Source of the DNA: Octopus sinensis
Taxonomy: Eukaryota
Length of the DNA stretch: 64,000 nt
Assembly (NCBI RefSeq): GCF_006345805.1
Contig: NC_043006.1
Coordinates: forward strand, 11,532,001-11,596,000
Direction: 5' to 3'
Shown here: positions 1 to 64,000 of the stretch, one piece after another
Layout of the letters: every line of letters begins with the position of its first letter
How positions within the stretch are numbered: position 1 is the first letter of the stretch
The notes under the pieces: model-generated
Seen by the model: the letters and a program-made list of their open reading frames with translations, nothing else
What the model was told of the DNA's origin: nothing
Databases searched by the model: none
Translations under genes and position numbers: made by a program

Positions 1-38
<38 letters not shown>

Positions 39-60
39 TATATATGTGTGTGTGTGTATA

Positions 61-236
61 TAGGGAAAGTTTACGAAAAATCAAAAGACGAAGACTGGTG
101 GTGTACAAGACAAATAGATGTATTAGTATAACGCTCAGGAATAGAAAAAGTCTTTTACATTTCGAGCCTACGCTCCTCTACAGAAAGGGACACAGAAAAA
201 ACAAGGAAGAAGCAAGGAGAGAAAAACGTGTGTAGT
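61..236 (-). mobile_element. Dispersed non-autonomous repeat (PLE-associated type) with a degenerate hammerhead-like core; second copy at about 14693-15295 is split by a SINE-B
   Basis: Near-identical copy at 14693-14845 resuming at 15268. Minus strand 152-187 reads CTTT-CTGTAGA-G-GAGCgtagGCTC-GAAAT-GTA-AAAG. Confidence 0.6.
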
Positions 237-545
237 GGCTAACGATCCATCATGGCGAGTATGTATATATATATATATATTATATATATATATATATACT
301 CGAAGTCTGTACAAACTAACCGGTCCAGACTCTATTTACGCAGATACTCTAACAACGATGTAGAGTAGTTTGTTTTAAATATAACTCGAGTCGAAAATTC
401 TGGGACCTTGCATCGCTCTTAGCGTAACACTACACACACAGGCATACACACACAATTAAGTACCAGAAAAACCCGAGGTCTATTTAATAAACTGTATCTC
501 CCAAAGTCTGTAACCTTGTGCTTTAGTTCATTATCTATCTGTTTA

Positions 546-546
546 C

Positions 547-624
<78 letters not shown>

Positions 625-640
625 GTCTGTCTATCTATCT
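546..640. repeat. (CTAT)n microsatellite
   Basis: Direct reading. Confidence 0.95.
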
Positions 641-1505
641 TCCTTTTACTTAATGCACAGGTGTCACGTTGGTTCATGTGACTATCTCGAGATTGATTAA
701 ATTAGGAGACAGTAAAGAAATTGTTCCTAAAAGCAAGCGGTAATCAATAATAATCTATCTTACGAATTTTAAGATTTTCTAGTGAACAGTTAAAGGTTAA
801 TAAGGCAAGTTTAATTTCTAGTGTTTTAATCGATAAATAGTTATCGCTTCTGATAGATGGAAGTACTTAGCAAAGCGAAATCAATAATCGACATTGTGTT
901 ATTAATTTGGATAATTCCTTCGATTGTGTTAGAGTATTTTTCAATTAAAGGAACGAAAGCTACATTTAAGATTACACCGTGTAGCACGATCTCTGTCCTT
1001 GGGTAACAACTGTTATTTCCTGTTTGCTGGATCGATTCCACTTTAAGACAACTTGGGCAAATGTCATTTTCTATGGCGTCGGGTCTGTCCATAACTTTGT
1101 GTGGGGAAACTGGGTAGACGGAAACTAAATAGAGGATTGTCGGGTGGGTTACACCTGTAATTCATAAGAGACAGCTTTGTCACACTTTGTGTCATGCTAA
1201 ATATGCCTGAGGACTCGGCATATGTTATAAAAGTTGAATGACATAGATTAAGTGACCAGAAATGATTGCTTTGTGAGTTGATGGGTATTATTTACTAAAC
1301 AGAGGAAATCTATTGCATGTTATTATTTACGGGTGTTACAGGGCGAAATGCTTTGCGGTATTTCACCTGTCTTTGCCTTTCATCCTTTCGGGGTTTATAA
1401 AATTAGTACCAGTTGCATACTGGGGTCGATCTAATCGACTGGCCCCCGCCACCAAAATTTCAGGCTTTGTGCCTAGAGTAGAAAAGAATATGTGCGGGTG
1501 TTTAT

Positions 1506-2095
1506 AAGGCGACGAGCTGGCAGAAACGTTAGCACGCCGGGCGAAATGCTTTGCGGTATTTCGTCTGCCGCTACGTTGTGAGTTCAAATTCCGCCAAGGT
1601 CGACTTTGCCTTTCATCCTTTCGGGGTCGATAAATTAAGTACCAGTGACCCACTGGCGTCGATGTAATCGACTTAATCCGTTTGTCTGTCCTTGTTTATC
1701 CCCTCTATGTTTAGCCCCTTGTGAGTAATAAAGAAATAGGTATTTCGACTGCCGCTACGTTCTGAGTTCAAATTCCGCCGAGGTCGACTTTGCCTTTCAT
1801 CCTTTCGGGGTCGATTAAATAAGTTCGAGTTACGCACTGGGGTCGGTATAATCGACTTAATCCGTTTGTCTGTCCTTGTTTGTCCCCTCCGTATTTAGCT
1901 CCTTGTGGGTAGTAAAGAAATAGGTATTTCGTCTGTCTTTACGTGCTGAGTTCAAATTCCGCCGAGATCGACTTTGCCTTTCATCCTTACGGGGTCGATT
2001 AATTAAGTACCAGTTGCGTACTGGGATCGATCCGATCGACTGCCCCCCCCCCCTTCCCAAACATTTCAGGCCTTGTGCCTAGAGTAGAAGAGAAT
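1506..2095 (+). mobile_element. SINE-A trimer (tRNA-like head plus 3 body units; last unit has the variant tail)
   Basis: A-box-like TGGCAGAAACG, B-box GTTCAAATTCC, central GTCGACTTTGCCTTTCATCCTTTCGGGGTCGATAAATTAAGTACCAG (resembles Meta/Sauria-type central domains, from recall), and junctions AAGAAATA|GGTATTTCG. Confidence 0.85.
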
Positions 2096-2910
2096 CGTTA
2101 TCACGCTGGACGAAATGTTTAGCGGTATTTCGCCCGTCGTTATGTTCTGGGTTCAAATTCCGCCGAGATCGACTTTACCTTTCATCGTTTCGGAATCGAT
2201 AAATTAAGTATCGATAAAACACTAAGATCGATGTGATCGACTAGTCACCCCACCTAAAATTTCAGGCCGTGTGTCTTTTATAGAAGGAACTACGTGTAGG
2301 TGTTTATCTATTAAAGGGTGTCCGTGTGACGGAATACTCAGCCACTAACTTGTTAATTCACAAGTAGATTATTTAATTGATCGAACAAACGAATCCTTGT
2401 CGTCACGCGACGGAGATCCATCACTAACTCATCCCGTTAATCCACACTCTTATGAAAGGCTCCGCCTATGCTGCCCTATCTATGATCGTTGTGTCAACGG
2501 GGCCAATTCCATGTTGGACAGGGTATTCCAGTAGTTAGATGATTAATCCTAGCCATTGGAATTTAGGCAGAATTTGAACTTAGATCGCAGATGACCGGAT
2601 CAGGTATCTCAGAGCATCTTTGGGTAACGCTCTAACGACTTTACCGATTCACTGTTCTAAATAGTTACTTTACTTTTTCTCATTCGAAAGGATGAAAGGC
2701 AATGTTGACCCTGATGGATTTGAACCCACAGCATAGTGAATCGGAACAAAAATCGCTAGGTATTCTATCCGCCGGTCTAACAACACTGCTAATTCGCCAC
2801 CACGTATACATAACATTTACGGATAAACTCGGGTGTCATATGACGGGTAACCTTAGAAGTTTAACTTTTGTCACCATGGGAAATACCAGGAAGTATAGCA
2901 TATACATACT

Positions 2911-3310
2911 CTCTTTACTCTTTTACATGTTTCAGTCATGTGACTGTGGCCATGCTGGAGCATCGCCTTTAGTCGAGCAAATCGACCCGAGGACTTATTC
3001 CTTGTAAGCTTAGTACTTATTCTATCGGTGTCTTTTGCCGAACCGCTAAGTTACGGGGACGTAAACATACCAGCATCGGTTGTCAAGCGATGTTGGGGGT
3101 ACAAACACAGACACAAACATACACACACATATATATACAAATATACGACGGGCTTCTTTCAGTTTCCGTCTACCAAATCCACTCACAAGGCTTTTGTCGG
3201 CCCAAGGCTATAGTAGAAGACACTTGCCCAAGGTGCCACGCAGTGGGACTGAACCCGGAACCATGTGGTTCGTAAGCAAGCTACTTACCATACAGCCACT
3301 CCTACGCCTA
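2911..3310 (-). mobile_element. SINE-B (tRNA head, internal TA/TG microsatellite, CR1-like tail ending (GTAAAAGA)n)
   Basis: Reverse complement of the family consensus seen at 59733-60164. Confidence 0.9.
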
Positions 3311-3624
3311 TGATTTAACTTTTATCAAATTTCTTGCTGCATATACAAAATGATGAAACAAATACTAACTTTCAAACGGTAAATATTTATTACTTTCAAA
3401 TAAAATTAAATAAAACGAATTTCTCATTTGTATAACTCCTCCCATAATTATTCAGTAGGGTAGTCGTCGTCACCGACGTCGATGTCCTCCTCCTCCGCCT
3501 CACTCTCCTCCTCCTCTTCCTCTTCTTCCTCCTCCCCTCCCCCTCCTCCTCTAATCCTTAGTCTCTCATTATGTGTATTTGTGTGTGTATGTGTATAACG
3601 TTCCCTATACTCATTTCTCGCCAA

Positions 3625-3750
3625 TTCATCCTTTCGGGGTCGATAAATTAAGTACCAGTTACGCACTGGGGTTGATGTAATCGACTTAATCCGTTTGTCT
3701 CTCCTTGTTTGTCCCCTCTGTGTTTAGCCCCTTGAGGGTAGTAAAGAAAT
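3625..3750 (+). mobile_element. 5'-truncated SINE-A with 18-bp TSD
   Basis: TATACTCATTTCTCGCCA flanks both sides. Confidence 0.85.
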
Positions 3751-3893
3751 ATATACTCATTTCTCGCCACCAAGGCCAGTATGTGCCCTTGTCCTGCATC
3801 TCTAATATTAACTCTCTCTCTCTCTCTCTCTCTTTTATTCTTTCTTAATCTCTCTCCGTGCGATGTAAAGCGTGACTGGAGAAACCAGCCAAC

Positions 3894-4005
3894 CTACAAA
3901 CCAAACATCCATCAACTCAACCACCCAACCAACATTTATATCGGCTATTCTACAAACCAAACATCCATCAACTCAACCACCCAACCAACATTTATATCGG
4001 CTATT
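3894..4005. repeat. Perfect 56-bp tandem duplication
   Basis: CTACAAACCAAACATCC...TATCGGCTATT occurs twice. Confidence 0.9.
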
Positions 4006-4011
4006 ATTACA

Positions 4012-4154
4012 TGACTGTATGCTAAGAAGCTTGCTTTCCAACCACATGGTTCCGGGTTCAGTCCCATTGCATGGCATCTTGGACAAGTGTTTTCTACTAA
4101 AGCCTCGGGTCGACCAAAGCTTTGTGAGTGGACGGAAACTGAAAGAAGCCCATC

Positions 4155-4203
<49 letters not shown>

Positions 4204-4420
4204 GGTGTGTGTGTGTGTACTACCCACCATCACCACTTGACAACCGATGTTGCTGTTTTTACGTCCCCATAACTAAGATGGTCAGCAAGAGAGACATATA
4301 GAATAAGTACTAGGCTTAAAAAATAAGTTCCGTGGTCGATTTGCTCGGCTAAAATCCTTCAAGAAGGTGCTCCAGCATGGCTGCAGTCAAATGACTGAAA
4401 CAAACGAAAGAATAAAAGGA
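4012..4420 (+). mobile_element. SINE-B, diverged
   Basis: Head GGTTCCGGGTTCAGTCCC; tail CCAGCATGGCTGCAGTCAAATGACTGAAAC. Confidence 0.85.
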
Positions 4421-4769
4421 TACATAATGATATTCGGTAAAGAGAATGCAGCGAGTTGGCTGAATCGTCAGCACGCCGGACAAAATGCTTAGCAGCATTT
4501 CGTCAGTTTTTACGTTCTGGGTTCAAATTCCGCAGAGGTGGACTTTGCTTTTCAGTCTTTCGGGATCGATAAAGTAAATACTAGTTGAACACTGGGATCG
4601 ATGACATCGACCTAGCCCACTTCCCCAAACCTGCTGGGCCTTATGCCTAAATCTGAAACCAATATTCGGTAAAGAGAGACACCTGGTGATTACAGTAATT
4701 GCAAATAAGATCAACCATCACGAATAATAGAACAATAGTCAATAGAATAGAATAATAGAGTCAATAAAT

Positions 4770-5016
4770 GCGCCCTTTTAAAGCCTAGCCAGGCTCATGG
4801 GCCCGGTTTTCCGGTTTCCATGGCGTATGTGTTCCCTAGCTGGATGGGACAACAGTCCATTGCAGCGTTACTCATTTTTGCCAGCTGAGTGGACTGGAGC
4901 AACGTGAAATGAAGTGTTTTGCTCAAGAACACAACGCGTCGCCCAATCCAGGAATCGAAACCACAATCTTACAATCATGATGCTGACACCCTAACCACTA
5001 ATCCACGCGCCTCCAC
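4770..5016 (-). mobile_element. SINE-E (tRNA-derived), inserted in a minisatellite; related copy at 16240-16560 (-)
   Basis: Minus strand GTGGAGGCGCGTGGATTAGTGGTTAG...GGTTTCGATTCC gives A/B boxes. Confidence 0.8.
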
Positions 5017-5238
5017 ATTAGAGTCAATAGAATAATAGAATCAATAGAATAGAATAATAGAGTCAATAGAATAGAATGACAGAGTCAATAGAATAGAATA
5101 ATAGAGTCAATAGAATAGAATAATAGAGTCAATAGAATAGAATAATAGAGTCAATAGAATAGAATAATAGAGTCAATAGAATAGAATAATAGAGTCAATA
5201 GAATAGAATAATAGAGTCAATAGAATAATAGAGTCAAT
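5017..5238. repeat. 22-bp minisatellite (AATAGAATAGAATAATAGAGTC)n, continuing at 4725-4765 on the other side of the SINE
   Basis: About 10 units read directly. Confidence 0.9.
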
Positions 5239-5493
5239 GCATGTATGGAAACGTCGTAGACTCTTAAGTGTGCGTTGCTCCAGAATGGACCAAGTTACTA
5301 AAGTTAGCAGAATTGTGCTGGGTTGCAGCTTTTGTGGTACTTAGTCGAATCCCTCAGCTGTTCGGATTTAAATCGTTTTATTTAAATTTGCTTTTCTTCC
5401 TCTATTAATCAAGGTATAGCTTAATAGAAATACAACTAATTTAAACACAACGTGAACGTTCGAAAACGAACAGTTCTACTAATTATTATATGA

Positions 5494-5884
5494 CTAGCAG
5501 TATCGCCCAGCGTTGCTCGGGTTTGTTTCGACCCTTTAGAATTGGAATTTCTGAAAAGTAAAAATTTTGCATTATGTAACTTGTTATTCTCTTTAAGTGA
5601 ACATTTTTCTGGTTGCAATACACCGAAAAATGGCGACACAGCAGTCAAAAAATGGTAAAAAATTAGGGATTTTCATAGAAAAAAAGCAGCTTTCTGATGT
5701 AAATAATTTTTGGTCTTAACATGGTCCGATTTGAATTTTTTCTTCTACGGAAGGAAGAGCAAGCCTTCTTCTATCATACTTTCAATTTTGGTCAACTTGC
5801 GCCGCAGGGTTTCGGAGGAGATAGTGTTAGTTGAAGGCTACCAAACCTGCCATACACAGACAACTTCAGCTTTATATACATAGA
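5494..5884 (-). mobile_element. Non-autonomous Helitron, internal type 1
   Basis: 5' A|TC, 3' hairpin CCCGAGCAACGCTGGG then CTAG|T, no TSD. An internal fragment recurs at about 15985-16117. Confidence 0.85.
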
Positions 5885-6524
5885 TTAAATTTTACAAAAG
5901 GAAATTTTATTTAAGCTAAAAAACCCAAAAGCAAAAGCTTTTAAAAACTTGTTATAGCAAATTAGATTTCAAATATAATCATAAACTGCACTCTGCAATG
6001 TATTTGTTTATTTCTTTTGTAGATTTCATTAAATATTCTTGCCGTTCATGCATCGATCTTGTTAAATATTTTTTTGTTGTAACTGCTTGCGATCTTGATT
6101 GTTTATACTCAGCTGTTATCTAATCAACCACATCTAACAATTAACACAAGGCGCCTCCATAATCAGCATTTCTTTGAAGTCTTCAACCTCAGTTAGCTTG
6201 AGAACCTCGCTGTTAGGTTTCTCATCTGTGGGCTTTATTCACATATAGCTTGGACTGGAAAGTTGCTTTATTATTTTTTTTATTACACTGTGCCTTCAAG
6301 AGTTCTTTGGTTAACCACATCACTTCCAGGACTCTTGTAAGATGAGAAAAACTAATCGTAGAACAGAGAAAATGTTATCGTCATAATTTCCTTTTTTATC
6401 AACTTTCTACGTTCTGATCAAAATTAAAAAAAGGAGAAAATTAACTCCGTTAAGAAAGTAAAAAGAATAAGTAAGCGCAAAAGCGTTGTTTATGATATCC
6501 AGTGGAATAAAACTAGGCAAAAGT

Positions 6525-6533
6525 GTGTGCGTA

Positions 6534-6588
<55 letters not shown>

Positions 6589-6757
6589 AGGGGTAAAGAA
6601 ACGGAAGTAATGAAAGTGAAGGAGAAGTAGGACCACGAGAATGTGAGAAGAACGAGGGAGGGCAATGATGAAACTGAAAATCTTTATATAATAACAGCTG
6701 ATATAGATGTTGGTTGGTTTATGGGCTGTTTAATGTTTCCATCCACGCTTTACATCG

Positions 6758-6791
<34 letters not shown>

Positions 6792-6851
6792 TAGTAGTAG
6801 TAGTAGTAGTGTGGTGGTGGTGGTGGTGGTGGTAGTAGTAGTAGTAGTAGT

Positions 6852-6889
<38 letters not shown>

Positions 6890-6895
6890 AGTAAA
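6525..6895. repeat. (GT)n, (GA)n, (GTA)n/(GTG)n compound microsatellites
   Basis: Direct reading. Confidence 0.9.
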
Positions 6896-7222
6896 AGCGA
6901 GAAACAGAGTTAACATGAAAGATGCAGGATCAGTGCGCATAGTAGCCTTGGCGGCAGGCAATGAGTAAAATAACGCTACATGCACATACACGCACATATT
7001 TACACAACAAGAAAGAAAGAACCATAGAGACAGAGACAGAAGAGGTGGAGGAGAGTGAATGAATGACAAAGTAGTTATGAGATGAGTTATACAAATGAGA
7101 AATTTGCTTTATTTAATTTTATTTTATGGTGATATTTCCTCTTGAAAATTAGTATTCATCATTTTGCTTAAGCACCAAGAAATGTGATAAAAGTTTAACT
7201 GTAATTATTGCATGCATGCAAT

Positions 7223-7400
7223 ATCTATTATATAAAATCTGTTCTGTCTGTCTGTGTGTGTGTCTTCTAGTATCTCGGGCATCTTCCATCCGATTGCATT
7301 CTAATTTGATATGTAGATACCGACGGTATCAGAGCGTGTATAAGTTTTGAAAAAATTACAAAAGTCGATTCCAGGTGAGAATGCGATCGATAAAGCCGTT
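7223..7400 (+). mobile_element. Probable 5' end of another Helitron-type element
   Basis: A|TCTATTATATAAAA followed by (TCTG)n/(TG)n, like the other Helitron 5' ends; no matching 3' CTAG end found. Confidence 0.45.
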
Positions 7401-9204
7401 TTTGTCCTGCTTTTCTTCTGTCAACTTGTACATAACTGCACCTTCCATTTTTTGTTGTTTTTGTACTGCTTAAAGGCACGTTTCTTTCCTGCCAAGCTTA
7501 CTGTTTAAACCATGTTTGTGTTCCCCCAGTCAACAGCCTTATCATTAATGGTACCTTAAACTCTTCGGTTGCATATTTGTGTGAATAAAATCGTTTTTCT
7601 TTGGAATAGAAAAAAAAGTCTATCTTTATTTCTTCTTTTGCTGGTGTCTCAAATGTAGGTTAAATCAGTGTTTCTCAAAGGGGATGCCTATAGGACGGTC
7701 GGACAAGTTGTTTTGAGAAAATTTGGTTTAAATGTTTGACAACTCAGGACCGTCCATTGGATGGGGTGCGTTTTGCTCGTTTTCTGATATTAATTGTAAT
7801 CTTTTCTCTTAATACTATAGGAAAAATACCTGAAATTTGTGAGAAGAAAGATAGTTGATCACATCAATCCCAGTACTTCCCTGGTACTTAATTTATCGAC
7901 CCCGAAAGGATAAAAAGTCAAAGTCGACCGTAGTGGAATTTGAACGCAGAAAGTAAAGACACAAAATGCCACTAAGCTTTTCGAGCTGTGTGCTAACGAA
8001 TTTGCCAGATCGTTGCCTTTCTAATGGTAACTATAATGTTAAAAGATATACTTCCAAAGTTATCTGTCATATGGCGGGTAACTGTCTAACTAAATAAATA
8101 ATATGCTTAGAATATAGTTTATAGACTTCTATACTAGTAATAAACTATTGATAAGCTGCAACCATTGTCAGCTGTATGAACAAAGCCATTCAGGCATGTA
8201 TGTAATGAAATTACAGAAAATACATATAATATTGCAGAAAATCATATAACGGTAATCAACGAAATACATCCAAATTATCCACGAACATGGTATATAATAT
8301 AAACGAAAGTGCAATTGAAGGATACAACTATGCCAGCAGTCATTTGTCAATGCTTACAACAAACATCGCATAGGCGTTCCCTGAGCAAAACTAATTAGTC
8401 AAACCTCATAATAAATGGCTTTGTAAATTAGATTTTTCTCATTCTAGAAGTTGTCTGAATTAATCCCAAGTCACTTCTGCAACATTAGGTCGCTTTTCCA
8501 CCATTGATCCTCAGTTTCATTATTTCATTGTGCAAATATCCGTTTTGCCATGCAGGAGGTAAGATCTACGAGGAATATCGACAGCCGTTACCAGGTCTCT
8601 TGATCTCAGTGTTAGAGCGTTTGATGTACCTGTACCCAATCAATTGCTGATGAAGCATGGAGGTCTATGTATGTGTGTGTGTGCGTCTGTGTGTGTGTGT
8701 GGATGTGTGTGTGTGTGTGCCCTTAGTATATAAATGCAAAAAACAGCTCAAACAGAAACGTGTTTTGCTTTCATTGTAGATTCCAGGTGTTAGAAACGAA
8801 ATTATAGAATATTTGACTCAATGGAATAGTTTACAAAACAATTTTTATACGATAATCCATTCAGTAGATTATCAAAATTAAGCCCAGCTGTATTTGAAAC
8901 CGAAAGTATTACCTTTTCCTCATCAGTGTGTTGATTAACTTCGAGTTGAATGACATAGATTAAATGACCAGAAATGGTTTTTTTGTCAATTGATCGAAGT
9001 TATTAACCAAATGCAGGAATTCTATTGCATGCTATTACGTGTGGGTGTTATTCTATCATTAAAACGCAGCATCACATTATTAAATTAATATATTTGACTA
9101 ATATTCTTTAAAAATAAATATTTGTAATAATTAGAAATAAAAAAAAAATTGCATAAAAATTAGTTAAGTAGGAAGTGGGATGTAATATTATTATTTATAT
9201 GATA

Positions 9205-9599
9205 CTAGCAGTATCGCCCGGCGTTGCTCGGGTTTGTAAGGGAAATAACTATATAAGCATTTTTAGAGATGTAAAGTATAGTAGCCATCTCAATATGGCT
9301 AACCACAAGGGGGGGTGTTACCGTAGCTTTTTACGTTCTGAGATTTAATAATACATTTTTAGAGAGTTACTTCCCTTATATATGCCAAAAATGGATTAAA
9401 AATGGGAAAAATTGATGGTAATTTTTTTTTTAAATCATAGACTCATCGTAGACGCGCGCTAATACCCAGAAGGGCTCGATATGAATCACGACTATAAGAT
9501 ACCCGGTTTTGGTTAAACTGCACCGCAAATTGTGGGAGTAGTTAGGAATCTAAATCGTAGGAGACAGACAGCACACAACCTCACTTTTATATATAAAGA
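9205..9599 (-). mobile_element. Non-autonomous Helitron, internal type 2
   Basis: A|TCTTTATATATAAAAG ... CCCGAGCAACGCCGGGCGATACTGCTAG|T. Confidence 0.9.
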
Positions 9600-9650
9600 T
9601 TAAACTACTTTTCCGAAACTTATAGATATACTTTTCTACTATAAGGCGGC

Positions 9651-10058
9651 GAGCTGGCAGAATCGATAGCACGCCGGGCGAAATGCTTAGCGGTATTTCG
9701 TTTGCCGTTACGTTCTGAGTTCAAATTCCGCCGAGGTCGACTTTACCTTTCATCCTTTCGGGGTCGATAAATTAAGTACCAGTTACGCACTAGGGTCGAT
9801 GTAATCGACTTAATACATATATCTGTCCTTGTTTGTCCTGTCTGTGTTTAGCCTCTTGTGGGTAGTAAAGAAATAGGTATTTCGTCTGCCGTTACGTTCT
9901 GAGTTCAAATTCCGTCGAGGTCGACTTTGCCTTTTATCTTTTCGGGGTCGATTAAATAAGTACCAGTTACGCACTGGAGTCGATATAATCGACTTAATCT
10001 GTTTGTCAGTCCTTGCTTGTCCCCTCTATGTTTAGCCCATTGTGAGTAATAAAGAAAC
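9651..10058 (+). mobile_element. SINE-A dimer with TSD
   Basis: Full head plus 2 units; flanks AGATATACTTTTCTACTAT / AGATATTCTTTTCTACTTT. Confidence 0.85.
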
Positions 10059-10337
10059 AGATATTCTTTTCTACTTTAGGCACAAGGCCTGAAATTTTTG
10101 GTGAGTTGGGGGCCAGTCAATTAGGTCGACCCCAGTACGCAACTGGTACTTAATTTGTGCTTCAGATTTCATCCCTTGCCACTTAACTTCTGCAAAACTT
10201 ATAAAAACTTTTAGCATTTCTGGTAAAATGTAGAATTTCTAAAAAAGTTAAATTTGTACTTTGTATACTATAATACCTGTCTCTCTCTCACCTCTCTTTC
10301 TTCCATTCTTCTTTCTGCTTTTCGTTATTATATCATT

Positions 10338-10730
10338 TGTGGAGGCACAATGGCCCAGTGGTTAGGGCAGCGGACTCGCGGTCATAGGATCGCGGTTTCG
10401 ATTCCCAGACCGGGCGTTGTGAGTGTTTATTGAGCGAAAACACCTAAAGCTCCATGAGGCTCCGACAGGGGATGGTGGTGATCCCTGCTGTACTCTTTCA
10501 CCACAACTTTCTCTCACTCTTTCTTCCTGTTTCTGTTGTACTTGTATTTCAAGGGGCCGGCCTTGTCACTCTCTGTGTCACGCTGAATATCCCCGAGAAC
10601 TACGTTAAGGGTGCACGTGTCTGTGGAGTGCTCAGCCACTTACACGTTAATTTCACGAGCAGTCTGTTCCGTTGATTCGGATCAACCGGAACCCTCATCG
10701 TCGTAACCGACGGAGTGCTTCCATCCATCC
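10338..10730 (+). mobile_element. SINE-C (tRNA-derived, about 390 bp) with 11-bp TSD
   Basis: TGGCCCAGTGGTTAG A box, GGTTTCGATTCC B box; TSD ATTATATCATT. Confidence 0.9.
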
Positions 10731-11746
10731 ATTATATCATTCATTCTCATTCACTTCCTACTGTATGTATGTTTTGAAAGAGAATGTGTGTGGGTGTGTG
10801 TGTACGTGCATGCCTGTGTATGTATGTGTGTGTGTCTTTGGAAATATACTTGTGGATGTATGTTATGCGTTTGTAAGCTCCTTTGTGCGTGTATGCGTGT
10901 GTATGCGTGTATGTATCTGTACGAGTATTTCGAAATGTGTCTTAAGCTATTACTAATACAGTTAATGAAACAACGAAACAAATTCAAAATACTCTTCATT
11001 ATTTTCCGTTATGTTAATGTCACGAATACAATATTGTTTTTAACATGATTCCCTGTTTGTTTAGAACTCTAACAGTATGGAAACTAAATGACTTCGGAAT
11101 TTCAATGAATGATTCAGAAATCAGATACAATAGACAAAAATGTTAGTGGCAGAACCGTCTTTTATCAGCTTGCTACGATCTGAAGCAAAATAATAAAATA
11201 TAGGATTCCAGAAAACAAATAAAATATATTACTAAAAGCAAAGTAAGAAACAAAAAAAACGATAAAAGATCTTTAATAAATTAAAAAAAACCATAAAAGA
11301 TCTTTAATAAGTTAAAAAAAAAGAAAAATCAAATTCAGTTCGAAGGAATTATAATAAAGAATGGTATGATAATAAAGGAAGAAGAAATTCAATGGTGGCC
11401 AGGTGAACAGAAGAAATGAGGTAGAATAAAGGAAAATTAACAACCACAACGACAAGAACAATAGGAAAAAACAGCAGCAGTAGCAATAGTAGTAAAAATA
11501 TTAGTTTATGAAAATATTGTTGAGCCAATAAGCTGACATTTCGATGTGGAAATTAAAACAATCGGATGAAATGAGGTGAATGAGATTACCATAGAAAGTG
11601 TGTGTGATAAAATAGAAATATAATTGAATGTATATTTAATGAAAAATAATTGAGACACAATAAATGAAGACATTATCGTTAAGACAGGGAGGATGAAGAA
11701 GATAGAATGGATGATTATTCTTATTAAACAATGTCAAAAGTTTAGC

Positions 11747-12357
11747 AAGGCGGTGAGCTGGCAGAACCGTTAGCACGCCGGGCGAAATGCTTAGCCATAT
11801 TTCGTCTGCCGTTACGTTCTGAGTTCATATTCCACCGAGGTCGACTTTGCCTTTCATCCTTTCGGGGTCGATAAATTAAGCACCAGTTACGCACTGGGGT
11901 CGATATAATCGACTTAATCCGTTTGTCTGTCCTTGTTTGTCCCCTCTGTGTTTAGCCCCTTGTGGGTAGTAAAGAAATAGGTATTTCGTCTGACACTACG
12001 TTCTGAGTTCAAATTCTGCCGAGGTCGACTTTGCCTTTCATCCTTTCGGGGTCAATAAATTAAGCACCAGTTACGCACTGAGGTCGATGTAATCGACTTA
12101 ATCCGTTTGTCTGTCCTTGTTTATCCCCTCTCTGTTTAGCCCCTTGTGGGTAGTAAAGAAATGGGTATTTCGTCTGCCGTTACGTTCTGAATTCAAATTC
12201 AGCCGAGGTCGACTTTGCCTTTCATCCTTTCGCGGTCGATTAAATAAGTACCAGTTACGCACTGGGGTCGATATAATCGACTTAATCCGTTTGCCTGTCC
12301 TTGCTTGTCCCTTCTGTGTTTAGCCCCTTGTGGGTAGTAAAGAAATAGGTATTTCGT
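11747..12357 (+). mobile_element. SINE-A trimer ending in the start of a fourth unit
   Basis: Full head, junctions AAGAAATA|GGTATTTCG, terminal GGTATTTCGT. Confidence 0.9.
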
Positions 12358-13473
12358 ACCATATTTAAAATAAATTCTGGGGTCGATTTGTTCGTTTTAA
12401 GTTCTTCAAAGCAGTGCCCTAGATGGCAGTAGTCCATCGACAATAACAAATTAATAATAATAATAAAAAACTAGATAAATATAAGCGAATAAATAATTCT
12501 GAAGTTAATCTTGATAATTATTTAAAAAAAAAAAAGAAAAGAAAATTAATATTTGTACTAATTCGTTCTATGTTAAGTTTAGTATAATGTCCTTCCAATG
12601 AAAATATTACAACTGTAGCAACTCAATGAGGAAAGGAGAGATTTGCTCTTGGAATAAGTCGATCACTTTTGAATACATTTATTTGATAGCAAATCACTAA
12701 TGTTTAATGCGACATAAAGTAAATATGTATTGAAGCTGTAGCGTTTTGAATTCGAACAGAATTTAAGGTAAGATAGCAAAAGTAAAATGCATAAAATAAA
12801 ATAAAACTCGGAGTAAAGAAGATTAGAAAAGTATATTAATCTGGTGCATAAAAAAATGTTACAGAAGGATATTGTGTAGAAATCTCCATTATGAAAACCG
12901 TAAGAAAATATTCTGGAAAACACAAACTACAGCAAATGTAAACATATAACAGGAAATGAATATATTTGACATCGCAGTCTTATATTTTATGTAACAACAT
13001 CTGTTAATCTTGGAACTTTTTTATGAATGGAAAGCCTATTTTCATGAACAGACTCCTAGGGAGCTAAAGAAATAACTAAGTCAAGCAGTTCGGTTTTTAA
13101 TGGTCTTCGTTTTGTTTTGTTCTTTCTGATTATTTTTTTCCTTTAGGTATTATCCTTTGCTATCAAAGTCTTCTTCTTAGACGTATATTAAGTCTTAAAA
13201 TATTATAGAGAAACATTTTGGTTTTGGAATAGAATCTAAATAGTGTGTCACATTAAATCAGACATGTGTATCGAAATGATTGAGAGTGGTGTCCAGACAT
13301 AATGGCAACAGCTTCTGTCTGAAATGGAGTAAACGAGTTGGAATCTCAGTCCAGTTCGCTCCCACTCTGCGGCACTTTGGCTAAATTCTATCCATCATAG
13401 CACCATGTTGATCAACAATTTCGAAGTGACGTCTTGTAACCGAGATTATGCTGAAGCGCGCCGTACATGTATG

Positions 13474-13709
13474 TAAGGCGGCGAGCTGGCAGAATCGTTT
13501 GCACGTCGGGCGAAATGCGTAGCCGTATTTCGTCTGCTGTCACGTGTTCTGGGTCCAAATTCCGCCGAGGTCGACTTTGCCTTTCATCCTTTCGGGGTCG
13601 ATAAATTAAGTACCAGTTACGCACTGGGGTCGATGTAATCGACTTGATCCCTTTGACTGTCCTTGTTTGTCCCCTCTATGTTTAGCCCCTTGTGGGTAGT
13701 AAAGAAATA
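13474..13709 (+). mobile_element. Full-length SINE-A monomer
   Basis: Head to AAGAAAT; flanked by ACATGTATGT / ATATGTATGT. Confidence 0.9.
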
Positions 13710-13719
13710 TATGTATGTT

Positions 13720-13927
13720 GTTGTTGTTGTTGTTAAGCAACAAGACGGGTAAGGGTGATTAGGTGATGGTCTAGGGCTTAGGGGTGGGAGACCCCAGACC
13801 TTGGGGAAAAAAAAAACTTTGGCCGTCTTGTTATAGTCGAGGTCTCTTAATTGACGCCCGACACCATTGGGAGGTGGCCCTCGAAGTCGCTGGAAATGGA
13901 GATCTCCAGGTCCAAATTCTTGAACGG
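13720..13927 (-). mobile_element. Probable 3' end of a non-LTR element with a (CAA)n tail and structured 3' UTR
   Basis: (CAA)n tail, 10-bp inverted repeat AACAAGACGG/CCGTCTTGTT, and 13-bp direct repeat CGTACATGTATGT at 13461 and 13928. Confidence 0.55.
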
Positions 13928-13976
13928 CGTACATGTATGTGACATTGTATGTCTGCATGTGTGTATGTGTATATAT

Positions 13977-14156
13977 ATTTCTTTACTACCCACAGGGGGC
14001 TAAACACAGAGAGGACAAACAAGGACAGACAAAGGGATTAAGTCGATTACATCGACCCCAGTGCGCAACTGGTACTTAATTTATCGACCCCGAAAGGATG
14101 AAAGGCAAAGTCGACCTCGGCGGAATTTGAACTCAGAACGTAACGGCAAACGAAAT
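13977..14156 (-). mobile_element. Headless SINE-A unit with 16-bp TSD
   Basis: Starts at TATTTCG; TSD TGTGTATGTGTATATA. Confidence 0.85.
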
Positions 14157-14857
14157 ATGTGTATGTGTATATATGTATGTGCGTATGTGTGCATGCATGT
14201 AGGTATGTACGTGTATACATGCATGCATAAATGTATATATGAATGTGTCATGAATGTATGTATGTATGCATGTGTGTATGTGTAATATAATTTAAGTATA
14301 TAAAATTAGCATTGTTAGTTAAGGGTGATTTTTTCTTTTTCATACAATTTCATACTTTTATCATAATAATTAAAAAATGTTTTTTTTATTTTTCGCCGTT
14401 TCTACGCAAGCTGTTCTCAACTCAATTATCTCTCATTAAATGCCATTATAAAGCAGACATCATAGAATGTCATGGAGGGGAAGGATTTTCTTGAAAACAC
14501 TTCATAACGTCAACCAGTTGATGCGCCTGAGCAAATGAATAAAAGCAAATCATATGAGAATAACCAAGGAATTAAAGAGAGATCCATAAATATTTAAACC
14601 TAACAGCAACATCTGACAGGAAAATACGAGAGCTTGTTGTTGCTAACGTTCATCACAGGTATGCGCTTATTTTATCGAGTCTAAGATCCTTAAGGGAGAG
14701 TTTACGAAAAAAACAAAAGACGAAGACAGATGGTGTACAAAACAAACAGATGTATTAGTATAACGCTCAGGAATAGAAAAAGTATTTTACGCTTCGAGCC
14801 TACGCTCTTATACAGAAAGGGACACAGAAAAAACAAGGAGAAAAAAAAATGTGGGTA

Positions 14858-15270
14858 GTGCAGAAGTGGCTGTGTGGTAAGTAGCTTATTTACTAACCAC
14901 ATGGTTCCGGGTTCAGTCCCACTGCGTGGCACCTTGGGCAAGTGTCTTCTACTATAGCCTCGGGCCGACCAAAGCCTTGTGAGTGGATTTGGTAGACAGA
15001 AACTGAAAGAAGCCCGTTGTATATATGTATATGTATGTGTCTGTGTTTGTGTGTCTGTGTTTGTCCCCCTAGCATTGCTTGACCACCGATGCTGGTGTGT
15101 TTATGTCCCCGTCACTTAGGGGTTCGGCAAAAAAAAGAGCTCGATAGAATAAGTACTGGGCTTACAAAGAATAAGTCCCGGGGTCGAGTTGCTCGATTAA
15201 AGGCGGTGCTCCAGCATGGCCGCAGTCAAATGACTGAAACAAGTAAAAGAGTAAAAGAGTAAGAGAGTGG
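14858..15270 (+). mobile_element. SINE-B
   Basis: Family head and tail. Confidence 0.9.
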
Positions 15271-15812
15271 CTAACGATCTATCATGGCGACAGTACTACA
15301 TCTAAAAATGTATTGCTAAGATCCTTAACATGGACTTTGAATTTTATTAGAGTACATACAATATTGTGCAAAAAAATCCTTGACCTTAACCACTAGAACA
15401 TGTCCCTTAGTGTCTGGCAACATGTGCATATCTGGTCATGAGCAGGAGTAGTGGGGGAGCAGTGTAGCCATGTGTTGAGAGGGATTGTTTGGGGTTTGAA
15501 TAGATATAACAAAAGCAGTGTTTGAACGAAATATTAGCCATTTTTCATAATTTCTAGGGGTAAGCAAACAGTTGCTACCCAGGGACAAAAATTGAATTAC
15601 AATGTGTAATTATTGGCTTCAAATTTTGGCACAAGGCCAGTAATTTCGGGGGTAGGAGTAAGTCGATTACATCGGCCCCAGTACTCAACTGGTGCATATT
15701 TTACCGATCCCGAAAGGATGAAAGGCAGAGTAGACCTCAGTGTAATTTAAACTCAGAATGTAAAGACGAGTGAATTGCTGCAAAGGATTTTGTCCGGTGT
15801 GTCCACGATTCT

Positions 15813-15982
15813 TATTTCTTTACTACCCACAAGGAGCTACACACAGAGGGGACAAACAGCGACAGACAAACAGCGACAGACAAACGGATTAAGTCGATTA
15901 TATCGACCCCAGTGCGTAACTGGTACTTATTTAATCGACCCCGAAAGGATGAAAGGCAAAGTTGACCTCGGCGGAATTTGAA
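15813..15982 (-). mobile_element. 5'-truncated SINE-A
   Basis: Family body and tail. Confidence 0.85.
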
Positions 15983-16844
15983 TATTCTCTTTAAGTGAAC
16001 ATTTTTCTGGTTGAAATACACCGAAAAATGGCGACACAGTAGTAAAAAAATCGTAAAAAAATAGGGATTTTCATAGAAAAAAAAGCACCTTTTTGAAGTA
16101 AATAATTTTTGGTCTTATAGAGAGATTTATTAATAGAGGCATTGTCTAAATTTATCCCTTATCTGCTTTATTAAAAATTGTTAGACGCATTCTCAGACTT
16201 CGTTCTTTCCACCTGCTTGATCAGCAGTCACCAAAGAGTAAAGTCCTCTTCGGTCTTGAATGACCGTGGGATTGCACCTAGAAAGTTACTCTCGGAAGCA
16301 CGAGTCTGGGCAAGGTTGTTTATGGAAGACCAGCAGTCACCCATGCACACCAGCATCCTTTCTCTCTCCACGCCACCGATGTTATCCAAGAGATAACATC
16401 GGCGGCTTGGCACCAGTGACATTGCAACTCATTTCTACAGCTGAGTGAACTGGAGTAATATGAAATAGAGTGTCTTGCTCAATAACACAACACACAGCTT
16501 CGTCTGAGAATCGAACTCACTTCCTCATGATTGTGAGCCCAACGCTCAAACCACTGATCTAATAGTATAGTGACTGCTGGAGGCAATCACTATACTATTA
16601 AATTCGAGGCAATCACTATACTATTAAATTCGCAACGGTCTTGAGAGAATTGGTTAAGACAGCTTGCGTACATAACCTTTGGGCCAACTAAGAGCCTTTA
16701 GCTTTTTTTTTCAAGTTAGTGATTTTATTCTTGACTACACGAATCCTCTTTGTCATGACTGACCTATCTGATATGTCAATATGGCCTTCGATAGTTTTTT
16801 TTAACTATACATTTTAGTGACTTTCTGTGAAATGTCAATATCTA

Positions 16845-17076
16845 TTTCTTTACTACCCACAAGGGGCTAAACACAGAGAGGACAAACAAGGACAGACAAA
16901 TGGATTAAGTCGATTATATCGACCCCAGTGCGTAACTGGTACTTAATTTATCGACCCTGAAAGGATGAAAGGCATAGTCGACCTCGTGGGAATTTGAACT
17001 CAGAGCATAGCTGCAGACGAAATACCGCTAAGCATTTCGCTCGGCGTGCTAACGTTTCTGCCAGCTCGCCGCCTTT
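16845..17076 (-). mobile_element. Full-length SINE-A with 14-bp TSD
   Basis: TSD TGAAATGTCAATAT. Confidence 0.9.
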
Positions 17077-17644
17077 TGAAATGTCAATATGATGAACTAG
17101 TATCTAACTCTGACGTCTCTTTTTGTTATCTTTTCATTCGGCACCATTTTCGTAGCTTTGGTAAAAGTTCCGATATCGATCATATAAGTATTATTACTGA
17201 TGTTGGTACCATATTCTGGCGTTATTCTGTTTAGTCGTCTAGCGTTCTAATTAAAACCTTTCCTTTCACTCTAGATCTTAGAGTAATATTGGTTCCAAGT
17301 TTTGGCACAAGGTCAGCAATTTTGGGGAAGCGTAAGTCCACTACATCGATGATACTTATTTTATTGACCCAAAAGGATGAAAGGCAAAGTCGGACTCCAC
17401 GGTATTTTAACTCAAAATATAAAGAAATGCTGCTAAGCGTTTTTCTGGTGCGCTAACGATTCTGCCAGCTCGCTGCCTTAGAACTTGGAGCAATATTGTC
17501 AAATAACTTTCAGCTTGAGAATGGCCGGAATTTTTGTCCTGCGCTCGTTCAAAAATTATAGTCAAAAACCTGCAATGTAACAGTAGCTTAGAGAAACTGG
17601 AAAAAAGTTTACCAAACCGAAGTTTAAAAATACTTTTAAGCAGT

Positions 17645-18060
17645 AGGCGTAGGGGTGGCTGTGTGGTAAGTAGCTTGCTTACGAACCGCATGGTTCCGGG
17701 TTCAGTCCCACTGCGTGGAATCTTGGGCAAGTGTCTTCTACTACAGCCTTGCGCCGACAAAAGCCTTATGAGTGGATTTGGTACACAGAAACTGAAAGAA
17801 GTCCGTCGTATATATGTATATATATATATGTGTGTGTGTGTATATGTTTGTGTGTCTGTGTTTGTCTCCCCCAACATCGCTTGACAACCGATGCTGGTTT
17901 GTTTACGCCCCCATAACTTAGCGGTTCGGCAAAAGAGACCGATAGAATAAGTACTAGGCTTACAAAGAATAAGTTCTGGGGTCGATTTGCTCGACTAAAG
18001 GCGGTGCTCCGGCATGGCCACAGTCAAATGACTGAAACAAGTAAAAGAGTAAAAGAGAGA
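17645..18060 (+). mobile_element. SINE-B
   Basis: Family head and tail. Confidence 0.9.
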
Positions 18061-18511
18061 GTGAGAGTGTCTGTACTCTATGAATATCTCTGTCGGATCG
18101 GTATACGAAGATATTTGAGAATTGGTTGCGATGGTTTTTACATTTTTATCGGTCTCTTGTATGGCAGTTTTTGGCTGGCTTCGAATGTATTCAGAAAGTC
18201 AACTAAAATCACAATAATTGGCATAACGAATGTCATCTTTGACAGTCGCTTTGCAAGCATAGAAATATGTCTGTTATCGAAGCTGTTTAGCAGTGAAGTG
18301 GTTTGTGTTTGGACGAAGTCGATTTCATACAAGTGTTGATTGCCTTGCAGCAATTCAAAAGTAAAGTCGACCCTGGAAGTGTAAATGAAGTATTTAGCAT
18401 TTAGGAAAGGAATGGATTCTTTGGATACTTTAATTTGATCATCTTCCAATTGCATTTGCATAATTAGATAAAAATATATTCCCCCGAATATTTATAAAAA
18501 ATTTGATATAT

Positions 18512-18846
18512 ATATTTCTTTACTGCCCACAAGGGGCTAAACATAGAGAAGACAAAAAAGGACAGACAAAGGGATTAAGTCGATTACATCGACCCCAGTG
18601 CGAAACTGGTACTTTATTTATTGACCCCGAAAGGATGAAAGGCAAAGTCGACCCCGGCAGAATTTGAACTCAGAACGTAACGGCAAACGAAATACGGCTA
18701 CGTCCCCCGTAACTTAGCGGTTCGGCAAAGGAGCCTGATGGAATAAGTACTAGGCTAACAAAGAATAAGTCCTGGGGTCAATTTGCTCGACTAAAGGCGG
18801 TGCTCCAGTATGGCCACAGTCAAATGACTGAACCAAGTAAAAGAGT
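18512..18846. mobile_element. SINE-A (-) fused to the 3' half of a SINE-B (+)
   Basis: Family sequences abut at about 18700. Confidence 0.8.
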
Positions 18847-19114
18847 ATACATCTACATATGCAATACTTCAACGCACCGTCAGTACTGTATTCTGGGATC
18901 ACTAGGTATTTCGGGTCCTGAAATAAACATCGTCCTTCGGGCGATAGGTGGGTCAAACACAGGCTTCTGTCCAAGTGGTATTCATCTGCACCATCTTGAT
19001 GCTTTCTCAGAAGCCTCAATTGGATCTTGATTATTCAAAGACAACTAAAAGACTAATGACTAATGACTAATTCATGATTATTGGAAGCTCTTTATATTCG
19101 AAGCATCATTTTGA

Positions 19115-19363
19115 TATTCTCTTTACTCTTTTACTTGTTTCAGTCATTTGGCTGCGGCCATGCTGGAGCACCGCCTTTAATCGAGCAACTCAACCCCGGG
19201 ACTTATTCTTTTGTAAGCCCAGTACTTATTCTATCGGTCTCTTTTGCCGAACCGCTAAGTAACGGGGACATAAACAAACCAGCATCGGTTGTCAAGCAAT
19301 GCTAGGGGGACAAACACAGACACACAAACACACAGACATACATATATATATATATATATATAT

Positions 19364-19426
<63 letters not shown>

Positions 19427-19640
19427 TACGACAGGCTTCTTTCAGTTTCCGTCTACCAAATCCACTTACAAGGTATTGGTCGGCCCGGAGCTATAGCAGA
19501 AGACACTTGCCCAAGATGCCACGCAGTGGGACTGAACCCGGAACCATGTGGTTGGTTAGCAAGCTACTTACCACACAGCCACTCCTGCATATACAGCGTT
19601 AGCAAGCTACTTACCACACAGCCACTCCTGCATATACAGC
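19115..19640 (-). mobile_element. SINE-B with a 43-bp tandem duplication of its 5' junction (19555-19640)
   Basis: GTTAGCAAGCTACTTACCACACAGCCACTCCTGCATATACAGC occurs twice. Confidence 0.9.
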
Positions 19641-19964
19641 AAGGATTTTAATACAGTCAATATTTACTGGGTTTTTTTATTAGTTTCGAATTCTGGCACA
19701 AAGCCAGCAATTTCGGAGGAGGAGGTACGTAGATTCTATCAATCCCAGTGCTCAGCTATTACTTATTTTATCGATCTTGAAATGAAGGAAGGCAAAGTCG
19801 ACTTTGACGAAACTGGACTCATAACTTAAAGATGAACGAAACGCCGCTAAACATTTTTCCCGGTTTACCAACGATTCTACCAGCTCACTGACTTGAGACA
19901 CGTGTTTTACTTTTTACATTAACTGTAAATGCTGTGAAATGTTTCTAAAATATTTCAAGAATCC

Positions 19965-20370
19965 AATGGCGCGTGCTTGGCCGTGTGGTAAGTAGCTTGC
20001 TTCCCAACCACATGGTTCCGGGTTCAGTCCCACTACGTGGTACCTTGGGCCAGTGTCTTCTACTACAGCCTTGGGCAAACCAAAGCCTTGTGAGTGGATT
20101 TGGTAGAGGGAACTGAAAGAAGCCCATTGCATATGTATATGTATATCTTTATGTGTGTGTCTTTATGTCTGTGCTTGTCTCCCCACCACCACCTCTTGAC
20201 AACCGATGTTGGTATGTTTACGTCCCCGTAACTTAGCGGTTCAGCAAAAGAGACAGATAGAATAAGTACCAAGCTTTCAAAGAATAAGTCATGGAGTCGA
20301 TTTCGTCAACTAAAAGGCAGTGCTCCAGCATGGTTGCAGTCAAATGACTGAAACTCATAAAAGAATAATG
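19965..20370 (+). mobile_element. SINE-B, diverged
   Basis: Family head and tail. Confidence 0.85.
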
Positions 20371-20471
20371 CTCCTTTTTTTTTACTTTTAAATTCATAAA
20401 AATAATAGCTTTCTGAAGATCGAGAGAACAAACTGGTCACAGAAAATAAGGGATCTAATTTCCTGTAACTG

Positions 20472-20769
20472 TTCCTTCTCGAGCCATACCTGGCTCATAA
20501 GGGCCAGTTTCCCGGTTTTCTTGGCGTATAGGTTCCCGACCTAGACGGGACGCCGGTCCGTCGCAGGTGAGCCGCAAGATGCAGGAGGAAAGAGTGAGAG
20601 AAAGTTGTGGAGAAAGTGTCAGCAGAAGTTCGCCATTACCTTCTGCCGGAGCCGCATGGAGCTTAGGTGTTTCGCTCATAAACATGAAACATCGCCCGGT
20701 CTGAGATTCGAACCCGCGATCGCTCGATCGTGAGTCCGCTGCTCTAACCACTAGGTCATATGCCTCCAC
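20472..20769 (-). mobile_element. SINE-D (SINE-C-like head, different tail) with 15-bp TSD
   Basis: TSD AATTTCCTGTAACTG; sister copy at 54186-54488. Confidence 0.9.
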
Positions 20770-20914
20770 AATTTCCTGTAACTGAGGAAACGCCACAAAA
20801 TTCTAGGGGGAAAGCTTGGCACTATACAAATTTCTTTGATCAAGGAAAAATAGCCCCATATTTTTAATTATCAACTACATCTCAAGATAATTAGCTAATT
20901 AATATATGCTATAT

Positions 20915-21210
20915 ACAACAAACGTGGCCCAGTAGTTAGGGCAGCGGACTCGCAGTTGTAGGATCGCGGTTTCGATTCCCAGACCGGGCGTTGTGAGTGT
21001 TTATTGAGCGAAAACACCTAAAGCTCCACGAGCCTCCGGCAGGGGATGGTGGTGATCCCTGCTCTACTCTTTCACCACAGCTTTCTCTCACTCTTTCTTC
21101 TGTTGGCCTGTTCGCTTAGCCAGCTGGGTGGCATCATTTCAAGGCTAAAACAATGCGAAGCGCATTGTGACCAGCGATGTGTAGCAACATCTGATAGTCT
21201 GATCGGTCAA
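20915..21210 (+). mobile_element. SINE-C head with a third type of 3' half
   Basis: Matches SINE-C to about 21100, then diverges. Confidence 0.75.
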
Positions 21211-21569
21211 CAGAGAATTTATATAAATAAATAATTCGTTAAGATATTTTTTTCATTATTAACATAGTTGCTGCTGTTTAGAAATAAGATTTAAACTAAA
21301 TTGTAAAAGTTTGTAATTATTTACAGGGTGTTTGTTCTTGTACACATTTTGAAATCAAGAAAAAAATATTATATTTCTTTGTTATTCAGATGTAGTATAT
21401 CGATATCTCTTATGATCAATCGATAATTATTATTGAAAATATGCAATGTACTGTGCTTACCATGGTAGAAAAGGCTGTTTGCGTATAATTTTGTCGGGAA
21501 AGATATTTACAATCCATATATTATTTGAAGCTGTAGTAATTTCTCTATGGCATATGTATATGTATGTAT

Positions 21570-21608
21570 ACATGTATGCATTTAAATATGAATATATATA
21601 TATTATAT

Positions 21609-21660
<52 letters not shown>

Positions 21661-21712
21661 CTGTGTGTGTGTGTGTACATACATAATATTCATATATAAG
21701 CATATATATGCA

Positions 21713-21805
<93 letters not shown>

Positions 21806-21826
21806 TTCTGTCTATCTATCTATCTA

Positions 21827-21878
<52 letters not shown>

Positions 21879-22196
21879 TTTATCTATCTGTCTATATAGT
21901 TATATATGTTCTTACGTTTACATTCGTAAAATGATTGCTTTTCACATACTATGTGTCTACGTGTACAATACATACATATATACATACACATACATACATA
22001 CATACATACATACATACATACATACATACATACATACATACATACACACATACGTACATACATATTTGCATGCATACATACACACACACACATTCATTTA
22101 TACATACATATATACATACATACACAAACACACATACATACATACATACATACATACACACATACACATACATGCATACATACATACATACATACA

Positions 22197-22232
<36 letters not shown>

Positions 22233-22300
22233 TACACACATGCATACATACACATACATATATACACATACATACATACATACATACATACATACATACA

Positions 22301-22336
<36 letters not shown>

Positions 22337-22380
22337 TATATATGCATGCATACACACCTGTATACATATACACTTATATA
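21570..22380. repeat. Compound (TA)n/(CTAT)n/(CTGT)n/(TACA)n microsatellite block
   Basis: Direct reading; source of the spurious YIHT/MYVC ORFs. Confidence 0.95.
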
Positions 22381-23287
22381 CGCGCATCCCCCATACAAAC
22401 TTTCAAAAATAGTTTTCAAGGCTCCGTTGTATTTTGTGAGCAAGATTAGCTAATGAAGTGTGATACGTTATAGAAATTTTCCAATAAAACATTTTCCAAC
22501 ATCAATTCTCAATCTGGTTACCTTTATCATTCAGCAAGCACTATAATTTATGAAAACAGAATCTTTTTAAATCGGTTTCATATGGACAGAGACCGTATCA
22601 TACGTGGATTTATTACACTTGGATAAATCAACTGAAATGGAAAAATTACCATTGTACCCAGCAAATTTTAAGAAAAATATAAACATAAAGAACAAGAATC
22701 CCCAAAGCATCATTGTTGATGTGGTTTTGCAGTAATATTATATTATGGTTTTTGTGCTACAATTTATGGTTTAAACAATCAAATATCTCATATTCTAAGG
22801 TTCATTTTGAACCGAATTACATTCGCTCCAAATATGTTACAAGTGAAATGCATAAATTCCTTTGATTAATTTCGAAAACTTCTACGATTCATTCGAAGCT
22901 TTCAATTTCAGTGAATCATGGGTTTTATCTGTATTTTTAATAAGATAATCACAGATTATCATCATAAAAAATGTTGCTTAATAAACAATTCAAAAGATAA
23001 ACATCCTTCTTTTCTCTACTGACAGAAAAGAAAATAATCATTTCTTTTTCTGAAAATAAGTCACCAAACATAAACCCTAAAAAATACACTTCTCATCTTC
23101 TTACGCATTTTTTATTCTTTAATCTTCATATACTTTAGTTACATTTATATTTTTGCATTTATATACACACTTGAATATTTGTAGATTAAAATACCGGTAT
23201 GTATAACGTTTATAATGAGTATACAAATGAGAAACGGTATTAGTTGTAATATTTTCTCCAAGAGAAACTTCTCAGAACTTCGGTTGA

Positions 23288-23333
23288 TCACCAGACACGA
23301 GGTTTCGATTTTATTTGGTCTCCTCAGTGATGA
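23288..23333 (-). ncRNA. Degenerate type-I hammerhead ribozyme motif
   Basis: TCATCA-CTGAGGA-GA..TC-GAAAC-ctcgt-GTC-TGGTGA; 6-bp stem I but only a 2-bp stem II. Confidence 0.45.
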
Positions 23334-23649
23334 ATACCTCACGCGCTCTGAGTCCAAACGATAATGCTCGTTCTGACAAAGAATAGATAAAATTCGGGCT
23401 AGATATAATCCTTAGCTAGCTTCTACACAAATCAGTAAATGCTTTCTTTACCGATTTCTAAATCGGAACAAGAATTTTCGGTTTAGCCCAAAATACCTGG
23501 TGTTTTCGTTATTGAATTGGCAAATACGACGAAATTCTAAGCGAGGCCTTGTAACATACACATCTTTTTGAGAATTTTCTTTCAGATACGGTATTTCAGA
23601 TACGGTATAATGCCGTTTCACTTTTGTGTTCACTTATAAATATTATACA

Positions 23650-24132
<483 letters not shown>

Positions 24133-24379
24133 AGAAATGAGGTATTCAGAAATTCGGATGGTTTTGATATTTTACAGATATTTATTTATATATTACATGT
24201 TTCTATATATCTATATCATATATTAGCGCTTTCGTTCATTCTAGTGGAGTTTTCAAATTTAACTAAGTTCTTGGGGAAATTTTGACCATTTTTTATAGTG
24301 TTATTGAGTGTGTAGTGGTGGGGAGGGATATAAGATAGTACAAGACGGTGATGAATGGGGAGAAAGTGAGGGAGAGCAT

Positions 24380-25240
24380 GTGTGTGTTTGTATCTGAAAG
24401 AAGTGTTAAAGAAAAAGAGGGAAAGGAAGAAAAGGGAGAGAAAGAAGAAAATATTGTTTTGTTGGTCTCTTGGTAGCTGGTCAGGATGTTTACTCCAAGG
24501 GGGGCAAAATGTCACTTTTCAAAAAATTGTCTGGATTTCTTTTTTATCATTGTTTAGTGAGTGTGTGTGTGTGTGTGTGTGTGTTTGTATCTGAAAGGGG
24601 TATTAAAGATAAAGAAGGAAAGGAGGAAGAAGGGGAGAAATTTTGTTGATATCTTTGCAGTTTGGTAGGTTTGTCAATAATAATTCTTGGCTTACAGTGA
24701 TTATAAATTCAGCTGTTTTCTCCAACGGGGGCAAAATGTCACTTTTCAATAAATTGTTTGTATTTCCTTGTTATCATTATCTTGTGACAGTGTGTGTGTG
24801 TTTATGTGCGCGCGTGTGTGTGTATGCATTTGTGTGTGTTTGTGTTTTTGTATCTGAAAGAGGTGTTAAGGAGGAATGGTCAAGTTGTTAAAAATAATCA
24901 GTCATTGGATTTTAGCAATGGTCAAGCCAGCTGGGGGCCAAAATGTTACTTTTCAAAAAATTGTCAGGATTTTCTTTTTATCATTGTCTTGTGAGAAAGT
25001 GTGTGTGTATGTGTGTGGGTGTCTGCGTATCTGAAAGGAGTGTAAAAAAAAGTGTTTATATTTTTGCGGCTGTAAATGATTTTTGGTTTTTAAAAATTGG
25101 TCACTTCAAAGGGCTGTAAAATGTCACTTCCCAAAAAATTGTCTGGATTTCTTTTTATTATTGTTTTGTGAGTGTGTGTGTATGTGTATGTGTGTTGTGT
25201 GTGTGCGTGTGTGGGTGTGGGTGCCTGTGAATCTGGAATG
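24380..25240. repeat. Degenerate 4-5 module array (about 180-230 bp period)
   Basis: Core GGGGCAAAATGTCACTTTTCAAAAAATTGT at about 24501, 24727, 24933 and 25111, each followed by (GT)n and TGTATCTGAAAG. Confidence 0.75.
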
Positions 25241-25547
25241 GGTGTCGTTGGAGAAGGGAAGAAAGAAGAAAAAGGGGAAGAGGAAATAATCGTGTTGATA
25301 TTTATACCACTATTCAGTTCTTTCAATCCAATGTTTGATTCCTGTGCTTACACGGGATGGAAAATCTGGATTAGAAATTGTTTTTATTTATGTATATGTA
25401 CATATGTATAGAACTGTGTGTGTATGTATGTTTGTGTGTGTGTGTGTGTGCGTGTGTGTGTGTTTAATACAATTTACTTTACAAATTTGGTCCTTCATCT
25501 AGTACAACTTATAGAAATATTTTCATCCATTTAATTTGGGGGAGAAC

Positions 25548-26145
25548 TTAGTTATGAAGTATTTTTTCCATATTTCTCCTGAAGGAGTTGTCATTCTTTG
25601 GACATTTGTAGAAGGGAAAGTTCTTAAATTTTCCTTCTCCACATGTATCTAGGTGTTTACTCAGTGGTATTTTGCGCAGTTCCTCCTGTCGGACATGTTG
25701 TCGGTGAATTCTGGATCGTTGGCATAAAGAATTTCCAGTTTCACCTATATAATCCTCCTTGGATGTGGGGCAGGTTCTGCGTCTTGCAGTTAATATCTGC
25801 ATTTACTTTGAATATGTGACCACTTTTAGATTTCATTTCTTTGTCTCCCTCTATGTATTTGTAGGTGGAGTTGCTGCAGATCCCACATCTACCATCTCCG
25901 CACTCTTTTACAAAGAATTCAGTTTTAGTTTCTGATGAGAATTTCGCTCTTGTTAGTTGTTTCTTCAGGTTTTTGTCTTGTCGTCTACTGTTTTGTATGC
26001 AATATTTGTTTAGTATGTTTTCCATTTTGGGGCTTTGTAGGATTATTGGTAGGTTTGAATGTATGATTTGAAAGATGTTGGTAACTCCAGGGTTGTGTGT
26101 GTTTATGAAAGGGATAATGTTTTCTTTGTTTTTTTAAGTAGGAGG
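25548..26145 (-). pseudogene. Penelope-like retroelement C-terminal fragment (post-RT linker, Cys motif, GIY-YIG endonuclease), frameshifted
   Basis: IIPFINTHNPG..NIFQII, CGDGRCGIC, HIFKVNADINCKTQNL, YIGETGNSLCQRSRIHRQH. Confidence 0.9.
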
Positions 26146-26530
26146 AAATGTGCACGGATTCAAAGTAAATTAATAATCCCGGACAGCATTCAGCAACTCA
26201 ACTAAATATCGTGAATATGAAGCAAACATGTAACTAATTGCCATATTCACTTAGCTCTTCTGTGATTTATTTGAAACCTTTGTTTCATTATTCATGTTTG
26301 AATTTTGTAATAGAATTACGACACTTCCTTGCTTTTTAACTTCTTTCGTTCAAATCGCGATTCTCAGTCTCGCAAACATTTCGTCTTTTACTTTTACTTT
26401 CTTCCCTCTGTGTCTGTTTCTGTCTTCAACAGCTGCTGTGAGTGTTCCCTTCATGTTTTTCTTTGGTGTATATACATAGAAAAACTACTTGCTCAACAAA
26501 TGTTGGCTATGTCCATGTCGGTTTAAAATA

Positions 26531-26603
26531 TTACCTGATGATGGTGGATTCTATGTCATGGACGACTATATTAAATAAAATTCTACCGAAACAGCTGCCG
26601 TAA
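26531..26603 (+). ncRNA. Type-I hammerhead motif with mutated cleavage triplet (GCC)
   Basis: TTAC-CTGATGA-tGGTGGA...TCTACC-GAAAC-AGCT-GCC-GTAA. Confidence 0.65.
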
Positions 26604-28156
26604 ATTTTAAACGCCATTCGGGCTTACAATTTCATACATAGAAAACCGGTAGTTTTTCTGGATTCTGAATTGTTTAACGATGGTTGTTAATCTTAGCAGA
26701 GAATTGTAAGCTTAAATTATGTCTTCTCTCTGCTATGGCAGGGATGTCTTCTTTTATGTTTTTATGTTTTATGCGACACCACCTTGGAGTGTTTAGTCGA
26801 ACCTCAGTACTTATCTCTTTTTTTTTTCAAACTCCAATAACCTGTTCTTTCGGCCACTTTTGCCGAATCGCTATGTTACAGCAATCTATTGTGTGTAAAA
26901 CATGGTTTTAATTGCAGCCGAGACTAGAACCAAAAATTCGATTCTTTAGAAGTGCTATCTTTTGTGAGTTTTTTATCTTCATCAGCTATATCGATTTTAT
27001 TACTCTAACATTGTTTGAAAAACTAGTTTTGGCGAAACTTCGAAGTCACTTTCACTTTTCCCAAAAAGAAAACCCATAAATTTAACGCACTGAATTTCTT
27101 TTTAATTCAATCTATTTTCGCTGTCGATATATAAAGTAAAAAACATTATGTTAGTAATATACATCCATGCATATATATGTATAAAAACATATACATTTAC
27201 ATATGCGCGTGTGTATGTATATATATATATATATATATTATATATAGATATATAATATATAGGTGCGTGTGTGTGTATAAATGCGTATATATACATACAT
27301 ATGTATATATGTATATATACGTATGTACACATACATATGCAATGTATATGTATGTAAATATGTATCTATGTATCTATCTATATATGTCTCTCTGCCTCTC
27401 TTTTTCCTTCTTTCACTCCTTCCATCTATCTCTATACACACACAAACCCACAAACACACACATACACACACACACATATAGTCGTGAAAGGGTTACAAGG
27501 AACACGAAATAATATTGTAAAAAGGTTCATACATCTTCATACTTTTTCTCAAAGGTGTTCGTAACGTAAGAAGAACACGGAATCGAAGCCAGAAGAAGGA
27601 AGTTTAATTCGTTCATTTTTATCATAAACAATAATGAACAGTTTACTATCAAAATAGGATCGATTTTAGCGAAGGAAGAAGAAAATAATGCAGGCAAGAA
27701 GCACCACTGCTAAAGAATCAAATCTTTAGTGTTGATCTCAGTGGGAATTAAACTCCGTTTCACACATATTTTTGAGATTATACAAACGAAAATCCATAAT
27801 TCATTTTCCGCGTGACAATTATATAATGAAAATATTAAAGATTTCTTCAAAAAGATATTTATTTTTGTTCAACGAGTTTATTATTATTATTTCTAATAAA
27901 ACAAAAACAAATATGTCGCATCGGTTGCTTTGTGATACAAGTGACGACAAAATCAAAGAGAGTTTTGTAGATGTCAGTAAGTATGTTTGGCCAAGAGGTG
28001 TGATAGGAATCCTGACAATTTGAACTAAGAACCCCAGCAATCAAAAGAAGCTCTGAAGCGTCGGTTACCCTCCTACTCTTCCACCACATTCCTGCACACC
28101 ATGTTAATGATATCATTACCATGGTTTTCAATACGGACATATAAATATGTATATAT

Positions 28157-28231
<75 letters not shown>

Positions 28232-28268
28232 GTATATATATGTATATATACATATGTGTACGCAATAT

Positions 28269-28329
<61 letters not shown>

Positions 28330-28330
<1 letters not shown>

Positions 28331-28745
28331 TTTTCGCATCCAGCAGTCGTTGTAGCAACACGTATTTGTTTGTTTCCTGTGGCCTAAAGGTACTCTTCCA
28401 CTAGCCAGCCCCAAACTCAACTCGTCCTGTCGAAAGACCCTTGTCCTGACGTCCTGTTTTTGTTTTTACGTATTTTTGTATTTTTATTCGTGTACATCGT
28501 CCGTTTTCCGTCCTTGTGTTGTATACATTCGAGGCTTTCTTCCAAGGGATCTAATGCGCTTGGCTTAGATTTCCCTTGAGGGTTGCCCAGATCGGAGCAA
28601 TCTCAAGATTAATCAGCCGAAATTGCGAAGATGATCCGGTTCTTGACTGATGATTGAGGGTTTCGAATGTCTCGTCCTGGGTTTCTTGTGTCGTCTTCTA
28701 GGTGTTTCACGTTCTTGTCCCAGTTTGTATATTTTTTTATACTTT
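28330..28745. mobile_element. Unclassified dispersed repeat X; second copy at about 44405-44750
   Basis: Shared blocks such as GTATACATTCGA and GATTAATCAGCCGAAATTGC; flanked by (TA)n. Confidence 0.7.
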
Positions 28746-28759
28746 TTACATATATATAT

Positions 28760-28794
<35 letters not shown>

Positions 28795-28897
28795 CAGTAA
28801 TAACAAAGGGTAAAATTAATTAATTAAGAAGTAATCAATAATTTCACCAAGTAGAATTCGGCATGAAAAAGGACCATTTCACGGTAAACTTAAGTAA

Positions 28898-29599
28898 TAC
28901 TTTATAATTAGGGTTCAGCAAAGATTTGCTTTACCACATACCGAAGTTTAGAGATAGCACCCAAAAAACCTTAGCTATTTCTTCTACTTTAAAAAGGGAC
29001 TCCCAGAAAAACCAAAATACTTGAAGACAATCCACGCAGGTAGAGAGGCAAAATAACAAAAATCAATCTATATCTGGTCACCCATGTACGCGTTTCGGAA
29101 TTAGATCGATATAAAGAATATAGAATTGTACTTTCTTCATCAGCATGGGACTCCAACAATATTAGATATTAAAAATATTAAATTCGAAAGCACTGGAAAA
29201 ATTGAACATATCTCTCCACCTAACGATATTACACAAACCATATTCAGTGTTAGTACCACCGAATTCAAAATACGAATGAGGTTCATCACCTTCCCCTGAT
29301 AATAAGCTACAGATTTTTCTGTAGTATTTTACTTGACTACACACGCGGATGGGCAGGGGAAAGTATAATTCTATATTCTTTATATCGATCTAATTCCGAA
29401 ACGCGCGTACATGGGTGACCAGATATAGATTGATTTTCGTTATTTTTCCTCTCTGCCTGCGTGGATTGTTTTCAAGTATTTTGGTTTTTCTGGGAGTCCC
29501 TTTTTAAAGTAGAAGAAATAGCTAAGGTTTTTTTGGCTGCTATTTCTAAACTTAGGTATGTGGTAAAGCAAATCTTTGCTGAACCCTAATTATAAAGTA
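28898..29599. repeat. About 240-bp inverted repeat (28898-29135 / 29359-29599), PLE pseudo-LTR-like
   Basis: Arms are reverse complements by direct comparison. Confidence 0.9.
29081..29149 (-). ncRNA. Type-I hammerhead ribozyme motif
   Basis: CCCATG-CTGATGA-AGAA...TTCC-GAAAC-GC-GTA-CATGGG; perfect 6-bp stem I, palindrome ACGCGT. Confidence 0.8.
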
Positions 29600-29633
29600 T
29601 ATAAATACATACATACATACATACATACATACA

Positions 29634-29669
<36 letters not shown>

Positions 29670-29697
29670 CATACATACATATATATACATACATACT

Positions 29698-29744
<47 letters not shown>

Positions 29745-29914
29745 GTCTTCGTAATAACATAATTCTCTATCTTCATTAACAGAAGCAAGACAGAAGGAAG
29801 TGCTGTGTGACATCTCGTCACTATTACAAATAATATATAAAGGAACAGCAACACTGGCGAAGTTTAGAAGAACATAATTAAAATACGTATCCAAACCTTA
29901 TATAAATACATATA

Positions 29915-30313
29915 TCTTTATATATAAAAGTAAGGTTGTGTGTCTGTCTCCTACGATTTAGATTCCTAACTACTCCCACATTTTGCGGTGCAGTTTAACC
30001 AAAACCGGGTATCTTATAGTCGTGATTCATATCGAGCCATTCTGGGTATTAGCGCGCGTCTACGATGAGTCTACGATTTAAAAAAAAATTACCATCATTT
30101 TTATCCATTTTAATGCATTTTTTTGCTATTATATAAGGGAAGTAACTCTCTAAAAATGTCTACGATGAGTCACGATTTAAAAAAAAATTAATTACCATAT
30201 TTTTTTTCCATTTTAATGCTTTTTTGCTATTTTTTTGGCTATAACTCTCTAAAAATGCTTATATAGTTATTTCGTTCCCTTACAACCCGAGCAACGCCGG
30301 GCGATACCTCTAG
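29915..30313 (+). mobile_element. Non-autonomous Helitron, type 2
   Basis: A|TC ... hairpin CTAG|T; the empty site is preserved in the inverted copy near 31420-31475. Confidence 0.92.
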
Positions 30314-30658
30314 TTCTCTATAAAATGGAAATAAAATTCAAAATACACAATAATATATATAAGTAGACAATATCAATGCAATGCATAAAATACGATTGGA
30401 TTAAAAAAAATGATTGTGAATTAAGGAAATATCAATTTGTAAGTACATCTTGAGTTACATCTTGTATGAAAGTAAATTATTAACTAAAATACATTGAAAA
30501 AGATTAAGTATTAAAAACACATTAAAAAGTTAATACATACCTTTTAGCATGATTTTCTGGTTCTATCCATTAATATGGAAATTAGGTACTATTATATAAA
30601 TATAAGTTTTTTAGGATAATATTTTACATTGCCGCTGACGATGGACCGACCCGGTATA

Positions 30659-31097
30659 CTCTTACTCTTTTTACTCTTTTATTTGTTTCAGTCATTTTGA
30701 CTGCGGCCATGCTGGAGCACCGCCTTTAGTCGAGCAAATCGACCCCGGGACTTATTCTTTGTGAGCCTAGTACTTATTCTATCGGTCTCTTTTGCCGAAC
30801 CGCTAAGTGACGGGGACGTAAACACACTAGCATCGGTTGTCAAGCAATGCTAGGGGGACAAACACACACACACAAACACACACAAACACACACACACGCA
30901 CACATATATATATATATATATATATACATATATACGACAGGCTTCTTTCAGTTTCCGTCTACCAAATCCACTCACATGGCATTGGTCGGCCCGGGGCTAT
31001 AGCAGAAGACACTTGCCCAAGATGCCACGCAGCGGGACTGAACCCGGAACCATGTGGTTGGTTAGCAAGCTACTTACCACACAGCCACTCCTGCGCC
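30659..31097 (-). mobile_element. SINE-B
   Basis: Family head and tail. Confidence 0.9.
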
Positions 31098-31126
31098 TAT
31101 GTAGATGTATTTATGAACTTAGTGTA

Positions 31127-31209
31127 ACATCCTGATGAGGGGAGTGCCTTGATTAGTAATATGAAATATGTCATATTCCTAGGCACATCTCCGAAACGGC
31201 CGTAGATGT
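31127..31209 (+). ncRNA. Type-I hammerhead ribozyme motif with extended stem II
   Basis: ACATC-CTGATGA-GGGGAGTGCCT...AGGCAC(A)TCTCC-GAAAC-GGCC-GTA-GATGT; palindrome ACGGCCGT. Confidence 0.85.
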
Positions 31210-31800
31210 GATGTTTATATTTTTTCTTTCGTTGGTTTTATGTTTTTAATACTTAATTCTTTTAAGTTAATTTTTTAATTTCATCATACAATGTACGATT
31301 TTAAATGTAATTACAAATGATATTTTGTTAAATTCAATCGTTTTTATTTAAAATTCGATCGTATTTTATGCATTGCATTGATATTGTCTACTTATATATA
31401 CTTGTGTATTTTGGAATTTTATTTCCATTTTATAGAGAATATATGTATTTATATAAGTTTTGGATGCGTATTTCAATAATATTCTTTTAGACTTCGCCTG
31501 CGTTGCCTACATAATAATAATATTATGTATATATATATATATATATAATACAATATAAATAGTATATAAATATATGCATATATACATACATATATGTACA
31601 TACCTACATATATATGTATATATACAAGCATATATGGGTACAGGACATCAAAAAAACGTTGAATACAATGAGAAACGGGAACATAAAAACAAAAACTTAG
31701 AAAATGAATTTTTTTTTCAAACAACGAAAAAACAAACAGAGAAACGACATGCAACATAAAGAATATTCCCCATCATCAGTTGTCCCCTGTTTCATCTACT

Positions 31801-31861
<61 letters not shown>

Positions 31862-32699
31862 GTATGTATATGTGTGTGTGTGTGTGTGTGTTGGTGGGTG
31901 TATAGTATGCATGCATATCTATCTATCTACCTATCTATCTATCCATCTATCTATCTATCATCTATCTATCTATCTGTTTCTCTCTCTCCCCCTCCCCTCC
32001 TCCCCTCTCCCCCTCTGTATGTATATATACACACATACACACACACACACATATTGGTATGTACACTCTTATTTAAGCTGTTCATCTACACTCGGATATG
32101 GGAAAACGTTTTGCTGCGGAAATAGCCTCGGTAGAAAATTCTTCTCGTGGACAATTGAACAATATGTGTTAGAATACAACATTTGGTTAAGAATGACGAC
32201 TTTGGATCAAGGACGTATGCTTAATCCGTCATTCATATCCCACTAAGGACGGTCATTTTCATATTTAAACAGTAAATAGTATATTTGCATAAGTACAAAA
32301 AAATAAGGTAAACTGGAATTAATTAATTAATTAATTAAATAAGTCGCACGAAGAAGCGTTGAAATATAGATGTGCGCAATCTTATTTATGAGGTCAGTGT
32401 GCACAATCGGACGTGGGGAAAACCATTCGCTGGTATACAATGTATAATTAGGTATGCAAACATTTTAGTACTGAGAATAGTTACTCCTGTTACTATATGT
32501 TGTGTTGTTGTTTAGCCCGTGGTCGGCTCTGATGGGACAGAATAATAATGGAAAGTGTTCCAACTATTATCATACTTTTTCGTATCTTTAGACATTTTTA
32601 TGCAACGTGTCCTCTACTTTACACAATAAGGGTACTCTTCAAGAAGAGTACCCTTACTGCCAAAGAAGTAGTGCCCATGTAAAAGCTCCCTCGTTACCT

Positions 32700-33090
32700 T
32701 ATTTTAAAAATCTTTTATCTTTTACGTATTTCAGTGACTGGACTGCGGCCATACTGGGGCATCGCCTTGAAGGGTTTAGTCGAATAATTCTGCCCCCTAA
32801 AAGCCGGTTTCTTATTTAATCGGTTTCTTTTGCCAAACCTCTAGGTTACGGGACGTAAACAAACCGATACCGGTTGTCAAGTGGCGATAGGAGACAAACG
32901 CGCACACAAAGACTCACACATAAGTGTGAATATGTATATACGACGGGTTTCTTTCAGTTTCCATCTACCATATCCACTCACGAGGTTTTGGTCGGCCAGG
33001 ATCCATAGAAGGTGCCACGCAGTGGGACTGAACCCTGAAACAAGTGTTAGGGGAGAGTAAGCTTTTTATCACAGAGCCACGCCTGCTGCG
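32700..33090 (-). mobile_element. SINE-B, old diverged copy
   Basis: Family blocks recognisable. Confidence 0.75.
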
Positions 33091-33204
33091 CATATCTATT
33101 AATTTACTAATTATTCATTTATTAATCTAATTTAGCTTAAGGAGGTAGCTTTTATACGAAACTTTTAACCCTGAATTTGATTGAATACTATTTCTGATGT
33201 TTTT

Positions 33205-33632
33205 CTTACTCTTTACTCTTTACTCTTTTACTTGTTTCAGTCATTTGACTGCGGCCATGCTGGAGCACTGCCTTTAGTCGAGCAACTCGACCCCGGGACT
33301 TATTCTTTGTAAGCCCAGTACTTATTCTATCGGTCTCTTTTGCTGAACCGCTAAGTGACGGGGACGTAAACACACCAGCATCATCGGTTGTCAAGCAATG
33401 CTAGAGGGACAAACACGGACACACAAACATATACACACACATACATACATATATATATACATATACATATGTACGACAGGCTTCTTTCAGTTTCCGTCTA
33501 CCAAATCCACTCACAAGGCTTTGGTCGGCCCGAGGCTATAGCAGAAGACACTTGCCCAAGATGCCACGCAGTGGGACTGAACCCGGAACCATGTGGTTGG
33601 TTAGCAAGCTACTTACCACACAGCCACTCCTG
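33205..33632 (-). mobile_element. SINE-B
   Basis: Family head and tail. Confidence 0.9.
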
Positions 33633-34271
33633 TTCATTACAAATAGTTTTTTTTTTAGCTAAATTGTCAAAACATCATCATAATAATCTGCTCAGATTGC
33701 ATAAATCTAATACTTTCATTGGTTCCCGTTCGGTTTGGGTTTGCGTTGCCAGTTGCACATTTAACCAACAATCAGGACAGTAATGGCGTTTTAAGAAAAG
33801 GAGCAGGCGATGTTAATAGAGCTTTGCAAAATGGAGAATGCTGTCTACGTTAAGAAACTCATAAGCCTGACAACTGAAAAGGAGAGAAAAAAACATCTGC
33901 CTCGACAAGACAGAATTGTATAGCAATTATATTTTACTATAACGTTAACCAAACATCTACAAAAATATATGGCAAAAATTTTATTATTTATTTCAAGCTA
34001 TTGAAAGCAGGCTAACGTTCAAATTTGGTGTATTCTATATATTTACCTCGTATCAATATTGTTTAACTTTCGATAGTAACCGGGATAAAAATGATTGACT
34101 GAAAGGATGTTAAACATTAACCCTGTCACCACCACCAATGCTTCAGAATAGTTTTCAAGACAATATATAATATATATATAATATATTTGCAGTTATTATG
34201 GACGCCACAAGTGCACCAATATACATACGTAAATACATACATATACATACACTCTCAAAAAAAAAAATATA

Positions 34272-34320
<49 letters not shown>

Positions 34321-34339
34321 ATATATATATATAATATAT

Positions 34340-34378
<39 letters not shown>

Positions 34379-34606
34379 CAAATATATAATATATATATAT
34401 TATATATAATAATTATATATATATATATATTATATATTACATACACACTGAAATGCATCATTATTTATTAAAACACATACACACACAAACACACACACAC
34501 ACATATATATATATTATATATATATGTGTGTATATATATTTGTGTGTGTATATGTATGTGTGAGTGCCTATACATACATACATACATACATACACACACC
34601 AAACAC

Positions 34607-34649
<43 letters not shown>

Positions 34650-34949
34650 ATATTTGAGTGTGTATGTATGTATTTACGTATGTATACTGTTGCACTCGTG
34701 GCGTCCATAATAACTGCAAATACGATTTTCGCTCTCAAATGTATTGAAAATCATAATCGAATATAGTTAACATTAAACTATTGAAAAAATACTTCCATTC
34801 TTCCAATTTTATATTCAAATATTAACATGTTGAAATATATTTTGCATTGGATAATCTAGGAGCTTCATGGTTTAAGCGTTCATATATCGAAAAGTTTCAT
34901 AGAAGAATGGATGTGACTACGTCTACGTCTTAGCGTTTCGTGGCTGCGA

Positions 34950-35018
<69 letters not shown>

Positions 35019-35056
35019 AGATAGATAGATAGATAGATAGATAGTGAGATAGATAA

Positions 35057-35432
35057 GTTTCTTTATTGGCCACACAGGGCTATACACAGATGGGACAAGT
35101 TACAAGGTAGAGCTTTTCTTTTGGGGGATGGAAAAAACAAAAAAAAAAGGAAAAAAAAAGAGGTGGCGTAGGTTTTCGATCAAAAGGGATCGTAAAAGGG
35201 AAAAAAGAACAAAAAAGAAAAAAAAAGAAAAAAAAGAAAAAAGGAAAAGGAACAAAAGAAAAGAGAAATGAAAAAAAGAAGAAAAAAGGGTAAAAAAAAG
35301 AGGGAAGAGGAAAAAACGATCAATAGGGATCGTGTATCACAGTGTTATGATATGGTGTTGTGTGTAAAGGGGAAAGCAAGTAAGGTTTATCCGTGGGAAG
35401 AAAAGCCTACGAAAAAGACCACGGTAACCTTG
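35057..35432 (-). mobile_element. 3' UTR/end of a non-LTR retrotransposon (L1/Tx1-like by recall), abutting (GATA)n
   Basis: Pyrimidine-rich minus strand ending GTGGCCAATAAAGAAAC; no coding sequence is present, so the clade assignment is inference. Confidence 0.6.
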
Positions 35433-35592
35433 GTCAATATTGTTATATGTTACCACATTTGTTTGCAAGTGGGTAACCCTCTGTTTTCAATTTCTGGGTT
35501 CATAGGATTATGCTCAAGGTGGCTTCGTCATTCATACGTGCCATCCTTGCTACATTCACCCATTTTTTTTAAAACATTCGCTAGGCAAAACT

Positions 35593-35627
<35 letters not shown>

Positions 35628-35632
35628 CTAGC

Positions 35633-35699
<67 letters not shown>

Positions 35700-36530
35700 G
35701 GAAGGAAAGAGAGAACTGATGTATATGCATATTATTTATACATGTGTAAAAAAAATCTCATCACGTAATCGAACCAATGAAAAAGCCTCTACCTGGTCGC
35801 TCGACACGCTAAAAATAGCAACCAAAGTATACTCCGACCTAAATCACACGCCCATTGTACGTAATGTCCTAGATTATCTCTAAAAAGATGGTTTACCGAA
35901 GGCTGGAATGCCTTTGATGAGAGGTTTGCAGTGCCAGGGTTGATTTGAGGCTAAATAGCAACAACATTATGGTAAATTTCTATATTGGCACCCGCACGAT
36001 TTTCAATAAGAACATAAGAACATCCCCCCCCCACCAAAAAAAGAAAATTCATTTTTTTGCTTGGAATCAAGTACCCTGACCTCCTAATATGCTGCAAATT
36101 CCTCATTTTGGTTCGGAAAAAACGAGATGGGGTGCCAACACCCCCCACCCCAAATCCCGGAATCATTAATTTTTTTTTTTTCGTTGAAGGAATTCCTGTG
36201 ACCTCCTAATATTGCAAAATTAGGTAACTTAAGGTGAGTCTGGTTACTGATGGTTTTGGGGTCTTGTTTGTAACTTTTGGTGAGCATTGGTGCAACTAAC
36301 GACATGGTAAAAATCCTTGCCGTTAATTTGGTGCGGATGGGTGATATCAAATAATTCAGTCACAACATATATTTAAATTAAACATAAAAAAAAAATGAAA
36401 TATTTTCATCACTTACATGGAAAAATTGAAATATTATCTTTCAGTACTTTATAAGGTAAACTGTTAAATTATTAATTGACACATTATTAATTATCTTATA
36501 ACAGCAATGCCTGGAAAAAATCATTGATTA

Positions 36531-37410
36531 CATGGAAAAATGCGAGCATGAAAAGTAATATTCTTAAGATTATAAACCTGGAAAAGTACAAGATAAGTTA
36601 TTACACCTGAATAAGTATAGGACAAACTATTACTTCTAGTAAAGCAAAGAACAAGAAACTTTTTACTTAAAATATTGCAGCCAAAATTAAAATTTGAATA
36701 TTAAAACTTACTTCATTATAGTTTATAAATAGTGTGGAAGCACTCCGTCGGTTACGACGACGAGGGCTCCGGTTGATCCGATCAACGGAAGAGCCTGCTC
36801 GTGAAATTAACGTGTAAGTGGCTGAGTACTCCACAGACACGTGTACCCTTAACGTAGTTCTCGGGGATATTCAAAGTAACACAGAGAGTACAACAGAAAC
36901 AGGAAGTAAGAGTGAGAGAAAGTTGTGGTGAAAGAGTACAGCAGGGATCACCGCCATCCCCTGCCAGAGCCTCGTGGAGCTTCAGGTGTTTTCGCTCAAT
37001 AAACACTCACAACGCCCGGTCTGGGAATCGAAACCGCGATCCTACGATCGCGAGTCCGCTGCCCTAACCACTGGGCCATTGCGCCTCCACAGTTTATAAA
37101 TAACACTATACTTATTTAAGTAGAATTTGGCTAATTTACTACCTTAGATACAGAAAAAAAGTTACTACTTAGACAAACTTACAAATTAGTTGAACAGTTT
37201 TGTACAATAAATTTAAAAGATGAGAACTGTAAAGAGTGATAAATTAGAAGAACTGGCATTCTTTGCTGCAATATTTTAAAGTAAAATGTTTCTTATTCTT
37301 TACTTTACTTGAAGTAATAGCTTATCCTATACTTTTCCTATAATTTGTCCTGTAATTTTCCAGGTTTATAATCTTAAGAATATTACTTTTCATACTCGTA
37401 TTTTTCCATG
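36531..37410. mobile_element. Long-TIR foldback/MITE (arms about 36531-36685 and 37262-37410) interrupted by SINE-C
   Basis: CATGGAAAAATGCGAGCATGAAAAGTAATATTCTTAAGATTATAAACCTGGAAAA and its reverse complement. Confidence 0.75.
36732..37090 (-). mobile_element. SINE-C with 12-bp TSD
   Basis: TSD AGTTTATAAATA. Confidence 0.9.
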
Positions 37411-37553
37411 CAATATATATATACACACACATATATATATACATACATATATATATTAATAATTAAGGGAACAAGAGCGAAAACGCCCTATCTCCTGCAT
37501 GCTTGAAATGCCGATATGCTGGAGATAGGTCGTTTTCGCCTTTGTTCCGTTAA

Positions 37554-37773
37554 CCCTTTCGTTACTGTATTTCTTTTGAGATGCTCTGTGTTTCTTTTAA
37601 TTACTTTAAATATAACAAAATATTTAGTAAAATAACTTAGTTATCATTGAGCTAGTGTTAGGAACATAAATTGTGACTAAGGTTCGGTGGAAGATTTTAA
37701 TTCAAACCTTATGAAAACAAGACATTTGTACTGAGAGCCAGAGCCGGTTTCAGCCGGGTTGGTAATGAAAGGG
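37554..37773. mobile_element. piggyBac-type MITE (220 bp)
   Basis: TTAA|CCCTTTCGTTAC ... GTAATGAAAGGG|TTAA. Confidence 0.85.
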
Positions 37774-37784
37774 TTAATTATTAA

Positions 37785-38250
37785 TATGAGAAGACTGGAG
37801 AGAAGACGGGAGAGGTATGAAGTGATATATGTCTGGAAGATCCTGGAAGGAATTGTGCCAAATTTTGGCATTGTAAGCTACACCAATGCTAGAACGGGAC
37901 GACACTGCATAGTGCCAAAGATCCCAGCAATGCCATCACGCTTCAGGACCAGCTTCTGCAACAGCATGGGTTTCAAGGGCCCACAGCTTTTTAATATTCT
38001 CCCAAAGAGTCTGAGGAACTTGCACAAAGTAGATGTAGCGGTTTTTAAATCAAAGCTGGACATCTTCCTGTCAAGAGTCCCAGATGAATCTACCTCACGG
38101 CAAGAGGTGCAAATGAGAGTAGCTGTATCAAACTCCATTCTTCACCAAGTGCCACATATTAGACGAGGTTCATCGTAATAACAGTGTAGCACAAAACGGC
38201 GGTGCATCAGCATGGCCGCAGCTCTGAGCTGAAACTAGAAAAAAAAAAAA
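37785..38250 (+). mobile_element. 5'-truncated CR1-type LINE 3' end (ORF2 C-terminus, 3' UTR, A-tail)
   Basis: LERRRERYEVIYVWKILEG..PNFG...GPQLFNILPKSLRN..FKSKLD.FL. Confidence 0.9.
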
Positions 38251-38458
38251 ATATATATATATATATATATCAGCATTATTATTAATTTAATGTATAAATT
38301 GCCTATAAATTCTTATAGCATGTTGACTACTTGATAAAATTCATAAACGTGATATTTATCCTTATATTTTAATATATATATATACGTATGTATGTATATG
38401 CACACCACATATGATAAATATTGACATTTGCATTTGTATATACATGTGTGTATATATA

Positions 38459-38853
38459 TCTTTATATATAAAAGTGAAGTTGTGTGAGTGTCTGTCTCCT
38501 CCGATTTAGATTCCTAACTACTCCCACATTTTGCGGTGCAGTTTAACCAAAACCGGGTATCGTATAGTCGTGATTCATATCGAGCCCTTCTGGGTATTAG
38601 TGCGCGTCTACGATGAGTCTACGATTTTAAAAATAATTTACCATCATTTTTTTCCATTTTCATGCATATATTTTTAAAGGGAAGTAACTCTCTAAAAATG
38701 TCTACGATGAGTCAACGATTTTAAAAGAAATTTACCATCATTTTTTTTCCATTTCTAATGCATTTTTTTGCTATTTTTTGGCTATAACTCTCTAAAAATG
38801 CATATATAGTTATTTCCCTTACAAACCCGAGCAACGCCGGGCGATACTGCTAG
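38459..38853 (+). mobile_element. Non-autonomous Helitron, type 2
   Basis: A|TC ... CTAG|T with subterminal hairpin. Confidence 0.9.
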
Positions 38854-39271
38854 TATTTTATATTTATATGTGTGTATATGTGTGTATTTATGTATGTATG
38901 TATGTATGTATGTATGTATGTATGTATGTATATATTCTCAGTCCTGTTATCAAAGTTGTCCGTTACTCAGCAACACTTCAGGCTTCACAGAAGCCAAGCA
39001 CCGCATCGTCTACAATTCTAATTCCTTCTCGTACATCCATACCAGCGTAACCTACTTCTAAACTGCCCTTTCAGTAACGTATTGTGCAGAGGTCAAATTA
39101 GCCAACATTTATCTGATCGATTCACGGATCAACTTCGTGACAACCGGCTCGGAAACCTAATCCTCTGTCTCTCACCATTTCCGCTCCGCGAACCGACATA
39201 GCACGTGGCCTTACAGTGCTTGGTCTGTCTCTGCACAATTGGATCCACGAACTCTAAATGCGGAGAACATT

Positions 39272-39499
39272 CTCTTTTTCTCTTTTCTCTTTTACTTGTT
39301 TCAGTCATTTGACTGCGGCTATGCTGGAGCACCGCCTTTTTAATCGAGCAACTCGACCCTGGGACTTATTCTTTTGTAAGCTCAGTACTTATTCTATGGG
39401 TCTCCTTTGCCGAACCGCTAAGTAACAGTGACATAAACACACCAGCATCGGTTGTCAAGCAATGCTAGGGGGACAAACACAGACACACAAACATACACA

Positions 39500-39576
<77 letters not shown>

Positions 39577-39749
39577 CATACATATATACGACAGGCTTCT
39601 TTCAGTTTCCGTCTGCCAAATCCACTCACAAGGCTTTGGTCGGCCCGAGGCTATAGTAGAAGACACTTGCCCAAGGTCCCACGCAGTGGGACTGAACCCG
39701 GAACCATGTGGTTGGTAAACAAGCTACTTACCACACAGCCACTCCTGCG
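39272..39749 (-). mobile_element. SINE-B
   Basis: Family head and tail. Confidence 0.9.
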
Positions 39750-39968
39750 CTTGTTATTTTTCACTTCAGTTTTACGTCCTCCTCGATTTCGAATCATTCC
39801 GCATCTTCCCTTCACATCCTACACACACATACTGTCACAATATGACAGACATTTCTGCATCCGCATACCCATACACAGACCTATACATATGACAGATTTA
39901 CACAAAATCACACATGCACATACACTACACATAAACGACCAGGCACACTGAATAGTTTTAATATTAAA

Positions 39969-40363
39969 CTAGCAGTATCGCCCGGCGTTGCTCGGGTTTG
40001 TAAGGGAAATAACTATAAAGCATTTTTAGAGAGTTATAGCCAAAAATTAGCAAAAAAATGCATTAAAAATGGAAAAAAAATTATGGTAAATTTTTTTTAA
40101 TCGTTGACTCATCGTAGACATTTTTAGAGAGTTACTTCCCTTATATAATAGCGAAAAAAATACATTAAAATGGAAAAAATGATGGTAAATTATTTTTAAA
40201 ATCGTAGACTCATCGTAGACGCGCGCTAATACCCAGAATGGCTCGATATGAATCACGACTATAAGATACCCGGTTTTGGTTAAACTGCACCGCAAAATGT
40301 GGGAGTAGTTAGGAATCTAAATCGAAGGAGACAGACACACAACCTTACTTTTATACATAAAGA
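39969..40363 (-). mobile_element. Non-autonomous Helitron, type 2
   Basis: A|TC ... CTAG|T with subterminal hairpin. Confidence 0.9.
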
Positions 40364-40439
40364 TTTATGAAAATATATCCTCATTACAATGTGACAAACA
40401 TATATTTCTGTATCGACATAAACAGTGAGACCTGTACAT

Positions 40440-41092
40440 ACGATTTCTGATGGAGTCATGTCTTTCAGATGAAGGTACTTTATGACAGCACGATACTCAG
40501 TTTTCTCCATTTTCCTTGTAACCTCGATACTTGTTTATTAAAAAATCTGTAAGAAAAAAAAATTAAGATATCAGAATCATGAAAATGAGCAAGAATATTC
40601 CGAAAAGACTGTACTTACCTGACAGTGGAGGCGCAATGGCCCAGTGGTTAGGGCAGCGGACTCGCGGTCATAGGATCGCGGTTTCGATTCCCAGACCGGG
40701 CGTTGTGAGTGTTTATTGAGCGAAAACACCTAAAAAAGCTCCACGAGGCTCCGGCAGGGGATGGTGGTGATCCTTGCTGTACTCTTTCACCACAACTTTC
40801 TCTCACTCTTTCTTCCTGTTTCTGTTGTACCTGTATTTCAAAGGGCCGGCCTTGTCACTGTCTGTGTCACGCTGAATATCCCCGAGAACTACGTTAAGGG
40901 TACACGTGTCTGTGGAGTGCTCAGCCACTTACACGTTAATTTCACGAGCAGGCTGTTCCGTTGATTCGGATCAACCGGAACCCTCGTCGTCGTAAACGAC
41001 GGTGTGCTTCCATCCATTACCTGACAAAATTGTTTCAGCTACCTAGCAGCCTCGGTTCTAGGTTAGGCTCAAACCTTTTCATACACCCCTCG
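40440..41092 (-). mobile_element. mariner (Tc1/mariner) 5' fragment: TIR, 5' UTR and first about 23 codons, split by SINE-C
   Basis: TA|CGAGGGGTGTATGAAAAGGTTTGAGCCT TIR at 41065-41092; MEKTEYRAVIKYLHLKDMTPSEI is a mariner HTH N-terminus. Confidence 0.8.
40625..41016 (+). mobile_element. SINE-C with 10-bp TSD
   Basis: TSD TTACCTGACA. Confidence 0.9.
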
Positions 41093-41364
41093 TATAATAA
41101 GCCTTATCCACGTAGACACACGCTGTTACGAGCACACATAAACGCAACACAAAGATGATCACGTACACTGAATAATTACATTTTTACATCTCTCACGCAC
41201 GTATATACACATACACGATACGCAGATACACCCAACAATCTTCAGCATTCTACATGATCAGTTATCATTTTAGCAGCAATCATTTCAGCTACACACGAAC
41301 ACACTGACACACAGTACAAAATGACAAAAAGCTGCTTTTCTGCGTCCCGTCACACACACATACA

Positions 41365-43804
41365 TATTTCTTTACTACGCACAAGGAGCTAAACACAGAG
41401 GGGACGAACAAGGACAGACAAACGGATTAAATCGATTACATCGACCCCAGTGCGTAACTGGTACTTATTTAATCGACCTCGAAAGGATGAAAAGCAAAGT
41501 CGACCTCGGCGTAATTTGAACTCAGAACGTAACGGCAGACGAAATACCTATTTCTTTACTACCCACAAGGGGCTAAACATAGAGAGGACAAACAAGGACA
41601 GACAAACGGATCAAGTCGATTACATCGACCCCAGTGCGCAACTGGTACTTATTTAATCGACCTCGAAAGGATGAAAAGCAAAGTCGACCTCGGCGTAATT
41701 TGAACTCAGAACGTAACGGCAGACGAAATACCTATTTCTTTACTACCCACAAGGGGCTAAACATAGAGAGGACAAACAAGGACAGACAAACGGATTAAGT
41801 CGATTACATCGACCCCAGTGCGCAACTGGTACTTATTTAATCGACCTCGAAAGGATGAAAAGCAAAGTCGACCTCGGCGTAATTCGAACTCAGAACGTAA
41901 CGGCAGACGAAATACCTATTTCTTTACTACCCACAAGGGGCTAAACATAGAGAGGACAAACAAGGACAGACAAACGGATCAAGTCGATTACATCGACCCC
42001 AGTGCGCAACTGGTACTTATTTAATCGACCTCGAAAGGATGAAAAGCAAAGTCGACCTCGGCGTAATTTGAACTCAGAACGTAACGGCAGACGAAATACC
42101 TATTTCTTTACTACCCACAAGGGGCTAAACATAGAGAGGACAAACAAGGACAGACAACGGATTAAATCGATTACATCGACCCCAGTGCGTAACTGGTACT
42201 TATTTAATCGAACTCGAAAGGATGAAAAGCAAAGTCGACCTCGGCGTAATTTGAACTCAGAACGTAACGGCAGACGAAATACCTATTTCTTTACTACCCA
42301 CAGGGGCTAAACATAGAGAGGACAAACAAGGACAGACAAACGGATCAAGTCGATTACATCGACCCCAGTGCGCAACTGGTACTTATTTAATCGACCTCGA
42401 AAGGATGAAAAGCAAAGTCGACCTCGGCGTAATTTGAACTCAGAACGTAACGGCAGACGAAATACCTATTTCTTTACTACTACCCCACAAGGGGCTAAAC
42501 ATAGAGAGGACAAACAAGGACAGACAAACGGATCAAGTCGATTACATCGACCCCAGTGCGCAACGGTACTTATTTATCGACCTCGAAAGGATGAAAAGCA
42601 AAGTCGACCTCGGCGTAATTTGAACTCAGAACGTAACGGCAGACGAAATACCTATTTCTTTACTACCCACAAGGGGCTAAACATAGAGAGGACAAACAAG
42701 GACAGACAAACGGATCAAGTCGATTACATCGACCCCAGTGCGCAACTGGTACTTATTTAATCGACCTCGAAAGGATGAAAAGCAAAGTCGACCTCGGCGT
42801 AATTTGAACTCAGAACGTAACGGCAGACGAAATACCTATTTCTTTACTACCCACAAGGGGCTAAACATAGAGAGGACAAACAAGGACAGACAAACGGATT
42901 AAGTCGATTACATCAACCCCAGTGCGTAACTGGTACTTATTTAATCGACCTCGAAAGGATGAAAAGCAAAGTCGACCTCGGGGTAATTTGAACTCAGAAC
43001 GTAACGGCAGACGAAATACCTATTTCTTTACTACCCACAAGGGGCTAAACATAGAGAGGACAAACAAGGACAGACAAACGGATCAAGTCGATTACATCGA
43101 CCCCAGTGCGTAACTGGTACTTATTTAATCGACCTCGAAAGGATGAAAAGCAAAATCGACCTCGGCGTAATTTGAACTCAGAACGTAACGGCAGACGAAA
43201 TACCTATTTCTTTACTACCCACAAGGGGCTAAACATAGAGAGGACGAACAAGGACAGACAAACAGATTAAGTCGATTACATCGACCCCAGTGCGTAACTG
43301 GTACTTATTTAATCGACCTCGAAAGGATGAAAAGCAAAGTCGACCTCGGCGTAATTTGAACTCAGAACGTAACGGCAGACGAAATACCTATTTCTTTACT
43401 ACCCACAAGGGGCTAAACATAGAGAGGACGAACAAGGACAGACAAACAGATTAAGTCGATTACATCGACCCCAGTGCGTAACTGGTACTTATTTAATCGA
43501 CCTCGAAAGGATGAAAAGCAAAGTCGACCTCGGCGTAATTTGAACTCAGAACGTAACGGCAGACGAAATACCTATTTCTTTACTACCCACAAGGGGCTAA
43601 ACATAGAGAGGACGAACAAGGACAGACAAACAGATTAAGTCGATTACATCGACCCCAGTGCGTAACTGGTACTTATTTAATCGACCTCGAAAGGATGAAA
43701 AGCAAAGTCGACCTCGGCGTAATTTGAACTCAGAACGTAACGGCAGACGAAATACTGCTAAGCATTTCGTCCTGCGTGCTAACGGTTCTGCCAGCTCGCC
43801 GCCT
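41365..43804 (-). repeat. SINE-A-derived tandem array: one full head plus 13 units of about 184 bp
   Basis: 12 GAAATACCTATTTC junctions spaced about 184 bp; full head at 43750-43804. Confidence 0.95.
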
Positions 43805-44995
43805 TGTTTTACACACACACATACAGATACACACATGCAACAACACAAGCATACAACACAGAAAATAAAGAGCTATGCACACAGATATTACCTTTCCATG
43901 CCCCTCACAGACAAACACGAACACATAATACGCACGCGCACAAATACGCATAGAATCAAGCACCATTTAACCTCCATCTTATTTCCGGTCAGTCAGTGGC
44001 TAAGCTTGTAGACCAACATTGCGTGGCTTCTCTTTTCCGGGATTACGCGATTGCGCTTTCTAATTCCCTTTTCCCAGTGTCCTCGTCCTTCCCCCTTTTC
44101 TTTTTTTTATTCTCCGAAGAAAGAGGGTTGAAATATTATGGTCCCTAATTAAGTCTCTCCCTTCTCTCAGTTATGTCTGTCTGTCTCTGTCTGTCTCTGC
44201 CTTTCTCTCTCTATATGTGTGTGTGTGTATGTAGAAGATATACATAAAGACCGGGCATATCTGTCTGTCTGTCTATCTATCTTTTTTTTCTCTCTCTTCT
44301 TCTCCTCTCACGTGACTGCTGTTCAACTGGTCTTTTCGCCTTTGACCGCTGCCATGTTAACACTGTTGTCTTCGTCTGCCGCAAAGGCATTTTTTCAAAA
44401 TACGCCAGCCAAGATAAGTTAGATTGTCTGAAGTCGTAGGACACCCGCTGTTTTTGTCCTGTTATTACTATTCCTGTTTTTTTATTTTTTGTTTCTTGTA
44501 TTTATTTTCGTGTGGCATCGTCCGGTTTTCTGTCCTAGTTTCGTATACATTCGATCCTTTTTCCAAAAAATCTAATGCTCGTAGCTTAGTTTTTCCTTGG
44601 CGCTGGCCGGATTGGAGCGATATCAGGATTAATCAGCCGAAATTGCTCAGATGATCCAGTTCCTGACTGAAGATTAGAGGCTTCGAATGACCCGTCTGTT
44701 TTTTTGTGTCGTCTCTTTGTGTGGTTTGCGTTCTTGTCCCCTTTTGTAATTTCTATATATAATGTTTATACATATATATATATATATAATAAATATTAGG
44801 GAATAAATCCAAACTTACAGGGAAAATCAGATTTAGGATTGAATCCAATTTTATAGTAAAATATTATATTATATTAAATTAGAGACAAAACCACTATTAG
44901 GCAAATCAAACTATGAAAGACTTATGCCAATAAATATGATTAATTTATATTATTTAAATATGTAACAAAATTATTAAAAAAATATAATTAATATC

Positions 44996-45058
44996 CCACT
45001 ACGATCGTTTCCTGCCTGCTGTCTTCAAATTTTTGAGTCGCAGTCATTCATCAGGTGG
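44996..45058 (-). ncRNA. Type-I hammerhead ribozyme motif
   Basis: CCAC-CTGATGA-aTGACTGC...GCAGGCAg-GAAAC-GATC-GTA-GTGG; palindrome ACGATCGT. Confidence 0.75.
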
Positions 45059-45183
45059 TTTAAATATCTTTCTTGGCGAGAAATATTTAAACCACCTGAT
45101 GAATTAATCATATGTATTGGCTTAAGTCTTTCATAGTTTGATTTGCCTAATAGTGGTTTTGTCTCTAATTTAATATAATATAT

Positions 45184-45235
<52 letters not shown>

Positions 45236-45435
45236 GAGAGAGAGAACGAGAGAGGGAGAGAGAGAAGGACAAAGAGAGGGAGATAGACAAACACAGTTAT
45301 ATGAAATACCTTACAACATAAATGGCAATTACGACCAGCTATAAAGACAGAGAGATAATCTCAGGAATGTACAATTCTCTAAAGTTGATATACAATTAGG
45401 AAAAAGGACAGGCTTATTTTCTGGATATAAGGACA

Positions 45436-45480
45436 GTTGTGGACGCATGTTTCTGCCTCAAGAGACATCATCAGCGCAAC
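45436..45480 (-). ncRNA. Minimal type-I hammerhead ribozyme motif
   Basis: GTTGCG-CTGATGA-TGTCTCttGAGGCA-GAAAC-ATGC-GTC-CACAAC. Confidence 0.8.
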
Positions 45481-46331
45481 AACTACACTTTATTTCCATA
45501 AGCCAAGGGACTCGGGTTTATAGGAAAAGAGTAGAACATATTTACACCCTAGGTATTTCGCATAATTTCAGGAAAAATGAGCTAAACCTTATAAGCCACA
45601 CTAACCTATGAAATATAAATTCATACATACTTTAATCACACGTACAGTTTCATTCCACTTTATATTCCCGACAATTTATACTCAGCTCTATGTTCCCAAG
45701 CGATTAGAAGTGATTTGATACATTGATACGTATGAATGTCTGTGTTTATGTTTGCAGCGTAAAAAAATCTGTGCAGCTTATGTTAATACCTTTTTGTGTC
45801 CGTAACTTAGAGGTTCGATCGACGGAGAGCATTGAAATAAATACCAAATTCAAGTGAGTACAGAGTCAATATGACCATCGAAACCTTTTTGAGGCAGTTT
45901 TCCAAAATGGCCGCAGTTGAATCACTGAAACTGAAAAATAAAAGTGTCTCTGTTTACATAGCCTTTGTTAACACAATATAGTGAGATACATATTTTAATG
46001 CCTACGCATTAATATACATAAAACATGCACAATGTATTAATACGCCTCAGATTGACAATGTTATCTTGTGTTCTTCAAGTACCTCAAGCAAGCTGTTATG
46101 GTTTTATAGTGCCAGAGATCCATGTCTCAGAGTGAGAAGAAAAAAAGAAAAAAACAATCTATATTGATATATTTTATTTTCGCATTTTCCATCTGTTTTA
46201 ATCTTCACTTTCGTATAGGTAGTAGCCTGATAGTTCACAGAAAACAATAGATTATACATAGAGAAAACACAGAGACGAACATCTTAGCATTTAGACTCGA
46301 TTAACAGAAGCAGATTTGCTTTTCACACGCG

Positions 46332-46363
<32 letters not shown>

Positions 46364-46449
46364 CACATACACATACAAATCTATATACATATATATGCAT
46401 AAATATTTACATGCATAGATACATTTATCTATATCTATCTATCTATCTA

Positions 46450-46497
<48 letters not shown>

Positions 46498-46521
46498 CTT
46501 ATACACACACACATATGTATA

Positions 46522-46591
<70 letters not shown>

Positions 46592-46814
46592 GTTATGTGA
46601 GTGGAAGTGCATAAAATTATAAGTAATAGTATGTAGAATATAAGGTTAAATAAGAAGCTTGAATAAAAACAATGTGGGTTCGTGTCCCACTGGAGCTCTT
46701 CGGCTTTTATTCATCCAGAGGGTTTTCTAATCCAATATTCTTCACGCTAAAATTTATAGCGCGTAGGATATATACCGAAAGAAAAACCAACAAAAAATAC
46801 ACAAAAAAGACTAA

Positions 46815-47217
46815 TACTCTTTTACTCTTTTACTCTTTTACTTGTTTCAGTCATTTGACTGCGGCCATGCTGGAGCACCGCCTTTAATTGAGCAACTCGA
46901 CCCCGGGACTTATTCTCTTGTAAGCCCAGTACTTATTCTATCGGTCTCTTTTGCCGAACCGCTAAGTAATGGGGACATAAACACACCAGCATCGGTTGTC
47001 AAGCAATGCTAGGGGGACAAACACAGACACACGCATATATATATACATATATACGACGGGCTTCTTTCAGTTTCCATCTACCAAATCCACTCACAAAGCA
47101 TTGGTCGGCCCGAGGCTATAGTAGAAGACACTTGCCCAAGGTGCCACGCAGTGAGACTGAACCCGGAACCATGTGGTTGGTAAACAAGCTACTTACCACA
47201 CAGCCACTCCTGCGCCT
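46815..47217 (-). mobile_element. SINE-B
   Basis: Family head and tail. Confidence 0.9.
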
Positions 47218-47291
47218 TAAATTTTCTCGACTTTTCCTATCCAAAGTTTTTTTCAACCCGATACTAACATGCTATTACTTATAACTTTACG

Positions 47292-47510
47292 AAGGCGGTG
47301 AGTTGGCAGAATCGTTAGCGCACCGGACAAAATGCTTAGCAGCATTTCAATCCGTCTATACGTTCTGAGTTCAAATTCCGCTGAGAGCGACTTTGCCTTT
47401 CATCCTTTCGTGGGGGTGGATAAAATAAGTGCCAGTTAAATACTGGGGTGGATGCAATCGACTTGCCTCTTCCTACAAAATTCCCACCTTTGTGCCTCTA
47501 GCAGAACAGA
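47292..47510 (+). mobile_element. SINE-A variant-tail monomer, diverged
   Basis: Head and central domain. Confidence 0.8.
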
Positions 47511-47608
47511 TTATTTGTAACTTAAATTAATGTTCCTCCAAAGCCGATGTCCCCAAAAAAGAACCATTTCACGTTCTCACGAATGTTCATAAACTACCTA
47601 TGATGTTA

Positions 47609-47642
<34 letters not shown>

Positions 47643-47699
47643 TACATATATATATATATATACACACACATACACATGTATATATATATATATATTATA

Positions 47700-48079
47700 T
47701 GGAGGCGCAATGGCCCAGTGGTTAGGGCAGCGGACTCGCGGTCGTAGGATCGCGGTTTCGATTCCCAGACCGGGCATTATGAGTGTTTATTGAGCGAAAA
47801 CACCTAAAGCTTCACAAGGCTCCTGCAGGGGGTGGTGGTGAACCCTGCTGTACTCTTTCACCACAACTTTCTCTCACTCTTTCTTCCTGTTTCTGTTGTA
47901 CCTGTATTTCAAAGGGCCAGCCTTGTCACACTCTGTGTCACGCTGAATCTCCCCGAGAACTACGTTAAAGGGTACACGTGGCTGTGGAGTGCTCAGCCAC
48001 TTGCTCGTTAATTCAACGAGCAAGCTGTTCCGTTGATCGTATCAGCTGGGACCCTCATCGTCGTAACCGACGGAGTGCT
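47700..48079 (+). mobile_element. SINE-C
   Basis: Family head and tail. Confidence 0.9.
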
Positions 48080-48404
48080 AAGAAGATATATATATATATA
48101 CGACGGACTTCTTTCAGTTTCCGCCTACCAAACCGATTCACGAGGCTTAGGTCGCCCCGAAGTTATAGTAGGGGACAATTGCCCAGAGAGCCACGCAATG
48201 GGACTGAACCCGGAACCATGTGGTTGCTTGAGAAGCAAGCTTCTTTTATTCATTTCATTTGCCATAGAGGCAGTAGAAAGATGGGTAGCTTTGCGGGTTG
48301 AACAAGACATTGATGAGGCGAATGATAATTATACAAGATGATAAGGATGGGAGAAGACAGAAAGCGTCCGCCGAACCTCTGCTTCTCTACAACATTGTTC
48401 TTTT

Positions 48405-49116
48405 AAAAACGCTGCTGGAGAGGACCGATCAGGTAAAGGACCTGGGTATCTTGGTGGATTCCTCCTTGTCGCCTTCGGCCCAGTGCGTCCATGCTGCCAA
48501 CAAAGCACGCGGAATTCTGTTCTTGATTCGACGGTCGTTCGGAATGCTCACAGCAGCCATATTCCTTCCACCCTATGTCACGCTGGTGAGACCCATATTG
48601 GAATACGGGATTCAAGCCTCTTCTCCTTATCTCCTCAAAGACATACAGCATCTCGAAAGAGTCCAGAAGCTGGCTACCCGCATGGTTCATGGTCTCAAAA
48701 ATTTGTCCTATGAAGAAAGGCTGAAGACGCTCGACCTTTATTCTCTAGAAAAACGCCGCCGCCGTGGTGATCTCATTCTCGCCCATAGCATCATAAGCGG
48801 AAAGTGTAACCTCTTGAAAGAGCTGTTCTTCACTCCTGCTTCAGAGCGTCGGCTGCGGGGTCATTCCGAAAAGCTCTACCTGCGACGATTTCATCCCAAT
48901 CGAAGGAGAGGAGCTTTCTCCGTTCAGGTTGCGGATCCGTGGAACAAGCTGCCAGACGAGATGGTGAAGATGCCGACGACCGCTTTGTTCAAAGCCTCCC
49001 TTGATCTCAAGTGGCCTGAACTCTTTACATGAACACCACCCTGTACTTAACTCCATGTCCCCCTACATGGCCTTGCTATTTGCTTTTGTGCCAAATTAAC
49101 TAACTAACTAACTAAC
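48405..49116 (+). mobile_element. 5'-truncated CR1/L2-type LINE (RT C-terminal about 205 codons open, 3' UTR, (CTAA)n tail)
   Basis: VKDLGILVDSSL..SAQC..AANKA...LVRPILEYG...LERVQKLATRM..GLKNLSYEERL..LDLYSLEKRRRRGDLI. Confidence 0.92.
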
Positions 49117-49700
49117 ATATACAGAGGTATTAACCCTCTTACAATTTAAAATACAATATATATGGACTATAAAGTCCACACAAATACAAAGCATAATTTA
49201 TACACAAATTGGAGGCGATAAACCTCTACAATCCCTCCCCGAGCAATTTTCTTGCGACTTGCAGGCATTCCTGCAACCACGATTCTATAATTCTCGTTTT
49301 TACATGAGTCAATTATAAGATCCCAGTACTTTCTTTCCAGCACCAGAGCAGCCACCTGCAGAGGCCACTCTGAGCTGTCAATACAAGTCGGGTCCCTCAG
49401 GAACCATGTGGTTGGTTGAGAAGCAGGCTTCTTACCACACAGCCACGTCTATGCCAATAAATTTCTTTTGGCATTTCTTATTAAAATGTTCTGGTAGCAC
49501 AAAAGAACGCAATAACTATTGTTTTTGTTTTTTTAAATCAAGATAAGAACAATTACTATTTAATGTGTCATAGGTTTTAAAAGATGGTAAGATGTGTTTT
49601 GATGGAGATTTGGTTGCTATTTGGCTCGCAAAGAAGAGAGTTTCTTTCAAAGGATAAATTTTCAGATGGGTCATATATTCTTGTTGCACAATATATGTAT

Positions 49701-49788
<88 letters not shown>

Positions 49789-49855
49789 TATATATATATA
49801 TATATAAGATATATATATATATATGTAGATATATATATATATATATATATATATA

Positions 49856-50228
49856 CTAGCAGTATCGCCCGGCGTTGCTCAGGTTTGTAAGGGAAATAAC
49901 TATAAAGCATTTTTAGAGAGTTATAGCCAAAAAATAGCAAAAAAATGGAAAAAAATGATGGTAATTTTTTTGAGAGTTAAAAAAGGTGGAGTTGCGTCCC
50001 CTAGACGGTCTGTGGTTTGGGTTTCTGATTCTCGACCCCATGTCGAATTTATCGATTTTTTTTCAGAACTGGGGGAACTTTTCAAAATTTTCGCTGCGTT
50101 AGTTTTGAATTATGACATTGGGCTATGTGTGTGTCAAGTTTCATCAGAATCGGTTGAAAGCCGTGGTCAGAGTGAGGGTACGAGAAAACAGACACACAGA
50201 AAACGCACAGACAAACTGCCGTTTATAT

Positions 50229-50231
<3 letters not shown>
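49856..50231 (-). mobile_element. Non-autonomous Helitron, type 3
   Basis: Same 3' terminus as types 1 and 2, different 5' half; sister copy at 55257-55642. Confidence 0.88.
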
Positions 50232-50298
<67 letters not shown>

Positions 50299-50620
50299 GA
50301 CAACTTCTTTCGGTTCCCGCCTACTAAATCGATTCACGAGGCTTAGGTCGCCCCGAAGTTATAGTAGGGGACACTACTATAACAGAAGGCACTTTTTTAA
50401 TGTATTAAGTGAAGATGAGGTTACAGTTTATTTACAGACTGGCGAATTAATGGCGATTCCTATTTACAGGAAAACATTTATTAAAGAACAACAGAGCTGG
50501 TTACCAAAAAGCTGATGCTCTTGTTGTTACTTGTTTTGTTTAAGCTACAGTTTAATCAAATCCAGCAGACCACGATCAAAAGCATGTCAACGATTACTAT
50601 CCTATCTTATTTATTGATAA

Positions 50621-51014
50621 CTAGCAGTATCGCCCGGCGTTGCTCGGATTTGTAAGGGAAATAACTATATAAGCATTTTTAGAGATGTAAAGTATAATAG
50701 CCATCTCAATATGGCTAACCACAAAGCGGGGTGTTACTGTAGCTTTTTACGTTCTGAGATTTAATAATACATTTTTAGAGAGTTACTTCCCTTATATAAT
50801 AGCAAAAAAATGCATTAAAAATGGGAAAAAATTATGGTAAATTTTTTTTAAATCGTAGACTCATCGTAGACGCGCGCTAATACCCAGAAGGGCTCGATAT
50901 GAATCACGACTATAAGATACCCGGTTTTGGTTACACTGCACCGCAAAATGTAGGAGTAGTTAGGAATCTAAATCGTAGGAGACAGACACACAACTTCACT
51001 TTTATATATAAAGA
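50621..51014 (-). mobile_element. Non-autonomous Helitron, type 2
   Basis: A|TC ... CTAG|T. Confidence 0.9.
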
Positions 51015-51620
51015 TTAGAACGACGCTGTTCAGAAGTAAGTACTGTTTTAAAATAAAGCAGTAGGGTGTATTTTGAGAAACATGGCTGCTGTGTAAAACA
51101 GATTCACCGACCACCTAGAACATGACGGCTGCTTTGGTGAGGAATCGTTAAACTACCAGAAAAGAATATTCAATACATAATAGTTAATGCATTGTTTTTC
51201 TTGCACCTGGGCCGAGAAGAACAATGAAAGACAAATTTTACAAATTCATAGATGTGTAACTTAAATTAATTCTGCTTTCATAGTACAAACCATTTCTTGT
51301 TATTCAGATGAATTATTAGAAACTTACACTGCTGACTTTCTGTTTAGCTTGCCTTTTATTATATTGAATACTAAAGTAGTTTCTGGCTGTGAAGGCACGT
51401 GGCTTAGTGGTTGTAATATTCAGGTCACGACCGTAAGGTCGTTGACTCGATGCTTGATGGATCGTTGTGTCTTTCAGCAAGACACTTTATTTCACTTTGC
51501 TCCAGTTCACTCAGCTCGCAAAAGCGAGTAGTGCCTGTATGTTAAAGGCACAGCGGTACCACATTTCGTGCGACCCTGAAACTTCCTGACAACTACGTTA
51601 ATGGTTCGTGTGTTTGTGAG

Positions 51621-51853
51621 AAGGCGGCGCGCTGGCAGAAACGTTAGCACGCCGGGCGAAATGCTTAGCGGTATTTCGTCTGTCTTTACGATCTGAGTTC
51701 AAATTCCGCCGAGGTCGACTTTGCCTTCCATCCTTTCGGGGTCGATTAAATAAGTACCAGTTACGCACTGGGGGCAATGTAATTGACTTAACCCTTTTGT
51801 GTGTCCTTGTTCGTCCTTTCTGTGTTTAGCCCCTTGTGGCCAATAAAGAAATA
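51621..51853 (+). mobile_element. SINE-A monomer inserted in an old SINE-C-like copy (about 51380-51950)
   Basis: Flanks GGTTCGTGTGTTTGTGA / GGTACGTGTGTTTGTGA. Confidence 0.85.
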
Positions 51854-52489
51854 GGTACGTGTGTTTGTGAAGTACAGTTAATTTCGCGAGCAAGCACTTC
51901 CGTTGATTAGATCAACTGGAACAGTCGTCATCGTAACCAACGGAGTACCACTTTTTTTAGAGTTTATGGTTTCTAAAACGAAACATTGGTACACATAAAT
52001 GTTATTTAAATCTGGTTATTTATCAAATAAACCTTCAAACCCGTAAACCTTTAAACTCATTAATCCAACTTTTCTTAATATTATGCACACAGTATATTCA
52101 TTAGTTATTCTGAATTTAACATGAAAAGACATAAATAGGATATTTGGTCATGGCAAACTTACAAAAATTAAGTCATTTAACGTATGACATAGAAATATTA
52201 ACATACAACCTTTTCATGGTTATGCAAAAAATCTTAACACGTCAAGTCCCCATTTCTAAACATTCACAACACGCATCACAGAAGTTGTTTACCTTTAACA
52301 TATAATTTTATATTTTGGCTTCAAAGGAATCGGAAATTACTGGATATTAGTTGTATGTGTCTTCACTGACGTAGTTTAATCGAAGTAGAGATGATTTACA
52401 TTAAGCTGCACATATACATACATATACATACATGTACATACATATATACATATATATATATATTATATATATATATAATATATATATTA

Positions 52490-52542
<53 letters not shown>

Positions 52543-53587
52543 TATATATATAATATATATATTATATATATATATATATATTATATATATATATACACAT
52601 GTATATATATATATATATATATAAATATGTGTGTGTGGGGGTATGTTACAAGTGTGTGCATTTATATATGTATAAGATACACACACACACGCACACAAAT
52701 ATATGAACACACATATATGTCTACGGATCTAGTTCACTGGTTCAAATCACGTCTGATTCTCATCAGAAATAATAAAAAAAAAGAATATTTGATCTGCCTA
52801 CACAAGGAAATATAACTAATAGCCGTATATCTGATGGCTCTGAGGTGTTGTGGAAAAGGTTTACATTGTGTATCTTGACAAATATAGTAAAGAATAGACA
52901 TTGTTTATTACATAACAAGCTTAAAAGCCGTACTCCGTGCGGACTTTTAAACTAGATCCTGTGGAGAGCTAACTGAGCCTGCGGCCCAAAACTAAAGCGA
53001 GCTAAAGAGCATGATTGTAATACGTCTGTAATGATTATATGCCCTGGTGGTGTTTGATCAGAGGTTAAAGACGGACGATATTTAATTCTTTAATGCAATC
53101 ATTGTATTGTTCCAGTCCCAAGTTGAATTCCAACTGTTGGCCAATTTGTGCCAAATATCTTATCTTGACGTAAAATTAACGAAGCGAATGTCATTTACCT
53201 CCCCCTTGATCTCTGGCGTCATCTGACAAACCAGGATGGCGTGATTCAGCTAAACTTTACCTGCTAGAAATAGCAACCCAAATGCTTTTATATCAGATCC
53301 AAATACTGGATGTTCAAGAACCAAATGAAGGGCAGATTTTCAATCCCGGGATCATCCTGAAAGGGTATAATATGTCTATGTAGGGCAACTGTAGACTGGG
53401 ATACAGGGGTCCCAGACACAAATTTCGTGTTAATTATTTTAGATTAATTAATAGATTGTAATAAATTCCCAACACAGCTCCGTATTTATACTACTCGAAA
53501 CAATCGATTGCATAAACCAAGTACCTGAAGTAACTGCGATTATCTATATTAGGTATATTTATCTGCTGAGCAGAGAAAATGGTATTG

Positions 53588-53628
53588 GTGTCTGATGAGA
53601 ATCAAACGGGATTTGAAACCGGTTATGT
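53588..53628 (+). ncRNA. Minimal hammerhead motif, copy 1 (diverged)
   Basis: CTGATGA-GAATCaaacggGATTT-GAAAC-CG-GTT; palindrome ACCGGT. Confidence 0.6.
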
Positions 53629-53777
53629 ACATCTATATTTTGTATCTTTGCAATAAATCGCTGACACAGCTCTATATGGTCTAAACGAAATAACCAACTG
53701 TATAAAGAGCTACATTTAGTGACTGCACTTAGCTATATTAGCTGTGTTTCCCTCCGTGGACTGATCAAATAGTATTC

Positions 53778-53819
53778 TATTTCTGATGAAAATCACCTAA
53801 ATTTGAAACCGGTCAGGTG
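53778..53819 (+). ncRNA. Minimal hammerhead motif, copy 2
   Basis: TATTT-CTGATGA-AAATcacctaaATTT-GAAAC-CG-GTC-AGGTG. Confidence 0.65.
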
Positions 53820-54185
53820 TATCCATATTTTTTTCTCGGAGCACAGAGAAAAAGACACACTATAGTGACGACTCCGCTGTGTCGCCTAAGTAATTTACCT
53901 AGCATTGCATTACAAATTTGGAGAAAAGTTGTTTTTTTAGAATGAATTTTAGGTACAACTCGGTAAGGCAATCCACACGGTCTTATATTTCTAGTAAAGT
54001 GGGCAGTTTCTTCACTTCAGTGTTTAGGATGATGTATGATGAAAACGACAGCTTTCGTTTTTGTGTTTTTGTAACATAGGTTGTTTGTTCTACGGAAAAC
54101 CGTGAACCGCATAGTTAATTTTGAAACTGGATCTATTCTGAAGTGTTCAACAATTGAGCCGGCACTAATCCACATACATCATGCG

Positions 54186-54488
54186 TGGAAGCACATGGCC
54201 TAGTGGTTAGAGCAGCGGACTCGCGGTCGAGCGATCGCGGGTTCGAATCTCAGACCGGGCGATGTGTGTGTTTATGAGCGAAACACCTAAGCTCCACGCG
54301 GCTCCGGCAGAAGGTAATGGCGAACTTCTGCTGACTCTTTCACCACAACTTTCTCTCACACTTTCCTCCTGCATCTTGCAGCTCACCTGCGACAGACCGG
54401 CGTCCCGTCCAGGTGGGGAACCTATACGCAAAGGAAACTGGGAAACTAGCCCTTATGAGCCAGGTATGGCTCGAGAAGGAACAAACAA
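54186..54488 (+). mobile_element. SINE-D with 14-bp TSD
   Basis: TSD ACATACATCATGCG. Confidence 0.9.
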
Positions 54489-54667
54489 ACATACATCATG
54501 CGGAACGCACTATTTCAGATAAAAACATCTTTTAATGCTAAGTCTTCTGTTATACATTTGATTTACTTTTGTAATTGTTAGCTATTATTTTAAACTTTAC
54601 TTCAGAAAGTTTATTGCACTCTAAAAAGAATTACATTTTTGAAAATATGTTGAGGACTAATTCCTCT

Positions 54668-55045
54668 GTGGTGGAAGCACTCCATCGGTTACGACGATGA
54701 GGGTTCCGGTTGATCCGAATCAACGGAACAGCCTGCTCGTGAAATTAACGTGTAAGTAGCTGAGCACTCCACAGACACGTGTACCATTAACGTAGTTCTC
54801 GGGGATATTCAGCGTGACACAGCCGGCCCTTTGAAATACAGGTACAACAGAAACAGGAAGTAAGAGTGAGAGAAAGTTGTGGTGAAAGAGTACAGCAGGG
54901 ATCACCACCATCCCCTGCCAGAGCCTCGTGGAGCTTTAGGTGTTTTCGCTCAATAAACACTCACAACGCCCGGTCTGGGAATCGAAACCGCGATCCTATG
55001 ACCGCGAGTCCGCTGCCCTAACCACTGGGCCATTGCGCCTCCACT
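54668..55045 (-). mobile_element. SINE-C with 12-bp TSD
   Basis: TSD ACTAATTCCTCT. Confidence 0.9.
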
Positions 55046-55256
55046 ACTAATTCCTCTACCAAACACTTAAAACAATCTGAACGTGCAAATACCTGTTGAT
55101 ATTCCGTAAGTTCAAATTATATATAACTGCCCTCTAGGTTTCTCATTACAATGCTATTTTCCTAGCTTTACTTTCTCGGGTCAATCACAGTCGCGTTTCA
55201 TCCAAATTTTCCACATGTGTGACCATAGTGAACGAGAGATACTTATGAGCTTGTAA

Positions 55257-55642
55257 TCTCTCTATATATAAACGGCAGTTTGTCTGTCTGCGTGTCTGTG
55301 TGTCTGTTAGGTTGTACCTCCACCCTGACCACGGCTTTCAACCGATTCTGATGAAACTTGACACACACATAGCCCAATGTCATAATTCAAAACTAACGCA
55401 GCGAAAATTTTGAAAAGTTCCCCCAGTTCTGAAAAAAAATCGATAAATTCGACATGGGGTCGAGAATCAGAAACACAAACCACAGACTGTCTAGGGGACG
55501 CAACTCCACCTTTTTAACTCTCAAAAAAATTTACCATAATTTTTTTCTTCCATTTTTTTTCTATTTTTTGGCTATAACTCTCTAAAAATGCTTTATAGTT
55601 ATTTCCCTTTCAAACCCGAGCAACGCCGGGCGATACTGCTAG
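55257..55642 (+). mobile_element. Non-autonomous Helitron, type 3
   Basis: A|TC ... CCCGAGCAACGCCGGGCGATACTGCTAG|T. Confidence 0.9.
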
Positions 55643-56380
55643 TCCTGAAATAAAGTAATGGAAATAATGTACGAAGAAGGAAGCATTAAAGATATCGGTA
55701 ACGCTTTAATCCGGTGTCTGATGAAGTATGTAATGAGATTTAAAAGCAAATATCGGATATAAAGATATTAATTTTAAAGCATATAATTAGTTTCCTGAAG
55801 ATCACTTACGAAGTTTTAATTATAAATTCTGATTTATAATGTTTAATCAAAGCAACAATAACTTCTGTTGATATGGCTTTCCGCTATGTAAATTACAACT
55901 AAGCAACGAAAATTTGTACTTACAAAGTCGTAATCAAAATTTATTAACGTGCAAAATGAAGGTGTCGGTTAGGGGTTTTTTTTTCACTTTATAAAATTTA
56001 ATTTTGGTAACGTAAACACTATCTAACTGAGAATATGTAAAATGAAAAGAGAATTATTTCTACTTAACTGACGGTTTAATTACAGTGGCGGCCAAAATGT
56101 TCAGAACGGCATTGTTTTCGTCAGAAAAGTAGATATAACTTTTTATCAAAGTAGTTTTATATTCTATAATTTTCACAGACGATAAATACAATATTAATTG
56201 TTATTGTCTGATATTTTGGTGTAATTTGAGAGGATAATACAAAAGTTATGGATGATTTAGTAATTTACTGCAAATCCCACTGTATATTTACTAAGTAACA
56301 GTAACTTATATTTAGAAATTCGTAAACCTAAAGAAGAAAGAAACGAATGTTTGCAGCCATCTGTTGTATGGGTATGGATA

Positions 56381-56425
<45 letters not shown>

Positions 56426-56589
56426 CAATGATCCATCAGTGTATCTTCCAAAAGTTGAAAGTATCTACTAAAAGAAAACTATACGACTGAATTGAAACAA
56501 TTTCATGCGAAAACATAAAATTTTTAGGGGCGACTTTGGAAGGAATTTTTTCAGCGCTTCTTTGCACACGTTTTTTTTTTTTTGTAATC

Positions 56590-57035
56590 TGAAGCTTCTA
56601 GAGGCACTAAACTCAGTTAGTATTCGTGATTGTATTGGTCCAAGTTCAATTGTTCCTCTGACATGCAAATTTCTAAATATTGTTCAGGAGCGGTAGATTG
56701 AAGCTCTTATTAAAGTATGGAGAGAACTTAAACTTCGAGATAACAATGGCATAACTGAAGCTACCAAACCAAAGGATTATTGGTATAAAATTTCTAAGGA
56801 AAAATGCGGAGATGAAGCTTGATATCCGGTCCTATCATGCTTTATGTTTCAGCTCCTATCATTACCACATTCTTCAGCTGCAGCCGAGAGAATATTTTCA
56901 GCCCTAAATAACATTAGAGTCACGAATAGGTCTAAATTGTATACCCAAACAATCAATGCTCTGCTGCGTTCAAAAAGTCTCCTTCGTGATGTAAACTGCA
57001 CAACCTACCCGATGCAGAGCTTTGTGCTAAATTAA
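56590..57035 (+). pseudogene. hAT transposase C-terminal dimerisation-domain relic with stops
   Basis: DYWYKISKEK..*YPVLSCFMFQLLSLPHSSAAAERIFSALNNIRVTNRSKL...TINALL. Confidence 0.85.
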
Positions 57036-57322
57036 AAGAAAGACAAGGACATTGGTACAAAGAGGAACCTCATCCTATTGATGATGCAACCTTCTAATTA
57101 TAAAGTAAGTACATTAAATATGTGTAAGTGACTTTTAAATAAATCCCTGTATATTATAAATAATACCTATTACGCATTTCAGTTGATTTATAGGCAGAAT
57201 ATTACAAATTTAAATTTTGGTGCTTTTTGAGCAAAATTGGGTACTTTTCTTTTGCTAAATGGTGGACGGGAGAATGCAGACCAATCCATTTTGCTGATTG
57301 CCTGATTTGTTGCCACAGAAGA

Positions 57323-57680
57323 TGTTAGTTAGTTAATTATTTGGCTCAAAAAGCAAAAAGCAAGGCCATGTAGGGGGACATGAAGTTATGTACAGGGTGG
57401 TGTTCAAATAAAGAGTTCAGACCACTTGTGGTCAAGGGAGACTTTGAACCCAGCGGTCGTCGGCATCTTCACTATCCCGTCCGGCAGCTTATTCCACGGT
57501 ACCGCAACCCGGACGGAGAAAGCCCCTCCCCTTCGATTGAGATGAAATCGTCGCAGATAGAGCTTTTGGGAGTGACCCTGCAGCCGAATATGGATGGTTT
57601 TCAGAGTCTTGTTCGGTCTCTTCTTCCTTAAGGGTTTCGCTAAAGCTTTTTGAGGGTCTCAATGTTCAAGGTTTAGCTAC
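57323..57680 (-). mobile_element. Degraded 3' end of the CR1/L2 family seen at 48405-49116
   Basis: Reverse complement of the same 3' UTR and (CTAA)n tail. Confidence 0.85.
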
Positions 57681-57789
57681 ATTCTAAAAAAAACAAAGAG
57701 AACGACACCCTTGTCAACCTCCAGAAAGAGAACACCGTGATTTTTGTGCCGATCGCTGACTCTTGAACTTCGTAGGCCTTGGAGAAGTG

Positions 57790-57885
57790 GTATGACCAAG
57801 TCTTCGTTTCTGGATCCATGGACCAAGCCTTTGTTTCTGGATACATGGTCCAAGCCTTCTTTTCTGGATCCATGGAAGCAGCTTT
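57790..57885. repeat. About 3 x 30-bp tandem repeat
   Basis: CCAAGCCTT..TTTCTGGATCCATGG units. Confidence 0.75.
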
Positions 57886-58294
57886 CGTTTCTGATCATAA
57901 AAGTAGGTGCGTTTCGTACCCTGTCACCAGATCGGTAGTTTTGGTGGGGGATATTTAATTTGGTTTCGGATGTTTTTAGATTATCAGAGTAGACTTTCCA
58001 CCGGCCACTCCTTCAAGTTGGGTGCCAACTGTGGAGGTACCTACTTTGCACATACTAACCGATACATAAAGACTTCTGACGTCTCCTGTAATACACTGTG
58101 ATCATAGATCAATTGTACAGCAAACTCTTGGAATGTATGTATGTATGTATGTATGTACGTATGTACGTATGTACGTATGTACGTATGTATGTATGTATGT
58201 TTGTATGTATGCATTCATGCATGTATGTATGTATGTATGTATGTATGTATGTATGATGTATGTATGTATGTATGTATGTATGTATGTACGTACG

Positions 58295-58338
<44 letters not shown>

Positions 58339-58373
58339 ATATATATATAGAAAATAGTAAAAAGTGAAAAAAC

Positions 58374-58437
58374 AATTTTGGGTAAAATTTTCCGTGAAAA
58401 TTTTCGAAAAGTTTTTGGGTAAAATTTTCGGTGAAAA
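58374..58437. repeat. Short copy of the palindromic AAAATTTTCG minisatellite
   Basis: Same units as 61108-61497. Confidence 0.8.
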
Positions 58438-59410
58438 AGTCTCCCACGCAATACAAAACCCTGAAAATATTGCGCATCTGCAACATGAGCTGGACACAAT
58501 ATACAGGTGGGCTGAGGATAACAACATGCAGTTTAATGCAGGTAAGTTCCAGGCCCTGCGCTACTGGCACACAAAGGTAAATGACGTGAAGACTGGATAC
58601 ACTGGCCCAGGAAGAATTGCAATCCCTGAGTCAAAATCAGTGCGTGACCTGGGCATTGACATGAGCAATGATGCATCTTTCCAAATGCATATTGCTAATC
58701 TGGTGATAAAATGCAGACGGCTAGCTGGATGGATTCTCCGAACTTTCAGAACAAGAGAGAAGGAGACACTGATGGTCCTATGGAAAACATTCGTCCTCAG
58801 CCGCTTGGACTACTGCTCCCAACTTTGGTCACCACACAAATAAACAAACAGCAGAACTCGAAGCAATTCAGAGAAGCTACACAAAGAAAATCGTCTCAAT
58901 GCAAAATATCAGCTACTGGGAAAGACTGAAGGTATTAAACCTCTTCTCCCTAGAGCGGAGGCGGGAGAGATATGCAGTGATATACATCTGGAAACTCTTG
59001 GAGGGTCTTGTCCCAAACTTTGGCATTCAAAGTTACCCCAACCGCAGAACGGGGCGCCGCTGCGTGGTGCCAAGGATTCCAACATCACCATCAAAATACA
59101 GGTCCATATACAGCAACAGCTTGGGGTTTCAGAGGACCACAGCTCTATAACATCCTCCCTAAATGCCTGAGAGACTTACATGGTATAGATGTGGGTTTCT
59201 TTAAAACTAAACTGGATCTCTTCTTGTTGGGAGTCCCAGATGAACCTACCTCACGACAGGAGACGCGGATGCGGGCAGCAGCATCGAACTCCCTTGTTGA
59301 TCAAGTGCCACGTATCAGAGGTGGATTCACAAACTAGTGTAGCTCATTCAGCGGTGGTGTCCCAGCATGGCCGCGGCCTTCGGGCTAAAACATTTTAAAG
59401 GATTTAAGGA
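58438..59410 (+). mobile_element. 5'-truncated CR1-type LINE (RT C-terminus with stop and frameshifts, 3' UTR)
   Basis: LQHELDTIYRWAEDNNMQFNAGKFQAL...VRDLGIDMSNDASF..HI...SRLDYCSQLWSP...SYWERLKVLNLFSLERRRERY. Confidence 0.92.
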
Positions 59411-59732
59411 TTTATATATACATATATACACATACATATATATATATATATATACTTTTGGGTCCCAAATAATAGGAGTGGGGTGGAATAAGCAGGTATG
59501 TGGGACATTTGATTAAATTCATATAAGCGGGTGGGTTGAAATAAACGGGGGTGGTTGGGAATCGGTAACTGTATAGTGTATGTACGATAATTAGGAAAAG
59601 ACCATCTTAAACACAACGAGGCAAAAGAAATTAAGAAGAGGCAAATGAATTTAGCACCTACAGGTGTTTCAAACGTCCCCTTTAGTTCAGGTATACATTG
59701 GATAATAAAAATAAGACAATTGTTAATTATGG

Positions 59733-60164
59733 TGGCGCAGGAGTGGCTGTGTGGTAAGTAGCTTGCTTACCAACCACATGATTCCGGGTTCAGTCCCACT
59801 GCGTGGCACCTTGGGCTAGTGTCTTCTACTATAGCCTCGGGCCGACCAAAGCCTTGTGAGTGGATTTGGTAGACGGAAACTGAAAGAAGCCCGTCATATA
59901 TATGTATATAAAAATGTATATGTGTGTGTGTGTATCTGTGTGTGTGTGTAAATGTTTGTGTGTCTGTGTTTGTCCCCCCCCCCCAACATCGCTTGACAAC
60001 CGATGGTGGTGTGTTTACGTCCCCTTAAAATTAGCGGTTCGGCAAAAGAGACCGATAGAAGAGGCTTCCAAAGAATAAGTCCCGGGGTTGCTTTTCTCGA
60101 ATAAAGGCGGTGCTCCAGCATGGCCGCAGTCAAATGACTGAAACAAGTAAAAGAGTAAAAGAGA
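59733..60164 (+). mobile_element. SINE-B
   Basis: GGCGCAGGAGTGGCTGTGTGGTAAG head; CCAGCATGGCCGCAGTCAAATGACTGAAACAAGTAAAAGAG tail. Confidence 0.92.
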
Positions 60165-60454
60165 TTATATCAATGTGTGTGTGTCTTTGTTTCTGTGTTT
60201 GTCCCACAGCACTGCTCAACAACCATTACTTAGCAGTTCGGCAAAGAAACCAATAGAACAAGTACTTATAAGCATATGTATACACACACACATACACATA
60301 CATACACACTCACGTGCACGCGCGCGAACATGCACACACACACATACATGCACACACATATGCATATATCCATGTGTGTTAAGGTTGTCCTATTTCGGTT
60401 ATTTCAACCAATCAATGACGTGTATTCAGCTGAATAAAATTACTGCCGTTGAGC

Positions 60455-61105
60455 AGGATGGCGACAAAGTGCAGACGACTGGCTGGCTGGATCCTAAGAA
60501 CATTCAGAACCAGAGATAAGGAAACCATGATGGTCCTCTGGCGGACATTCGTCCTCAGTCGCCTGGATTACTGCTCACAGCTAGGGTCACCCACCAGTGT
60601 AAAATTAACAGCGGACCTTGAAGCAATCCAGAGAAGATTCACAAAGAAGATCGTCTCTTTGCAACAGCTCAGCTACTGGGAAAGATTGAAACAGCTAAGA
60701 ATCTACTCCCTGGAGAGAAGACGGGGGAGGTATGCAGTGATATATGTCTGGAAGATCCTGGAAGTAATTGTGCCAAATTTTGGCATTGTAAGCTACACCA
60801 ATGCTAGAACGGGACGACACTGCATAGTGCCAAAGATCCCAGCAATGCCATCACGCTTCAGGACCAGCTTCTGCAACAACCTGGGTTTCAAGGGCCCACA
60901 GCTTTTTAATATTCTCCCAAAGAGTCTGAGGAACTTGCACAAAGTAGATGTAGCGGTTTTTAAATCAAAGCTGGACATCTTCCTGTCTAGAGTCCCAGAT
61001 GAATCTACCTCACGGCAAGAGGTGCAAATGAGAGTAGCTGTATCAAACTCCATTCTTCACCAAGTGCCACATATTAGACGAGGTTCGTCGTAATAACAGT
61101 GTAAC
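60455..61105 (+). mobile_element. CR1-type LINE ORF2 C-terminal fragment, truncated at both ends
   Basis: 214-aa ORF; overlap nearly identical to 37790-38185. Confidence 0.92.
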
Positions 61106-61107
61106 AA

Positions 61108-61497
61108 AAAAGTTTTCCGTAAAACTTTCGAAAAATTTTTGCCTAAAAATTTTCAAAAACTTTTGGGTAAAATTTTCGAAAAATTTTTGGTGAAAATTTT
61201 TGAAAAGTTTTTGGGTAAAATTTTCGGTGAAAATTTTCGAAAAATTTTTGGGGAAAATTTTGAAAAATTTTTAGGTAAAATTTTCGGCGAAAATTTTCGA
61301 AAAGATTTTGGGGGAAATTTTCGGGTAAAATTTTCGAAAAATTTTCTTTGAAAACTTTCGAAAATCTTTTGGGTAAAATTTTCGGTGAAAATTTTCGAAA
61401 AATTTTTGGGTAAAATTTTCGAAAAGATTTTGGGGAAAATTTTTGGGTAAAATTTTCGGTGAAAATTTTCGAAAAGATTTTGGGGAAAATTTTCGGT
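61108..61497. repeat. Palindromic minisatellite (about 36-bp units built on GGGTAAAATTTTCGGTGAAAATTTTCGAAAAATTTTT)
   Basis: Direct reading. Confidence 0.9.
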
Positions 61498-61499
61498 GC

Positions 61500-61790
61500 G
61501 GTTTTGGTAGGACCTCCGATGTGCAAAGCGACAGTTTGCACCTTCGACGCCGTACCAGCAGTCCCCCCTCAGGTAGAATTTGCAGGTGTTTCTTTCCCTG
61601 CCCTTACAGTTCTTGCTGGGGTCCCTCTGCTTTCTCTGGACAGGGCTTCCTTTAGCCTTGATTCTGTCGCCCTTTACCTCCTGCTTCCCATCAATTCCAG
61701 GGTGCCTTTCCTTTCTTGCGGCCATCGCACCTCTTTGGTCTTCAGTTGTGGTGTTGGAAGCTGGACATGTGTCATCGTTTTCCTGTGTTC
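61500..61790 (-). pseudogene. Probable LINE (CR1-type) ORF1 fragment with a CCCH zinc finger
   Basis: [22 protein letters not shown] (C-x7-C-x8-C-x3-H) after a basic, low-complexity stretch. Confidence 0.65.
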
Positions 61791-61799
61791 CAGCAACGC

Positions 61800-62221
61800 G
61801 CGCGCACACACACATATACATATGTAAATGTGTGTATATATATAGCTTAAATGTATGTGTGTATTTATATATACAAATGTGTATGTATACATAAACATAA
61901 AAACATATACATATATGTATATATATCTGAGTATATACGTGTGTATATATGTGTATGTATATATGTATATGTATATGTATATATGTGTATGTATATATGT
62001 GTATATACATGTGTATATATATGTGTGTATATATATGTGTATATATATATATGTGTATATATATATGTATATATATATATGTATATATATATATGTGTGT
62101 ATGTATATGTGTATGTATATGTGTATATATATGTGTATATATATATGTGTATATATATATGTATATGTATATGTGTGTATATGTGTATATATATATGTGT
62201 ATATATATGTGTATATATATG

Positions 62222-62277
<56 letters not shown>

Positions 62278-62639
62278 CATACACAAACACAGATAGATAG
62301 ATAGATGAGAAATCGCTTTTAACGGTGTAACTTGAAGTAGATATAGCTATAAATAATATGTAAATACTGGGCAAACCACCCCCTTACATGGAAAAAGCCG
62401 AAGGCGGTCGATGACATATACAGCAACGCGCGCGCACACACACATATACATATGTAAATGTGTGTATATATATAGCTTAAATGTATGTGTGTATTTATAT
62501 ATACAAATGTGTATGTATACATAAACATAAAAACATATACATATATATATGTATATATATACATTTATTCGTATATTTTTCACACACTCATATATAAGTT
62601 GCAAATATATATATATATATACTTGCATACCCCGCCACA

Positions 62640-62695
<56 letters not shown>

Positions 62696-62900
62696 ATATA
62701 AAAATTTATACAAGCATATATGCATACATATATAACCTATATGTATTTATACATATATATATATACATAATTATATATATACTTACATACCCCACGCACA
62801 CACATTTATATATATATATTTGTGCGCATGCATACATATGCAAACGTGTGTGTGTGTGTGTAATTTGTATGTGTGCATTATCTATATGGTGTACATATAT
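61800..62900. repeat. Degenerate TA/TG/TATG microsatellite block with a duplicated 128-bp segment
   Basis: 61791-61918 equals 62422-62549. Confidence 0.85.
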
Positions 62901-63467
62901 GTGTGTATCGATATGACCCTGAATACTAAAGTAAATTCATTTCATGTATCTCTCTTAAAATCTGAATGTTCAATTTATTTGCTTCCATTAGACGGCACTG
63001 ATCCTTTTAAAAGCTGTTGCTTGTGTTAATACTCACCACTTTTATATATACGTAGGAAACGAAGTGATGTGTCACCAATATTCTATTTTAGAAATTGTGA
63101 ACAATAATGGTAATACATTGATTTCTAGGTTTATATGTATCATGTAGTTATATTAATTGGTTACATGACTTATTTGCTATCTAGGCTTCTCTTCTTTGTA
63201 GCAAGACAAACATTATGGAAGCGAAACACCCACATATTAGAAAATATAGACTTGTGACTATTATGTTTGTAGAAAATGAGTATTCTGAAAATAAATGGCT
63301 TTGAATTTTCTGGGAGATGGAGAAATTTGTTGCTTTCTTCGCTAAACTCAGAGATTTCTAGCCTTGTTTATTCCCGTTTCTCGTATTTGACATATGAACT
63401 GGTGAATCAGTCCCTGGCTTACATGGTCGAGAAGCCCTAAGTCCTCTTCGTCAGTCATACAAAGTGA

Positions 63468-63900
63468 GGATCTTTTCGGTTTGAACGGCAGTTTTTTTCT
63501 GGCGGTGTAATATGAAATTGTCACCCATAATTATGACCCTAGTATCGATCTATTGCATTTCAATCTGTTTTAGGGTTAGGGTTAGTTAGGGTTAGGGTTA
63601 GGGGTGGAGGGAAGGATATATTTTTTCTTCAGAAATGTAAATAAACCCAATCTGTTTCTTAAACGAGGGACATATTCATACGGCACAGAATGTTTTCACC
63701 TTCAATAGACGTCATTGATTGGTTGAAATTGCAGAAATTGAAGAAAAAAACAACAAATATCTTACAAACTATAGAATGTTCTCAATAAAGCCAAGAGCTA
63801 AGGATGTTTAATAAACACATTCTACCAGTATACGAAGTTTAAAAGTGTTTAGTTACGTGGAAATTATTTTAAAAAACTGCCGGTCAAATCGAAAAGATCC
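63468..63900. mobile_element. TIR-bounded non-autonomous DNA element containing (TTAGGG)n
   Basis: GGATCTTTTCGGTTTGAACGGCAGTTTTTT ... AAAAAACTGCCGGTCAAATCGAAAAGATCC; TTAGGG runs at 63570-63603. Confidence 0.8.
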
Positions 63901-64000
63901 CAAATTGATATCTATTATTCTTGTTTAGTCATATGCTGGTCTTGATTGAGCAGATTTATGATTTAAGCCGCTCCCTTTTCCTTCCCTTTACTATGGATTG

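What the first reader, a model, noticed from the sequence alone, without database searches (positions are those of the whole stretch)
41365..43804. SINE multimerisation through an invariant tail-to-head-hairpin junction (13-unit array)
Seen: one full tRNA-like head followed by 13 head-to-tail 184-bp units. Every junction reads AAGAAATA|GGTATTTCG, and the same junction recurs at 1506-2095, 9651-10058 and 11747-12357. The head folds as GGCGAAATGC-ttagcg-GTATTTCGTC (10-bp stem with G:U pairs), the junction falls in that loop, and the 3' tail GAAATA can substitute for the 5' arm (GAAATA/TATTTC). Inference: the RNA 3' end pairs with the head to form a pseudo-circle, so LINE RT jumps from the loop to the 3' end and copies several rounds before finishing the head. 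This would be a ribozyme-free, rolling-circle-like route from SINE to satellite. For: all 13 units share private variants (CGACCTCG, GAAAAGC, CGTAATTTG), and a possible TSD (GTATGTGTGTGTG) flanks the array. Alternative: a dimeric master copy plus local unequal exchange; the last 3 units do share extra variants, and units of the shorter arrays differ at recurrent diagnostic sites. SINE-derived satellites are known in squamates; I do not know of a description in cephalopods.
Basis: partly seen in the sequence, partly recalled or inferred. Interest (0 to 1): 0.8.

Follow-up and report, generated by a model that had tools for sequence, protein, structure and literature searches.

The report
Octopus SINE multimers and a 13-unit array
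A short mobile element (SINE) in an octopus-like genome occurs as head-plus-repeated-body multimers with one exact junction, but the 13-unit array looks like ordinary in-place DNA expansion of a short multimer, not a rolling-circle copying trick.

Summary
On the minus strand, one 47-nt head (43803-43757) is followed by 13 units of 183-186 bp, each equal to SINE positions 48-231. All 12 internal junctions read AAGAAATA|GGTATTTCG. A 14-bp target-site duplication (TSD) bounds the whole array. The same junction recurs in three shorter arrays in the window.

The pseudo-circle, rolling reverse-transcription reading is not supported.
- The tail:arm pairing is worth -2 kcal/mol, with predicted probability of 1e-5 or less. 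The head hairpin pairs at 0.94 or more.
- Units of the short arrays were already different when inserted. The first units are type alpha and the last are type beta. One third unit belongs to another SINE family. Units never cluster by locus.
- The 13 units carry nested and mutually incompatible shared variants. The terminal unit keeps family-typical bases. All units share a TTTT-creating change and a box-B change.

Best reading has two layers. Short multimers are retrotransposed as multimers, or are made when the LINE reverse transcriptase leaves the hairpin loop and continues on another SINE RNA. The long array then grew in place by unequal exchange or slippage.

The same architecture is published for a bivalve and for squamates. 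I rate it a new member of a known kind, of moderate interest. No further cephalopod DNA could be reached, so the genome-wide tests remain undone.

The parts
43812..43825 (-). 5' copy of the target-site duplication of array D (TGTATGTGTGTGTG). It is followed by 8 extra A-rich bases, TAAAACAA (43811-43804).
   Evidence: 14/14 match to 41351-41364; no control window pair reached 14
43757..43803 (-). SINE head, positions 1-47. It holds a box-A-like motif and the 5' arm and loop of the head hairpin. It occurs once per array.
43205..43756 (-). Units D1-D3 (head-proximal). They are identical except the first base of D1. They share T127 and C159.
41549..43204 (-). Units D4-D12. They share T159 with each other, and T164/A169 with D1-D3. 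Subsets share G96 and G123. D6, D10 and D12 are identical.
41365..41548 (-). Unit D13, the 3'-terminal unit. Its 3' part keeps the family-typical C164 and G169. It shares T120 with D9. It ends in the complete tail AAGAAATA.
41351..41364 (-). 3' copy of the target-site duplication of array D
1508..2291 (+). Composite A. Head + A1 (alpha, 1555-1738) + A2 (beta, 1739-1922) + a Y-a-family element from position 48 to its own tail (1923-2095) + a Y-a copy from head position 15/20 (2091/2096-2291). The last join overlaps by AGAAT. Candidate TSD at 1490-1505 and 2292-2307 (13/16; all differences are transitions, CpG-decay type by my reading of the sequence).
9645..10058 (+). Array B. Head + B1 (alpha) + B2 (beta). 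TSD AGATAT[A/T]CTTTTCTACT at 9624-9640 and 10059-10075.
11749..12357 (+). Array C. Head + C1 (alpha) + C2 (alpha) + C3 (beta) + the first 10 nt of a further unit (GGTATTTCGT, 12348-12357). No TSD found.
13976..14157 (-). M2, a single 5'-truncated copy starting at position 50 (TATTTCG) with a perfect 16-bp TSD (13960-13975 and 14158-14173)
18513..18700 (-). M4, a copy whose 5' end lies in the hairpin loop (position 44/45). It is fused to the middle of another abundant repeat (Rep-X). No TSD.
13477..13709 (+). M1, full-length monomer (alpha)
16843..17073 (-). M3, full-length monomer (alpha) with a 14-bp TSD
51623..51853 (+). M5, full-length monomer (beta) with a 17-bp TSD containing one mismatch
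15631..15982 (-). M7 (positions 76-231, beta). Its tail abuts, with no spacer, a Y-b-family copy that starts at head position 15.

Best explanation
The element is a 231-nt LINE-dependent SINE of an octopod. It has a head with box-A/B-like motifs and a stable hairpin, a core shared with sister SINE families, and its own tail ending AAGAAATA. The array unit is positions 48-231, that is, everything 3' of the hairpin loop.

Two layers explain the arrays.

(1) Short multimers of 2-3 units arrive by retrotransposition as multimers. Either a multimeric source (alpha unit first, beta unit last) is transcribed and copied, or the LINE reverse transcriptase, on reaching the hairpin loop, continues on the tail of a different SINE RNA instead of finishing the head. 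Either way the units are not re-copies of one RNA.

(2) The 13-unit array is a later, stepwise expansion of one such short insertion at the DNA level, by unequal sister-chromatid exchange or replication slippage, with exchange between units.

Shown: the structure, the TSDs, the difference between units at birth in the short arrays, the nested and recombinant variants in the long array, and the weakness of the tail:arm pairing.

Inferred: which of the two routes makes the short multimers, and that the long array started short.
For: SINE nature.
- 40 profile hits in 64 kb.
- Monomers and truncated copies carry 14-18 bp TSDs.
- The tail motif is found only in SINE copies.

Multimers inserted as units.
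- B has a 17-bp TSD, 16/17, P=0.003.
- D has a 14/14 TSD.
- A has a candidate TSD around a four-part composite.

Units different at birth.
- The linked markers ATAAATTAAG (alpha) and ATTAAATAAG (beta) give alpha first and beta last in A, B and C. Chance is about 0.01-0.016.
- Within-array divergence is 7-14%, the same as between loci.
- Within-locus clustering has 0-0.8% bootstrap support.
- The third unit of A is a Y-a-family element from position 48.

The loop as an RT-level hotspot.
- M2 starts at position 50 with a perfect TSD, and M4 starts at 44/45.
- Two further tail-to-internal-head joins occur at position 15, one with AGAAT microhomology.
- Double template jumps by LINE RTs and jumping by R2 RT are documented (PMC2104539, PMC8857657).
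- Read-through by Pol III is feasible, because there is no TTTT in the A and C units or in monomers M1 and M3.

DNA-level growth of D.
- Derived non-CpG variants are shared by 6, 6 and 2 units.
- Four-gamete failures occur at columns 96x123 and 120x159.
- D13 keeps the family states, and D1=D2=D3.
- Pairwise divergence ranges from 0 to 4.3%.
- The star model never reached the observed sharing, 0/5000.
- All 13 units share T58, which creates TTTT, and A39, which changes the CC of the box-B-like motif. These changes would cripple a Pol III source.
- 13 units is an outlier against 1, 1, 1, 2, 3 and 3.
Against: - The sample is one 64-kb window.
- The alpha/beta signal rests on two linked sites plus one partly linked site. 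The beta clade has only 37% bootstrap support.
- A dimer master does not explain the all-beta array D or the beta|Y-a junction.
- Recurrent jumps do not readily explain a junction that is exact to the base, with no added nucleotides, in all 17 cases. Truncation points vary (44, 50), and 5' junctions of single insertions carry 1-8 extra bases.
- Array C lacks a TSD and ends 10 nt into another unit.
- Concerted evolution could have overwritten an originally long RT-made array, so the starting unit number of D is unknown.
- T4 may not terminate Pol III in molluscs.
- The TSD of composite A is only 13/16, and both copies follow Y-a tails.
Confidence: 0.6

Rival explanations
1. The 3' tail pairs with the 3' arm of the head hairpin, so the RNA forms a pseudo-circle. 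The LINE RT then runs round the same RNA many times and makes 13 units in one insertion event.
For: - GAAATA and TATTTC are complementary, and the junction sits at the loop/arm boundary.
- One TSD bounds the array.
- All units share three private variants.
- The loop is a hotspot of cDNA ends.
Against: - The duplex is -2.0 kcal/mol against -12.7 to -17.1 for the hairpin. Pairing probability is 1e-5 to 1e-13, and forcing it costs 8-18 kcal/mol.
- Units of A-C are of different types, and one is from another family.
- D has nested and incompatible shared variants, and a terminal unit with family-typical bases. A single burst is rejected in simulation.
- The shared T58 makes a TTTT inside every unit.
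Confidence: 0.05
2. The 13-mer was made in one TPRT event by twelve successive jumps between different RNAs of a young beta subfamily. The shared variants would then reflect source-gene diversity, not later duplication.
For: - Intermolecular jumps are the simplest reading of the heterofamily joins in A and at M7.
- A single TSD bounds the array.
- Only a few unit types are present.
Against: - Twelve consecutive jumps is an extreme outlier against unit numbers of 1-3 at the other six head-bearing copies.
- Identical units are adjacent (D1-D3; chance about 0.04, from my own count of arrangements).
- The recombinant haplotypes would need recombinant source genes.
- No other copy in the window carries A39, T58 or A72.
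- The TTTT and the box-B change argue against an active Pol III source.
Confidence: 0.12
3. Purely DNA-level origin everywhere. The junction arose once as a microhomology-mediated tandem duplication of positions 48-231 at one founder locus, for example at an insertion whose 3' flank began GGTA. That founder then became a transcribed multimeric master. No RT template jump is involved.
For: - The junction is invariant, with no added bases.
- Order is alpha first, beta last.
- M5 shows that a flank can start GGTA right after the tail.
- C ends 10 nt into a further unit, as expected from a multimeric transcript.
- Unequal recombination is the mechanism proposed for bivalve and squamate arrays (PMC11481361, PMC10702118).
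Against: - It does not explain the beta|Y-a junction at the same position 48.
- It does not explain the all-beta array D.
- It does not explain the excess of 5' truncations in the loop, or the other tail-to-position-15 joins.
Confidence: 0.2
4. The unit count of 13 is an assembly artefact, through expansion or collapse of a repeat.
For: Tandem arrays of 184-bp units at 97% identity are hard to assemble. No reads were available.
Against: Units carry distinct, ordered variants and indels, with unique flanks on both sides and a matching TSD. This affects only the number, not the structure.
Confidence: 0.08

Closest known systems
TSD1-(SINE)n-TSD1 arrays of HCD SINEs in the blood clam Scapharca broughtonii (Martelossi et al. 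2024, PMC11481361)
   Same: It is a mollusc. One TSD pair bounds the array. Only the first unit has the complete tRNA-related head. Internal units share one head truncation point. The last unit has the complete tail. Arrays run to 4-15 units. Some arrays include units of another family.
   Different: There the internal units are also truncated in the tail. Here every unit keeps the full tail and joins exactly at the hairpin loop. There the authors invoke unequal recombination between TSDs. Here short arrays at independent loci share one junction, which requires inheritance or a repeatable RT event.
SINE-derived satellites (sSats) of squamates (Vassetzky et al. 2023, PMC10702118)
   Same: These are tandem repeats of a portion of a SINE, with a longer terminal unit reaching the SINE terminus. 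There are many loci. Longer arrays are more homogeneous. The proposed route is a library of short duplications followed by amplification of a few.
   Different: The host is a vertebrate and the SINE families are different. Arrays reach about 1000 units. No TSD-bounded retrotransposed multimers were reported there.
Multimeric and dimeric SINEs (Alu; Dip/B1/B2 multimers, PMC8466645)
   Same: Head-to-tail SINE multimers make up a large share of copies. It is undecided whether they arise by insertion into tails or by transposition of dimeric templates.
   Different: Those multimers are built of full-length units, each with its own head. Here only the first unit has a head.
Chimeric retrocopies made by LINE RT template jumps (tripartite chimeras in Magnaporthe, PMC2104539; R2 RT jumping in vitro, PMC8857657)
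   Same: Several RNA-derived segments are fused directly and bounded by one TSD. The join runs from the 5' end of one copy to the 3' end of the next.
   Different: Those jumps occur at template 5' ends and often add non-templated bases. Here the donor site is internal, at a hairpin loop, and the junction is exact.
Octopus CORE-SINE OR2 (Ohshima and Okada 1994, cited in PMC4758252)
   Same: It is an octopus tRNA-related SINE with a conserved core. The present core resembles the CORE/MIR motif, but this rests on my memory of the MIR consensus and is only a lead.
   Different: No OR2 sequence was available for comparison, so identity is untested.

Membership tests
LINE-mobilised SINE | Dispersed copies flanked by variable target-site duplications | tested here: met
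   TSDs of 14-18 bp at M2, M3, M5, M6, B and D
LINE-mobilised SINE | 5'-truncated copies sharing the 3' end | tested here: met
   Copies start at positions 44/45, 50, 76 and 104, and all end at AAGAAATA
LINE-mobilised SINE | Head derived from a tRNA, with an internal Pol III promoter | tested here: inconclusive
   Box-A-like TGGCAGAATCG and box-B-like GAGTTCAAATTCC are present by eye. ARAGORN found 0 genes. Rfam gave no tRNA match at gathering or at E<=10.
LINE-mobilised SINE | Tail shared with a partner LINE | not testable with these tools
   The tail motif occurs only in SINE copies in the window. LINE fragments are present but have other 3' ends.
SINE-derived satellite / TSD-(SINE)n-TSD array | Tandem units equal to a portion of the SINE, with a terminal unit extending to the SINE end | tested here: met
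   Unit = positions 48-231; the head occurs only once
SINE-derived satellite / TSD-(SINE)n-TSD array | Same repeat structure at several loci | tested here: met
   Four loci in 64 kb with different flanks
SINE-derived satellite / TSD-(SINE)n-TSD array | Homogenisation within long arrays, with divergent edge units | tested here: met
   D units differ by 0-4.3% against 7-14% in the short arrays. D13 is the most divergent.
Rolling-circle-like RT product of one pseudo-circular RNA | Tail-to-head pairing that competes with the native fold | tested here: not met
   Probability is 1e-5 or less; ddG is +8 to +18 kcal/mol
Rolling-circle-like RT product of one pseudo-circular RNA | Units of an array identical at birth (cluster by locus, star-like variation) | tested here: not met
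   A-C units are of different types and never cluster by locus. D has nested and incompatible variants.
Rolling-circle-like RT product of one pseudo-circular RNA | Junction-containing or circular RNA exists | not testable with these tools
   No RNA data
Transposing dimeric SINE (master dimer) | Position-specific diagnostic differences shared across loci | tested here: met
   Alpha first and beta last in A, B and C. The sample is small, with P about 0.01-0.016.
Transposing dimeric SINE (master dimer) | A TSD around the whole dimer | tested here: met
   B 16/17. A is probable. C is not found.
Transposing dimeric SINE (master dimer) | All multimers trace to one architecture | tested here: not met
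   D is all beta. A carries a Y-a unit at the same junction.

The most novel reading that the evidence does not exclude
The loop of the SINE head hairpin is a programmed exit point for the LINE reverse transcriptase. The cause might be RNA cleavage or a tRNA-type base modification in the anticodon-like loop. From there the enzyme either ends the copy or resumes precisely at the tail of another SINE RNA. Reverse transcription would then routinely make head-plus-n-bodies seeds, which DNA exchange later inflates into satellites. That would be a general, RNA-level first step from SINE to satellite.
Probability: 0.3. Interest if true: 0.6.

Novelty: new member of a known kind. Interest (0 to 1): 0.35.

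Why it matters
How dispersed repeats turn into tandem satellites is only partly understood. Here the seed stage is visible. Short multimers bounded by TSDs share one exact junction at independent loci, next to one locus that has started to inflate. If the junction is made by reverse transcriptase at a structured site, then SINE-derived satellites in molluscs and squamates may begin at the RNA level rather than by chance DNA duplication. Such arrays would also matter for repeat annotation in octopus genomes, where SINEs are about 11.6% of the DNA (PMC13282606) and these arrays would be split between SINE and tandem-repeat categories. As the evidence stands, the finding is a clear example of a published architecture in a new group of animals, not a new mechanism.

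Tried and rejected
1. More cephalopod copies, attempt one. I translated an ORF spanning the junction and searched the protein collection. There were no hits.

2. Public DNA scans.
- The junction 19-mer in metagenome contigs gave two chance matches with no SINE similarity.
- A conserved 25-mer found nothing in the bacterial/archaeal genome collection or the viral collection.

3. Octopus loci through LINE ORFs.
- One ORF has a 91% relative on Octopus vulgaris chromosome OX597823.1, which gave locus L003. This supports an octopod origin.
- L003 holds only one sister-family SINE copy.
- The second LINE ORF gave no close relatives.
- Window ORFs are not on record.

4. tRNA identity of the head. ARAGORN and Rfam gave nothing.

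5. A 4-unit or 2-unit higher-order period in D. Differences at offsets of 1-7 units show no clear minimum. D6/D8/D10/D12 are near-identical, which is suggestive but not demonstrated.

6. A TSD for array C or for the M7+Y-b composite. None was significant. The flank of C shows only a non-significant resemblance to a deleted unit.

7. Independent insertion of a truncated SINE right after an existing tail, as the source of the joins. I rejected this by reasoning from the TPRT mechanism. Such an insertion would duplicate the old tail, or 14-18 bp of flank, on both sides of the newcomer. That is not seen at any junction.

8. A partner LINE in the window. The tail motif occurs only in SINE copies and in one short fragment at 35058-35106.
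Full report
WHAT IS THERE

The array is real. TRF reports 41360-43755 with period 184, 13.0 copies and 97% matches. The sense strand of the element is the minus strand. Read that way, there is one 47-nt head (43803-43757, GGCGGCGAGCTGGCAGAACCGTTAGC...) followed by 13 units of 184 bp (one of 186 and two of 183). Each unit ends in ...GTAGTAAAGAAATA. The 12 internal junctions all read AAGAAATA|GGTATTTCGTCTGCC.

The array is bounded by an exact 14-bp duplication, TGTATGTGTGTGTG (43825-43812 and 41364-41351). It begins at the first base after the last tail. Although both flanks are TG-rich, none of about 3000 control window pairs from the same flanks reached 14.

THE ELEMENT

A profile built from seven head-bearing copies finds 40 segments in the 64-kb window. 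The monomer is 231 nt and has no poly(A). The tail AAGAAATA abuts the TSD directly.

- Full monomers are M1 (13477-13709), M3 (17073-16843) and M5 (51623-51853).
- 5'-truncated copies are M2 (from position 50), M4 (44/45), M7 (76) and M6 (104).
- TSDs of 14-18 bp are seen at M2, M3, M5, M6, B and D.
- Sister families share positions 1-166 but carry other tails. I call them Y-a (...TTTCAGGCCTTGTGCCTAGAGTAGAAAAGAAT) and Y-b.

So this is a LINE-dependent SINE superfamily with exchangeable tails.

The head contains box-A/B-like motifs, but ARAGORN and the Rfam tRNA model do not recognise it. 'tRNA-like' therefore stays unproven.

A LINE ORF in the window is 91% identical to a protein encoded on Octopus vulgaris chromosome OX597823.1. 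That locus carries a sister-family SINE copy. An octopod origin is therefore supported.

THE HAIRPIN AND THE PSEUDO-CIRCLE

The head hairpin (5' arm ...GCGAAATGC, loop about TTAGC, 3' arm GGTATTTCGTC...) is predicted with pair probabilities of 0.94-1.0 in five copies. Its core is kept in both families, with G-U/G-C alternation. The unit starts at G48, the first base of the 3' arm.

- It is worth -2.0 kcal/mol, against -12.7 to -17.1 for the hairpin arms.
- Its ensemble probability is 1e-5 to 1e-13.
- Forcing it costs 8-18 kcal/mol.

THE SHORT ARRAYS

Arrays A, B and C have unrelated flanks and are independent insertions. B has a 17-bp TSD (16/17, P=0.003).

Two linked sites define unit types. 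Alpha is ATAAATTAAG and beta is ATTAAATAAG.
- The arrays read A = alpha, beta, then a third unit; B = alpha, beta; C = alpha, alpha, beta.
- Among single copies, five are alpha and two are beta.
- Alpha first and beta last in 3 of 3 arrays has a chance probability of about 0.01-0.016.
- Within-array divergence (A1-A2 10.3%, B1-B2 13.7%, C 7-10%) equals divergence between loci.
- In NJ bootstraps, units of one array essentially never pair (A1+A2 0.8%, B1+B2 0%, C1+C2+C3 0%). Beta units group together only weakly (37%).

The units of a short array were not copies of one RNA.

The third unit of A is a Y-a-family element running from position 48 to the Y-a tail. It is joined to the beta tail by the same junction. 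It is followed, without spacer, by another Y-a copy that starts at head position 15/20 and overlaps by AGAAT, which is both the end of the Y-a tail and head positions 15-19.

A candidate TSD brackets this whole four-part composite: ATGTGCGGGTGTTTAT at 1490-1505 and ACGTGTAGGTGTTTAT at 2292-2307. All three differences are transitions, which I read as CpG-decay type. The shared 9-mer has P=0.02.

Elsewhere, the tail of M7 abuts a Y-b copy that also starts at head position 15. Two of four 5'-truncated copies begin inside the 7-nt loop zone (P about 0.005).

Together these observations point to events during reverse transcription at particular head positions. The cDNA either ends there or continues on another SINE RNA. 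LINE RTs are known to behave this way (PMC2104539, PMC8857657).

Against purely recurrent jumps, all 17 junctions are exact to the base. By contrast, truncation points vary, and ordinary 5' junctions carry 1-8 extra bases. Array C also ends 10 nt into a further unit and has no TSD. That fits a multimeric source transcript better. The units of A and C, and monomers M1 and M3, contain no TTTT, so Pol III could read through a multimer. I cannot separate 'multimeric master' from 'recurrent jump' with one window, and both may operate.

THE 13-UNIT ARRAY

All 13 units are beta and share three changes seen in no other unit: A39, T58 and A72. Beyond that, the variation is not star-like.
- G96 is in D6-8 and D10-12.
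- G123 is in D4, D6-8, D10 and D12.
- T120 is in D9 and D13.
- T127 is in D1-3.
- C159 is in D1-3 and D13.
- G96, G123 and T120 are not CpG changes.
- Columns 96x123 and 120x159 each show all four haplotypes.
- D13 alone keeps the family-typical C164 and G169, while D1-12 share T and A.
- D1, D2 and D3 are identical, and pairwise differences run from 0 to 4.3%.

A star model with the same number of events and a tenfold CpG boost never produced a variant shared by six units (0/5000).

T58 creates a TTTT in every unit, and A39 alters the CC of the box-B-like motif. An RNA carrying both changes would be a poor Pol III product, so they more likely arose in the DNA copy and spread with it.

Unit numbers at the seven head-bearing copies are 1, 1, 1, 2, 3, 3 and 13.

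The simplest account is stepwise in-place growth with exchange between units and a less homogenised edge unit, which is the usual behaviour of satellites. Homogenisation could have overprinted an initially longer array. The firm statement is therefore narrower: DNA-level exchange has shaped this array, and its present length says nothing about RT processivity.

WHAT IS KNOWN

- The architecture is published for the blood clam Scapharca broughtonii: one TSD pair, a full head only in the first unit, a common head truncation in the rest, and a complete tail at the end. Arrays there have 4-15 units, some with units of other families (PMC11481361).
- SINE-derived satellites with an extended terminal unit are described in squamates, together with a 'library of short duplications, then amplification' model (PMC10702118).
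- SINE multimers of undecided origin are common in rodents (PMC8466645).
- I found no description for cephalopods in the held library. Recent octopus repeat surveys do not mention it. The library is incomplete.

VERDICT

It is a new member of a known kind, of moderate interest. The decisive tests are a genome-wide census, a search for the A39/T58/A72 haplotype, comparison of orthologous loci, and RNA end mapping. None could be run, because no further cephalopod DNA was reachable.

Noticed in passing
window 17908-18051, 18701-18850, 19124-19267, 30672-30815, 33221-33363, 46831-46974, 15107-15253, 39287-39426, 60018-60157, 20224-20367, 2890-3058, 4265-4414: An abundant unrelated repeat, which I call Rep-X, has about 12 copies. 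It starts with (TACTCTTT)n TACTTGTTTCAGTCATTTGAC... and contains an internal (CA)n(TA)n microsatellite. Many of the window's microsatellites belong to it. Its class was not determined.
   Followed up: partly
window 18690-18730 (minus strand): SINE copy M4 is fused at its loop (position 44/45) to the middle of a Rep-X copy, which is cut off there. No TSD is present. The Rep-X sequence at the join loosely resembles SINE head positions 14-40. The cause could be a template switch, a recombination, or an insertion with target deletion.
   Followed up: partly
window 1339-1490, 1923-2291, 10059-10175, 4448-4640, 7790-8017, 15631-15812, 17333-17477, 19723-19889, 47294-47520: Sister SINE families share head and core (positions 1-166) but carry at least two other tails (Y-a and Y-b). 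This is a modular superfamily with exchangeable LINE-type tails. Array B inserted into the tail of an inverted Y-a copy.
   Followed up: partly
window 37759-38178, 48298-49032, 58364-58843, 60449-61093: These are C-terminal reverse-transcriptase fragments of at least two LINE families. The 48298 ORF is 91% identical to a protein on Octopus vulgaris chromosome OX597823.1. Neither family ends in the SINE tail.
   Followed up: partly
window 61107-61495 and 58374-58436: AT-rich tandem arrays with periods of 12, 24, 36 and 61 bp (AAAATTTTCG / AAAAATTTTTGGG motifs) lie directly beside two copies of the same LINE fragment. They may be part of that element.
   Followed up: no
window 63570-63603: A short interstitial run of the telomere-type repeat TTAGGG, about 6 copies.
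   Followed up: no
window 35058-35106 (minus strand): An isolated 3' fragment of the SINE tail (positions about 184-229) is preceded by a long T-rich tract and followed by (TATC)n. It is either an extreme 5' truncation or the end of the unknown partner LINE.
   Followed up: no
window 3894-4005, 19555-19640, 5026-5227: There are perfect two-copy tandem duplications of 56 bp and 43 bp, and a 22-bp repeat with 9 copies at 97% identity. Local tandem duplication appears to be active in this region independently of the SINE.
   Followed up: no
window 15850-15890 (minus strand, inside M7): M7 carries an internal 14-bp tandem duplication (GTTTGTCTGTCGCT) in the tail region. TRF also reports it at 15851-15885.
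   Followed up: no
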